A DNA stretch of 64,000 bases, taken from Candidatus Latescibacterota bacterium. Its GTDB lineage: Bacteria > Latescibacterota > UBA2968 > UBA8231. The notes below the pieces were generated by a model. That model worked only from the letters and a program-made list of their open reading frames with translations, did no database searches and was not told the origin of the DNA. The DNA lies in NCBI GenBank assembly GCA_965206595.1, contig OZ242214.1:992001-1056000 (forward strand). Reading direction: 5' to 3'. This document shows, piece after piece, positions 1 to 64,000 of the stretch. The position numbers and the translations under genes are program-made. Positions within the stretch are counted from its first letter, which is position 1. Each line of letters starts with the position of its first letter.

Positions 1-674
1 TCGGTTTCGCTGTCCATCGGTCGTTCGGCGGGCCGTCCGCGCTTGGGTGCCGGTTCCCGCAGGGGCACGGTAACTCCGTCCCAACTGACCACCAGGGTGT
101 CGCCCTCGGGATCCAGCGGCGCCGCTGTTTGCAAGGCCAACTCGAGTTGTTCGGCGTGGTCCTCGGCATACTGTCCGACCCGGGTCAACAGCTGCTGAAT
201 CGCCGTGCGCGAGGGCGGCTCGGGCAGCAATTCACGCAAGCTGTTCTCGACCTCGGCAGGGACCATGCCGGCGCCCAGAAACGCCGTCAGGCGCTCCCGT
301 TCCGGCACCATGAATCGCTTGACCATGCCGCAGCGCTCATCCAGAGGCACCCGACTCGGTCCGCCGCGATCGGGCTGATACAGCCGCCGCGCCACCACAA
401 CCTTGCCCCACAGGGTCATCCACTCCTTGTCGACCACCTGCTTGAATCGGTACACCTTCCCCTGGTGTACCACGGTGTCGTCGCCCAATTCACAAGCTTG
501 GGCCAAGCGTTGGAAGCCGCTTCGACCGATGTCGTCCAAACACGATCGAAACTCCCCCAGCATCTGGCGAAAGGCATCCGGTCCTGCTTGCCCGGACTGC
601 AGGCGATGTTCCCACTGCCGGACATTTTCCTGCAGGTTGGTCAGGCGAGCGCTCAAATCTTGCGTATCTTCCAT
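1..674 (-). CDS. ISKra4-family transposase, 5' part (runs off window start)
   Basis: Manual translation MEDTQDLSARL...TLWGKVVVARRLYQPDRGGPSRVPLDERCG...LVVSWDGVTVP; has the ISKra4 T.G.V..R.Y..PLD motif and the first catalytic D(G). Absent from ORF track because there is no stop in the window. Confidence 0.75.
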   Translation of the reverse strand, partial: MEDTQDLSARLTNLQENVRQWEHRLQSGQAGPDAFRQMLGEFRSCLDDIGRSGFQRLAQACELGDDTVVHQGKVYRFKQVVDKEWMTLWGKVVVARRLYQPDRGGPSRVPLDERCGMVKRFMVPERERLTAFLGAGMVPAEVENSLRELLPEPPSRTAIQQLLTRVGQYAEDHAEQLELALQTAAPLDPEGDTLVVSWDGVTVPLREPAPKRGRPAERPMDSET

Positions 675-787
675 CCGGGACCCCTTTCCGGTTTTTGGGC
701 GTAAGTGCATATACCCAAAAGTACAACTCGTACCCGGACTTGGGGTCCCACTCTTGTTAAGAAATGCGTAAAATGGAGGCTACACCC
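1..787 (-). mobile_element. ISKra4-family IS, left end (partial)
   Basis: Minus-strand terminus GGGTGTAGCCTCCATTT at 787, same GGGTG start as the ISKra4 at 26186; abuts a truncated hicA. Confidence 0.65.
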
Positions 788-934
788 GAAAGTATGGGTT
801 GTATTTTCATTCGGCATGGAGCCAAGCACGACTGGTATCAAAATCCGCGGACCAAGCTGTCCCAACCTGTTCCTCGCCACCGGGAGATTAATGATCAGTT
901 GGCAAGGCGCATTATCAAAATGCTGGCGCCGTAA
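788..934 (+). pseudogene. hicA: HicA-family toxin, 5'-truncated by IS
   Basis: Manual translation ESMGCIFIRHGAKHDWYQNPRTKLSQPVPRHREINDQLARRIIKMLAP*; HicA RHGxxHD and VPRHxEI motifs. Confidence 0.75.
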
Positions 935-1071
935 GTCGTCCACTGACAGGATTTTCCCCCACCAGACAATAGGCGATGATTAAAGAAAGAACTGATACTC
1001 CTTAGGTATCAGGGGTTCCATCTGCACCTTACTTAAAGTTTTAAAACTATACCACTACCGATTTTGTCCCC

Positions 1072-2312
1072 TCAGGAGTACCGCTGCCGCACCGTCCGCT
1101 CTCGATCCCTGGCCCGGTCCAGGGCGTGAGGGAAACGCGGGTTGGGCAGGGTGTTCGGTCCCGGTTCGTAGGGGAAGCGCTTCTCGACGTCCACCACCAC
1201 CTCGATGCCCAGGCCCGGGCCGTCCGGCAGGGTCACCCAGCCGTCGACCGGCCGCGGTGGATCCTCGAGCAGCTCGTAGCGGAACCCGTTCGGGTACATG
1301 AAGAACTCGCAGATGTGACCGGTCGCGGCGGCGGCGGTCAGGGCAGGTTGGCCGCGGTTCCGATCGAGGACTGCCAGTTGTGGGGGACGATGCGGATGCC
1401 GTGCTCTTGTGCAGCGCCGGCGATGCGCAGGTCCTCGGACAGGCCCTGCCTGGACGCGTCGATCTGCATGGCGTCGTACACCCCCCGTTCCAGCCACGGG
1501 CGGATTTCCTCCAGGCTTTCCAGGCTTTCGCCGCCCCACAGCATGACGTTGGGCATGCGCTCCTTCAGCGCGAGGTAGTCGTCGAACTGGGCGGGTCCGG
1601 TGTCTCCCATCGGCTGCTCGAAGAAGAGGAAACCGAGGTTGTCGATGACCGGGGCGATCTCCAGGCACTCCCCGTACGTCCATGAGTCGTACCCCTTCTT
1701 CTCGAGGCCGAGGTCGAAGTTCGGGCCCACGGCCTCGCGCAGCCGCCGGCAGACTTCTCCCAGCTCGGCCGGGGTAACCTCGGCTTCTTCCCAGTCCGTC
1801 CCGGGGCGCCACTTGAAGGTGTCGAACCCCATCTCCCGGTACTGCAGCGCTTCCTGAATCAGCTGCTCGGCGCCGAACGGCTCGCCGTCGCCGCGGTCGT
1901 GCCAGGTCCAGTTCACCCCGCCGCTGGCGTAGACCCGCACCCGGTCGCCGCGCTCCGGGGCGAGCAGCCGGTGCAGCGGCTCTCCCTTGGCCTTGCCGAT
2001 GAGGTCCCAGCAGGCGATGTCGGCCCCTGCGGACAGGCCCAGGGTCTCGACGTCGAACGGGTTTCTGCCGATCAGGTGCCGGAAGTCGCCGTCGCCGTCC
2101 GCCGGCTCGACGCCGATGCCGACCAGGCCCTCCGCCGTGAAAACTTCCAGCAGGCCGATGTCGACCTTGGTGAGCACTACCGGGCCGCACTCGTGGACAT
2201 ATCTGCCGTCGGACGGCTTCGAGGTCAGGCGAGTCAGCGTGGCGCCGGTGATGGTGAGGTTTTCGCGGCCTGTGCGGTCGGCGATGGGGGTCGGGCTCGT
2301 GGCTTCGCTCAC
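1072..2312 (-). CDS. Mandelate racemase/muconate lactonizing (enolase superfamily) enzyme, 1-nt frameshift near 1345
   Basis: ORF 1338-2312 (DIACWDLIGK, FKWRPG, FFEQP, IVPHNW) continues in another frame to 1072 (DGWVTLPDGPGLG). Confidence 0.8.
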
Positions 2313-2390
2313 TGTCTTTCTCCGTGGAAGAGATGGGCGCTTTGGCGTTGAAGGGTACGCCCCCCGGGCCCAAGGCGTCAGGCCGGTGCC

Positions 2391-3329
2391 TCAGCCTCCG
2401 GGAGGGGACGGGCTCCCCAGGGCCCCGAGCATGGAACCGGCGACGACCAGCAGGGCCCCGCCGACGCGGGAGGGGCTCAATTCTTCCGGCCTGGCCAGGT
2501 CCGGCAGGAGCAGGGCGAACATGCCCGCAGTGACGAAGACGACCACCGGCGACAGGGAGAGGAGAACCCCGATCCGGGAGGCCTCGATGTGCTCGGCGGC
2601 GTTGGCGTAGCAGAGGTAGGAGGTGAAGGTGAGGACGCTGGTGGCCGCCAGCAGGCCGAGGTGGATGGGGTCGAGGCGGCCGTAGTCGGCGAACCGCACC
2701 AGGGGGAACAGGAGAATCGTCCCGGTGGCGTAGATCGGCAGCAGGATCGCCTCCGGAGGCAGCGCGGTCAGGAGCTGCTTCTGGCTCAGGAGATAGACCG
2801 CCCAGGCCACCGCCGAGAAGATCAGCAGCAGAATGCCGAGGCCGAACCCCTGCAACTCGCCGGCCAGGTCTCCGTAGCGGGGGCTGAAGAACAGCGCCAG
2901 GCCGGCGAGCAGGAGGGCGATCCCCAGCCACTGGAGCCGGCCGAAGGACTCGCCGAACAGGAACAGGCCCCCCAGGAGCATCAGCATCGGGGCGAGCTGG
3001 ATGACCACCTGGGCGGTGCCGGGGCTGACGTAGCGGAGGGCGGCCATGAAGGTCAGGTAGTTTGTGAGCAGACCGGCGACGCAGATCGACAGCAGGAGCA
3101 GGCGCCTGCCGCGCAGGCGGATCAGCTCGCGGCCGCCGCGGCGCATCACCATGGGCAGGAGCAGGGCCGCGGTGATGGCGAAACGCATCCATCCGACGGC
3201 GGTAACCTCCAGGGATTGCACGAGGATGGCCTGCAGCACCGGCTGCGTCCCCCACTGGAAGACGGCGAGCGCGGCGAGAGACAGTCCGAGGGCAATGCGT
3301 CCGCTCGCACTGTGCCGGGTCACTGCCAC
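2391..3329 (-). CDS. DMT/EamA family transporter
   Basis: 312 aa, about 10 hydrophobic segments, duplicated EamA pattern. Confidence 0.85.
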   Translation of the reverse strand: MAVTRHSASGRIALGLSLAALAVFQWGTQPVLQAILVQSLEVTAVGWMRFAITAALLLPMVMRRGGRELIRLRGRRLLLLSICVAGLLTNYLTFMAALRYVSPGTAQVVIQLAPMLMLLGGLFLFGESFGRLQWLGIALLLAGLALFFSPRYGDLAGELQGFGLGILLLIFSAVAWAVYLLSQKQLLTALPPEAILLPIYATGTILLFPLVRFADYGRLDPIHLGLLAATSVLTFTSYLCYANAAEHIEASRIGVLLSLSPVVVFVTAGMFALLLPDLARPEELSPSRVGGALLVVAGSMLGALGSPSPPGG

Positions 3330-4282
3330 TTCTCGATCTCCACGAGGGCGGCGGCGATTCGCCGTCTCAGCTCCTCCGCGGATTCAGGCGTCCACTGGTA
3401 GAAACCGCGTCCCGTCTTCGCCCCGAGCTCGCCGCGGGCCACCTTCTCCCGCAGCAGCGCGGGCACCTCCGGTCCGGAGGCGAGATGGGGGAGGAGGTTG
3501 CCGGCGATCGAGGCCACCAGGTCCCAGCCGGCGAGCTCGAATACCTCGAAGATGCCGGCCGTCGACCAGCGGCGGCCGATGCTGTTGCTGAGGGCGTAGT
3601 CGATGTCGCGGGGGGTGGCGACCCCGTTCTCGACCAGCCAGAGGGCCTCGCGCAGGAGCGCGAACTGCAGGCGGTTGAGGACGAACCCGGGGACCTGTCT
3701 GCGGACGACGATCGGGCGCTTGCCCACGTGTTCGAGCAGGGAGCAGACGGCTTGCAGGGAGGCGTCCGAGGTCGCGCTTGCCGGCACCACTTCCACCAGG
3801 GGAATGAGGTGGGGCGGGTTGGCGTAGTGGGTGACGAGAACGCGGTCGCGCCGGTCCGTCTCCGGAAGGAAGCTGTCCGGCATCAGTCCCGAAGTGTTGC
3901 TCGCGAGAATGGCGCGCTGCGGGCAGAGGCGGTCGAGGTCGGCGAACACCCGGCGCTTGAGCTCGAGGTCCTCGTACACCGATTCGATGGCGAAGTCCGC
4001 CCCGGAGACCGCCTCCTCGAGATCGGGGGAGCCGTGCAGGCGGGAGGGGACCGCCTCCGCCTGTTCCACGGTGATGCGGCCGAGGCCGGCGAGGTAGTCG
4101 AGGCCGGCGTCGATGCGGGCGCGGGCCCGGTCCAGGCTCGCCCGGGTTCGCGCATGCATGCGCACTTCCAGGCCGGCGAGGGCGAGCTCCAGGGCGATCC
4201 CGTGGCCCATGAGGCCGGCCCCGACGACGGCGACCCGCTCGATCCGGTCCGCGGTTACGGGAGGTTCCGCGGGCGGCCTCAA
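3320..4282 (-). CDS. 3-hydroxyacyl-CoA dehydrogenase family
   Basis: VAVVGAGLMGHGIA, ILASNTS, HYANPPHLIPLVEVV, GFVLNRLQ; start inferred at TTG overlapping the upstream stop. Confidence 0.88.
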   Translation of the reverse strand: MRPPAEPPVTADRIERVAVVGAGLMGHGIALELALAGLEVRMHARTRASLDRARARIDAGLDYLAGLGRITVEQAEAVPSRLHGSPDLEEAVSGADFAIESVYEDLELKRRVFADLDRLCPQRAILASNTSGLMPDSFLPETDRRDRVLVTHYANPPHLIPLVEVVPASATSDASLQAVCSLLEHVGKRPIVVRRQVPGFVLNRLQFALLREALWLVENGVATPRDIDYALSNSIGRRWSTAGIFEVFELAGWDLVASIAGNLLPHLASGPEVPALLREKVARGELGAKTGRGFYQWTPESAEELRRRIAAALVEIEKWQ

Positions 4283-5016
4283 CGGGGTCCCGCGGGCAGC
4301 GGGATGCCGATGGCGGCGAGCTGCTCCTCGACCTGGCCGGCCCAGCCGCGGTTGGCCGCCGGGCTCGCCGGGCTCGGATGCAGGATCTGCCCCAAGTGGA
4401 AGGTGCCGTCCCCGAGGGCGGCGCGGGCGCGGTCCCAGCCGAACCTGCCGACCCCGAGGACGAACGACGGCGACACGTGCTCGGCGATCTGCCGCAGGGC
4501 GCGGTCGCAGGCGGCGAACAGGGGTTCGCGCTCGGCCGGGGGCAGCTTGTCGGGGGTGCGGTTGCGGCCGCTCTCCTCGAGGAAGGCCAGCGGGCAGTAG
4601 TTCCAGACGAAGAAGCTGTCGAAGAAGCGGTCGGCGGTGCCGAAGCGGTCCCGCGCCCACCCCCAGAAGCGGCGGCCGCTGACCTCGCTGCGCTGGCAGT
4701 CGAAGCCCTCGATCGCCCGCCGGGGGTGCTGGGAGCGGGGCCGGCTCACCCCGCGGTCGATGCCGAGCCAGTCCCTGACCAGCTCGACCTCTCCGAACGG
4801 GACCCCGGTCTGCATCATCCCCCAGGGCCCGGGGTTCATGCCGACGAGCAGTACCTTGGCGCAGCGCCGGCAGTAGCGCTCGAGGTAGGCGGCGTGCGCT
4901 TCGAAGGCGTACGCCAGCGGGTTGTACACGTGCGCGACCGGGGCGGCGAAGCGCAGGCTGCCCGCGGCGCGGCTGAGGGCACGGGCGACGGCGACCGGCG
5001 CGGGATCCGGCGTCAC
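4279..5016 (-). CDS. SMUG1-type (family 3) uracil-DNA glycosylase
   Basis: GMNPGPWGMMQTGVPFG, SEVSGRRFW, HPSPASPAANRGW. Confidence 0.9.
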   Translation of the reverse strand: MTPDPAPVAVARALSRAAGSLRFAAPVAHVYNPLAYAFEAHAAYLERYCRRCAKVLLVGMNPGPWGMMQTGVPFGEVELVRDWLGIDRGVSRPRSQHPRRAIEGFDCQRSEVSGRRFWGWARDRFGTADRFFDSFFVWNYCPLAFLEESGRNRTPDKLPPAEREPLFAACDRALRQIAEHVSPSFVLGVGRFGWDRARAALGDGTFHLGQILHPSPASPAANRGWAGQVEEQLAAIGIPLPAGPR

Positions 5017-5993
5017 TCGCTGTACACCGCCTCGATCAGGCCCCTCATGTAGCCGATCGCGTAGAGGCGCTCCATCGAGTGGGTGTCGGCGAAATCCTTC
5101 CAGGTCAGCTGCGGGAAGTGGTCGGGGCGCGCCACCCCCTCGTACCCGCTGTCGCGGTAAGCCCGGACGCAGGCCGCCATGTCGTGCTTGCCGTCGTCGT
5201 GGAAGGCCTCGTCGAACTTCTCCGGGGTCCCCCTGATGTCGCGGAAGTGGACGAAGTGGACCTTCTTCTGCTCTCCGAAGTGGCGGATGACGCTCGGCAG
5301 GTCGTCGGTCATGAGGCCGAAGTTCCCCTGGCAGAGGCCGATGCCGTTCACCGGGCTGGGCACGAGATCGACCATCCTCTGGTAGTTATCGACGCTGCTG
5401 ATGATGCGGGCGACCCCCTGGATCGGCGACAGCGGCGGGTCGTCGGGATGCATGGCGAGCTTGACGTTGGCTTCTTCGGCTACCGGAACGACGCGCTCGA
5501 GGAAGTACTTGAGGTTGTCCCACTGATCTTCCTCGGTGATCTCGCCGTGCTCGCCGGCCGGGTGGGTCCGGTTGAACTCCTCGAGGTCGAAGCCCGTCAC
5601 CTTGGCGCCGCCCCGAGTCGGGATGTCGGAGGAGGTGCGGATGACGAAGTGGACGGGCATCCAGGCCGGGCACCAGACCGGGATGCCGGCGGCCCCCATG
5701 TTGCGGATGAACTCGCAGACGACGGCGATCTCCTCGTCGCGGCCTGGCCGGGCAAGCTTGATCTCCTCCATCGGGGGGCGGCTTTCGATCACCGAAAGCT
5801 GGTAGCCCATCCTTTCGTACTGCGCCTTGAAGCGGGCCAGCGAGGCGCGGCTGAACGGCTGCGCCTCGTCCTCTATCGATTTGCCCGGGAGCGGCTCGAG
5901 GCCGAAAGTGCCGACCGCGTGCGCGACGCCGCACTGGCTGCCGAAGGTCGATACCGCCTCTGCTTCCGGGCCGAGCGCCAAAGCGATTTTCAC
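5013..5993 (-). CDS. Mannonate dehydratase (UxuA) family protein
   Basis: LAMHPDDPP, GLCQGN, HFVHFRDIRG, RPDHFP; GTG start at 5993. Confidence 0.85.
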   Translation of the reverse strand: MKIALALGPEAEAVSTFGSQCGVAHAVGTFGLEPLPGKSIEDEAQPFSRASLARFKAQYERMGYQLSVIESRPPMEEIKLARPGRDEEIAVVCEFIRNMGAAGIPVWCPAWMPVHFVIRTSSDIPTRGGAKVTGFDLEEFNRTHPAGEHGEITEEDQWDNLKYFLERVVPVAEEANVKLAMHPDDPPLSPIQGVARIISSVDNYQRMVDLVPSPVNGIGLCQGNFGLMTDDLPSVIRHFGEQKKVHFVHFRDIRGTPEKFDEAFHDDGKHDMAACVRAYRDSGYEGVARPDHFPQLTWKDFADTHSMERLYAIGYMRGLIEAVYSE

Positions 5994-6916
5994 AGGTTCT
6001 CCTTCCGATCGGTTTCGAGAATCACCGCGACCATCTCCCCTTCGAGCACGCGCGGAAAGGTGCGCAGCACGAGAATGTGCCCGCCGCGCTCGGCGCGCAT
6101 CTCGTGCACCGCGGAGCCGAGGGGGTCGCACACCGTGCCGAGCAGGTCCCCCTCGCGCACGCGCTCCCCGAGCTGTACGGCGGCTTCGAAATAGCCGGTG
6201 ACCGGCGTCTGGTTGTGCAGCCCCATGTCGCCGGAGCCGGGGCGGTCGTCCTCGACCACGTGCTCGACCCGCGAAACGGGCGCCGGGCGCGCGATCATGT
6301 CCAGCGTGGCCATGACGTTCAGACAGCCTTCGAAGTACGCTTCCGCCCCTTCCGGATCGCACCTGCCCGAGCCCTGGTACTCGGCGTAGATCGCGGCGAC
6401 GCCAGCGTCGCGGGCAACCGACAGGGAGCGGCCCTGAAGCGTCGCGGTCGTGCCCCAGATCACCGGCAGGTTGAAGGCCCGCGCCATGGCGCGCTGCCTG
6501 CCGAGGATTGCAGGATCGGGGAGCAGGCCGTACCCCGACATCGGCCACACCGAGGAAGGGGAGCCGCCGGTGTGCAGGTCGATGTAGCAGTCGGCCGAGC
6601 GGATCAGCTCGCTGAGGGCGTGGGCAATGCGCATGGTCACCGAGCCGTCGGGGTCGCCGGGGCAGACGCGCGCCAGGTCGAGGCCGTCCTCCGCGGTGCG
6701 GGCGCCGCGCAGGTAGGCCGCCTCGTTGACGACCGGCACGAGGGTGAGGCGGCCGCGAAGCTCATCGCGGCAGGTGCCCTGGAAATGGGCGATCAGGCGG
6801 CGGACGGCGACCATCGACTCGAACTCGTCGCCATGCACTCCCCCGGTGATCAGCAGGTGGGGCCCGGGACCGGAGCCCTCGATGACGGCCCGCTGCAACT
6901 CGACGGCGGCGCTCAC
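5990..6916 (-). CDS. Succinylglutamate desuccinylase/aspartoacylase (M14) family
   Basis: ITGGVHGDEFE, DLARVCPG, IDLHTGG; GTG start overlapping upstream TGA. Confidence 0.85.
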   Translation of the reverse strand: MSAAVELQRAVIEGSGPGPHLLITGGVHGDEFESMVAVRRLIAHFQGTCRDELRGRLTLVPVVNEAAYLRGARTAEDGLDLARVCPGDPDGSVTMRIAHALSELIRSADCYIDLHTGGSPSSVWPMSGYGLLPDPAILGRQRAMARAFNLPVIWGTTATLQGRSLSVARDAGVAAIYAEYQGSGRCDPEGAEAYFEGCLNVMATLDMIARPAPVSRVEHVVEDDRPGSGDMGLHNQTPVTGYFEAAVQLGERVREGDLLGTVCDPLGSAVHEMRAERGGHILVLRTFPRVLEGEMVAVILETDRKENL

Positions 6917-7743
6917 GGTAGCTGCCAGCGGCTCGGGTTGATGCCGGGCGCTTCCGACGCCATGCCGGGCGGCTTGTTGCCCCCCTCGGGAATCCAGATG
7001 CGGCCGCTGCGGTCCCCCATCAGGCGGCGCACCTGCGGCGACAGTTTGGCGACCTCCACCTCGTCCCAGGGGGCGATCGGTTCGGCGGGCCCGGCCCAGG
7101 TCGGCCGGTAGGAGAGCTGCAGCGACTCGCGCGCGTACGTGCCGGTGTTGGGGTAATTGCCGTGGAAGACATTGTTGTTGAACACCAGCGCCGCGCCGGC
7201 CTTGCAGGTCACCATCACCTCTTCCGGGTGCTCCTCGTAGCGCAGGTAGGGGTTGGCCTGGTTGTGGAAGCTCAGGTGGGTGCGCGGCACGACGCGGAAG
7301 GGGGAGACCTCGGGCACGAGGTCGTCGAGGTAGTAGAGCACCCGCAGCAGCCTGGGGCAGGTGTACTCCGCGGCGAAGATATTCGACCCCCAGGGCTGGC
7401 CGTCGCAGTGGAGGCTGATCCCGGGGTGGCCCGGCTCGGAGCGGCCGTAGTCGTAGGACATGGCGACCACCTCGCCGCACAGGGTTTCGAGGAACTCGAT
7501 GGTCGGCGGCCAGGCGATCAGCTCGGTGACGGCACCGCCGGCGAACTGTACCGCGGACTTGCCGCGCTGGTGGACGCTGTAGTCGACGTGGGTGGTTTCG
7601 AACCCGGCGCACTGGCTCTTGAGCCGGGCGATGAGGTCGGGCGGCAGGCGCTCGGGAAGGATGACGTACCCCTCCACCTCGAGGTGGCGGATGCATTCGC
7701 CGAGAGAGATCCGGCTCCAGTCGCGGTCGTCGATGCGGGGCAT
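6913..7743 (-). CDS. Phytanoyl-CoA dioxygenase (PhyH) family
   Basis: EGYVIL, LHCDG, VVPRTH, FHGNYPN. Confidence 0.8.
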   Translation of the reverse strand: MPRIDDRDWSRISLGECIRHLEVEGYVILPERLPPDLIARLKSQCAGFETTHVDYSVHQRGKSAVQFAGGAVTELIAWPPTIEFLETLCGEVVAMSYDYGRSEPGHPGISLHCDGQPWGSNIFAAEYTCPRLLRVLYYLDDLVPEVSPFRVVPRTHLSFHNQANPYLRYEEHPEEVMVTCKAGAALVFNNNVFHGNYPNTGTYARESLQLSYRPTWAGPAEPIAPWDEVEVAKLSPQVRRLMGDRSGRIWIPEGGNKPPGMASEAPGINPSRWQLP

Positions 7744-8083
7744 GGTGCGGGTTCCGTTGGTTGCCGTGGGCGCAGGTTCCGGGCTGGAAGAAACGCCCCC
7801 GCAATCCCCTGTCAATCGCTGCACCGACGGCCGAAGGGTAGGGGTCGGTTTGGAGAGGCGGTGCCGGTTTCAGGTGCCGCGCTTCAGGCCGGCGGGCAGG
7901 CAGGGGCAGCCGCCGGGGCTTCGGGGACGCTGCTTCGACCAGATCCACCCGCCAGTCCGCTGGACGCTCTTCTCCGAGGGCGGCAGTTTACGTCTTCGCC
8001 CCCGTGGAACCCGGTTCGCTATCGGGCGTCCTTTCTTTTTTCCGCAAGATTCGATTTCTCTACTCTGACACAAAGGAAGCACG

Positions 8084-8593
8084 ATGAAGGAAAGCACGAT
8101 GAACTACACTTTCGGTGCCGCGGTCGTTGTTCTCTGCCTCGGAATCTCCGGGTGTTCGGGTGAGCCGCCGACAGGGGGAACTCATGATTCGGATGTCCTC
8201 ACGGCCAGCGGTGACGAACACATCCGCGACGGCGGCGGCGAAAACGGTGGAGAGGCTGGCGAAGAGTCGGGTACCGCCCTGTCGCTGAACGAGACCTTCG
8301 ATAGTGTCAGAAACGGTGTTCGGCTGGTGATGTCCTACGAGGCGGATGACAATTCATTCACCGGTACTTTGAAGAACACGACCGGGGAGACCTTGCAGGA
8401 AGTGCGCGTCGAGGTCCACCTGTCCAACGGCAGGGAGCTCGGTCCGACGACTCCGGTCGATCTCGATCCCGCCATGGAACGGAAGGTGAGGCTGGTGGCG
8501 ACCAGCAGGGATTTCGACGCCTGGACCCCTCACGCGGAGGTAGGACTGGGCGAGCACGCCGGATCGGACGAAGGAGGCGGAGAGCACGACTAA
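8084..8593 (+). CDS. Putative lipoprotein with FxLYD-like domain
   Basis: Lipobox-like LGISGC; GTLKNTTGETLQEVRVEVHL. Confidence 0.6.
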   Translation: MKESTMNYTFGAAVVVLCLGISGCSGEPPTGGTHDSDVLTASGDEHIRDGGGENGGEAGEESGTALSLNETFDSVRNGVRLVMSYEADDNSFTGTLKNTTGETLQEVRVEVHLSNGRELGPTTPVDLDPAMERKVRLVATSRDFDAWTPHAEVGLGEHAGSDEGGGEHD

Positions 8594-8638
8594 GGCCGGC
8601 CCCGGTGCGGCGCGCCCCGGGGACAGGGCCCTCAAGCC

Positions 8639-9549
8639 CTAGCCCATCTGCAGGAGAACCTTGCCGGTGAGACCGGCAGCCATCAGGCGGAAGCCCTCGT
8701 CCGCTTCTTCGAGGGGAAAGCGGTGGGTGATCAGCCGCTCGACATCCAGGCCGGCCCGGTGGAGGGCGAGCATCTCGGGGAACTCGCTGAAGTGGTAGTA
8801 CCAGGAACCGACCGCGGTGATGTCGCGGCGGATGAAGTCCGCGCTCGGGGGCAGCTCGACCTCCGGCTGCTCCCCGTTGAAGACCACGGTTCCCGCGGTG
8901 CGCACGGCGCGGAAGCACTGCCTCGCGGTCTCGGGTCGGCCGGCGGCCTCGATACAGACGTCCGCTCCCCTGTTCCCGGTCAACCGGCGGATCGCCTCCG
9001 GCACGTCCTCGGGGACGCCGGCGTCAATGGCGTGGGCGGCCCCCAGTTTTCCCGCGAGGCCGAGCAAATCGCGACGCATTCGACAGGCTCGTTCCTGAGC
9101 TTGGTCGAGGTGTGGTAGGGGACGCCGAACCCGTCTCCGGTCAGCAGCACCCCCGCATCCCAGGGAACGTCGTCGGGCAGCACGTGGCAGGCCCTGGCCG
9201 CGGTGACGAAGCGCTCGGCGTGGGTGCTGCCGTGGTAGCTCCGCTCCTCGCACCAGGTGTACTGGCCGCGGGCGCAGCAGGGACAGTCCCCGCATCCGCT
9301 GATGGCGCTGACGCCGACCCGCTGTCCAACCCTCGGGGCGCTGACGCCAGGACCGACCCCGGAAATGACGCCGGCGGCCTCGTGTCCGGAGTTGCCGGTT
9401 TCCATGCCTTCACCCCGGTAGGCTTTCAGCTCGCTCCCGCACAGGGCCGAGACCCGGGTGTCGACGAGCACCTCGCCGGGGCCCGGTTCCGGGTCGGGGG
9501 CGTCGACGCAGACGACCTTCTCGTCACCGAGGAGACGTAGGGATTTCAT
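8639..9549 (-). pseudogene. Zinc-binding alcohol dehydrogenase, disrupted near 9065
   Basis: ALCGSE, GHEAAG, CGDCPCC in one frame; C-terminal GADVCIEAAG...GKVLL in another; Rossmann GxGxxG segment missing. Confidence 0.75.
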
Positions 9550-9840
9550 GGTGTTTCAGGGATCGCGGCCGCGGGGAAGGGGCGCCGCAGGGGCGGGCAA
9601 GGGCAATCCGTAGCGAAACATGGACGCGGCAACGCGGACGCGGAGGGGGCGGAAACTCACGAGAGTCTCGGCGAGGGAGCAAAGGGCGGCGCCCGACAGT
9701 GAGGGCGGAAAGGTTCGCCTCAGGGGGCCGCAGTTCGAGCCGTTTATCAATGCTCATGTCCGCAGGAGCGAGCCGCCATTCAGGCCACGGTCCGGGGGAA
9801 GGCCACCGCCTCCGAGAACAGCGGCCCGAACCAGCTTTCA

Positions 9841-10838
9841 TCACGGGCCGTCAAGCGGCAGCTCGGCCTCGAGGTCGACGGGGCGCCGCGCGGCGATGGA
9901 GCGCCTGACGGCGGCCTCGACCTGAAGCTCACGCAGGCCTGCGATCCCCGGGACCGGAGGCGGCTCTCCGGCGCGCAAAGACTGCAGGTAGGCTGTGACG
10001 GACTTGGCGAACGAGGCCCTGTACTGGTCCCAGCGGGACTTGTCCTTCGGTATGGCGTGCAATTCGCGGCGGCCTGAGGCGTGATCGAGCACCTCCATGT
10101 CGCCGTCGAGATCGCGCAGGTGAATGCGGTCCCCCTCGAAGTTCAGAGTCAGCTCGAAGAGGGGAAGGTCCAGTCGAGAGCGGAGGTGCCGGTCAGGGTG
10201 CCGGTGGCGTCCCCGGCGGTGCGCATGGCAGCGGTGACGTCCTTGGCGGCGGCACGGCCCCCCCGGGTCCCTACGCTCTCCAGGGCCGCGAGTTCGGCTA
10301 CCGGTCCCGCGAAGTGGTGGACCAGGTCGATGGCGTGGCTCCAGCAGGCGAAGTGGACGAGCCCGGTGAAGTTCACCACCGCCCCGAAGGAACGGTCGGC
10401 GACGATCTGTTTGGCCAGCATCACCTGATCGAAGAAGCGGTAGTTGAAAACCATGGCCGTCTCGCAGCCGCAGGCATCCGCCTGCCGCATGAGGGAGCGG
10501 GCGTCGAGGAAGTCCTGCTCCCGAACCCCCGCCTGCCCGTCGCGGGCGACCAGCGGCTTTTCGAAGAACAGCCGCTTCGGTCCGTGGGCGAGCAGAGCGG
10601 AGGCGGCTTCGAAGCGGTCGTTCTCCCTGGTCAGCACGAGGATCGCATCAGGATTCCAAGCGACCAGGTCCCCCGGAGACTGGAAAGCCTGCCCTCCGAA
10701 ATCTGCGGCGAACTGCCCGGCCTTGCTCTGGGTGCGGTTGTAGTAGCCGAGCTCGACGTCCTTCTCCGCGGTCAGGCAGGGCATGTAGTTGGCCCTAGCG
10801 ACGTTGCCGGTTCCGGCGATGCCGATTTTCAAGGGCAT
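9841..10838 (-). CDS. Gfo/Idh/MocA oxidoreductase, 1-nt frameshift at homopolymer 10161-10164
   Basis: IGIAGTGNVA, FFEKP, FNYRF; continues in a second frame to 9841. Confidence 0.8.
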
Positions 10839-10879
10839 GTCAGGGTTTTATTGCGTTGGTTCGAGCCTGTTCGATCTTG

Positions 10880-21095: not shown

Positions 21096-21842
21096 TCAGT
21101 GTCCGTAGTCTGATTTAAGGGTCGATTCGTCCCGCCAGCTCGGACTTCTCAGCTCCGCCTCCCTGGTCTTCTTCGCCAGGCAGGAGCAGTTCCGGGCCAG
21201 GACCTCGAAGAGGCGGTTGGCGACGAGCCGGTGCCCGAGGTCGTTCTGGTGCACCCCGTCGTAATGGACCGTCCATGGCGCTTCACCGCTGGCCTCGAGA
21301 AGGTCGGCGTAGAGACAGCCCAGTTCTTCCGCGACCTCGGCGGTCGCGGCGTTGAAGCTCTTGAACAGGGGCAGGTTGGCGTGGCTCCAGGCCGCGCCCC
21401 CTACGGTGAAGTCGGTCATGAAGTAGGGACCGGTAAGCAGGATGAGCGGGTCAGCGCGCACGCGCACGCGCCGCACCAGCATGGCGAGATCCTCGCGGAA
21501 CTGCGGCAGCGGCGTGCCGCCGCGGGCGTCGTTGAGGCCGTAGGAGATGATCAGCAGGTCGGGGTCGTGGGCGAGGACGTGCTTCTCCAGGCGCTCCGAG
21601 GCGGCCGGCTTTCCGCTCTCTTCATAGGAAGGGCTGCGGGTGGAGATGAGGTTGGCGCCGATCCCGGAGTTGACCACCCGCGCCGGCGTCTCCTGGAAGT
21701 CGTTGATGAGGCCGCCGAGAACGGCAACCCAGCAGCGCTCCGGGGAGGTGCTCCAGCCGCCCGCGGTGGTGCTCTCCCCGAGGGCGACCAGGCACCGGAA
21801 TTCTTCGGCGTGCCAGTTTTTCTTTGAATTCAAGGAATTCAA
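21096..21842 (-). CDS. SGNH/GDSL hydrolase
   Basis: ALGESTT, YGLND, DGVHQN. Confidence 0.85.
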   Translation of the reverse strand: MNSLNSKKNWHAEEFRCLVALGESTTAGGWSTSPERCWVAVLGGLINDFQETPARVVNSGIGANLISTRSPSYEESGKPAASERLEKHVLAHDPDLLIISYGLNDARGGTPLPQFREDLAMLVRRVRVRADPLILLTGPYFMTDFTVGGAAWSHANLPLFKSFNAATAEVAEELGCLYADLLEASGEAPWTVHYDGVHQNDLGHRLVANRLFEVLARNCSCLAKKTREAELRSPSWRDESTLKSDYGH

Positions 21843-21897
21843 GGGTCGATTCCTCCAGGGCCTGATCGCTGACTACATACACTTACCGAATAAAATT

Positions 21898-23361
21898 GGG
21901 TCTATCCGGGTTTTTCAACGCCGAAACGTAAGTACGGAAAGTACCTGAGCCCTTGCTGTTCATCTGAGTACATGACAAGGCCATAGGTCGTTCCCTATGC
22001 TTGGTGTATCCCCATCAAGCACTCCCCAGGAAAGGGAAGGGAAGGCGACCTATGACCGCTATGAAGTTCGTCTCCAAGCTGTTCAAGTTCAAGGGGTTTG
22101 GCGCTGTCGACGTGTGCTTCGAAGGACACGGGGAGGAAGCGGCCGTCGTGGTCTCGGTGCAGCCCCACAACAATGGGTGCCGGTGTCCCCAGTGTGGGCG
22201 CCGGGGCAAGATCGTACGGGTCATGGAGCCCCGCCGCTGGCGCGACGTCCGCATCTGCGGCCGTACCGTCTGGTTGTACCACCGCCCTCGAGAGATCCGC
22301 TGTCCGACCCACGGCCGGCACGTCGAGGAGGTGCCCTGGGCGGCGCCCTCGGCCCGGGTCAGCTACCGCTTCGAATACCTGCTGCTGACCTACTGCCAGT
22401 GGATGCCGCAGGTCACCGCCGCGCGCTTGCTGGGCCTGGCTCCTTCGACCCTGTCCGACCAGGTGCACCGGCTCATCGAGCGCCGGCGTACAGGCCATCG
22501 CATCCGCGCGCTGACGACCCTCGGCATCGACGAGATCTCCTACGCCAAGGGCCATAAATACGCCACCCTGGTCTACGACCTGGAGCGCTCCTGTGTCGTC
22601 TGGATCGGCAAGGGCAAGGCCCGCGAAACGATCGATACGTTCTTCCGGGACCATCTCAGCGCCTTCCGGAAGGCCCGTATCCGCTGGGCCTGCTGCGATA
22701 TGAGCGAGACCTTCATCGGCGCCATCCGCCAGCACTGCCCCAACGCCCAGCTCGTCCTGGACCGATTCCACGTCGTCAAGGCCCTCAACGAAGCCGTCGA
22801 CGAGGTGCGCAAGGAGCAGTGGCGGCAAGCCTGCGGCGAGGACCGCAAGCTGCTCAAGGGCCTGCGCTGGGTGCTGCTGCATCACTCCGCCCGGCGCTCG
22901 CCAAAGGACCGGCGCACGCTCCAAACCCTGGAGAAGGCCAACCGCCGCATCTACCGCGCCTGGCGCCTGAAGGACGAGTTCGAGCACTTCTGGCGCTACA
23001 AGGCGCGCTGGGCCGCCGAACGCTTCCTCAAGAAGTGGACGACGGCGGCCCTGCGCAGCCGCCTGGAGCCCCTGCGCAGGTTCGTCAACACGGTGCGCAA
23101 GCATGCGGCCGGCATCACCGCCTTCGTCGACACGCACCTGACCAACGCCGCCGCCGAAGGCCTCAACCGCATCATCCGCATGGTCAAGAACCGCGCCAGT
23201 GGATTTAAATCTCTGGATGCCTTTGCCGACCTCATCTACCTGTGCGTCGGAGACCTCGATATCCCTGCGCAGATTCCGGCCCGATTCCGTACAGTGTGAA
23301 CCCCTCAAAATCTCATTGGGGAAACGCTATAAATACCACGTTGAAAAACCCGTATATAGCC
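21898..23361 (+). mobile_element. Complete ISL3-family IS
   Basis: 23-bp inverted ends GGGTCTATCCGGGTTTTTCAACG / GGCTATATACGGGTTTTTCAACG; 8-bp target duplication ATAAAATT at 21890-21897 and 23362-23369. Confidence 0.92.
22052..23299 (+). CDS. ISL3-family transposase
   Basis: CPQCG zinc finger, LGIDE, CDM, DRFHVV, TNAAAEGLN. Confidence 0.93.
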   Translation: MTAMKFVSKLFKFKGFGAVDVCFEGHGEEAAVVVSVQPHNNGCRCPQCGRRGKIVRVMEPRRWRDVRICGRTVWLYHRPREIRCPTHGRHVEEVPWAAPSARVSYRFEYLLLTYCQWMPQVTAARLLGLAPSTLSDQVHRLIERRRTGHRIRALTTLGIDEISYAKGHKYATLVYDLERSCVVWIGKGKARETIDTFFRDHLSAFRKARIRWACCDMSETFIGAIRQHCPNAQLVLDRFHVVKALNEAVDEVRKEQWRQACGEDRKLLKGLRWVLLHHSARRSPKDRRTLQTLEKANRRIYRAWRLKDEFEHFWRYKARWAAERFLKKWTTAALRSRLEPLRRFVNTVRKHAAGITAFVDTHLTNAAAEGLNRIIRMVKNRASGFKSLDAFADLIYLCVGDLDIPAQIPARFRTV

Positions 23362-23555
23362 ATAAAATTGGAAGCCTGAGTTCACCAAGGGTTACCTATT
23401 CTGTGATAGTATTTACCAAATCATTAAATGTCCAAAAATGTCCAAATGTCCGAAAAAATATCATCCATAGATCATGAAAAATTGCTATGAGGTTACCCCG
23501 ATTTCACGGACAGTTTCCGTTGGGATTTTTTCCCTTTGGTAAGTGCCAATTTCCC

Positions 23556-23591
23556 TAATAAACTGACAATCCGTAATAAACTGACAATCCG
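23556..23591. repeat. Perfect 18-bp tandem duplication
   Basis: TAATAAACTGACAATCCG x2. Confidence 0.85.
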
Positions 23592-23979
23592 TCCTCAGGT
23601 TTTATCGTGATGTCGATGGCGCTTGTTCCGGTGATTGATCCACAGGAAACAGATCAGCCCGAGATGGCTGTAAGCGGGATGGCTAGGGGTATAGTCTGGT
23701 TCCAATCCATCAGGTTTGCTGTCCCTTGGGGTGCAGGGACTTCGAGCTGACTGACCAGGTAGCGACGGCTTTTCGGTAAGCGGCCCCTCGATGTCCTGGA
23801 GGGCAGATTCTGCGGCTCTCTGGCCGGGTCTTGGATGCGTTTGTCTGTGTCTGTTTGTGCAGGTCACTGGTCTTCTTTCACAGGCCCTACCTGCCAATAG
23901 ACTGAACCCGGATGCGTTGGTGTCTCACGCTATTTTGCGTGGGGTTGGCTAATTGTCCTTGAAGGTAGTTCCGGAGGCA

Positions 23980-26185
23980 TTATCGCAGCAGGGTGAGTTT
24001 TCGCGTCTGAACGTTCTCGGTTGTAACCAGCCGGTACAGGTAGACGCCGCTAGCCAAGGAGCGGCCCCGGTCGTCGCGGCCGTTCCAGTGAATCCGGTGG
24101 CCCCCCACCTTTTTCGGTCCCCGGTGCAGCACCGCCACCCGTTGCCCGGTCAGAGCGAATACCTCTAGCTGGGCCGGACCTGGACGCAGCAGGAACCAGG
24201 AGATGACGGTCTCGCTGTTGAACGGGTTGGGAGCGTTCTGATGCAGTTGCGGTCCGTCGGGCAGGCCGATCCTCTCTCGAGCGAGGGCCAGCAGCTTGCT
24301 CCGCGCCGGATCCGTGAAGTGGTCGGCGAGGAGGAAGAAGTCGCCGAAGTCGACGCTGCCGCTGCCGTCGAGGTCGAAGCGAGGATCGTTACCTCCGAAG
24401 GCGTCGGCGAACAGGAAGAAGTCGGAAAAACCCGTCTCGCCGTCTCCGTCGAAATCCGGGGTGGCCTTGGCCGTGGCGGTGAAAGCGACCGGGTCGAGAC
24501 CGGCCACAGATACGGTGACCGTGTTGGCACCCGGTTCGCTGCCCAGGGTCAGGGTGGAGGCGGCTTGGCCGTTTTCATCCGTTGTGTCGATTGTTGCCGA
24601 AAGACTTCCGCCGCCGGCGGTGACCGCGAACCTAACGGTGACTTCGGCAACAGGATTACCGTGCTGGTCCAAAACGGAAACCACGAAGGGATCAGCCAAG
24701 CTGGACCCCGCAGCAACCTGCTGATCTTCCCCCGAGAGTTTGGTCAGGATCTGGGGATGGGGTAGGACAAGCTGCAAATCCCACAGCAGGGCCGTGCCGT
24801 CCTGTGAACCCGACGCGAGAGTAGTTCCGTCGGACGATAACACCACCGAGGAGACGTCACCCGCATGTCCCTCCAAGGTGGCGGTAAGGGACCCTGTCGC
24901 CACGTCCCACAACCTGACCGTTTCATCCCCTGCCCCGGAGGCGAGGGTTCTTCCGTCGGATGAAAAAGCAACAGACCAGACCGCACCGGTATGTCCTTCC
25001 AGGGTGAACACTTCCTCCTCTTTCGCTACGTCCCACAACCTGACTGTTCGATCGTATCCCCCTGATACGAGACTCGACCCGTCTGGCGAAAAGGCCAATG
25101 AGTTGACCAACCTGGTATGACCTGACAATGCGGCAACGTTGAGCCCCGTGTCTGTGTTCCAAAGAAAAATCGTCCCGTCCTGTGATCCGGTGGCCAGGGT
25201 TGAGCCGTGGGATGAGAAGGCCACATCTTTGACTCCATCCGGCACGGACAGAGAAAGGGAAAGGTCTCCGGTAACGACGTCCCACAGCTTGACATCCCCA
25301 TAGAATGTTGCGGAAGCCAGTCTCGTCCCGCCGGGCGAAAACGCCAGCGACTCGACCTCGTCGGTGTGCCCTTCAAGAGTAGTAAAATTCCCGGTGTCAA
25401 CATTCCGTAAACGGAGCTCCCAAGTGGACGCTGAAGCGAGTGTCCTTCCATCCGGTGAGAAGGCCACAGAATTAACGCCGGTCTCAAAACTCTCAAGAGT
25501 GGCGATTTGGTGCTTGGTTGCAACGTCCCAAAGTTGGACCGTGCCATCAGCATATCCGGTCGCGAGAGATGACCCATCCGGAAAAAAAGCAATCGATTGG
25601 ACCGAGGGTGTAAATCGTTCGAGGGTAGCGACATTGTGCGTGGCCACCTCCCACAGGTTGACTTCGTAAGCGGACCCTGAAGCCAGGGTGGTCCCGTCGG
25701 GGGAGAACGCCACCGATTCGACGGCATCAGAATGCCCGCCCTTGAAGGTAGCTGTCAGAAGGCCCGTCTCGAGGTCTCGCAGCCGGATGGTTTTGTCCAA
25801 CAAACCCGCAGCAACTGCTGTGCCGTCCGGAGAGAACGATATCGAATTGACAGTCTGAGGCCACCCCAACCAATCGTCCAAGTGTCTATAGCTTACGATT
25901 TTCTGCCTGGTAGCCAGATCCCACAAGTTGAGAATTCCATCCGTTTCTCCGGCCGTAGCCAGCATTGCGCCGTCGGGCGAGAAGGACAGCGCATGCACTC
26001 CATTTTCATGTCTCAAAGTGGCGGTGGCTTGTCCTGTTGCCGGGTCCCAAAGCATAACTGTCCCATCGTGCGACCCGGAAGCCAGGCTCGTTCCGTCAGG
26101 GGAGAAGGCTACTGTATATACCACATGGTCATGTTCCTCGAGGGTGGCGATATGCTCCCCCGTGCTCACCTCCCATAACCTCACC
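23980..26185 (-). pseudogene. C-terminal fragment of split WD40 protein (WD40 repeats, Ig-like, EF-hand/dockerin-like, FlgD-type C-terminus)
   Basis: VAFSPDG..LASGS.D.TVRLWD repeats; DFDGDGETGFSDF; QNAPNPFN...WNGRDDRG..LASGVY. Confidence 0.88.
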
Positions 26186-27763
26186 GGGTGTCTTAGCTGA
26201 TTGTTACGGTTTCGGTGGTTGTTTTCAGGTTTTCGCGGTACTGCTGAAAGACCCGGTCAAGCGTTCCATTGTACAAGGCGCAGCGCAGGGCCAGAATGGC
26301 GTTGCTGTTTTCCTTATACCACCAAGCGCCCGACCGTTTCAGACGAACATGGCCGATGAAGCGATGCGCCGATTCGATCGCCCCCGACCCGATCGGGTAT
26401 CCCCCCTTGCGATGGCTGCCGAAATCGACTTGGTGCAGTCGCTTTTGCAGGTAGGTCAAGGCCGTGCCGATGGCCTCTCCGGCCTCTTCCGAGAGCGGCT
26501 GCATGCGCTGCAGCCCCCAGACCACGCCGGTGCCCTCGCCGCAGAACAGGCAAAGCCAAGGTCGCTTCCAGCCAATGGGCAGCACGCGCCGCATCGGCGC
26601 CGTATTGGGCCTCGGCCACCGCGTGCAGGTAGCGGCTGCAATGGGAGTAGTCGAGGATCTGACGGGCGCCGGGGAACAGCTCTTCCACCCCCTTCCAGAT
26701 CCACGGAGCGCCATCTCCGATGGCACACAAGCGCACCTGATCCTCCGGGATCAGCCCCGCCTCCTTGACCTGGCGCAAGGCCGCGCCGAAGGCCTGTTCG
26801 TTGCCCATCTGGTGCCAGGAGATCAGCTGCTCGATGCGCTCATCGTCTATCAGGTAGAAGCGAAAGCCCTTGGCTTCGTGGTATTCCCCCTGCCAACGCC
26901 TTCGCCGAGACCGGCTCTTCTTGCGTCCGGGACGGGTGCCTTTGGCGGTCTGGGGACGACGGGGCACGTCGGCCTTAGTCGATGGCCAACACCACGATGG
27001 GCCGCCACTTGCGACCGGCGGCGGCGTGCGCAATGCGATCCTGGATGTCGGCCGCGTCCGGACACACCTGCAGCACGTCCAACGACCCGGTCTGTTGCAG
27101 CACCTCGTGAATCACACAATCGCTCATCGACGCGTCGGTGAGCTCGTCCAACAGTTCGGCGGCGCGCCGGTGGGGCATCTCCAGCCCCAGCTTGACCCCG
27201 GCCTGCTGCACGTCCCACTGCTTGCGCTGCGCCGACAGACCGAGAGCTTCGTCCAGCGGATAGAACCCGTACTGACAGCCAACGCAGTAGAAATAGGGAC
27301 GCTCCAAGGTCACCGGCCCGAGCAGCGTCTCCTGCGTGCGCGAGCGAGACGGGCGCGCTCGCAGCAGGCCTTTGCACTTGGGGCAGGCCGCCTCTTCCTG
27401 GGCCAGGAAATGGCCGTGGCGGCGTTCGACGAAGGCTTCCACCAAGGCCGCGGGGAGCCCGGAGCGCTCTTGAGACATCGCCGCGGTGATCTCCATCAAC
27501 GTCGGCGCACAAGATCCGCGCGCGCTCATTTGCGCCTCCACCCGATCCAGCCATTGGTCCAAGGCTTCATGCGCCCGGCTTCGAAAGCGGTCCTGACTCT
27601 GCCGCTCCTGAAAAACTTCCAGAGAGAGAATCGCACTCATCGCTCCCCTTCTTTCTGAAATCAGGGGAGCGCGCCGCAGGGGATGCGGCAAAAGAAAGCA
27701 ACTTACTGTAAAATATACACATACGCCACCTGAATTGCGCTATGACAATTACTTAAGACGCCC
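26186..27763 (-). mobile_element. ISKra4-family IS inserted in WD40 gene
   Basis: Inverted ends GGGTGTCTTAGCTGATTGTTA / GGGCGTCTTAAGTAATTGTCA; 8-bp duplication ACCTCACC at 26178-26185 and 27764-27771. Confidence 0.9.
26193..27640 (-). pseudogene. ISKra4 transposase, frameshifted over three frames
   Basis: TLLGPVTLERPYFYC..PLDEALG; IGDGAPWIW; ILDYSH; PIGSGAIESA..RLKRSGAWW. Confidence 0.85.
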
Positions 27764-28687
27764 ACCTCACCCTGTGGTCGAACCTGACCGTGAACTCGTC
27801 AAACTTCACAAAATTGTGGTATGCGGTGGCGAGCAGGGAACCATCGGGAGAAATGGCTATCGAGTATACGTGAACCCGGTTCTCATCCACCGTAATACGG
27901 ACAAGGTCCTCTCCTGTGGTCACGTCCCATACAATGGCGGTGCCGTCGTGCGAGCCCGAAGCAAGGGTTGCTCCGTCAGGAGAGAATGCCAGGGATGTTA
28001 TCTGGCTTGTATGCCCAGAAAACAGGGCGAGTTCACGGAAGGTGTAGACGTCGAAGATCCAGATACCGATGGTACCCGCTGCTGCCAGATATTGACCGTC
28101 GGGGGAAAAGACCAATGCCCTTTCGTCCGCGCTGAACGCTCCTTTTCCCAAACGGCCTGTCGCACCAGCAGGCAAATGCCTCGTTCGATAGTCAACGTCC
28201 ATGGGAGGAATTGGGGACCCTACTCCCATAGCGTTGAAGGTCACCAGGTCCAACCCGGGAACGGATACCTGGACGATGTTCGTTCCCGGATATGGCCCCA
28301 GGGTGAGGATCTGTTTGGCCACACCGTCGGCGTCCGTAATTGCCTTGGCGAACGTGTATTTCCCATTTAGCTTTCCACCTCCGTCGATGATGGAAAAGGT
28401 GACAACCACTCCTTCTATTCCATTGCCAAGTCGATCCCGCACTTCAACGACAAAAGGTCTGTCCAATTCGCCGTTCGGCAGGCCTTCTTGGTGTTGGCCG
28501 GCTATCGCCTCCAGCGCCTGGGGACGCGGCCCAAAATACCGGGACATATCCCAAAGGTTCGCGGTGTAATCCCATGCTCCCGAAGCCAGGGTCGATCCAT
28601 CGGGCGAAAAGGCCACAGAATGCACCTGGTTCGTATGACCCAAAAGGGACAGGATATGAGACCTGGAGGCAACGTCCCAAAATTCAA
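27764..28687 (-). pseudogene. Middle fragment of split WD40 protein
   Basis: WD40 repeats and Ig-like PFVVEVRD..TDADG; in frame with both neighbours once the IS are removed. Confidence 0.85.
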
Positions 28688-30547
28688 CCTTTGTTATTCA
28701 TTCAACCCGCGCATAAGCGGACATAGGCGCTTCCGAGACCCCTTTGCTTAGCCTCAGAGGCTTGCGTCCCTTCTATAGTCGGCTTTTTGGGTAGAGCCGT
28801 CTCCTTATCTCTACCGACCTTGTTGAAATTGTACGCGCCTTCTCGAAGACGCTTGCCTTTGCGAGCCCATCATCCCGACCGACCCGCCCTGCGCTTACGC
28901 CATCGCCGCGTCCACCGGTTTGAGCGTGGCCAGAAATCTCCACAGACGATCCCAGGCAGCCGCCGTCCCTTGGGTCAGGATGACGCCCACCCTGCGCCCA
29001 TGCAAGGTGACGCGGGACGGCAGGCGCAGGTAGCGCCGTCGAAAACTGTCCAGGCTCAGGGCCGTCGTCGAGCGTCCGTATGTGCGGGGCCGCCCGCGTC
29101 GGGCCTCGGCGCGTTCGGCGGCCTGGCGGCCCAGGTGAAGCAGGTTGTAGGCCAGCAGGTTCAAGGTCAGAAGCGCCTGGTTGGCAGCGAAGGCATCCCG
29201 GGACGGGGTGCGCTGACGCGGCTCTCGACCCCGGTAGTGTTGCTTGCGACGGGTGGTAGAGGAGAGCTGAGGCTGGAGGGTGGAGCTCAACTCGCCGAGC
29301 ATGCGCTCGAAAAGGCCGCGCTGACGATAAAAGGCGACCAGGTCGCGGCCGCTCATCGTCTGGGGACTCTGGTCGGTGATCAGGAAGAAGTGGCGGGCGA
29401 TGGGCAGCTCTTCCGTCTCGGAAGGGACCAGGACCAACACCACCCGCCGGGGCTGCGCCCAGGACCTGGCTTGATAGCGCAGCTCGCGACAGCGAAAACC
29501 CTCTTCCCGCAGCTCTTCCGGGTGCTGCGCCAGCTCCTGCTGATAGCCTTCCACCCAGGCACGAGCCAGCTCCTCCAGGCGCGCATTCTTCTTGATGCGC
29601 GCCACGTACGAGGTGTCGGCCCGCGCTTCCAGCTCACTCAGGAAAGACCCGCTCACCGAGGCCGCGTCGAAGCGCAGGATGAGGCGCCGGGCCAGATGCG
29701 ACTGAATCCAGTCCAAGCGCTTGCCGAGAGCCTCTGAGGCGCCCTCATGGGCGTGCACGTTGCCCGGCCGCAGCACGGCACCGAAGAAATCGCCCGTCTG
29801 CGCCGAGCCGAGGAGCAGGGGATGGTACCCCGAGGCGTGGAAGTAGCCGTTGTATTCGACCCCCGCCTGGTGCCCGTGCGCCGGCATCGGCAGGGCATCC
29901 ATGTCGACGGCCAACTCCTCGTATTTCATCCGTCCTTCCAGCAGCCGGCAACGAGACCGGGCGCTGCGCAGGACGGCTTCCTCCAACACCTCGCGGTTAT
30001 AGGCAGTCGAGGCTTGCTCGAGCAGGCGCGACAGCGTCGGCTGACTGGCCAGTCCCTGCGGCCGGTCTTCGTCGCCGCTGCGCAACGGCGCCTGCCCTTT
30101 GCGATCGCTGACCGCCAGACGCAGGATCGGATCTTGGCGCAACGCGTCGGCGTCGGCGGCGTGGGTCCAGCCCTGTGCCAGCAGCACGATCTGTGTGCGC
30201 AGCAGCTCCGGCAGCGGGTGCGTGATCTGGTCTTGGGTACGGAGATCCTCGAAGTGGGCGTCGACCCAATCCAGAACCCGGCTGTGTTCGAGCAGTTGAC
30301 GCAACATCAGCGCACCGGTGTCGCTGCCAAGGTGGGTGGGGCGGGCTTCGATGTGGATGGAGCGGTTGAAAGACGGCTGAATCGGCCCGGCTTGCTCGGA
30401 CTCGGTGTGTGACGGTAATTCACCCATTGGGTGTCCTACTGTGTGATGGGTTCAAAGGGCGATACTGCCTTGTGTTTCCCTCTGAAATCTAAGCATGGGA
30501 GGCACCCAGTACAGCCCTCTCCACTAAAATTCCATGAATAACAAGGG
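28688..30547 (-). mobile_element. IS1380-family IS inserted in WD40 gene
   Basis: Inverted ends CCTTTGTTATTCAT / CCCTTGTTATTCAT; 5-bp duplication TTCAA at 28683-28687 and 30548-30552. Confidence 0.9.
28895..30427 (-). CDS. IS1380-family transposase
   Basis: SDTGAL, LASQPTLSRL, VDMDA..HGHQ..YNGY..YHPL, LRPGNV, YRQRG. Confidence 0.9.
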   Translation of the reverse strand: MGELPSHTESEQAGPIQPSFNRSIHIEARPTHLGSDTGALMLRQLLEHSRVLDWVDAHFEDLRTQDQITHPLPELLRTQIVLLAQGWTHAADADALRQDPILRLAVSDRKGQAPLRSGDEDRPQGLASQPTLSRLLEQASTAYNREVLEEAVLRSARSRCRLLEGRMKYEELAVDMDALPMPAHGHQAGVEYNGYFHASGYHPLLLGSAQTGDFFGAVLRPGNVHAHEGASEALGKRLDWIQSHLARRLILRFDAASVSGSFLSELEARADTSYVARIKKNARLEELARAWVEGYQQELAQHPEELREEGFRCRELRYQARSWAQPRRVVLVLVPSETEELPIARHFFLITDQSPQTMSGRDLVAFYRQRGLFERMLGELSSTLQPQLSSTTRRKQHYRGREPRQRTPSRDAFAANQALLTLNLLAYNLLHLGRQAAERAEARRGRPRTYGRSTTALSLDSFRRRYLRLPSRVTLHGRRVGVILTQGTAAAWDRLWRFLATLKPVDAAMA

Positions 30548-32395
30548 TTCAATCACACCCAAATCGCCTGAACCCAAGGCAAGAACAAAGCCATCGGGCG
30601 AAAAGGCCAAGGAAAAAATGGTTCCCGAGTTGCTGGTAATGGTGTTGATTCTTTGTCCCGTGGTTACGTCCCACAGTCGAACCGTTCCATCCAGATTGGC
30701 CCCGGAGGCGAGTGTGGAGCCATCCGGGGAGAACGCTAAAGACAGGACCCAACTCGTATGACCTTCCAGGGTTGTGATTTCGCGGCCGGTCTCAATTTCC
30801 CATAGCTTGATCGTGTGGTCATATGACCCGGAAGCCAACATCGCTCCGTTCGGCGAAAGTGCCACCGCCGTGACTGGCTCCGCATGCCCCTCCAGTGTGG
30901 CTGTTTCACGGCCGGTCTCAACTTCCCACAACTTAATCGTATGGTCATAAGATCCGGAAGCCAGAAGGGTCCCGTCGGGCGAAAACGCAACCGATACCAC
31001 GGGACCTGTATGCCCAGCGAGGGCACCTATTTCCCCTCTCCTTTCCAGGTTCCACACCTTGACCGTGTGGTCCACTGACCCGGAAGCCAGGATGGTTCCG
31101 CCGGGGGAAAACACAACCGCCAGGGCATCGTCAGACTCGGAGAGACTGCCGATTTCCATCCCCGTCTCCACGTCCCACAGTCTGATGTTTTCACCATAGG
31201 CTCCGGTGGCAAGTGTTTTCCCATCCGGGGAGAATGCTACAGAATGGACCTGATTTTCATGCCCTTCAAGGGTCACAGGCTTTGGTTTCGAATCCGACTC
31301 CAGTGTGATTTTTTTGCTCCAGACATTCCCGTCCAAATCGATGGTCCATACCTGAAGGGGATGTTCAACAGGATCTGACAGACTGGTGAAGCTATTGGAT
31401 GGGAAGACCCCATTGTGTTGGAATTCGATGACCGCATTTGTTTCCCCGTCCATCTCGCGGCAGGAAATGACTTCAGGAAACCCGACGGCCGGATGTGGCT
31501 TTGCTGTCTCAACGGATAAGATTACTTGATGAAGACCGTCCGGATCATTGACCTCGAGTCTAACCGCAACGCTTGTCGAGCCCGGTGGATATAAGAGGGA
31601 CGAAAGAAGCTCGATGGTTGAATTCTCACTCTCCTCGTCTCCAATATCGGAATTGAAGTACGGATGCACCGATAAATAAGCGCCGCTGCACATGGATAAT
31701 TTCCTCAAGTAATCCCCGTAGGACATGATGAATGCATCATCGCGGAAATCGTGGTGTAGCCCGAAGGCATGTCCAAGTTCGTGAGCCACCGTTTTTAGTG
31801 AAAAACCGGCAGGAACCAACGCATAGCCCCTGCCCTTTCCGTCGTATCGACCTCCCCCGCTTGCCCGCCCGTCAATCAGGTCTGAGCTATTGTCAATGAC
31901 GAACAAGTACACGTTGGCCGCCCCGGTATCAAACACTTCGCGGACTTCACTCATCACCCCGTCGAAGGTATTGTCGAGATAATTGCTGTCAGGGTGCTGT
32001 CCATCGAGTCGATGGACAATGGCATCACCATGCTCGTCCGTTTCGAACTGAAACGTCCTGTTTCCGTGCCCATGAGACTGCATCTGCTCGGAATAAAAAC
32101 CCTGAACCAGGGCAATGGTTCGCTTAATTGAATCGACCACCGCTTCCCGGTACGGGCGGTCATTCGGCAGAAAGTAGATCATCCCGACGGTTCGGGGTTC
32201 ACCGACGTTGAGATCCGCAAGCCGCTTTCCTGCCGGGCGGGGGTTTTGTCGCTCCCACTGCTCGAAGTCGAACGGCAGACAGCGCAGCGTGTCCGGGGGC
32301 GGAGTTGAAGCGTGGAGATGCGGTGGTTGCCAGAAAATCAGGCCGATGAGGGTCAGAAATACCGGGTGAATGGAACAAGCAGCAAGCTTTTTCAT
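30548..32395 (-). pseudogene. N-terminal fragment of split protein: signal peptide, metzincin-like protease, WD40 repeats
   Basis: HELGHAFGLHH (HExxHxxGxxH) with downstream IMSY Met-turn; WD40 repeats. Confidence 0.88.
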
Positions 32396-32427
32396 TTTTT
32401 ATTTCCTCAGGCCCAATGATCCGATAG

Positions 32428-32907
32428 ATGGGTCGACACAACCCAGAAAGGGTGAGAAGTCGGGTCCATACTTTTGGCCGAAGAGAATCGTCAACGCCGA
32501 CGAGACCGACTGGTGATCCTGTGGGATCGAAAGAACGGCAGGGAAGCGGTCAAGTTTCTACTGACCAATCGCGTGCACTGGGAGATCAATCGATCGCAAA
32601 CGCTGGACGGGCACCGAGACCTTCATCGGGAATGCAAGCACTATCTGGGCATTGGAGACTGTCAGTTTCGCAGCGGCGAGGGCCAGCCCCGGCATATGTG
32701 TACCTCGTGATGCTGGCGCACAGTCTGTTCATGGCGCAGATGCGGCAGGGCCGTGCGCGTGACTGGGCTCATACCGTGCTGACGCCCATCGGCGAAGCCT
32801 GTCGAGCCGTGTCGCGAGAAACGCTCAGTAAGACCATCTCCTGGGTAGTGAACCAAACCACAATAGGGTGGACAGAGCAGCGAATTGTCGCACATCCCAA
32901 ACTTTAG
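32428..32907 (+). pseudogene. IS701/IS4-like transposase C-terminal remnant
   Basis: Across frames: KFLLTN..W, HRECKHYLGIGDCQFR, YLVMLAHS, IGEACRA. Confidence 0.6.
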
Positions 32908-33056
32908 TAAAAAAGCGGAGTTTTCAAAAGTCCGATCAAAGAGAAAGTGGTGGAAATCGTTTCCATCAATGTTCCTAACGCCAAGTAAGTTCTGGTTCAA
33001 ATTAAATCGGATTCGGGGCACCAATTATCGAAATCGTCTGACCTCCAAGAAGCTAT

Positions 33057-34133
33057 TTAGCCCTCCGGCAGCACCTCGCGAAGTACGCGCAGGTAGTTGC
33101 CCCCCATGATCTTCGCGGTGTCCTCCTCGGAAAAGCCGTCCTCGAGCAGCGCCTCGGTTATCCAGGGAATGATCGCGGTATTGAAGTGCGTGCCGATGCC
33201 GACGCCATCCGCCCCCATCAGGTCGACGGCGTAGCGGATCAGCTTCAGGGTCGCCTCCATCTCCTCGTCGTCGACCCACTTGTACGGGGCGTCCTCCTCC
33301 GGGCGCCCGATGGACGGCGTGATGCCGAGCATGCCGCCGTTGGCCGCCAGGGCCTTCATGACCTCGTCGGGAGTGCTGCGCGGGCTCGGGTCCTCCTCGA
33401 GGGCGCGCGGGCCGGAGTGGGTGTCGATCACCGGTTTCTCCGACACCTCGATGGCGTCGAGGGCGCAGGGGTCGTTGGTGTGGGCCAGGTCGATGAGGAT
33501 GCCGCAGCGGTTCATCTCCTCGATCATGCGCACCCCGAGGGCGGTCATGCGCCCCCCGGACCGCAGCTCGTCGGAGACGTCCCAGCCCAGCTCGCGGGTC
33601 GCCTGACCGATGGTGATCATGCGCAGCCCGAGGCGGGCGAACTGGCGCAGCGCCCCCGGGCTGTCGCCGAACCAGTCGCTGCGGTTGGCCCCCATGAGCA
33701 CGGCGATGCGCTCGGGGTCGGCCAGGGCGCGGTCGAGGTCGGCGGCGGTGCGCACCAGGATCACCTTGTCCGGGTTCTCCTCGACGTTGCACAGGAAGCG
33801 GTCGAGCACCGTCAGGCAGAGCAGGGTCGGGCTGTTGATGGCCATGCTGAGGTACATCGGCTCGCTGTCCGGGCGGCCCGGGCGGTAGGTGGGATCCTGG
33901 GGCCAGGCGGCGTCGAAGTTCATCTCGGGCACTGCGGCCCCTCCCTTGCACATCACCACTTTCAGGCCCCAGTCCCTGAACTTGGGGAAGTCGCCGCGGC
34001 GGGAGGTCTCGTCCCTCTTGCCGAGGTCGATGTCGGAGACGGTGAAGCGCGGATGGCCGAGGTTGAGGGCGAGCAGGTCGGCGATCGGGTGGTCGCGGTG
34101 AAAGCGGCGGGTGCGCTCCGAGATCGAGTTCAT
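33057..34133 (-). CDS. Membrane dipeptidase (M19) family
   Basis: MNRCGILIDLAH, PVIDTH, GGMLGI, KIMGGNYLRV. Confidence 0.85.
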   Translation of the reverse strand: MNSISERTRRFHRDHPIADLLALNLGHPRFTVSDIDLGKRDETSRRGDFPKFRDWGLKVVMCKGGAAVPEMNFDAAWPQDPTYRPGRPDSEPMYLSMAINSPTLLCLTVLDRFLCNVEENPDKVILVRTAADLDRALADPERIAVLMGANRSDWFGDSPGALRQFARLGLRMITIGQATRELGWDVSDELRSGGRMTALGVRMIEEMNRCGILIDLAHTNDPCALDAIEVSEKPVIDTHSGPRALEEDPSPRSTPDEVMKALAANGGMLGITPSIGRPEEDAPYKWVDDEEMEATLKLIRYAVDLMGADGVGIGTHFNTAIIPWITEALLEDGFSEEDTAKIMGGNYLRVLREVLPEG

Positions 34134-35035
34134 CGCTTTTCCGGGAACAGCGAGGTGTCAACCGGCATGAGCCGGAAGTCGGATAAGAATTCACCCATGC
34201 AGTACATCTGGACGTCGCCGGTCATGCTCCAGAAGGCGTCGGAGGTGGTGTTGCTGGTGTCGGCGTCGATGAAGGACCAGGCGAGGCCGATGACGGCGTC
34301 CTCCTGCAGGTCGTGGAGAACGCTCTGCTCCGGCCCGTCCGGGTGCAGGTCGTCGAACGGGGTGAGGTAGCACTCGTAGGTGACGGTGCCGGCGGAGCCG
34401 TGCTCCCCGGGAAAGCTCCAGCCGACCGCGGACCAGGCCTCGTCCTTCGTCCACAGGGGCTTGCCCCAGTACCAGTGCCAGTAGTAGCCGTTCAGCGGCG
34501 GCATGTAGAGGTGGTAGTTCTGCGTGAAGGCGCTGCGGTAGCGCAGCTCCCGCTCGTCGTTTTCCGAGAAGCCGACGACGCGCTCGGCGCCGTGGTCGGC
34601 GTCGATGACGATCTCGAAGATGTCGGCCCCGTGGACGTTGGAACCGGTCAGCCGCGACAACGGGAGGTCGAGCGAGTCGGGGTTCTCCTTGTGAAAGCGG
34701 ACCACGTCGTCGTACACCTCGGCCATGAAGTAGAGGCGGTTGAGCTCGTCGTTCCAGGCCGCGGCGGCGCGCACGATGTTGAGATCGGCCGGGTTGTGCT
34801 CGAGGCTGGTCTGCTCCTTGTGCTGGGTGTATTTCTCCAGGTCGAAGATGTACTGGGCAGGCAGCAGGTCCCAGTCGCTGAGGTCCCCGTCCATCACGGG
34901 AACCCGGTCCCGGGGGAACTGGAAGAGCGGGTGCTCGGTGTCTTCGGGGAAGTGGGCGGCGGCCTGTGAGGCGAACAGGGCTGCGGCGGCAAGCAGGGGC
35001 AGGCGCCGGATGCCGGCGCGGACGCGAGGGTTCAT
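34130..35035 (-). CDS. Secreted protein, CBM9/DOMON-like
   Basis: Signal peptide; PVMDGDLSDW, AWNDELNRLYF..VYDD. Confidence 0.55.
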   Translation of the reverse strand: MNPRVRAGIRRLPLLAAAALFASQAAAHFPEDTEHPLFQFPRDRVPVMDGDLSDWDLLPAQYIFDLEKYTQHKEQTSLEHNPADLNIVRAAAAWNDELNRLYFMAEVYDDVVRFHKENPDSLDLPLSRLTGSNVHGADIFEIVIDADHGAERVVGFSENDERELRYRSAFTQNYHLYMPPLNGYYWHWYWGKPLWTKDEAWSAVGWSFPGEHGSAGTVTYECYLTPFDDLHPDGPEQSVLHDLQEDAVIGLAWSFIDADTSNTTSDAFWSMTGDVQMYCMGEFLSDFRLMPVDTSLFPEKR

Positions 35036-35637
35036 GGGGTTTCTCCGAGGTTAATCCGCGGCAGGGCCGCCCGCACCGCGGCGGCGACGGCGCGCCCGAG
35101 AACCTCGTCCCCGGCCGCGGTGAAATGGACGCCATCTTCGGCCAGCAGCTCCGCGGCGCCGCCCTCGACCACGGCGGCGTGCAGGTCGTTGACGGCGACC
35201 CCGAGCCCGGCGGCGACCTGGGCGGCCGCGGCGTTGTAGGCGGCGACGTCCTCGGGAGTTCTGTTGACCCCCTTGGCGGTCGCGAGCTGGCGCCCGAGGT
35301 CGACGGGGGTGGTGAGCCCCAGGATGAGGGCTGCACTGGTTTCCCGCTGCAGGGTCTGCAGGATCCGCTCCAGGTTGGCGCGGTACTCGTCGAGGGGCAC
35401 GCGGTTCTCGGGCCCAGGTCCCGGGTCCCGGGCCATGTCGTGGAGGCCGGCGTTGAGGTGGACGATATCCGGGTCGCGCGAGATCACCCACTCGTCGAGA
35501 TGGGCGAGAATGTTGCGGGTGTTGCCGCCCTGGACACCCCCCATTTCTATCACCTCCGCCCATCCTGCCAGCTCGCGGACGGCCACAGGTTCGTACCCCT
35601 TGCGAATCGAGTCGCCGACAAGGATCACTGTTTTCAC
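35032..35637 (-). CDS. SGNH/GDSL hydrolase
   Basis: LVGDSI, NAGLHD, DGVHF. Confidence 0.85.
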   Translation of the reverse strand: MKTVILVGDSIRKGYEPVAVRELAGWAEVIEMGGVQGGNTRNILAHLDEWVISRDPDIVHLNAGLHDMARDPGPGPENRVPLDEYRANLERILQTLQRETSAALILGLTTPVDLGRQLATAKGVNRTPEDVAAYNAAAAQVAAGLGVAVNDLHAAVVEGGAAELLAEDGVHFTAAGDEVLGRAVAAAVRAALPRINLGETP

Positions 35638-36542
35638 GTGAGCGTATTCTCCTCTCTGTTGCTGATATCCTGTTCGAGTTCGGGATGGCTGGGGCGGCTG
35701 TCTCTCAGGCCGGGCCCGGGGATGCGGTTCCACTCAATCGGTTCGGCGCCGCCGCCGTACTCCGGCAGGAGGTGGGCGATGCGGGCGCGCGCAGCGGCCG
35801 GCCATGCATCGATTTTCCTCTCCGTTACGATGTGGGTCCGGATGGACTCGGGCAGCGCATCGAAGGCCGGGAAGTACCACAGGGTGATGACGGTGCGGCG
35901 TTGCGCGGAATCGTTGGCGTGCGCCGAGTGCAGCAGCCGCGAGTCCCCGATGACGAGGTCGCCGGCCCGCACCGGCACGTCCACGGCCTCGTCCACTGTC
36001 TGGTACACCAGGCTGCGGGGATCTTCCATTTCCCGCAGCGCGTCCGTGTGGGCGTCGGGGACCGCGTCGTGCAGGCGGTGGCGGATGAGGTGCGATCCGG
36101 GAATCAGGCGCAGGCAGCCGTTTCCGGGGGCGGTGTCGACCGTGTAGTACATCAGGAAGACCTGCTGCGGCACCGGGTCGCCGTAGCTGACCGGGTGGTT
36201 CCAGCCCCACCAGTCCTGGTGCCAGAACAGCGGCGGGCTCTGCGGCGGCTTGCTGATGACGAACCCCGACCACCACTTCGGGTGCGGGAAGCCGAGGCTG
36301 CCGAGGGCGGCGATGGCGGCCGGGCAGCGCACCAGCTCGGCGAAGGCCGGGTCGTCGAACACGGAGATCATGCTGCCGGTCGACTTCTGCTGCTCGAAAT
36401 GCTCCGGCGGCTGCCCGTCGAGAAGGGCGTCGGAGATCTTCCGGGTCTGCTTCAGCAGGTCGCAGTCGAGGATTCCCTCGAACAGGCAGAACCCGTCCCG
36501 CAGCAGCTGCCGGCGTTTGTCGGTGGCGGTAGCGGTCGTCAT
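35634..36542 (-). CDS. Phytanoyl-CoA dioxygenase (PhyH) family
   Basis: WHQDW, NGCLRLIPGSH, LLHSAHAN. Confidence 0.88.
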   Translation of the reverse strand: MTTATATDKRRQLLRDGFCLFEGILDCDLLKQTRKISDALLDGQPPEHFEQQKSTGSMISVFDDPAFAELVRCPAAIAALGSLGFPHPKWWSGFVISKPPQSPPLFWHQDWWGWNHPVSYGDPVPQQVFLMYYTVDTAPGNGCLRLIPGSHLIRHRLHDAVPDAHTDALREMEDPRSLVYQTVDEAVDVPVRAGDLVIGDSRLLHSAHANDSAQRRTVITLWYFPAFDALPESIRTHIVTERKIDAWPAAARARIAHLLPEYGGGAEPIEWNRIPGPGLRDSRPSHPELEQDISNREENTLT

Positions 36543-36628
36543 ATTGGTGGCTCCGAGAGCGGGAAAATAGTCCAAAGGCGGACGGCAACAACCAGAACCG
36601 GGGCAACCCCAAACCAGGCAGGCGAGAG

Positions 36629-37735
36629 ATGAGCAGACAGTACAGGGCGGCCGTGATCGGCCTCGGCCGCATGGGCAGCACCTTCGACGACGAGATGACG
36701 CGCGGCGGTTCGATCTATCTCCCGTACTGCCACACCCCGGCCTTCGTCGCCTCGCCGCGTACCGAACTGGTGGGCGGCGCCGATCCCCACGAGGGGCAGC
36801 GCTCGATCTACGCGGAGCGCTGGGGCATGCAGGGGCACGTGTACGCCGACTACCGGGAGCTGCTCGCAAAGGAGCAGCCGGAGATCGTCAGCGTCTGCAC
36901 CACCGCCCGTGTGCGGGCGCAAATAGTCGAGGAAGTGGCCGCCTCGGGGGCCCGGGCGATCTGGGCGGAGAAGCCGATCGCCCTGACCCTGGAGGAGGCG
37001 GACCGCATGGTCGAGGTCTGCGCCGGCAACGGGGTCGCCCTCGCCGTCAACTGCGCCCGCCGCTGGAACCCCCACTACACCAGCGCCCGCGAACTGATCG
37101 CCGCCGGCGAGATCGGCGAGCTCCTGCAGGTGACGGCGTACGCCCAGTGCGGGCTGTCGCACAACGGCAGCCACGCCATCGACGCGATGCGCTACCTCGC
37201 CCTCGACGGCAACGTCAGCTGGCTGTTCGGGGAGCTCGAGTCGGACGCCGCGGCCGCGGGGGAGGAGGATCCCCAGGGGAACGGCTACTTCGTTTTCGAC
37301 AACGGCGCCCGCGGCTTTCTGCGGGCGATGCCGACCGGGGCGGCGACGGCATGGGAGTTCGACGTGCTGGGAACCGAGGGGCGGGTGCGCCTGCTGGAGC
37401 AGTCCCTGCAGTTCGAGCTGTGGAAGTCGGTGCCGGGAGGTCCGCGGGGCCGCCCTCAGCCGGCGCGGCTGCCGTTTCCCTACCCGACCCGCATTCAGGG
37501 GATGGGGCTGACCATCGTCGACGACATCCTCACCGCGGCCGAGAGCGGGGGCAAGCCGCGCTGCTCCGGCGCCGACGCCCGCCACGCCCTGGAGATCGCC
37601 GTGGCCCTGCGCGAGTCCCACCGCCGCGGCTTCACCCGCGTCGACCTGCCCCTCCCCGACCGCTCGCTCGGGATCCTTTCCGCGGAAATCGGACAGGACC
37701 AAAGCCCGGCGCGGGTGCGCCGGCTGCAGGGATAG
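36629..37735 (+). CDS. Gfo/Idh/MocA oxidoreductase
   Basis: AAVIGLGRMG, WAEKP, NGSHAID. Confidence 0.88.
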   Translation: MSRQYRAAVIGLGRMGSTFDDEMTRGGSIYLPYCHTPAFVASPRTELVGGADPHEGQRSIYAERWGMQGHVYADYRELLAKEQPEIVSVCTTARVRAQIVEEVAASGARAIWAEKPIALTLEEADRMVEVCAGNGVALAVNCARRWNPHYTSARELIAAGEIGELLQVTAYAQCGLSHNGSHAIDAMRYLALDGNVSWLFGELESDAAAAGEEDPQGNGYFVFDNGARGFLRAMPTGAATAWEFDVLGTEGRVRLLEQSLQFELWKSVPGGPRGRPQPARLPFPYPTRIQGMGLTIVDDILTAAESGGKPRCSGADARHALEIAVALRESHRRGFTRVDLPLPDRSLGILSAEIGQDQSPARVRRLQG

Positions 37736-37785
37736 CCCGGAGCCCCACCGCCCCGAACCGCTGCCGCGGCGAGGGCAGGGTCCCG

Positions 37786-38232
37786 TCAGTCCGAGATTCC
37801 GAGCAGCTCGATCTCGAAGATCAGCACCGAGCAGGGAGGGATCTTGCCGGGCTTGCCCTTCTTCTTGTAAGCGAGATCCGGGGGGATGGTGAGCTTGGCC
37901 TTGCCTCCACCGCTGAGCATCTGCAGGCCTTCCACCCACCCGGGAATCACGCCGGACAGCTTGAACTCCGCGGGGCGGCCCTGCTTTTGGGAGCTGTCGA
38001 ACACGGTGCCGTCCGGCAGGCGGCCCTCGTAGAAAACCCTTACGCGATGGCGCGGTTGCGGCTTGGGGCCGAGGCCGGCCTTGAGCTGCCGGAACACGAG
38101 CCCGGACTCGGTGCGCACCGCCCCTTTCTCGGCGGCCGCGTCGGCGAGGACCTTCTCGTTCTCCGGGGTGGCGCAGGGGTCGGCGCAGCCGCCGGCCAGG
38201 GCCAGCAGCGGCAGCAAGAGGATCAGCGGCAT
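37786..38232 (-). CDS. FKBP-type peptidyl-prolyl isomerase (lipoprotein)
   Basis: LAGGC; YEGRLPDGTVFDSS, VIPGWVEGL, IPPDLAY. Confidence 0.92.
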   Translation of the reverse strand: MPLILLLPLLALAGGCADPCATPENEKVLADAAAEKGAVRTESGLVFRQLKAGLGPKPQPRHRVRVFYEGRLPDGTVFDSSQKQGRPAEFKLSGVIPGWVEGLQMLSGGGKAKLTIPPDLAYKKKGKPGKIPPCSVLIFEIELLGISD

Positions 38233-38280
38233 GACGGGTCCTCCTGTCGGGAAGTGGGAGGCGGTGTACGGCGGCGGTCT

Positions 38281-39264
38281 TCAGCCGCGGCCGTACACCG
38301 CCTGGATCATGGCGCGCATGAAGCCGGTGGCCAGGGCGTGGCCTTCGCGGCCCCCGCGGTCGCCGGGGATGGCGGGAGTGTGGTCCATCATGAAGGGGCC
38401 TTCGAAACCGGCCTCCCTGTAGGTCTGCATGGCGCGGTACATGTCGACGTCCCCCTCGTCGATGAAGACCTCCTCGAAATGGCGGCGCGAGCCGCGCACG
38501 TTGCGGAAATGGACGTAGGCGATCTTGCCGAGGGCCCCGATGCGGCGGATCGAGGCGAGCACGTCGACCCCCATCTCGGTGACGCAGCCCTGGCAGAAGA
38601 GCATGGCGTTGCTGTCGCTCGGCGCCAGCGCGAAGATGCGCTCGTACTGCTCCAGGGTGGAGACGATGCGGGCGGCTCCCCCCATCGGCTCGGGAATCGG
38701 AGGGTCGTCCGGGTGCAAGGCCATGCGCACCCCGCACTCCTCGGCGACCGGGAGGATGCGCTCGAGGAACCAGGCGATGTTCTCCCACATGCCCGCTTCA
38801 TCGATCTGCTTGCCGCGAGAGCGCGGTTCCCACGCCGGCTCGGTCCGCTGCCACTCCTCGTAGTCGAAGGTGCTGTAGTGGGCGCCGCCGCGGCCGACGG
38901 CCGAGGTGGTGCGGAAGTTGCCGATCGGCTTGAAGTTGTAGCCCAGGGTACGGACGCCGGCCGCGGCCATCGCCCGCAGGGCGTCCTTCCACTGCTCGAT
39001 CTTGGCGTCGCGGCCGGGGCGGGCAAGGGTGATGTCGTCGGCCCCCTCGAGGGCGACGTTCATCAGCTTCAGGCCGTGTTTCTCCGCGAGCTCGCGCGCC
39101 GACTTGAGGAAGCCGGCCATCTCGTCGAAAGTCGACAGCTCCCCCTTGTCGTCGGCGGCGAAGTGGAGCGGGTTGATCGTCAGGTAGTCGACGCCGATCG
39201 CCTTGAAGAAGGCGAGATTGTCGTCGTTCAGGCTCCCGTGTCCGAGCTGTTCCTGGATGAACAT
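38281..39264 (-). CDS. Mannonate dehydratase (UxuA) family protein
   Basis: ALHPDDPP, FCQGC, YVHFRNV, MMDHTP. Confidence 0.85.
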   Translation of the reverse strand: MFIQEQLGHGSLNDDNLAFFKAIGVDYLTINPLHFAADDKGELSTFDEMAGFLKSARELAEKHGLKLMNVALEGADDITLARPGRDAKIEQWKDALRAMAAAGVRTLGYNFKPIGNFRTTSAVGRGGAHYSTFDYEEWQRTEPAWEPRSRGKQIDEAGMWENIAWFLERILPVAEECGVRMALHPDDPPIPEPMGGAARIVSTLEQYERIFALAPSDSNAMLFCQGCVTEMGVDVLASIRRIGALGKIAYVHFRNVRGSRRHFEEVFIDEGDVDMYRAMQTYREAGFEGPFMMDHTPAIPGDRGGREGHALATGFMRAMIQAVYGRG

Positions 39265-39266
39265 GA

Positions 39267-40220
39267 CTATTTCTCCATGGCGGCGAGAAGCGCCTGCACG
39301 TACCCGACCGCGTGCGCCCAGGCGATCCTGCGGTGCCGGTCGTCGCCGTCGAAGCTCGGCATGTGGTCGAGCTGGAGGCCGCCGTCGAAGCCGACCTCCC
39401 GCAGGGTGTGCAGCACCGACAGCAGGTCCATGTCGCCGTCGTCGATCGCCACTTCCTGGTAGCCGCCGTGGGTGGGGATCTGGCCGCGGACGTTGCGGAT
39501 GTGGGTGTGAAAGATCTGGCCCTTGCGCCCGTAGCGGCGGATGTCCTCGTGAATGTCGACCCCGGACTCGTAGCGCGTGCCGACGCAGTAGAGCAGGCCG
39601 TTATGCGAGCTGGGGACCAGATCCATCAGGTCGGTCCAGCGCTGCGGGGAGACGTAACAGTTGGAAAGCGGCGGATCCCCGGGGTGGGTGATCAGCCTGA
39701 CGTCGTGGTTCTCCGCGACCGGGACCAGGGCCCGCAGCATCTCGAGGGACCGCTGCCAGTGGTCCTCTATGGAAACCGGCGGGTCCCAGGGCTCGGCGGC
39801 GAAACTGGCGTTCATCCTGTCGGCGCTGAAACCGCCCATCCTGTAGCCGCCCCGGTGCTCGAACAGGGCGCCGCCGCGATGGCCCGGGTGGTCGAAGTGG
39901 AAGGGGGTCGACAGGAAGGGGATGCGGAGCCGGCCCATGATCTCGATGGTGCGGATCAGGTCGTCGATGTCCTTCTCGCCGCCGGGAAGGCCGAGCATGA
40001 AGTTGCAGGGCTCGTCGGGGGGCGCGAGTCGGTAGAGCCTCAGTCCGGCCCCTTCGATCCGCTCCTTGATCCGTTTCAGCTCATCGGCATCCGGGTAGCC
40101 CTGCTCGATCCAGCCGGGGACGCTCTCGGCGTTGTGGATGTCGATGCCGTCGGCCCCGATCTGGGCGGCGAAGCGCAGGAACTCGTCCGACAGATCGGAC
40201 TGGCGCAGAAGGATCTGCAC
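39267..40220 (-). CDS. Mannonate dehydratase (UxuA) family protein
   Basis: THPGDPP, YCVGT, HIRNVRG, LDHMP; GTG start inferred. Confidence 0.8.
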   Translation of the reverse strand: MQILLRQSDLSDEFLRFAAQIGADGIDIHNAESVPGWIEQGYPDADELKRIKERIEGAGLRLYRLAPPDEPCNFMLGLPGGEKDIDDLIRTIEIMGRLRIPFLSTPFHFDHPGHRGGALFEHRGGYRMGGFSADRMNASFAAEPWDPPVSIEDHWQRSLEMLRALVPVAENHDVRLITHPGDPPLSNCYVSPQRWTDLMDLVPSSHNGLLYCVGTRYESGVDIHEDIRRYGRKGQIFHTHIRNVRGQIPTHGGYQEVAIDDGDMDLLSVLHTLREVGFDGGLQLDHMPSFDGDDRHRRIAWAHAVGYVQALLAAMEK

Positions 40221-40540
40221 GACCTCATCCTTTCTGGAGGTTTCCGGTGGCCAAAAGGGTAACTCAATGCAGCAGCAGCCGACACCCGCGCGCCGGCCGG
40301 GGCAGGACCCCCGCAGGGGTTCTTCCGGGCCCGGTATGTGATTCCGGTGACACCTGTGTCGACCAGGTGCCGCGGGAACCCCCGGGGCCGAATGGGGCCA
40401 CGGGTGCGTAACCTCCTGTAAAAAAAGATTTTGTCGACCGCTGCCGCAGAAGTATAACGGGGCGGCACCGGAATTGCCCTGTCGCAGTGAGCCGATTCGC
40501 AAGGAATCGGAACTCTTCACACCAAAAAGGAGACTGCGAC

Positions 40541-41329
40541 ATGAGCCATGCCCGAACCTTATCCATGTACACCAGCCTGCTCCTGGCCTTCCTGGTGGCA
40601 GCGGCCCCCTTCAGCACCCCGGTCGCCGCGGGGACCCCGGGGGAGGTGGTGTTCAGCGAGCTGATGTGGATGGGTAGCGAGTCCTCGAGCGCTGACGAGT
40701 GGATCGAGCTCTACAACCGCGGGTCCTCGGCGCGGGATCTCAGCGGTTGGACCATCACGCAGACGGGGAATGACGGCGAGGAGACGGTGATGCTCCAACT
40801 GAGCGAAGGCAGCATAGCTCCGGGGGAGGCGTTCCTGATCGCCAACTACAATGCCGCGCGCTCGCAGATCAGCGTCGAGCCGGATGTCGTGGCGACCGCG
40901 GTGGCGCTGCCCAACAGCAAGCTGCAGCTGCGCCTCTACGACGGCGACCCCGGGGCGGGCGGAAACCTGGTCGACTCCGCGGATGACGGCAGCGGCGCTC
41001 CCCTGGCAGGGGACAACAAGCAGAAGGCGGCGATGGTGCGGGTCGAGTTCGGCACTGACGGGTCGCTGGAACAGGCGTGGGCGACCGCGACCGAAGCGAG
41101 CGGCTGGGACGACGGCAGCGTCGAGCTGGGAACGCCCGGGAGCATCCCCGAGCGGCTGATGTCGATGTCGACGGGGGGAACAGGGGAGTCGGAGTCGACG
41201 GAAACAGGGACCGGGCCGGAGGGGGGGGAGTCCAGCGAGACCGGCGAGGCAACCCCCACTGCGGTCGAAGGGAGCAGCTGGGGCGTGGTCAAGTTTCGCA
41301 TTCAGCCGCTTGCGGCCGTGGGCGGCTAA
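40541..41329 (+). CDS. Secreted lamin-tail-domain protein
   Basis: Signal peptide; VVFSELMW..DEWIELYN..DLSGW; GTPG; C-terminal TAVEGSSWGVVK. Confidence 0.8.
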   Translation: MSHARTLSMYTSLLLAFLVAAAPFSTPVAAGTPGEVVFSELMWMGSESSSADEWIELYNRGSSARDLSGWTITQTGNDGEETVMLQLSEGSIAPGEAFLIANYNAARSQISVEPDVVATAVALPNSKLQLRLYDGDPGAGGNLVDSADDGSGAPLAGDNKQKAAMVRVEFGTDGSLEQAWATATEASGWDDGSVELGTPGSIPERLMSMSTGGTGESESTETGTGPEGGESSETGEATPTAVEGSSWGVVKFRIQPLAAVGG

Positions 41330-41648
41330 CCATCGCCGCTGTCGGCAACGCCGCGGATGCCGGCCGGCAGAATCCCGTCCCATTCCAGGGGCGGGATTCG
41401 GAAAGAGGGTGGATTCCCCGGGGACCTGTGGGAGAGCCGTGCGCACGATCAGGACCAGGAGCCGTGGTGAAAGTCGCTTCGAGGCGCGCAAACCGGCGGC
41501 CAGAACCGGTCGCAGACCGAGCGGGCTGGTTCACCTGGCTCCTGGCGCCGGCACCGTTCAGCCGGCCACCTGACCGTATCCTTTCCTGCCCAAGGCCCTC
41601 AGCCGGTGTGGTGGGATGAAGCGAATCCGGGCCGCGTCTGTCCCTCAG

Positions 41649-42647
41649 CTATTTTGGAGGGATGGGCGGGGTCCCGGCAGGAATCCCCCTTGAGCACCCG
41701 GCCGGGTTCACCGCGGCGGCTTCGGTGATCTTGAGAGAGGGGACCGAGGTGTCGAGCTCGGCGCGGATCCCGACCGGAAGCACCAGGCGGCGAGGGAAAT
41801 GGCTGAACGGAAGGCCGGCGACGATGGGGAAATCGGTCCCCCGGGCATGCTCGAGGGCGAGCTCGGCCAGGGTCGGCGCTTCCTCCATCTCTTCGGCGGT
41901 GAAGCAGTCCCTGAACTGGCCGAACAGGAGCCCTCCCAGGCGCTCGAGGACACCGGCCAGGCGCAACTGGTTCAACATGCGGTCGATGCGGTAGGGGTAC
42001 TCGTCGATGTCCTCCAGGACGAGCAGGGCTCCCTCGAGCGGCGGGAAGAACGGGGTGCCGAGAAGACTGCACAGCAGGGCGAGATTGGCCGGCACCAGCG
42101 GTCCGCGCGCGGCCCCCGGACGCACCACACCCATGGACTCCGTGGCCTCGGGAACCGTCCCGAGCGGCTCAGGAGACGTCAACAGCGGCCAGAGCGAGGC
42201 CTCGACGAGGGGGTCCCGGCGCTCGCCGAGGTCGAAGTCGGCCAGGGCGCCGTTGAAGACCGCCAGCCGGGCGCGCGAGTAGAGCGCCAGCAGCAGGGCG
42301 GTGGAGTCGCTGAAGCCGGCGACGATCTTCGGGTCGTTGCGGACGGCCTCGTAATCGAGCCGGTCGAGCAGGCGCCCGCTGCCGTACCCTCCCCGGGCGC
42401 AGAGCACCGCCCTGATCTCCGGGTCGGCGAAGACGCGGTTGAGCTCGGCGGCGCGGGTTTCGTCCGTTCCCGCCAGGTAGTAATGCCGGTCGTGAATGTC
42501 GGGAGATACCTCCAGGCGGTAGCCGAGCTGCTCGAGGTAGGCCGCGGCCTCCAGAGGTCCGCGCTCGGAAGCGGGACGCGAGGGGGCCACCAAGGCCACG
42601 AGATCCCCCGGCTCGAGAACACCGGGGCGATTCAGGCCTGCGGACAT
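41649..42647 (-). CDS. ldcA: LD-carboxypeptidase (S66)
   Basis: ARGGYGS, GFSDST, LEDIDE, PFSH. Confidence 0.88.
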   Translation of the reverse strand: MSAGLNRPGVLEPGDLVALVAPSRPASERGPLEAAAYLEQLGYRLEVSPDIHDRHYYLAGTDETRAAELNRVFADPEIRAVLCARGGYGSGRLLDRLDYEAVRNDPKIVAGFSDSTALLLALYSRARLAVFNGALADFDLGERRDPLVEASLWPLLTSPEPLGTVPEATESMGVVRPGAARGPLVPANLALLCSLLGTPFFPPLEGALLVLEDIDEYPYRIDRMLNQLRLAGVLERLGGLLFGQFRDCFTAEEMEEAPTLAELALEHARGTDFPIVAGLPFSHFPRRLVLPVGIRAELDTSVPSLKITEAAAVNPAGCSRGIPAGTPPIPPK

Positions 42648-44074
42648 TTCCCGCTCCCCGCTCCCCGCCGTTTCAGCAGATCGACGAAGGACCGCTGCAC
42701 CCCGCCGAAGCCCCCGTTGCTCATGAAGACCACCAGGTCCCCGGCGGATGCCTCGGAGGCGAGCAGTCCGAGAATCTCTTCCTTCGACGGCGCGAAGCAG
42801 GCCTGTCGGCCTCCGCGGCTCAGCTCCGCGGCAAGACGTTCCGGAGAGAAGGGAGCATCCCCGCGCGCGCGCTCCGGACGCGGCACTGCGGCGAGGGTGA
42901 CGCGGTCCGCCGCGGCGAAGGCATGCAGGTAGCGCTTCTCGAAGACATTCCTCGCGTTGGTGGCGCTCGCCGGCTCGAACACTGCCCACAGACGGGCGGG
43001 GGAGTAGGCTTCCCGCAGGCCGAGCAAGGTCTGCTCGACCGCGGTCGGGTGATGGGCGAAATCGTCGATGACGGTGATGCCTCCGAACTCACCGAGCAGT
43101 TCCTGGCGGCGCCGTATTCCGGTGAATGAGGACAGTCCCTCGGCGATCGCCGCGGCCGGCACTTCGAGGTGGGCGGCCGCGGCCGCGGCTCCGAGGGCGT
43201 TGCGGAGATTGTGCTCGCCGCTCAGACCGATCTCGAAGCGGCCGAAAACGCGCTCCCCTTCCAGTATCGAGAACTGCTGCCGGCCTCGACCCTGCACTAC
43301 CTCGACGGCGCGCCAGCGGCAGGCGTCGCCCATGCCGAAGGTCTGCACCGGCGCCGGTGCCAGCGGCAGCAGCCGCGCGACCACAGGGTCGTCCCCGTTG
43401 GCCAGGATCAACCCGTTGCCCGGCACGGTGTTGAGGAGGTAGCGGAAGGCCCGTTCGATCTCGTCGAGGCTCGCGTACAGGTCGGCGTGGTCGTACTCGA
43501 TGTTGTTGACGAGAAGCAGCTCGGGGCGGTAGAAGAAGAACTTTGGGAACTTGGCGAAGAAGGCGCTGTCGTACTCGTCCCCCTCGATGACGAAGCAGCT
43601 TCCCGAACCCAGCCGGTACGGGCGCGGGAAGTCGCGGGGAATCCCGGCGACCAGGAAGGAAGGATCGAGACCTGCGGAGGCGAGCAGATGGGCTGTCATC
43701 GCCGTGGTCGTGGTCTTGCCGTGCGTACCGGTGACGACGACGGAACGTTTGGAAACCAGGAAGGCGTCCCGCAACAGTTCGGGCAGGCTCGTGTACGGGA
43801 TGCGGCGGTCGAGGGTGGCTTCGACCTCGGGATTGCCGCGCGACACGGCGTTTCCCACCACCACGAGGTCGGGAGCCGGATCCAGTCTGGCCGCGTCGAA
43901 CCCCTCGTACACGCCGACGCGGGCCTGCTCGAGGAAATCGCTCATCGGCGGATAGGTATGGGCGTCCGAGCCGGTCACCCGGCAGCCGCGCTCGGCGAGC
44001 ATTGCCGCAAGCGATCCCATGGCGGTGCCGCAAACCGCGATCAGGTGAACGTGTGCGCCGGGACGGGGTTGCAT
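42632..44074 (-). CDS. mpl: Murein peptide ligase Mpl
   Basis: CGTAMGSLA, GNAVSRGNPE, GTHGKTTT, EGDEYDSAFF, DDFAHHPTA. Confidence 0.92.
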   Translation of the reverse strand: MQPRPGAHVHLIAVCGTAMGSLAAMLAERGCRVTGSDAHTYPPMSDFLEQARVGVYEGFDAARLDPAPDLVVVGNAVSRGNPEVEATLDRRIPYTSLPELLRDAFLVSKRSVVVTGTHGKTTTTAMTAHLLASAGLDPSFLVAGIPRDFPRPYRLGSGSCFVIEGDEYDSAFFAKFPKFFFYRPELLLVNNIEYDHADLYASLDEIERAFRYLLNTVPGNGLILANGDDPVVARLLPLAPAPVQTFGMGDACRWRAVEVVQGRGRQQFSILEGERVFGRFEIGLSGEHNLRNALGAAAAAAHLEVPAAAIAEGLSSFTGIRRRQELLGEFGGITVIDDFAHHPTAVEQTLLGLREAYSPARLWAVFEPASATNARNVFEKRYLHAFAAADRVTLAAVPRPERARGDAPFSPERLAAELSRGGRQACFAPSKEEILGLLASEASAGDLVVFMSNGGFGGVQRSFVDLLKRRGAGSGKCPQA

Positions 44075-44341
44075 CGATCGGATTCGAAGTGCCGGGGGGA
44101 TCCGGTGGTGAGGCGGAGAGAGCGGCCGGAACGGTCCCAGGGAGAGCGGACGGATTGCCCCTGGACCGACTGTAAGTTTGATTTAAACATGAATTAGCGC
44201 AAGTGCCGCTAACTCGTTGTCTCCCAACGACTTACAGATTATATCTGAACAAGAGAGCACGGGTATATATTTGAGCACTTCAATCGATTGGGGCCGTTAA
44301 CCGGCTTTTTGCGTCACCCGCTAAGGATGGCTGGAAAGTAT

Positions 44342-44379
44342 AAAAAAAGCCCCCCGGAGGCGACTTCCGGGGGGCTTTT
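44342..44379. terminator. Bidirectional intrinsic terminator
   Basis: A7 tract, GC-rich hairpin GCCCCCCGGAG...TTCCGGGGGGC, then TTTT. Confidence 0.8.
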
Positions 44380-44399
44380 CTGTGAGGAGGATGTGCGGG

Positions 44400-44702
44400 T
44401 TACTGTGGAAAGACGCGGCGGATACGCTCGATTGGCTGTTCGCTTCTCATTTTGTTCCATACTTCCAAGGCAGTGTACGCGAAGCTGTCCAGCAGGAGAC
44501 GCAGACCGGCTTCCGAGGGAACCCATTCGATTTCTCCTGTAACCTCGAAAACCGATATAACATCCGCGGAGTCAAATTCTCCGACTTCCCTGTCAAATTC
44601 GGTTACAGGCTCCTGCCGTTTCAAATAGCTCGCGCTGCCCCTGGCTACTCCCGTTTGCAAGTTTGTCACATCCTGCCCGCGATAAATTGCGAAAGTTTTC
44701 AT
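44400..44702 (-). CDS. Hypothetical protein (100 aa)
   Basis: ATG with AGGAAG upstream, followed by the terminator. Confidence 0.6.
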   Translation of the reverse strand: MKTFAIYRGQDVTNLQTGVARGSASYLKRQEPVTEFDREVGEFDSADVISVFEVTGEIEWVPSEAGLRLLLDSFAYTALEVWNKMRSEQPIERIRRVFPQ

Positions 44703-44857
44703 ATCTACTTCCTTTCCCTGTTGGGGTTAAATGATGTCCTAAATATATAAATTTGTGCAAGCTACGTCAAGGACATAACCGGCTGTTTTTTTGTGGGTTA
44801 CGCTAATGGAGTAGATGCTATTTTTTACATGATATTTTAATAGTATGTCAGCCTGAT

Positions 44858-45319
44858 TTATGCTGGCTCCAGCAATCCGGAATGGCATGAATCGCACAGA
44901 TAAATAACCCGAATTTCCCGCTTCACTTTCGGACCTTTTCGGCGCCACACCTTCCGTCGCCAGGGAGGGCCGGTGATCGGAAACAGGCACTCTTCGCATT
45001 GCGCCCGCTTGAGGCAGTAATGGCCTTGTCTCCATTTTTCTTGCAAAACCGATTCCCAAAGCGTCAGAGCCGGCGTCCCCTTCTTCAAACCCTTGGCCTT
45101 CGAGACTGCCTTTTTAGCGGCTTTTTGCGGCCTTTTTTTAGCCGGCCTGGGGACTTTTCTCCTGGGGACTGGTATCGGCCTGGGGACTGGTATCGGCTCT
45201 GGTGCGGCCTGCTGGCAGGGTGCGGACTCTGGCTTTGGCGGCAAGGTCAACGGAAGATTGCTGGTCAGAAGCCATTCCGCGATTGGGATTTTCTTGACTT
45301 TTCCGGGCATGTTTTTCAT
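44858..45319 (-). CDS. Basic Pro/Lys-rich protein with CxxC...CxxC
   Basis: PIPVPR x2, KKAVSKAK, CEEC and CDSC. Confidence 0.5.
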   Translation of the reverse strand: MKNMPGKVKKIPIAEWLLTSNLPLTLPPKPESAPCQQAAPEPIPVPRPIPVPRRKVPRPAKKRPQKAAKKAVSKAKGLKKGTPALTLWESVLQEKWRQGHYCLKRAQCEECLFPITGPPWRRKVWRRKGPKVKREIRVIYLCDSCHSGLLEPA

Positions 45320-46176
45320 TGGTCATTTTTCCGTTCTTGCAAAAAAATCCCCGCCGGCGACCTGCCACGGGTGCCAACGAGGATTTAGGAGAAAGAAACA
45401 AACAGGCTCTCGGCCGTTTGTCTTTCGCCCTGCCATTATCGGAGTTCGCAGTTTTCGCAGAAAAAAAGCCCGATGGAAGAAGCTGGATTCTTCTTCCATC
45501 GGGCTGGCACGTCCTATGCGTCCATGGATGCTCGACCTTGAAAGGTGTCTTGGCGATCCATCCTGCCTCTGTTTCAAACATAAGCATTGCCTATGGATTG
45601 TGTCAAGAACATAAAATTTTCTTATGGACCGCCTTTTCCAGAAAATCCTCCGATAGTTGTTTGTGCAACCGGTGAGGAACTTCGCCTCGACCGCTTGCAC
45701 AACAGATTCAAGGCGAGCAGCAGGTCAGCGCTTTTATGTGTCCACAGTCTCACTTGGAGGCGCTGACAGCCAAAATCCCCGCTACAAGTGGAACCTGCCT
45801 TAACGGGGCCTATGCGTTGGAGGTTGGAGGACAACCTCTGAGGAGAATAGGAAGGGCAGGCAAGCAGATCGAAGCTTGAAGGTCTCCTCCATGCGCCAGC
45901 AGCGATCATTGCTGGCGTTGCGTCTCGGAGCCTCTAACAACTCATTGGCATGAAGAGGTAACTGAGTTACCGCAGAACTCCTTACGGACAGCGAGATTTT
46001 TTATTGTCTCGTGGCGTCCCCGTAGGGCGTTCTGCATCTGAAACATAACAATCTATTGGCATTTGTTGTTTATCAGGAAGAGATAAGAACCAATATAACT
46101 AGAAGTACCCCGCACGGCATGCTATTTTTTATCGTGCACATCATCGATTTAATCGATGATAGGGAGAAATCGAAGA

Positions 46177-46655
46177 TGAAAAAACAGGATTTAGAAATCG
46201 AAATCAGCGGAACAGTAGCGGGAAGGAAATTTACCGGACCAAAGATTTTCGAACGGTTGGCGGAGCGACTTAGACCGGGCGGCAGAGAAGAGGCACAGAA
46301 AGCTTTAACGGAAATTGCCCAAGACTTCACCCGGACAGAAGCGGAGCTATTCAGCAATCAAGGCAGGGTAGGTTCCCGCTCAGGTTGGAAGGGATTGAAA
46401 GCGAGCACAAAGAGACGCAAGGGCAATTCAATGATCCTGATCGACAAAGGACGTTTAAAGCGCAGCTTGACAGACGTAAACAGTCCAGACCATTACAGTC
46501 TTGTCACAATCTCCCGTCGTGGACTGGGATTGCACATTGGGACGAATGTCCCCTATTCGAGATTCGTGAACGCCAAACGAAAACTTATCGAGCCGACGAG
46601 GGAGAACGTCAAACGTTGGTCTCAGATGTTGGCTCGCATCTTCACCAAGAATTGA
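46177..46655 (+). CDS. Phage virion morphogenesis/tail-completion family protein (Mu gpG / P2 gpS-like); start approximate
   Basis: WKGLKASTKRRK..ILIDKGRLKRSL..IGTNVPYS. Confidence 0.7.
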
Positions 46656-46743
46656 GCCATCATCGATTAAATCGATGATGGGGACCCCTGCGCCAAAGTG
46701 ATTTTCATACCTATGGGAACGTGGATGGCCTTTCCCTTTCACC

Positions 46744-48348
46744 ATGAGTAAGACACCAGTTGCCGCCAATCGGCTCTACCAACACAAACACAAAACCGTC
46801 AAGCGTTTCGAGGCTATGGGCTCCCGTAGAGAGCCTTTGCAGCCTCTAACCTTCCGGGAGTTCGTCCAGACACTCCGCGTCCCTTCGTCACACCCCAGGC
46901 TGGCCGGAAAACCGCTACAATTTCAACGCTGGCAATGGGCCTTCCTTAATGACTTATACCGGACGGGGTTGCAAGAGGTTGGGTTAAGTGTGGCGCGAAA
47001 AAACGGAAAAAGCTCAATGCTGGCTGCCGCTCTATTGTGGCAACTACTTCACGGGCGCGAGAGTTGGCGTTGCCTGCTGACTTCAGACACTGGCGACCAC
47101 AGTGCAGAAGTTCGGCGCCATATGAAAGAGCTTGCGGAGGCAAGCGGCTATCTCGATGACGGGCCGGCAAGTGAACAGTTGCTTTCATTTCGCAGCGGTC
47201 CCCAGGCAGGCAAAGCTATTTCCAACCTGAATCAAGCGGAGGTTCATTTTCTCACTTCCGGCCCTACAGCCGGGCAAGCGGGCGGCGGCGATTGGGTCGT
47301 TGTAGATGAAGCGGGCCTACTTGGCGAGAATCAGCGGGAGTTGTGGAACAGCCTGTATCAAGCTGTCTCGGCCCGCTCGGGGCGCTTCATTGCCGTAGGT
47401 GTCCAAGGTCGCGGGCCGATGTTTGCAGAGCTTAAAAATCGCTCTACGGACTCGAAGAAGGTGGCCTTTCACTACTACGGAACAGACGGCGCAAACCTCG
47501 ATGACCGGGAAGCTTGGAAGGCTGCGAATCCCGGTTTGGGGAAAATCAAGAGCCTCGCCTACATGGAGGCTGCGAGCGAGAAAGCAAAAGCCTCTCAACT
47601 CGATGAAACAGACTTCCGTTTGTATGACTTAAACGAGCCTGTCGAAAAATCAGCGGAGCTAATTTGCAGCCTCTCAGACTGGCGAGTTTGTATTACGGAC
47701 TCCCTTCCCCCTCGGACAGGACGTTGCTTTTTCGGGTTCGACCTTGGCGGCAGCCGCTCGATGACGGCAGCCGCTGCCGTTTGGGAAAATGGACGGTGTG
47801 AGTTGTTCGCAGCCTTTCCAGACGAGCCCGACCTACTCGCAAGGGGGGATGCGGATAACGTCGGGAGGCTCTACGCGGCCGCACAGACAGCCGGGGAGTT
47901 GACGACCTATCCAGGGAAGCATTGTGACGCGGGCGCTTTCCTGCTGGACTGCATGGACGCTCTGCAAGGAGAGAGGATCGTTTGTGCGGGAGCGGATCGC
48001 TACCGACAAGCCGAAATTGAGAAGGTGTTGGAGGATTCGAAAATCCGGCTCCCCATAGTGTTTCGAGGGACCGGAGCGGGAGTAAAATCGGACGGCTCTT
48101 TCGATGTGCGAGCTTTCGATAAATGGGTGACGACTTCCAAGTTGAAACTCAAGGCGCACTTACTCGCAGCGCAGGCGATAACAGACTCCCGGATACGCTA
48201 CGATCAGGCCGGCAACCCTGCCCTGGACAAGAGCGGGAAAAATTCTCGAATTGACATTCTATCCGCCTTGTTAATGGCCGTTGGCCTATGCGAGAAACAC
48301 GGCGCCAAGGCCAGACAGCGCCGACCCCTGCGAGCGGAGGCAGTTTGA
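46744..48348 (+). CDS. terL: Terminase large subunit (HK97/cos-type)
   Basis: VARKNGKS Walker A, VVVDEAG Walker B, WKAANPGLG, GFDLG, RIDILSA. Confidence 0.9.
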   Translation: MSKTPVAANRLYQHKHKTVKRFEAMGSRREPLQPLTFREFVQTLRVPSSHPRLAGKPLQFQRWQWAFLNDLYRTGLQEVGLSVARKNGKSSMLAAALLWQLLHGRESWRCLLTSDTGDHSAEVRRHMKELAEASGYLDDGPASEQLLSFRSGPQAGKAISNLNQAEVHFLTSGPTAGQAGGGDWVVVDEAGLLGENQRELWNSLYQAVSARSGRFIAVGVQGRGPMFAELKNRSTDSKKVAFHYYGTDGANLDDREAWKAANPGLGKIKSLAYMEAASEKAKASQLDETDFRLYDLNEPVEKSAELICSLSDWRVCITDSLPPRTGRCFFGFDLGGSRSMTAAAAVWENGRCELFAAFPDEPDLLARGDADNVGRLYAAAQTAGELTTYPGKHCDAGAFLLDCMDALQGERIVCAGADRYRQAEIEKVLEDSKIRLPIVFRGTGAGVKSDGSFDVRAFDKWVTTSKLKLKAHLLAAQAITDSRIRYDQAGNPALDKSGKNSRIDILSALLMAVGLCEKHGAKARQRRPLRAEAV

Positions 48349-48746
48349 TTGCACCGGTGAAAAATTCAGTCTACAAAACCGCAAGGTGGCAACGGCTGCG
48401 GAAAGAGGTATTGAAGCGGGATGGCTACCGGTGCACGATTTGTTATCGAGCCGGGCGTCTGCACGTCCATCATCGGATTCCGGTTCCTTACAGGCTGACT
48501 CCTCCGATAATTGCAAAGGTGGTTTTCAACTTGGAAAATCTCCTGAGCGTTTGCGGAACTTGCCACAACGAATTACACGCTCGCATGAAGTCGGAGCCTC
48601 CCCCAGGTTGCAAACCATTTGCTCAATACGTCCAAAACCTAATGAAGGAAATTGAAAATGACAGCATTGCAGAAACTCCAAGTCAGTCAATCCGAACTAA
48701 GAGAAAAAGCGTCAACCCTGCTCGCCAAAGAGAATTTGTCTTCTGA
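48345..48746 (+). CDS. HNH endonuclease (HK97 gp74-like terminase partner)
   Basis: RWQRLRKEVLKRDGYRC..C..VHHRIP..NLLSVCGTCHN. Confidence 0.88.
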   Translation: MIAPVKNSVYKTARWQRLRKEVLKRDGYRCTICYRAGRLHVHHRIPVPYRLTPPIIAKVVFNLENLLSVCGTCHNELHARMKSEPPPGCKPFAQYVQNLMKEIENDSIAETPSQSIRTKRKSVNPARQREFVF

Positions 48747-49887
48747 CGAGAGAATCGAGCTTGACGGACACACCCGGCGACTTACCGAGCTTGAAACGGA
48801 ACTTCGGGCGGCGATTTTGCTTGACGAGACGGAAACGGCAACCGAAGGCGACAATAAGGCAAAGGAAAAGCAGGAGCTTGCCGGCAAATTAAAGCTTGGT
48901 CGTTACCTTGGCGCAGCCGCGACAGAAGAAAGGATTGCAGACGGTCCCGAAGCGGAATTTGCGCAAGAGGAAAAGCTTGAAAGTTTCCAAGTTCCTTTTG
49001 AGGCAATAGCTCCGCGTGAAACGGAGAAAAGGGTAGATGCCACTACCTCGGCGCCTTCGGACGTAGGACAGGACCAGGACCCTATCTTGAGGCGAGTTTT
49101 CGCGAGGGGCGCGGCATTGTGGTCTGGCGTTGTCTTTCCGTCTGTGGGCGTTGGCGAGAAACAATTTCCCGTTCTCAGTGCTGGAAATACTCCCGCCCTT
49201 ATTGCTAAGGATAGCTCGCACGATGCAACGGCGGCATCTTGGGAAGTCAAGGTTTTATCTCCCAAAAGAATGACGGCGCGATACACGCTCGCAATCGAAG
49301 ACGCAGCCGTTTTCGCAGGTATGGAAGCTGCTCTGAGAGAAGACTTGAGCGGCGCCATTGCTCAGGAAATTGACAAAGAGATTTTGGCGGGAGATGGAAC
49401 CGGACAACATGTAAGCGGATTTTTCGACCTAAGTTCCGGCCCCTTAACTGCGCCATCTGATCCAACAGCGGAAAGCGGAAGGCCTGACTACATCGAGGCC
49501 ATCGCCGGCAGTGTGGACGGCAAATACGCACTGGAAAATGGCGACGTGAAGCTTTTGATCGGTTCGGGAACAAACAAGCATATGGCGGCGAAGTTTGGCA
49601 GTGGCAACGCCAGCGATATGACCGCTCTGACACACGTCAAAGCGATTTCGGGGGGTTGTCGTGTCTCTGCTCACGTCCCGGCAGTAGCGACCAAGTTCCA
49701 GCTTGCCCTTGCCTGTCGGAAAATGGGTAGCGCCGTCGCTCCGGTTTGGAAAGCTGTCTCGTTGATACGCGATCCCTACAGCAATGCAGGTTCCGGTTTG
49801 GTCGCGCTGACGATGCACGTTCTGTGGGCATTCGACGTGCCACGACATAACGGTTGGAAGCTGCTTAAATTTCAGGTTCAATCGTAG
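48658..49887 (+). CDS. Major capsid protein, HK97 fold, with N-terminal coiled-coil scaffold
   Basis: Helical N-terminus; LSPKRMTA, LREDLSGAIAQEIDKEILAGDG, LIRDPYS. Confidence 0.82.
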   Translation: MTALQKLQVSQSELREKASTLLAKENLSSDERIELDGHTRRLTELETELRAAILLDETETATEGDNKAKEKQELAGKLKLGRYLGAAATEERIADGPEAEFAQEEKLESFQVPFEAIAPRETEKRVDATTSAPSDVGQDQDPILRRVFARGAALWSGVVFPSVGVGEKQFPVLSAGNTPALIAKDSSHDATAASWEVKVLSPKRMTARYTLAIEDAAVFAGMEAALREDLSGAIAQEIDKEILAGDGTGQHVSGFFDLSSGPLTAPSDPTAESGRPDYIEAIAGSVDGKYALENGDVKLLIGSGTNKHMAAKFGSGNASDMTALTHVKAISGGCRVSAHVPAVATKFQLALACRKMGSAVAPVWKAVSLIRDPYSNAGSGLVALTMHVLWAFDVPRHNGWKLLKFQVQS

Positions 49888-49890
49888 GCA

Positions 49891-50808
49891 GTGGAAACAC
49901 GGTTTACAGAGGTTCGCGCGGACGGGCGCCATTTATTCGGGACTGTCGTTAAGTATGGCGATACCGCCGTAGTCGGGGGGCAACCTGAACGGTTCGCCCC
50001 CGGCTCCCTTCTCTGCAATGACGTAATATTGAACCGCCAGCACGAGCGGGGCGTCCCATTAGCTCGCACTGGCGCTGGATTGCTTTTGCGAGATTCCCCG
50101 GAAAGCTTGCGAATGGAGGCGCTGTTGCCTCCGACAACTGAGGCAAGCGACACCCTAACCCTCGTTTCTTCGGGCGTCCTGCGCGGCCTTAGCGTCGAAT
50201 TTGAGGCCATATCGGAACATGATGAGGGAGGCACAAGGGTTATTGATATGGCGAACCTTTCTGGGCTGGCTGTATGCGATAGGCCAGCTTTCAAGGAATC
50301 GACAATAGAGGCACGGGCAAAGGGCAGGGCAATCTCGGGCAAAATCCCTTACAACCAGACGGAAACGATTGCCAACTCGGGAAGGGTGCGTAAATCCCGC
50401 ATTGCACCGGGCGCCTTTTCATATTCGATTGACGATGAGGAACAAGAGATTATCGCGCAGATTGGCACGGCGCCGTCTCAGATACTCGCTTCTAAAAAGG
50501 CGGGAAGTCTCAGACTCGCCGATTCCCCTACCTCGCTCGCCATCAACATCGATGATGTGATCGGAACCAGCTATGCGGATGACTTTCTGAAGCAAATGGC
50601 TTCAGGGCAATTTGCTTTAGGTGTTCGGCCTATGTATCGGACAGACGGCGTTGCGGATGCCTTCGAAGACATACCGGAACCCGGCAACCCAAGCGTTATG
50701 ATTCGAACCGTCCATAATGCGGTTTTGTATGCCGTCTCGTTCGTGCACCGAAAGCGTAAAGGCGATTCAAGCGCCGTAGAGCGACGGAGGAGGGCGCTAT
50801 GGCTGTAG
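49891..50808 (+). CDS. HK97-type prohead protease with tandem second domain
   Basis: ERFAPGS, NRQHE, PLART, LRGLSVEF, DRPAF; second repeat RIAPGAF..ILAS..GSLRL. Confidence 0.82.
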   Translation: METRFTEVRADGRHLFGTVVKYGDTAVVGGQPERFAPGSLLCNDVILNRQHERGVPLARTGAGLLLRDSPESLRMEALLPPTTEASDTLTLVSSGVLRGLSVEFEAISEHDEGGTRVIDMANLSGLAVCDRPAFKESTIEARAKGRAISGKIPYNQTETIANSGRVRKSRIAPGAFSYSIDDEEQEIIAQIGTAPSQILASKKAGSLRLADSPTSLAINIDDVIGTSYADDFLKQMASGQFALGVRPMYRTDGVADAFEDIPEPGNPSVMIRTVHNAVLYAVSFVHRKRKGDSSAVERRRRALWL

Positions 50809-51107
50809 ACGTGCAGAAGGTCGCCCTTGCCCTTCACATCATCACAGACACCACAGACACGCTTGAGGCAGCCATAAGCGAGCGATTGACGGACCTTTGC
50901 GAGGTAGCGGGTGCGGAAATACAGCGATACGCTCCCGGCGCACCCGAACCCATAAAGCGGGAGGCAGCGGTTAGGTATTGCAGCTATTTGTTCGACGTAG
51001 ACGGCAGCCAACACCCCAACTATTCAACCGCTTTTACCAACTCGGGAGCGAAGGGTTTGCTTTCAACCTGGCGCAAACATACCGCAAGCGTAATCGAAAA
51101 TGCCTGA
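50799..51107 (+). CDS. Head-tail connector (gp6-like)
   Basis: 102 aa helical; IQRYAPGAPEPIKREAAVRYCSYLFD..GAKGLLSTWR. Confidence 0.65.
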   Translation: MAVDVQKVALALHIITDTTDTLEAAISERLTDLCEVAGAEIQRYAPGAPEPIKREAAVRYCSYLFDVDGSQHPNYSTAFTNSGAKGLLSTWRKHTASVIENA

Positions 51108-51465
51108 TCTTGAAAAAGCTCGAAGGCACCGTCGAAAAACCTCCCTCAATGAAATTGTCGAACATGCGCCAACCGTAGAGGGTGAATACATCCCCCAGGG
51201 GTGGAAAAAAGTTTGGGCAAGGAAAGAACCGGAAAACCTCGAAGAGATAACCAGTTCTCGCTCTACCTTAAGCATTGAATCGGAAGAGGGTTTTGCGGTC
51301 TTCGTGGTTCGGTTCAATCCAAGATGGAAATTGAACGATTGGCTAAGGGAAAAGCTTACAGCCTACCGAATAAAGGAAATTGAGAACATAGACCGGAACC
51401 GCTGGCAGGTTTTGACGTGCAAGGAATCAGAAATACCATTGCCCCCCAAAATGAAGACCACTTGA
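51100..51465 (+). CDS. Head closure/head-tail adaptor (gp16-like)
   Basis: VWAR..FVVRF..YRIKEIENIDRNRWQVLTC; position after the connector. Confidence 0.6.
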   Translation: MPDLEKARRHRRKTSLNEIVEHAPTVEGEYIPQGWKKVWARKEPENLEEITSSRSTLSIESEEGFAVFVVRFNPRWKLNDWLREKLTAYRIKEIENIDRNRWQVLTCKESEIPLPPKMKTT

Positions 51466-51468
51466 AAA

Positions 51469-52548
51469 ATGTGGCCTTTCACCGGTAAAAAAACAGAGAA
51501 GCGGTCTACCGAGGTAGACGGCTATACCAATATCCTACTCAACAACATCGAATCTCAGGCAGACAGCGACGACGCTGGCCTTGTGCGTGGTGTGGCTGCA
51601 CTCGAGACGGCGGTGGGATTATGGCGACGTGCCTTCGCAAGTGCCAGCGTGGAGCCTGCTACACCCCTTACAAGGGCACTGACCCCGGAGTTTCTCGGAT
51701 GGCTCGCTCAGGAGTTGGTTCTACGTGGCGAAGGGTTGGCAGTGATCCAAGTCGAGCGGGGCCGGCTGGACCTTCTCCCGGTAGGTTCCTTCGCGGTAAC
51801 GGGGAGTGCTAGCCGGCGGAGCTGGCGCTATCGGTGCACGGTATACGGACCCTCTTCGACCTTCACCTATCAGCGGGCGCCAGCGGGGCAAGTCATTCAC
51901 TGCCGATGGAGCTATCAAGCAGAATTGCCCGAGTTTGGCGCTTCCCCGTGGAGAAGGGCGCACATTTCTTCAACCCTACTTGGCAACCTTGAGAAGCGTT
52001 TGAGCGAAGAGACGGGCGGAATTGTGGGGAATTTACTGCCGCTGCCGAGCGATCCAGCGGTGGCAGCGGTAGACGGGGAAGAGGTTGACGCATACGAGGG
52101 TTTGCGAAAGACCCTGAAGACGCTCAAAGGCAAGACTGCCCTTGTCGAGACGACAAGCGGCGGCTACGGGGAAGGAATGAACACGGCCCCTCGTAAGGAT
52201 TATCAGCCGGTTCGACTTGGCGCGAACCCTCCCCAGTCATTGCGGGAGTTGAGGGAGGATGTTGCACACTCATTGCTGCAATGTTGCGGGGTGCCCTTGG
52301 GGTTGGTCAGTGAAAGAGGCGACGGGGCAAGTAGAAGAGAATGTTGGCGCCAGTTTCTGCACTCTTCCATAGCGCCACAAGCGAAAATCGTCGAACACGA
52401 ATTGAGCGAGAAATTGGAGACGAAAATCTCGTTGAACTTCGACAAGTTGTTTGCCAGCGACATTATGGGCAAGGCGAGGGCAGCCGCGTCACTGGCAAAG
52501 GCCGGCATCGAGATTGACGAGGCGCTGCGAATGGCGGGATTGGAGTAG
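51469..52548 (+). CDS. Portal protein
   Basis: MWPF..EKRS, ELVLRGEGLAVI, VIHCR, GASP, CGVPLGL, ELSEKL. Confidence 0.8.
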   Translation: MWPFTGKKTEKRSTEVDGYTNILLNNIESQADSDDAGLVRGVAALETAVGLWRRAFASASVEPATPLTRALTPEFLGWLAQELVLRGEGLAVIQVERGRLDLLPVGSFAVTGSASRRSWRYRCTVYGPSSTFTYQRAPAGQVIHCRWSYQAELPEFGASPWRRAHISSTLLGNLEKRLSEETGGIVGNLLPLPSDPAVAAVDGEEVDAYEGLRKTLKTLKGKTALVETTSGGYGEGMNTAPRKDYQPVRLGANPPQSLRELREDVAHSLLQCCGVPLGLVSERGDGASRRECWRQFLHSSIAPQAKIVEHELSEKLETKISLNFDKLFASDIMGKARAAASLAKAGIEIDEALRMAGLE

Positions 52549-52588
52549 CCAGGAGGCGAAGGTCGAGGGTCCTTCGTCCTGCGGGCGG

Positions 52589-52624
52589 AGGCAGGGCACT
52601 TTGGGCCAAGTGCCCTGCCTTTTC
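52589..52624 (+). terminator. Intrinsic terminator of head operon
   Basis: AGGCAGGGCACTT-N6-AAGTGCCCTGCCT followed by TTTC. Confidence 0.7.
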
Positions 52625-52702
52625 ATTGCGGGGTGAAGCCTTTTAATGGTCGGGCTCACTCCGCCCTGGAGCCGTTGCCGGACATCCCGGTAGCGGCTCT
52701 TT

Positions 52703-53653
52703 TTATTGCTGCCCGTAGCGGTATTTGGCGACTGCGCCCCTTGCGGCAAGTTGCCCCTTGGCGTAATGGGCAGGCATCATTGGTGATTCCCATCGCCCGC
52801 AAACCATCATCTCGACAAGGCTGGCGCCGTTCTCCGCCAGACTCTGAGTAGCCCCAACTCGGAGCGAATGTCCCGAGAATCTCCCCTCGAAGCCTGCCTC
52901 CTCACATCTTTTTTTCACGATTGCCCGAACCGCCATAGGGGTCAGCCCCTTGGAACCTACTGTCTCAGTGGGGGGGCTGTCGGGATTCCGCTTTTTGCGG
53001 TTCACGAAAACTCTACGGAAGACTGCCCCCTCAGTGATCTTCGCAGCTTCCATCCATGCCTTGAGGCGCGTAACCGTAGGCACCCCAATGAACATGGACG
53101 GTTTTTTCTTCCCTGTCTGATCCGTTTTCGAATGGCGAATTGTCAGTAGGGCGGAGCCGTTGGGCTGGAATATCAAGTCGTCAACCTGAAGGGCGACCAC
53201 CTCCCCTGAGCGCAGTAGGGCGTCGCTTGCCACACCGAGAAGCGCAGCATCCCGGAGCCCCGGCAGGCTGCCGTCAGCCGCCAGAGTAGCCAGAACGTCA
53301 ACTTCCCCCCATTGCAGCCCCTCCACTTGCCCCCGGCCCATACCACGACCCTTGCGGCGAATTCCGGCAATCGTTCTTTCTGTGAGGGGACCGACAGGAC
53401 AAGGCTCCCCCGTCAGACGGGCTCGGAACCTCACAGCATTAATGGTAATGTTCAGGGTTCCGGGGGCTATTCCGGCTCGGAATCTCCTATCCAGATAATG
53501 GGCAAGACTATGATCGGTAATCTCTCCCATCTCTTTTTCCAAGCTCAACAGGGCTTGTTTGTAGGTTCTCCGGCTGCCGGGGGACAGCCCCTCCGCGATG
53601 AGTTCGCGAACGCCAAGGGAGACCGCCGAATGTGCCGCGACAAGGTCTTTCAT
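52703..53653 (-). CDS. Tyrosine recombinase, Cre-like subgroup
   Basis: RDAALL..LLRSGE, HSKTDQ, SGHSLRVGATQSL, GRWESPMMPAHY. Confidence 0.9.
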   Translation of the reverse strand: MKDLVAAHSAVSLGVRELIAEGLSPGSRRTYKQALLSLEKEMGEITDHSLAHYLDRRFRAGIAPGTLNITINAVRFRARLTGEPCPVGPLTERTIAGIRRKGRGMGRGQVEGLQWGEVDVLATLAADGSLPGLRDAALLGVASDALLRSGEVVALQVDDLIFQPNGSALLTIRHSKTDQTGKKKPSMFIGVPTVTRLKAWMEAAKITEGAVFRRVFVNRKKRNPDSPPTETVGSKGLTPMAVRAIVKKRCEEAGFEGRFSGHSLRVGATQSLAENGASLVEMMVCGRWESPMMPAHYAKGQLAARGAVAKYRYGQQ

Positions 53654-53843
53654 AAGATTCCCCTCTTTGACACTCTGAAACTTTAGTATGTAAGATTTAT
53701 ATGCTAAAGTTTTATGATACTTCAAAAAAGCGTGTTTTCCCTCTGGAATCACTAAAGAGAAATTTCGGTTCAAACATGAATTTACGCAAGTGCGGAAAAG
53801 GCGGCGGCGGCGGAAACCCGGTGCCGAACAGGAAGGTCGGTAG

Positions 53844-54839
53844 ATGAGCCCGGAAGAGGCCGGCACGGCGCCGGAAATCTCGGTCGTGATCCCCGTTTAC
53901 AATGAGCGCGAGAGCCTGCCGGCGCTGTGCCAGAAGCTGAACGCGGCCCTCGACCGCATTGCGCGGGCGTCGGAGATCGTCTTTGTCGACGACGGCAGCA
54001 GCGACGGCTCGTTCGACCTCATCGGGGAGCTCAGCGGCCGCTACCCGCGGATCCGCGCCCTGGGCTTCCGGCGCAACTACCGCAAGGCCGCGGCCCTGGC
54101 GGCCGGTTTCAAGGCCGCCCGGGGGGACGTCATCGTCACCATGGACGCCGACCTCCAGGACGACCCGGACGAGATCGAACACCTTCTGGACGCCCTCGAC
54201 GGCGACAAGGACCTCGTCACCGGCTGGAAGAAGAAACGCCTGGACCCGCTGAGTAAAACCCTGCCTTCGCGGCTTTTCAATCTCGTCACCTCGATGGTCG
54301 CCGGCATCAGGCTGCACGATTTCAACTGCGGCCTGAAGGCGTACCGCCGCGAGGTGGCCGAGGACTCCCTGCCCTACCTGTACGGGGAGCTTTACCGCTA
54401 CCTGCCCGCCATCGCCCACTGGAGCGGCTACCGCGTCGGCGAAATCCCGGTGCGCCATCACCGCCGCATGTACGGGGAGTCGAAGTTCGGAAGCAGGCGG
54501 CTGCTCAACGGTTTCCTCGATCTGCTCTCGATCACCTTCGTGGTCCGCTTCATGACCACGCCCATGCACGTGTTCGGAAGCCTCGGACTCGCGGCCACGG
54601 CCGCGGGCGCCCTGATCGGCTGCTACATCACCTACCTGTGGGCGGAGACCGGCACCATACAGCACCGGCTGCCGCTGCTGCTTCTCGGGCTCCTGCTGAT
54701 CATCGTCGGAGTGCAACTGTTCTCCACGGGACTGCTCGGCGACATGGTGGCGAGCATGCACCAGCGGGAGGGGCGCACGCCGCGGATCAGCCGCCGCCTG
54801 GATGGTGACGGGGCAACCCCCGTAGAGGATGCGGAGTGA
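53844..54839 (+). CDS. Glycosyltransferase family 2 (ArnC/DPM1-like)
   Basis: SVVIPVYNE, VDDGSSDG, MDADLQDDP, two C-terminal TM helices. Confidence 0.9.
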   Translation: MSPEEAGTAPEISVVIPVYNERESLPALCQKLNAALDRIARASEIVFVDDGSSDGSFDLIGELSGRYPRIRALGFRRNYRKAAALAAGFKAARGDVIVTMDADLQDDPDEIEHLLDALDGDKDLVTGWKKKRLDPLSKTLPSRLFNLVTSMVAGIRLHDFNCGLKAYRREVAEDSLPYLYGELYRYLPAIAHWSGYRVGEIPVRHHRRMYGESKFGSRRLLNGFLDLLSITFVVRFMTTPMHVFGSLGLAATAAGALIGCYITYLWAETGTIQHRLPLLLLGLLLIIVGVQLFSTGLLGDMVASMHQREGRTPRISRRLDGDGATPVEDAE

Positions 54840-55018
54840 GCGCCCTGGCCGACCTTCCGCCAGCGGTCCTGGTGGCGGCGGCGGCAGTCCTCCCTGCGGT
54901 GTGGGGGAGTCTGGTCGCCTGGGGCTTCACCGAACCCCGGAGGTTCCGCAACCGCCGGCAATTCAAGGCCCCGGAGCTGGCGGCGGAGGACCCGCAGGTC
55001 CCGACCTACTACATATAA
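54836..55018 (+). CDS. Small single-pass membrane protein
   Basis: 60 aa, GTGA overlap with the GT2 gene, hydrophobic N-half. Confidence 0.5.
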   Translation: MSALADLPPAVLVAAAAVLPAVWGSLVAWGFTEPRRFRNRRQFKAPELAAEDPQVPTYYI

Positions 55019-55109
55019 ATCGGACCCCTTCCTCCGCAGGTATTGGGAGCGATTCGGCACTCCTGAACGGGATCAAGCAAGCCATGCCAGAAGGGCAGAG
55101 AAATTCATT

Positions 55110-58100
55110 ATGGCTGGAAACAGGAGTATCCCGTTGAGTGATGAGACCGCCATCCGGGAAGGACAGACCCTGTCCGGCTCGCTGTTCAGCGAGCCCATGC
55201 GAGTGGTTACCGTTGGCTCCAACGGTCCCGGAATCTGGGTCGCAGGACTCGTCGGCCAGCAGTCGGAGCAGTTTCGTCAGGTCACCCTTACGGAGGACGA
55301 CATTGCCGACCTGACCATCGCCGACTCCGCATTTTCCTTCGACGGCGACGGGCGGCTCCTGCGTTTAGGTCTGCAGGCATATGCGCTCGGCATCGCCTAC
55401 GAATTCGACCCTTATTTCGGGCTGTCCATTTCGCGGGTGGATCCTCTGCCCCACCAGCTCGAAGCGGTCTACGATCACTTCCTCAAATTGCCAAGCGTGC
55501 GCTTCCTACTCGCCGACGATGCAGGAGCAGGCAAGACCATCATGGCCGGTCTCCTGATTCGCGAACTCAAGCTTCGTGGGCTTATCGAACGGGTCCTCGT
55601 CGTCTGCCCCGCGAACCTGACGTTCCAATGGCAGCGTGAGCTCAAGGAGAAGTTCGAGGTGAAGTTCCTGGTGCTGAAAGGCAGCGACATCCGCGATCAG
55701 TTCGGCGTCAACCAGTGGATGGAGCAAAAGCAGATCATCACCTCCCTCGACCTCGCCAAGCGCACCGAGATCCTTCCCGGACTGGCTCAGGTGCGTTGGG
55801 ATCTGGTGATCGTCGACGAGGCCCACCGCATGTCGGCGCGCGACGAGACGCACAAGAGCCAGCGGTACCGGCTGGGAGAACTGCTGCGGGACAGCGCCGA
55901 TAACGTGCTGCTGCTGACCGCCACTCCGCACAAAGGGGACCCCCAGAACTTCAGCCTCTTCCTGCAGCTCCTCGACCGGGACGCCTACGCCGACGTAAGC
56001 TCGATCCGCGATGCCATGGACAAGAGGCGCGCCCCCTTCTACCTGCGACGCACCAAGGAGGCGATGGTCTATTTCCCGGAGCGCCATGAGGACGGAACCT
56101 GGATTGCCAAACCGGTATTCACCAAGCGCATACCACGTACCGCCGGTTTCGCCATCGATGGCCCCGAGTTCGAGCTGTACCAGGCAGTCACCCGCTTCGT
56201 AAAGCGGCAATGCACCCGAGCCGCGGCCCAAGGGGACGACCCGCGGGCGCGAGCCGTCGGTTTCCTGATGTCCCTGTACCAGAGGCGCCTCGCCTCCAGT
56301 ACCTATGCCATGCGTCGTTCGCTGGAGAACCGGACAAAGCGCCTGGAGGACGGCCTTACGCGGGCCCAGGAAGTGGTGCGGACCGCGCCCCCGGATCTTC
56401 CCGGTCTGGAAGAGCTCGAGGAGTTCGAGGACGCGGAGCGCGAGCGCCTGGAGAGGATGCTGGAAGCGATCACCCTGGCCGGCAACGCCGAGCAGGTGCG
56501 GGAAGAGATCGCCGAGCTGCTGGAGCTGGCCGAGGAGGCGAAAGCAGTCGAAGGCTCGGGCAGCCAGGCGAAGCTCCGACATCTTCGGCGGATCATGCAG
56601 GAGGAGGGGTTCTTCGACCGGCCCGACCAGCGCCTGCTGCTGTTCACCGAGTTCAAGGACACCCTCGACCACCTGATGGAACAGCTGAAAGCCTGGGGCT
56701 TCCGCGTCGGCTGCATCCACGGGGCCATGAGACCCGGCTCTCGCGACGAACCGGGTACCCGGCTCTACACCGAGCAGCAGTTCCGCGAAGGGGAGATACA
56801 GGTCCTGGTCGCTACCGAGGCGGCCGGCGAAGGAATCAACCTCCAGTGCTGCCACATTCTCTTCAACTACGACATCCCCTGGAACCCGAACCGCCTCGAA
56901 CAGCGGATGGGGCGCATCCACCGGTACGGACAGCGGCTAGACTGCCTGATCTTCAACTTCGTCGCCACCAACACCATCGAGGGGCGGGTCCTGCAGCGGC
57001 TGCTGGACAAACTCCAGGAGATCCGCGACGCCCTCGATGACGACGCGGTATTCAACGTCGTGGGCGAGATCCTGCCGTCCGCGCACGTGGAGCGCGTGCT
57101 GCGCGACTTCTACGCCGGCAGGCTTGGGGAGGAAGACTTCGAAGACCGGCTCCTGAGGGACGTGGACGAGGGTCATTTCCGGAATATCTGCCAGACGGCG
57201 CTGGAGGGGTTGGCCGCCAAGAAGCTCAATCTCGACATGCTCATCGAGCGCCGCGCGCGGGCCCAGGAAAGGCGCCTCGTGCCCGAGACCATCGCGCGGT
57301 TCATCAAGGAATGCGCGCAGTTTTCGGGCCTGGTCCTGAAACCGGTCAGAAACCTGGCGCATACGTTCGACCCGGCTCGCGTGCCGCCCGGGTTGAAAAA
57401 ATACGAGCGCATGCCGGACTGGAAGCTCCCGGAGCTTGCGGTTCGCTATCCGCGCCTTTCGACGGACCGGGACACCGCGGAGGAGCACCACCTCGAATGG
57501 GTGACCCCCGGACATCCGCTGTTCGAAGCCCTGCGCCGCCACAGCCTCGATCTCGGCCGAGACGCCTGTGCCCGTGGGGCATGCTTCCGTTCACTATCCC
57601 ACGAAACTCCCGCCCGCCTCGACTTCTACAGAGCGAAGGTCGTCGACGGTCTCGGACAGATCATCCACGAACGGCTGTTCACCGTGGAATTGGCGGAAGG
57701 GGTCTCACCCTGTCTCCGCGAGCCGGATATCCTTGGCAACCTGATTCCCACCGCAGCGCCGGATTTCCTGCCCGCTGCGGCCTCGCTTCCGGAAGCCACC
57801 GCCTGGCTGAACGAACATGCCCTGATCCCGTTCATCGACGAGGTGCGCAACGAGCGGTTTGCCGAGGTCGACCGCATTGCCGAGCACGTCGAAATGTCGT
57901 TGAAGGAGGTGCTGCAACGGGCGGACGACGAGATCGGCCGGGCTGATGAAGAGGTGGACGAGGGGGTAACGGGGGCCGAGGGGCGTCTGGCGCAGGCCGA
58001 AACCCGCCACGCGGAGGTGTGGGAGCGTCGCGAGCGACGGCGCGAGGAGCTCAAGCGGCAGCGAGCCGTGACCCTTCAGGGAGTAGAGCGACTCGCCAGC

Positions 58101-58553
58101 GCCCTCGTTCTTCCTCATCCCGAAAGCGACACTCTGGACGTCCGGGGCTTGCGCCCGCATCCCGAAACCGAAATGACGGCGATGAAGGTGGTCATCGAAC
58201 ACGAGACCGCGCAGGGCCGCCAGGTTGAGGATGTCCATGAGAAGGACCTCGGGTACGACCTGACCAGCCTCGATCTACAGTCCGGGGAGCTGCGGCTCAT
58301 CGAGGTGAAGGGGCTCGCCGGCGCCACCGGAAGCATCCTGCTGACGCCGAACGAGCGCCGGGTAGGGGAGGACCGGCGCGACTGTTACTGGCTCTACGTG
58401 GTGACCAACTGCGCCAGCGCACCTGAGCTTCAGAAGCCGATAGGTGATCCAGCGCGCTTCCCTTGGCGGGAGTTTTCCAAGGTGGAACACTACTACCTGA
58501 GCGTGAATGCCCTGAAGCAGCCGATGGAGGTTCGGGACAAATCCCCAAAGTGA
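55110..58553 (+). CDS. SNF2-family helicase with C-terminal DUF3883 nuclease-like domain
   Basis: LLADDAGAGKT, DEAH, TATPH, QRMGRIHR; GYDLTS..IEVKG. Confidence 0.9.
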   Translation: MAGNRSIPLSDETAIREGQTLSGSLFSEPMRVVTVGSNGPGIWVAGLVGQQSEQFRQVTLTEDDIADLTIADSAFSFDGDGRLLRLGLQAYALGIAYEFDPYFGLSISRVDPLPHQLEAVYDHFLKLPSVRFLLADDAGAGKTIMAGLLIRELKLRGLIERVLVVCPANLTFQWQRELKEKFEVKFLVLKGSDIRDQFGVNQWMEQKQIITSLDLAKRTEILPGLAQVRWDLVIVDEAHRMSARDETHKSQRYRLGELLRDSADNVLLLTATPHKGDPQNFSLFLQLLDRDAYADVSSIRDAMDKRRAPFYLRRTKEAMVYFPERHEDGTWIAKPVFTKRIPRTAGFAIDGPEFELYQAVTRFVKRQCTRAAAQGDDPRARAVGFLMSLYQRRLASSTYAMRRSLENRTKRLEDGLTRAQEVVRTAPPDLPGLEELEEFEDAERERLERMLEAITLAGNAEQVREEIAELLELAEEAKAVEGSGSQAKLRHLRRIMQEEGFFDRPDQRLLLFTEFKDTLDHLMEQLKAWGFRVGCIHGAMRPGSRDEPGTRLYTEQQFREGEIQVLVATEAAGEGINLQCCHILFNYDIPWNPNRLEQRMGRIHRYGQRLDCLIFNFVATNTIEGRVLQRLLDKLQEIRDALDDDAVFNVVGEILPSAHVERVLRDFYAGRLGEEDFEDRLLRDVDEGHFRNICQTALEGLAAKKLNLDMLIERRARAQERRLVPETIARFIKECAQFSGLVLKPVRNLAHTFDPARVPPGLKKYERMPDWKLPELAVRYPRLSTDRDTAEEHHLEWVTPGHPLFEALRRHSLDLGRDACARGACFRSLSHETPARLDFYRAKVVDGLGQIIHERLFTVELAEGVSPCLREPDILGNLIPTAAPDFLPAAASLPEATAWLNEHALIPFIDEVRNERFAEVDRIAEHVEMSLKEVLQRADDEIGRADEEVDEGVTGAEGRLAQAETRHAEVWERRERRREELKRQRAVTLQGVERLASALVLPHPESDTLDVRGLRPHPETEMTAMKVVIEHETAQGRQVEDVHEKDLGYDLTSLDLQSGELRLIEVKGLAGATGSILLTPNERRVGEDRRDCYWLYVVTNCASAPELQKPIGDPARFPWREFSKVEHYYLSVNALKQPMEVRDKSPK

Positions 58554-58562
58554 GATGAAGCG

Positions 58563-59383
58563 ATGAGTGACCTGAAGATCCGGAGACTGCGCCTGCGCAA
58601 TTGGAAAAACTTCGCCGACATCGAGGTCGCCATAGAGGGCCGCGTGTTTCTCGTAGGGCCCAACGCATCGGGAAAATTCTTGGGTGGCGATGTTCCAGGA
58701 GATAACCAGGTCGAGGAGTGGCTCTTGAACCTGAGACTGGCCGCGATCTCCCCGGAGTGGACGGCCGTAACCATGGACGGGATGCTGCTGTTCGGGAAGA
58801 ATCCCAAGCGGTTCCTTCCTCAATCAGGCATCCGGGCCATCTGCTATTTCGGCGAGAACCCGGATAATACTTTCCGTGCCGATGAGGACCTGAAAGGACC
58901 ACTGATTCCACTGCGTGGTCGAGACGGTTCCCTGATGGAGTCAGGGCTGGTCGATCAGGCTTGGGATTTCGTGCGGCGAAATACGACGACGGCGGGCTTG
59001 GAAGGCGCCGGGAAATCAATGCCTTGGAATATCCGGAGAGCGTGATCAGGGAAGCCGTAGGGAACGCCCTCGTCCACCGCGACTACGGCATCGCAGGTGC
59101 GGAGGTTATGTTGGCCATCTTCACGAATCGCCTGGAAGTCGTAAGTCCCGGGAACCTGCCCCATATGCTGACGCCCGAGAAAATTGCCTCCGGCGCGCGC
59201 CACGCGCGAAACCAGACGCTGGTAAACGTGATGCGCGATTATGGATACGTCGATCCCAGCGGCATGGGGGTGCGGAAAAAGATCATCCCCGGAATGCGCG
59301 CCCACAACGGGACCGAGCCCGATCTGATCGAGGAGGAGCACCGCTTCACCGTGCGCTTGTGGAAGGAGCGTAGCCCAGTGTAA
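58563..59383 (+). pseudogene. Chimeric remnant: AAA ATPase N-terminus joined to RecG-C/HATPase_c_4-type domain, frameshifted
   Basis: LRNWKNF..VGPNASGK, then LLFGK..GPL, then REAVGNALVHRDY..SPG..RN..GMG. Confidence 0.65.
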
Positions 59384-59536
59384 TGGAACGCAATTGTCCT
59401 GCTCGAAAGACCGATTCTCCCTCGGCTGGTCCCAATTGGCATCCATGGTCACCCGGAGCCGAAAGGCGCGGCCTGAAGATCGCGTCATTCCCGAAGAGTC
59501 GATTGAGGCTTCGATAAGCATCCGAGGAATTGTACA

Positions 59537-61673
59537 ATGCATGAAGTGAGATCGATTCAGGACCTGTTGAGCCAGATCGGCCGCGGTGAAATCCTGCTCC
59601 CCGAGTTTCAGCGCGGCTATGTCTGGAATCGAGACCAGGTGCGGGGGCTGATGCAGTCGCTCTATCGGAAGCACCCCACCGGACACCTGCTGATCTGGCG
59701 CACCTACAAGCCGTCCCTGGTTCGCGGCACCGAGGCGCCGTCTGACCGGGCATTCCCTGTTGCTGCTCGATGGGCAGCAGCGCCTGACGACCCTCTACGT
59801 GCTGTTCAGAGGGGAGGCACCGCTGTTCTACGAAGGGGAATCCCTGTTCTTCGACCTCTACTTCAACATCCAGACCGAGGAGTTCATGTTTTGGCAGAAG
59901 TTGCGCATGGAGAACAACCCGGCCTGGATCGAGGTCCACGAATTTCTGCGCGAAGGGTTGACCGGGCTGCTGGAACGGCTCGAAACCCTTGAGGAGGAAC
60001 GGCGCGCCCTCATTCAGCAGAATCTTTCCCGCCTCAGTCGCCTCGACCAGGTCCGCAACTACACCTACACGGTCGATCAGGTGTCCGGGGACGATTTCAC
60101 CGTTGAGGAGGTCGTGGACATCTTCAACCGGGTCAACAGCAAGGGCACACCCCTCACGAGAGCGGACCTCGCCCTCGCGCACGTCTGCAGCATCTGGCCG
60201 GAGGCGCGGGCGGAATTGCGAGTCTTCAGCACGGAGATGGGGAAGCTCGGCTTCGAGGTAGATCTCAATTTTCTGGTGCGCTGCCTGGCAGGGGTGGCCA
60301 CCGGCTCGATAGTGCTCGAGGGCTCCTTCATGAGGACTCCCGCAGAGACCTTGAAGTCCGCATGGGAAAGGATGCAGCCGGCGTTCGAGCACCTGGTGGG
60401 GATTCTTCGGCACGAGACCTTCATCGCAGGTCTCGACGACCTGCCGACCAACAACGTCCTCGTTCCGGCCACAATCTACCTGGTGGGGCAGGGTGGGCGG
60501 TTTCCGACCGACGCCATCAAGCGCCGCTTCATCCCTTGGCTCCATCTGGCCGGTCTGTGGGCGCGCTATTCAGGGGCCAGCGAAACCAAGCTCCAGCAGG
60601 ACGTCGCACTGGTGGCCGGACGCGACCTCGATCCGACTCACGAGCTTGAGGCTGCCATCCTGCGAGAACGCGGCCGGGTCACTCTGGAGGCGTCGGATCT
60701 CGACCGGGCGCGCATCAACTCAGCGGTGGTGCTCCTCAGCCGCGTCGTCGCCCGCGCACGCGACGCCAGGGACTGGTTCACCGGCATCCGCATCTACGAC
60801 CCTGCGGTGGGGCGGAGCGAGGGCGAGGAGCGCCACCTGATCTTTTCGAGAAACCTGATGAAAGCGGCCGGATTCAAAGACCAGGAGCGGACCAGGGCGG
60901 TGGCCAACCGGGCCTTCCTGGGGCAGAAACCGCCTCAGCAGTACCGGAATGCCTCGCCCGAGGAGTATCTGCCGGAGGTGCAGGAGAATCAGCCGGGCGC
61001 GTTGAAGGCGCAGTCGGTTCCCATGGACCGGGAGCTCTGGAAGCCCGAACGCTTCCTCGATTTTCTGGCTGCTCGCCGGCGCCTGTTGGCGGAGGCGATG
61101 AACGAATTCATTGCAAGCTGGATTCCCGAGATCGAGCCCGGTGCCGTTGACGAGGATGGCGTTCGGCGCCTGATGGCGGAGGACGAAGGTGAGAACCTGG
61201 AGTTCAAATCGAGCCTGCGCTGGGACCTGAGGGAAGAGCGAATCAGCAAGGATATCGAACACCTGGTCGTCAAGACCCTGGCAGGATTTCTGAACGCGCA
61301 GGGTGGCACGCTTCTGGTCGGAGTCGACGACGCCGGCGGGGCTGTCGGACTCGGTGCCGACTACCGCACGCTCAAGAAGCGCGACCGTGACGGTGTCGAG
61401 AAACGGCCCCGTGACGTATTCGAGCTGCACCTGCAGGGACTGGTGGTCCGCAATCTAGGCGAGGCCGCCTCCTCGGCTTTCCTGACGGTCAACTTCCACG
61501 AGATCGACGGCGAGGACATCTGCCAGATCACCGCCGAGCCGAGCGACCACGCGATCTACGTGGACCATCAGAACGAAGCCGTCTTCTATTTGCGTACCGG
61601 CAACGGGACCAGGGCGCTTCCTGTGGACGAAGCCGTCAAGTACGTGCAAAGCCGATGGGGGGGATCAGGTTGA
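59537..61673 (+). CDS. GmrSD-type (DUF262) nuclease fused to AlbA_2/Schlafen domain; 1-nt frameshift near 59746
   Basis: LPEFQRGYVW, LDGQQRLT, IFNRVNSKG; EFKSSLRWD..FLNAQGGTLLVGVDD..FYLR. Confidence 0.85.
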
Positions 61674-61782
61674 ACCCTGCGTCTTCCCCTTCTCGAAAGG
61701 GCAGCCCAACTCACTCTCGCCTTAGTTACGCGGGTCATGGTTCAGCAATTGACTAAAGTGGTCCAGTAAAAAGTAGCTTCGC

Positions 61783-63057
61783 ATGCAGAGCGGCTCGTCA
61801 AATAACCAGGACTTAACCTTCGTGAGGCGTTTCCTAAGCGATCTCGTGAACAACGCATCTCCTTACCGAGGCGTTCCAAGGAGTTATTTGTGGTCGCAAA
61901 GGGGCGAAGGATCGATGTTCCTGGAGCCGGAGACACTGGCAGAATACAGGGAAGTTCGTCAGAAACTGTTGAATAAGTTCGCCCCTGACGAAGATCTTTC
62001 AGAGTCAGCCATTGATTCGGCGCTTAGGACCGCCGTTTTCGAAGTTGTCGATATTCCCAAGCGCCGCGATCAGGATCTGTCAATGCGGTTGGATCACGCG
62101 CTGAGGAAGTTGCAGACATTTCTGGCGAATCCATCTGAGGAGTATGAGTGTTGGATTGAGGTTGGGGGCTTGGACCTTGATTCCCTACCCGCCTGTTTTG
62201 GGGGCGTTCGCTTCGTTGTATTTGGAGCAGAGCAGATTCAGAACCTCAAGGAAGCAGGCCAAAGGAAACACTTAATCGGGCAATTAGAGGGGTTCATCGA
62301 TCTATTACCAGACCGTCTATTAGATCGCTCAACTGCAGTCATGAAAGTCAGCGCACGCGATGCGAAGGCGGCCCTGTCTCTAGCCGAGCGCAAGATTCGT
62401 GCCATTATCGAATGTCTGAACTTCTTCTCGGACACGATTCCTGGTTATCATGGATCGCTCTACTTGCCCACCAATCAAGAATCGCCCAGTGGGGTTGCGC
62501 GTTTGGCCGTCGCTGACAGTGGAAATATGTACACCGATTATTCTGACGACAGGCCGGTAGGGATTTTTTCTATTGGTGAGGTTCGCGAAAGTGCTGAGGG
62601 GAAGGTTCGCGGTGCGTTTGACCGCGTGGAGTCTTTACTCGAAGAAAGCAGGAATGAAGTAGAGGAATTGCTGCTGACAGCTGTCCGTTGGGCAGGAAGA
62701 GCAACTGTAGCAAGGACACGGGAGGAGACATTTCTGCTGTTTGCGATTTCTTTAGAATGCCTGGTCCTGCCGACGGAGAAGGACGAACTAAGGTATCGCC
62801 TGTCTCAGCGTGTCGCGCGGCTATGTGGAGAGGATATGGATCAGAGGCTGGAATTGGCTAAGATAACAAAAAAACTATATGACGTCCGGTCGAAGATCGT
62901 TCACAGCGGTCATTACGAGGTAACAGAGGATGAGCGCGATGAGATTCGAATTGCCGCAAGAGTTGTGATTCTCAGATTGCTCACGGATCCAGATGTTAAG
63001 CAGTACGGCAAGCCAAACAAATTACACGAATACTTCGAAAGGCTAACGCTCAGGTAG
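61783..63057 (+). CDS. HEPN-domain (Apea-like) protein, lower GC
   Basis: ISLECL..YRLSQRVA..LYDVRSKIVH (Rx4H). Confidence 0.78.
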   Translation: MQSGSSNNQDLTFVRRFLSDLVNNASPYRGVPRSYLWSQRGEGSMFLEPETLAEYREVRQKLLNKFAPDEDLSESAIDSALRTAVFEVVDIPKRRDQDLSMRLDHALRKLQTFLANPSEEYECWIEVGGLDLDSLPACFGGVRFVVFGAEQIQNLKEAGQRKHLIGQLEGFIDLLPDRLLDRSTAVMKVSARDAKAALSLAERKIRAIIECLNFFSDTIPGYHGSLYLPTNQESPSGVARLAVADSGNMYTDYSDDRPVGIFSIGEVRESAEGKVRGAFDRVESLLEESRNEVEELLLTAVRWAGRATVARTREETFLLFAISLECLVLPTEKDELRYRLSQRVARLCGEDMDQRLELAKITKKLYDVRSKIVHSGHYEVTEDERDEIRIAARVVILRLLTDPDVKQYGKPNKLHEYFERLTLR

Positions 63058-63116
63058 ATCATGGAAGATATTTGGCGATTTTTTCGAGTTATGTGCAGAC
63101 GAGTGTGTTGTTCTCA

Positions 63117-64000
63117 ATGATTCCCAGAGAATGCAAGCGACTCGCCGAGGTGGACTTTCCCATTGCCGAGGTTTCCAGGCACGCGGCGAGGGAGAAGTCC
63201 ATTCGGCACGGACATCCGAGCACGCTGCACCTGTGGTGGGCGCGGCGGCCGTTGGCCTCGTCGCGGGCGGTGTTGCTGGCGCTGTTGCTGCCGGATCCTT
63301 GCGACCCGAAATGCCCCGTGGCGTTCAAGCGGCAGGCACGGGAGATCCTGCGGGAGGTGCGACAGCCGCCGGTGGATGACGCAGACCTGCGCAAGGCGTT
63401 GCTCTGGTTCATCGCCAACTTCGCAAACTGGGACATGGCGGCGCATCCGGTCTATCTGCGGGTGGGGCGCAACCTGGTGAAGGCGGCGCACGGCGAGGAG
63501 ACGCCCCTCGTGGTGGACCCGTTTGCGGGCGGAGGCTCAATTCCGCTGGAGGCGTTGCGGCTGGGCTGCGAGGCGTTCGCCAGCGATCTGAATCCGGTGG
63601 CGTGCCTGATTCTCAAGGTGATGCTGGAGGACATCCCGCGGCACGGGGCCGGGCTGCCCGAGGAACTGCGCCGGGTCGGCGGCGAAATCAAGCGGCAGGC
63701 GGAGCAGGAGCTGGCCGATCTGTATCCCAAGGACCCGGACGGGGCGACGCCGATTGCCTATTTGTGGGCGCGCACGGTGCGCTGCGAAGCGCCCAACTGC
63801 GGCGCGGAGATTCCGCTGATGCGTTCGTTCTGGCTGTGCAAGAAGGCCAAGCGCAAGCGGGCATTGCGGCATCGAGTCGAGCGGTGCGAAGGGGAGCCAC
63901 CGAGCGTCGAGTTTGAGGTGTTCGAGCCGGAGGCGGATAGAGAGGTGCACGGCGGCACGGTGACGCGAGCGCGAGCGACTTGTCTGTGCTGTGGCGCAGT
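63117..64000 (+). CDS. DUF1156 adenine-specific DNA methylase, 5' part
   Basis: Manual translation MIPRECKRLAEVDFP..HLWWARRPLA..DPFAGGGSIPLEA..SDLNPVA..YLWARTVRC; open to window end. Confidence 0.9.
   Translation, partial: MIPRECKRLAEVDFPIAEVSRHAAREKSIRHGHPSTLHLWWARRPLASSRAVLLALLLPDPCDPKCPVAFKRQAREILREVRQPPVDDADLRKALLWFIANFANWDMAAHPVYLRVGRNLVKAAHGEETPLVVDPFAGGGSIPLEALRLGCEAFASDLNPVACLILKVMLEDIPRHGAGLPEELRRVGGEIKRQAEQELADLYPKDPDGATPIAYLWARTVRCEAPNCGAEIPLMRSFWLCKKAKRKRALRHRVERCEGEPPSVEFEVFEPEADREVHGGTVTRARATCLCCGA

What the first reader, a model, noticed from the sequence alone, without database searches (positions are those of the whole stretch)
44182..53793. Minimal head-only satellite: ~9.6-kb integrated element with an HK97 head module but no tail, lysis or replication genes
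Seen: direct-repeat boundaries and the order tail-completion gene, TerL, HNH, capsid, protease, connector, closure, portal, then a convergent recombinase. The head ORFs are uninterrupted and tightly coupled. Known: cf-PICIs make tail-less capsids and hijack helper tails, but typically also carry alpA, primase and terS, with the terminase after the head genes. Inference: the permuted order (TerL first, portal last), Cre-like recombinase and absence of PICI core genes suggest a distinct satellite family rather than a decayed prophage, since both att-like ends are retained.
Basis: partly seen in the sequence, partly recalled or inferred. Interest (0 to 1): 0.88.

Follow-up and report, generated by a model that had tools for sequence, protein, structure and literature searches.

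The report
Ten-kilobase head-only phage satellite candidate
A 9.6-kb mobile element in an uncultured Latescibacterota bacterium carries the genes to build and fill a small virus head, but none recognisable for a tail, for bursting the cell or for copying itself, so it most likely spreads by borrowing tails from another phage.

Summary
Window 44174-53793 is a low-GC island (0.49-0.60 against 0.67-0.71) bounded by a 33-nt imperfect direct repeat. It lies between mpl and a GT2 gene. A same-genus genome (G002) has these two genes 192 bp apart with one hybrid att copy, which is a true empty site.

Gene order is Neck1-like, TerL, HNH, HK97-fold capsid, S78 protease, adaptor-like, head completion, portal, then a convergent Cre-like integrase. 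No tail, lysis, replication, TerS or regulator gene was recognised. Only two orphan ORFs (100 and 153 aa) and about 0.8 kb of non-coding DNA remain unassigned.

It is not a lone wreck. The order TerL-HNH-capsid-protease-portal recurs in elements of about 10-12 kb in G002, in IMG/VR proviruses, and in G156. In G156 it forms stand-alone 22-kb contigs of about 2.1 tandem 10.5-kb units, beside contigs of a tailed phage. Capsid and portal show purifying selection (dN/dS about 0.1).

The best reading (0.6) is a capsid-forming, tail-borrowing satellite. It is analogous to cf-PICI and MulchRoom but from a separate lineage, in a new phylum, and below the 11.6-kb floor of isolated tailed phages. Helper dependence is inferred, not shown. 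No tailed prophage marker was found in the host genome.

The parts
44174..44206 (.). attL: left copy of the 33-nt imperfect direct repeat. The identical 11-nt core is at 44185-44195.
   Evidence: 27 of 33 identical to 53761-53793; the left flank plus the left part of the repeat aligns to the G002 empty site; contigs of runs X1 and X3 break at 44166-44195.
44400..44702 (-). orf100, an orphan ORF of unknown function, followed by a strong hairpin terminator at 44343-44381 (-).
   Evidence: ORF. (terminator with a 16-pair stem; promoter-like site 44770-44742). No family in Pfam, PHROGs or NCBIfam. The Atlas gave no usable hit.
44858..45319 (-). orf153, an orphan ORF. It is proline-rich and basic in the middle, with Cys-x2-Cys motifs at the C-terminal end (my reading: zinc-ribbon-like). 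It is a candidate DNA-binding protein (regulator or packaging specificity); this role is inferred.
   Evidence: No family found. Only 2 proteins at E<=0.001 among 1.84 billion representatives, one of them at 72% identity. Best Atlas score 0.86, with no named family.
45467..45505 (-). Strong intrinsic-terminator hairpin in the roughly 0.8-kb non-coding stretch (about 45330-46130), with a promoter-like site at 45606-45577 (-). It may mark a small RNA of about 100 nt or a leader.
   Evidence: 16-pair stem plus T run. (121-nt fold of -49.3 kcal/mol, z = -4.6, driven mostly by the hairpin). No Rfam match at gathering score.
46140..46160 (.). Distal copy of an element-specific perfect palindrome (10-1-10), just upstream of the Neck1-like gene.
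   Evidence: The motif occurs only at these two places in the 7.05-Mb genome.
46176..46655 (+). Neck1 / tail-completion-like protein (159 aa), first gene of the + strand operon.
   Evidence: phrog_26 'tail completion or Neck1' at E 1.9e-10 and phrog_222 at 8.8e-6. Weak Pfam matches to HK97-gp10_like (0.028) and Phage_tail_S (0.019). Only one other cluster in the 5.8-billion-protein set (62% identity, on a 13,445-bp contig).
46657..46681 (.). Proximal copy of the palindrome (12-1-12), 63 nt upstream of the TerL start. It is a candidate operator or packaging-recognition site (inferred).
   Evidence: The G002 element has its own, different 22-nt palindrome, also in two copies upstream of TerL (L009 12880 and 13514).
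46744..48348 (+). Large terminase TerL (534 aa).
   Evidence: phrog_9 at E 1.4e-46 and PF20441 TerL_nuclease at 3.5e-8. At most 26% identity to TerL of cultured phages.
48357..48746 (+). HNH endonuclease, the packaging-associated type. An upstream ATG at 48288 is also possible.
   Evidence: phrog_119 at E 4.9e-17 and 19 further families, 17 of them also annotated as HNH endonuclease. PF01844 at 0.0042, below its cut-off. The start was chosen by comparison with the G002 homologue.
48658..49887 (+). HK97-fold major capsid protein with an N-terminal helical (delta-like) domain.
   Evidence: PF05065 at 24.4 bits against a cut-off of 24.2. AlphaFold model from 68 sequences, pLDDT 77.8. Foldseek top hits are all HK97-fold capsids (8gta at E 7.5e-13; RcGTA, HK97, cf-PICI EcCI2 9gyi_B at 1.6e-10). 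The profile against PDB gives 8gta at E 4.8e-4.
49891..50808 (+). Prohead serine protease (S78) with a C-terminal domain of about 160 aa.
   Evidence: PF04586 at E 1.4e-14. TIGR01543 at 8.6e-13. phrog_2263 at 9.4e-24, and phrog_36211 on residues 155-296.
50799..51107 (+). Head-tail adaptor-like protein of 102 aa, assigned by position and weak evidence only.
   Evidence: No family at E<=5 for the window protein. Its L013 homologue hits phrog_442 'head-tail adaptor' at E 0.03. It is conserved in G002 at 77%. It forms the N-terminus of an 870-aa ORF in G156.
51100..51465 (+). Head completion / head closure protein (121 aa).
   Evidence: PF05521 Phage_HCP at E 4.7e-5, 24.3 bits against a cut-off of 25.
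51469..52548 (+). Portal protein (359 aa), last gene of the operon. A hairpin terminator follows at 52668-52700.
   Evidence: PF04860 at E 8.6e-12, 45.3 bits against a cut-off of 39.1. phrog_12. Terminator.
52703..53653 (-). Cre-like tyrosine recombinase (integrase), convergent with the head operon.
   Evidence: PF00589 at E 4.9e-12. Best solved relatives are Cre recombinase entries at E 5.4e-12 over residues 60-309.
53761..53793 (.). attR: right copy of the repeat. The identical 11-nt core is at 53772-53782.
   Evidence: Contigs of X1 and X3 break at 53772-53801.

Best explanation
The region is an integrative, capsid-forming phage satellite of 9,587 bp.

Integration. It sits in the mpl-GT2 intergenic attB, placed there by its Cre-like tyrosine recombinase, with crossover inside the 11-nt identical core. 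The att sites and the empty site are shown. Catalysis by the recombinase is inferred.

Head assembly. One + strand operon (46176-52548) supplies what a small HK97-type head needs. These are a capsid protein with a delta-like domain, the S78 protease and the portal, TerL with HNH for cos-type unit-length packaging, and adaptor, head-completion and Neck1-like proteins to finish the portal vertex. The gene identities are shown. Assembly of a small head (about T=4 for 10 kb) is inferred.

Dependence. The element has no recognisable tail, lysis, replication, TerS or repressor gene. It must therefore depend on a tailed phage for tails and lysis, and on the helper or host for replication (inferred). 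Packaging or regulatory specificity may rest on the paired element-specific palindromes upstream of TerL and on the orphan zinc-ribbon-like orf153 (speculative).
For: Mobility:
- G002 has an empty site with a hybrid att.
- G001 holds a remnant at the same site: an integrase 5' fragment plus attR, 76% nucleotide identity over 809 columns.
- Contigs of runs X1 and X3 end and begin at the edges of the 11-nt core (44166-44195 and 53772-53801). This fits an unoccupied allele in the same sample (inference).

Gene content.

Nothing else fits in the element. Only orf100, orf153 and about 0.8 kb of non-coding DNA are unassigned.

Functional constraint: dN/dS against G002 is 0.10 for the capsid, 0.11 for the portal and 0.24 for the adaptor (dS is near saturation).

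Conserved family:
- The same gene order occurs in a roughly 10.1-10.6-kb element at a different site in G002.
- It also occurs in IMG/VR loci L013-L016.
- In G156, contigs C12 and C9 are about 2.1 tandem units of 10.4-10.5 kb. No host flank was seen in the first 20,000 bases examined of each.
- 35 of 101 capsid relatives and 14 of 58 portal relatives have a longest contig of 8-14 kb.

Tailed phages nearby in relatives:
- In G041 the mini-element lies beside a complete prophage that has its own TerL, portal, protease and tape measure.
- G156 is one of only 2 of 76 family genomes with a tape-measure match over the Pfam cut-off. The match lies on separate phage contigs.

Precedent: cf-PICI and MulchRoom are satellites that encode the head and packaging machinery and take tails from a helper (passages).
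Against: - No helper was identified for this copy. In the 7.05-Mb host genome PF10145, PF03237, PF04984 and PF04865 gave 0 matches. PF05065 and PF04860 matched only this element.
- No TerS, excisionase, repressor or replication gene was recognised, so induction, replication and cos recognition are unexplained.
- No circle junction or skip joint across the element appeared in the contigs laid.
- The lineage also includes decayed copies (G149 twice, G019, G001, and the host's second TerL-HNH island).
- The G156 relatives have an endolysin and a long variable protein and no integrase. The lineage is therefore not uniformly 'head-only' and may include self-sufficient members.
- The adaptor assignment is weak.
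Confidence: 0.6

Rival explanations
1. Inert remnant: a prophage that has lost its tail, lysis and replication modules and is decaying in place, with no present means of transfer.
For: - Decayed relatives exist. In G149 the capsid gene has 3 in-frame stops and only fragments of TerL survive.
- G019 has a truncated TerL beside an IS630-like gene, at host-like GC.
- G001 holds a remnant of about 0.8 kb.
- The host's second locus keeps only TerL and HNH.
- No helper markers were found in the host genome.
Against: - All eight head and packaging ORFs and the integrase are intact.
- dN/dS is about 0.1 on capsid and portal.
- The same content and size of about 10 kb recur at 23-81% protein identity in different genomes and sites. 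Independent decay would not produce this.
- Both att sites are intact, and the empty site is known.
- Relatives occur as stand-alone tandem contigs.
Confidence: 0.1
2. Autonomous minimal virus: the lineage consists of self-sufficient phages of about 10 kb with no tail or a minimal one, and the window copy is a temperate member that needs no helper.
For: - The G156 units (10.4-10.5 kb) carry a GH108 endolysin (PF05838 at E 8.5e-13; phrog_315).
- They also carry an 870-aa ORF whose first roughly 110 residues align with the adaptor. The rest is only 60-62% identical between variants whose TerL regions (about 97% nucleotide identity) and capsid-protease regions (about 94.5%) are far more alike. 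They have no integrase.
- L013 has an 855-aa cadherin-like protein in the module.
- No helper was seen in the host genome.
Against: - The window copy has no endolysin, no long fibre-like ORF and no replication gene. Its unassigned coding capacity is 253 aa.
- It encodes separate adaptor, head-completion and Neck1-like proteins, the set that joins a head to a long tail.
- G156 itself holds tailed-phage contigs.
Confidence: 0.12
3. Domesticated gene-transfer-agent-like head cluster kept by the host, with tail functions encoded elsewhere.
For: - G019 carries TerL-capsid-protease-portal at host-like GC (GC3 0.82-0.92).
- The RcGTA capsid is among the best fold matches (6tb9, E 1.1e-11).
Against: - The window copy has foreign GC, its own integrase and att sites, and is absent from the same site in a congener.
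- No tape-measure, sheath or baseplate family was found anywhere in the genome.
- The element is patchily distributed: 7 of 168 genomes of the phylum, all in one family.
Confidence: 0.05

Closest known systems
Capsid-forming PICIs (cf-PICI, e.g. EcCIEDL933, KpCIDSM30104)
   Same: - Both are integrated islands with an integrase and a full HK97-type head and packaging set: capsid, protease, portal, head-tail joining proteins, HNH and TerL.
- Neither has tail or holin genes.
- cf-PICIs make their own small capsids and take only tails from phages (passages).
- The capsid fold matches the solved cf-PICI EcCI2 capsid at E 1.6e-10, no better than it matches ordinary phages.
   Different: - No AlpA-type regulator, primase-replicase or TerS was recognised.
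- The gene order here is TerL-HNH-capsid-protease-adaptor-closure-portal. Proteobacterial cf-PICIs are described as capsid-protease-portal-connectors followed by hnh-terS-terL.
- The recombinase is Cre-like.
- The host phylum is Latescibacterota, whereas cf-PICIs were reported in Proteobacteria and Firmicutes.
- No sequence-level link was found. Capsid and portal have no tblastn match in 50,697 phage records.
Streptomyces satellites MulchRoom and MiniFlayer
   Same: - They encode capsid-formation and packaging genes and lack any primase or replicase.
- MulchRoom has a lysogeny module and a helper-length tail.
- MiniFlayer lacks integration and has short fibres (passages). This resembles the contrast between the window copy and the G156 units.
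   Different: - They are reported with direct terminal repeats, virulent helpers and GC matching the helper.
- Their sequences were not on hand, so homology was not tested.
- No helper or virion data exist here.
Satellite phage P4
   Same: A small integrative element (11.6 kb according to the passage) that is packaged in a small T=4 head and uses a helper's tail.
   Different: P4 uses the helper's capsid protein and terminase and has its own primase (recalled). The element here encodes its own head and terminase and has no recognisable replicase.
'Twilight-zone' mini HK97 genomes (<11.6 kb) from metagenomes
   Same: Same size class. That study counts 4730 putatively complete genomes below the 11.6-kb floor of isolated HK97-fold viruses and suggests that some are satellites (abstract and passages).
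   Different: The group highlighted there lacks portal and tail genes and has encapsulin-like capsid proteins. This lineage has a portal, TerL and HNH. I could not see whether the lineage is in that paper's data, because supplements are closed.
RcGTA-type gene transfer agents
   Same: A small HK97-fold head. The capsid fold match is 6tb9 at E 1.1e-11.
   Different: By my recall, GTAs have tail genes in the cluster, no integrase or att sites, host-like composition, and package host DNA. The window element has an integrase, att sites and foreign GC.

Membership tests
cf-PICI (SatelliteFinder definition, 11 core components) | Integrase | tested here: met
   PF00589 at E 4.9e-12; Cre-like by PDB search.
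cf-PICI (SatelliteFinder definition, 11 core components) | Transcriptional regulator (AlpA / MerR / Stl type) | tested here: not met
   orf100, orf153 and the smaller ORFs have no Pfam, PHROGs or NCBIfam match. An unrecognisable regulator cannot be excluded.
cf-PICI (SatelliteFinder definition, 11 core components) | Primase-replicase | tested here: not met
   No such domain was found in any ORF of 44207-53760. A distant relative, L014, does carry an AAA_25 RepA-like helicase.
cf-PICI (SatelliteFinder definition, 11 core components) | Small terminase TerS | tested here: not met
   No TerS family match. The only 'terminase small subunit' PHROG hit (phrog_4581) falls on the HNH domain of the HNH protein.
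cf-PICI (SatelliteFinder definition, 11 core components) | TerL, HNH, capsid, prohead protease, portal | tested here: met
cf-PICI (SatelliteFinder definition, 11 core components) | [quoted passage not shown] | tested here: inconclusive
   Head completion PF05521 at E 4.7e-5, just under its cut-off. The adaptor is assigned by position, with one weak hit on a homologue (phrog_442, E 0.03).
cf-PICI (SatelliteFinder definition, 11 core components) | No tail or holin genes (forbidden components) | tested here: met
   No tail tube, tape-measure, baseplate, fibre, holin or endolysin family was found. Caveat: the Neck1/tail-completion-like gene (phrog_26) could count as tail-associated.
cf-PICI (SatelliteFinder definition, 11 core components) | Detected by the SatelliteFinder cfPICI model; left module shared with PICIs | not tested
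   SatelliteFinder and its profiles are not among the tools. The supplementary model tables of PMC10085698 are closed.
cf-PICI (SatelliteFinder definition, 11 core components) | Helper-induced life cycle, with own small capsids joined to helper tails | not testable with these tools
   This needs induction, electron microscopy and transduction experiments. The only circumstantial support is co-occurrence with tailed phages in relatives.
Complete HK97-like temperate phage | Tail, lysis and replication/lysogeny-control modules beside the head module | tested here: not met
   The element is 9,587 bp. Every ORF of 80 aa or more was scanned, and none belongs to these modules.
RcGTA-like gene transfer agent | Host-resident cluster without integrase or att sites, host-like composition, tail genes in or with the cluster | tested here: not met
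   Integrase and att sites are present, GC is foreign, and no tail families occur in the genome.
MulchRoom/MiniFlayer-type satellite viruses | Capsid and packaging genes present, primase/replicase absent | tested here: met
   The definition comes from passages.
MulchRoom/MiniFlayer-type satellite viruses | Sequence homology to those satellites, direct terminal repeats, virulent helper | not tested
   Their sequences were not fetched. The ends of the packaged form are unknown.

The most novel reading that the evidence does not exclude
This lineage would hold the smallest portal-bearing HK97 elements known (9.6-10.5 kb, below the 11.6-kb floor of isolated tailed phages). It would span a continuum from self-sufficient to parasitic forms.

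The G156-type members would be free mini-phages. Their head-tail adaptor is fused to a fast-evolving receptor-binding fibre, so the particle infects without a conventional tail. The window copy would be an integrative derivative that swapped the fibre for head-closure and Neck1 proteins in order to pirate long tails.

Packaging would run without any TerS. Recognition would rest on paired element-specific palindromes upstream of TerL, read by an orphan zinc-ribbon protein.
Probability: 0.12. Interest if true: 0.85.

Novelty: new variant of a known kind. Interest (0 to 1): 0.62.

Why it matters
Capsid-forming satellites have so far been described in Proteobacteria, Firmicutes and Actinobacteria. 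This would extend the strategy to an uncultured candidate phylum, through a lineage with no detectable sequence link to the known ones. That supports the view that tail piracy evolved repeatedly.

At 9.6 kb, with about a dozen genes, it is close to a minimal parts list for building, filling and closing an HK97 head. It does so without a recognisable TerS or replicase. That makes it a compact test system for what is really needed for cos-type packaging and for setting the size of small capsids.

The relatives include an integrated head-only form, a free 10.5-kb form with an endolysin and an adaptor-fibre fusion, and forms with a helicase. They offer a natural series for asking how phages turn into satellites, or the reverse. 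The series lies in the '<11.6 kb' size range where no tailed phage has been isolated.

Tried and rejected
- Metagenome-contig scans with the portal (A2) and capsid (A1) alignments found no relative.
- The AlphaFold model from A3 was poor (pLDDT 40.9) and was not searched. It was replaced by a 68-sequence alignment.
- Sequence searches of PDB found nothing meaningful for the Neck1-like protein (0 hits), for the capsid as a single sequence, for the G156 870-aa ORF, or for the adaptor profile.
- The protein Atlas gave no usable lead for orf100 or orf153.
- Rfam gave three matches, all below their gathering scores.
- tblastn of capsid and portal against 50,697 phage records gave no match.
- Reads: only Logan contigs of one sample were on hand. 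No joint that skips the element and no circle junction was listed.
- Contig depth was lower over the element (about 5-20) than over the flanks (about 17-25) in all three runs. The tool warns that such depth is not a copy number or a share of cells, so I do not use it.
- Considered and dropped: a tRNA target (no tRNA in the window), and a resident helper at the host's second TerL locus. That locus is an IS-disrupted island with TerL and HNH only, a DnaB-like ORF and a P4-type integrase-like ORF (the last two names are my reading of the N-terminal sequences and were not tested).
- The Phanie paper is not held. I saw only its title, in a reference list.
The SatelliteFinder component tables and the genome lists of the twilight-zone study may bear on membership and novelty.
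- Literature searches for prior description. One search ('Latescibacter' + 'satellite' + 'capsid') returned 0 papers.

Full report
WHAT IS THERE

The window drops from GC 0.67-0.71 to 0.49-0.60 between about 44.1 and 53.9 kb. The island is bounded by a 33-nt direct repeat, 44174-44206 and 53761-53793. The copies match at 27 of 33 positions and lie 9,587 bp apart. Taken alone such a repeat is not remarkable. Its meaning comes from comparison with relatives.

In the window the island separates a Mur-ligase gene (mpl-like, 42632-44074, minus strand) from a family-2 glycosyltransferase gene (53844-54839, plus strand). In G002, a genome of the same genus, the orthologues (89% and 91% identical) are 192 bp apart. 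The spacer there holds a single copy of the repeat. That copy follows attL on its left and attR on its right. This is an empty site, and it fixes the element ends inside the repeat, around the 11-nt identical core AAACATGAATT.

A third genome of the genus, G001, has a 1.2-kb insert at the same place. About 0.8 kb of it is a diverged remnant consisting of an integrase 5' fragment plus attR. It shows 76% nucleotide identity to window 53109-53902. The site has therefore been used by this kind of element more than once, or over a long period.

GENE CONTENT

Pfam matched 6 of the 10 ORFs submitted, and PHROGs also matched 6 of 10. NCBIfam and relaxed scans add detail.

The plus-strand operon reads:
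- Neck1/tail-completion-like protein (phrog_26, E 1.9e-10)
- TerL (phrog_9, E 1.4e-46)
- HNH endonuclease (phrog_119, E 4.9e-17)
- major capsid protein (PF05065, just over its cut-off)
- S78 prohead protease (E 1.4e-14)
- a 102-aa protein in the adaptor position, with no significant match
- head completion protein (PF05521, E 4.7e-5, just under its cut-off)
- portal (PF04860, E 8.6e-12)

A hairpin terminator at 52668-52700 closes the operon. It is shared with the convergent tyrosine recombinase at 52703-53653, whose best solved relatives are Cre recombinase entries (E 5e-12).

The capsid assignment was checked by structure. A model built from 68 relatives (pLDDT 77.8) matches HK97-fold capsids only. 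Examples are 8gta at E 7.5e-13, T5, RcGTA, HK97 and the cf-PICI EcCI2 capsid at 1.6e-10. The N-terminal 100 or so residues are helical, like a delta or scaffolding domain.

The left arm (44207-46130) holds two minus-strand orphan ORFs, orf100 and orf153, each followed by a strong terminator, plus about 0.8 kb without a convincing ORF. Neither orphan matches any family. orf153 has one close relative among 1.84 billion representatives.

No tail, lysis, replication, TerS, excisionase or repressor gene was recognised. The unassigned coding capacity is 253 aa.

A perfect palindrome of 21-25 nt occurs twice, flanking the Neck1-like gene. The proximal copy lies 63 nt before the TerL start. The motif occurs nowhere else in the 7.05-Mb genome.

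IS IT A WRECK OR A WORKING DESIGN?

The host genome has one other TerL (40% identity). It lies in an IS-disrupted island that keeps only TerL and HNH.

Across relatives the capsid was found in 4 of 41 genomes. With a profile it was found in 7 of 168 genomes of the phylum, all within one family (6 of 75 there, not counting the host).

- G002 carries the same module at a different site: TerL 38%, HNH 48%, capsid 74%, protease 55%, adaptor 77%, closure 40%, portal 81% and a convergent integrase at 47%. It sits in a low-GC island of about 10.1-10.6 kb. It has its own pair of 22-nt palindromes upstream of TerL. It has no Neck1-like gene and no homologue of either orphan ORF.
- dN/dS between the two elements is 0.10 for the capsid, 0.11 for the portal and 0.24 for the adaptor. 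dS is close to saturation.
- IMG/VR loci L013-L016 repeat the order TerL-HNH-(variable gene)-capsid-protease-(adaptor)-portal at 23-44% identity. They come from records of 7.7, 11.0 and 12.3 kb and from one 50.8-kb provirus.
- In that provirus (G041) the mini-module occupies about 39.6-50.3 kb. It lies beside a complete prophage that has its own TerL, portal, S49-type protease, tape measure and baseplate-like proteins in the usual order.
- Decayed copies also exist: two in G149, one of them with stops in the capsid gene, and G019, which is GC-ameliorated with a truncated TerL next to an IS630-like gene. The matches in G013 and G141 are fragments that I did not examine further.

FREE FORMS

In G156 (same family) the module lies on small stand-alone contigs.
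- C12 is 21,965 bp; the first 20,000 were examined. It consists of head-to-tail copies 10,424-10,505 bp apart, at 99.98-100% identity.
- C9 is 22,004 bp; 20,000 were examined. It is a variant about 95% identical, with units 10,292-10,417 bp apart.
- C6 is 8,345 bp and is a third variant.
- No host flank and no integrase are present.

Such contigs are what long-read assemblers give for small circles or concatemers. Either way the DNA exists free of the chromosome.

The unit adds three things to the head module:
- a GH108 endolysin
- a 349-aa variable protein
- an 870-aa ORF whose first roughly 110 residues align with the adaptor. The rest contains repeats and is only 60-62% identical between variants that are otherwise about 95% alike.

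The protein databases hold 58 portal and 101 capsid clusters of this lineage. Their longest contigs pile up at 8-14 kb (14 of 58 and 35 of 101) and again at 18-30 kb (7 of 58 and 23 of 101). I could not fetch those contigs.

HELPER

The host genome gave no match to tape measure (PF10145), Terminase_6N, sheath or Baseplate_J. Its only HK97 capsid and portal matches are this element. A helper, if there is one, therefore comes from outside.

Among 76 genomes of the family, 5 had a tape-measure match at E<=0.001 and 2 were over the Pfam cut-off. One of those two is G156. There the gene lies on two phage contigs (28.4 and 23.4 kb) that also encode a capsid protein and an adaptor of their own.

Together with G041, this gives two settings in which a relative of the element keeps company with a complete tailed phage. 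That is suggestive. It is not a test, because related genomes are not independent samples.

POPULATION EVIDENCE

Three runs of one sample hold the element, as Logan contigs only.

In runs X1 and X3 the contigs stop and restart with 30-nt overlaps at 44166-44195 and 53772-53801. These positions are the last base before attL departs from attR, and the first base after attR departs from attL. The two repeat copies share no 30-mer. I therefore read these breaks as graph branches caused by an unoccupied attB allele in the same sample. This is an inference, because the alternative path was not displayed.

In run X2 the contigs cross both ends unbroken. No circle junction was seen.

HOW IT MOST LIKELY WORKS

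Shown:
- a site-specific integrative element
- a complete, constrained HK97 head and packaging module
- no room for tail, lysis or replication modules
- a conserved design of about 10 kb
- free tandem or circular forms in relatives

Inferred:
- After derepression the Cre-like recombinase excises a 9.6-kb circle.
- Host or helper functions copy it into concatemers.
- The operon builds small procapsids. A capacity of about 10 kb corresponds to T=4 in the passage read.
- TerL with HNH cuts and packages unit lengths.
- Adaptor, closure and Neck1-like proteins prepare the portal vertex for a long tail supplied by a co-infecting phage, which also lyses the cell.

Speculative: the paired palindromes and orf153 replace TerS in recognition, or act as the switch.

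COMPARISON WITH WHAT IS KNOWN

By function this is what cf-PICIs do and what MulchRoom appears to do.

By membership it fails three of the eleven cf-PICI core components (regulator, primase-replicase, TerS), and two more are uncertain. Its gene order differs from the orders described for cf-PICIs. It has no detectable sequence link to cultured phages beyond a TerL at about 25% identity.

cf-PICIs are reported to have arisen three times independently. A further independent origin in Latescibacterota is the economical reading.

The size falls in the 'mini genome' class below 11.6 kb. The group highlighted in that study lacks portals, so it is not the same thing.

I found no description of this lineage in searches. 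Supplements and subscription journals were not visible.

VERDICT

Satellite status is probable but unproven. I rate it a new variant of a known kind.

Noticed in passing
window 46140-46160 and 46657-46681; L009 12880-12901 and 13514-13535: Both the window element and the G002 element carry two copies of their own perfect palindrome of about 22-25 nt, 519-634 bp apart. In each, the proximal copy lies upstream of TerL (63 nt before its start in the window). The sequences differ between the elements but the layout is the same. In the window the pair brackets the Neck1-like gene, which G002 lacks.
   Followed up: partly
window 45455-45610 (- strand): A promoter-like site (45606-45577) is followed by a terminator with a 16-pair stem (45505-45467) in a stretch without a convincing ORF. 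This may be a small RNA of about 100 nt. There is no Rfam family for it.
   Followed up: partly
G000:C1 about 4,735,000-4,760,000 (L004/L005): The host genome has a second low-GC island with a 40%-identical TerL and an HNH gene separated by an IS630-like transposase ORF. It also has a DnaB-like ORF, a 1314-aa ORF and an integrase-like ORF. The IS, DnaB and integrase names are my reading of the N-terminal sequences and were not tested with HMMs. No capsid or portal was detected there.
   Followed up: partly
L031 (G001:C10 832161-833394): At the same mpl-GT2 site, G001 has a remnant of about 0.8 kb of a related element (integrase 5' fragment plus attR). It also has an unrelated short insert next to mpl, with a small ORF and a hairpin.
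   Followed up: partly
L052 5773-8385 (G156:C12), also L053 and L054: An 870-aa ORF whose N-terminus aligns with the head-tail adaptor. The remainder has repeated 'LTQAQVDAR'-type motifs and diverges to 60-62% identity between element variants that are otherwise about 95% identical. It looks like a fast-evolving fibre fused to the adaptor. No family or PDB match was found.
   Followed up: partly
L013 1829-4396: An 855-aa protein with three cadherin-like beta-sandwich domains sits between HNH and the capsid gene in an IMG/VR relative. Its C-terminal part resembles the 349-aa variable ORF at the same position in G156.
   Followed up: no
L010 6893-12178 (G019): TerL (N-terminally truncated), capsid, a short protease and portal of this lineage at host-like GC (GC3 0.82-0.92). 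The set lies directly after an IS630-like ORF and has no HNH, adaptor or integrase hit. It may be an old, ameliorated or domesticated copy.
   Followed up: no
window 55110-58553: A 1147-aa SNF2/helicase protein with a C-terminal NOV_C domain lies just downstream of the GT2 gene, in a stretch of somewhat lower GC (0.60-0.65). It was not examined further.
   Followed up: no
window 49891-50808: The 305-aa protease has two parts. Relatives L013, G019 and G156 match only the N-terminal S78 part. L014, L015 and G041 match only the C-terminal part (residues about 125-299), in a gene at the same position after the capsid gene.
   Followed up: no
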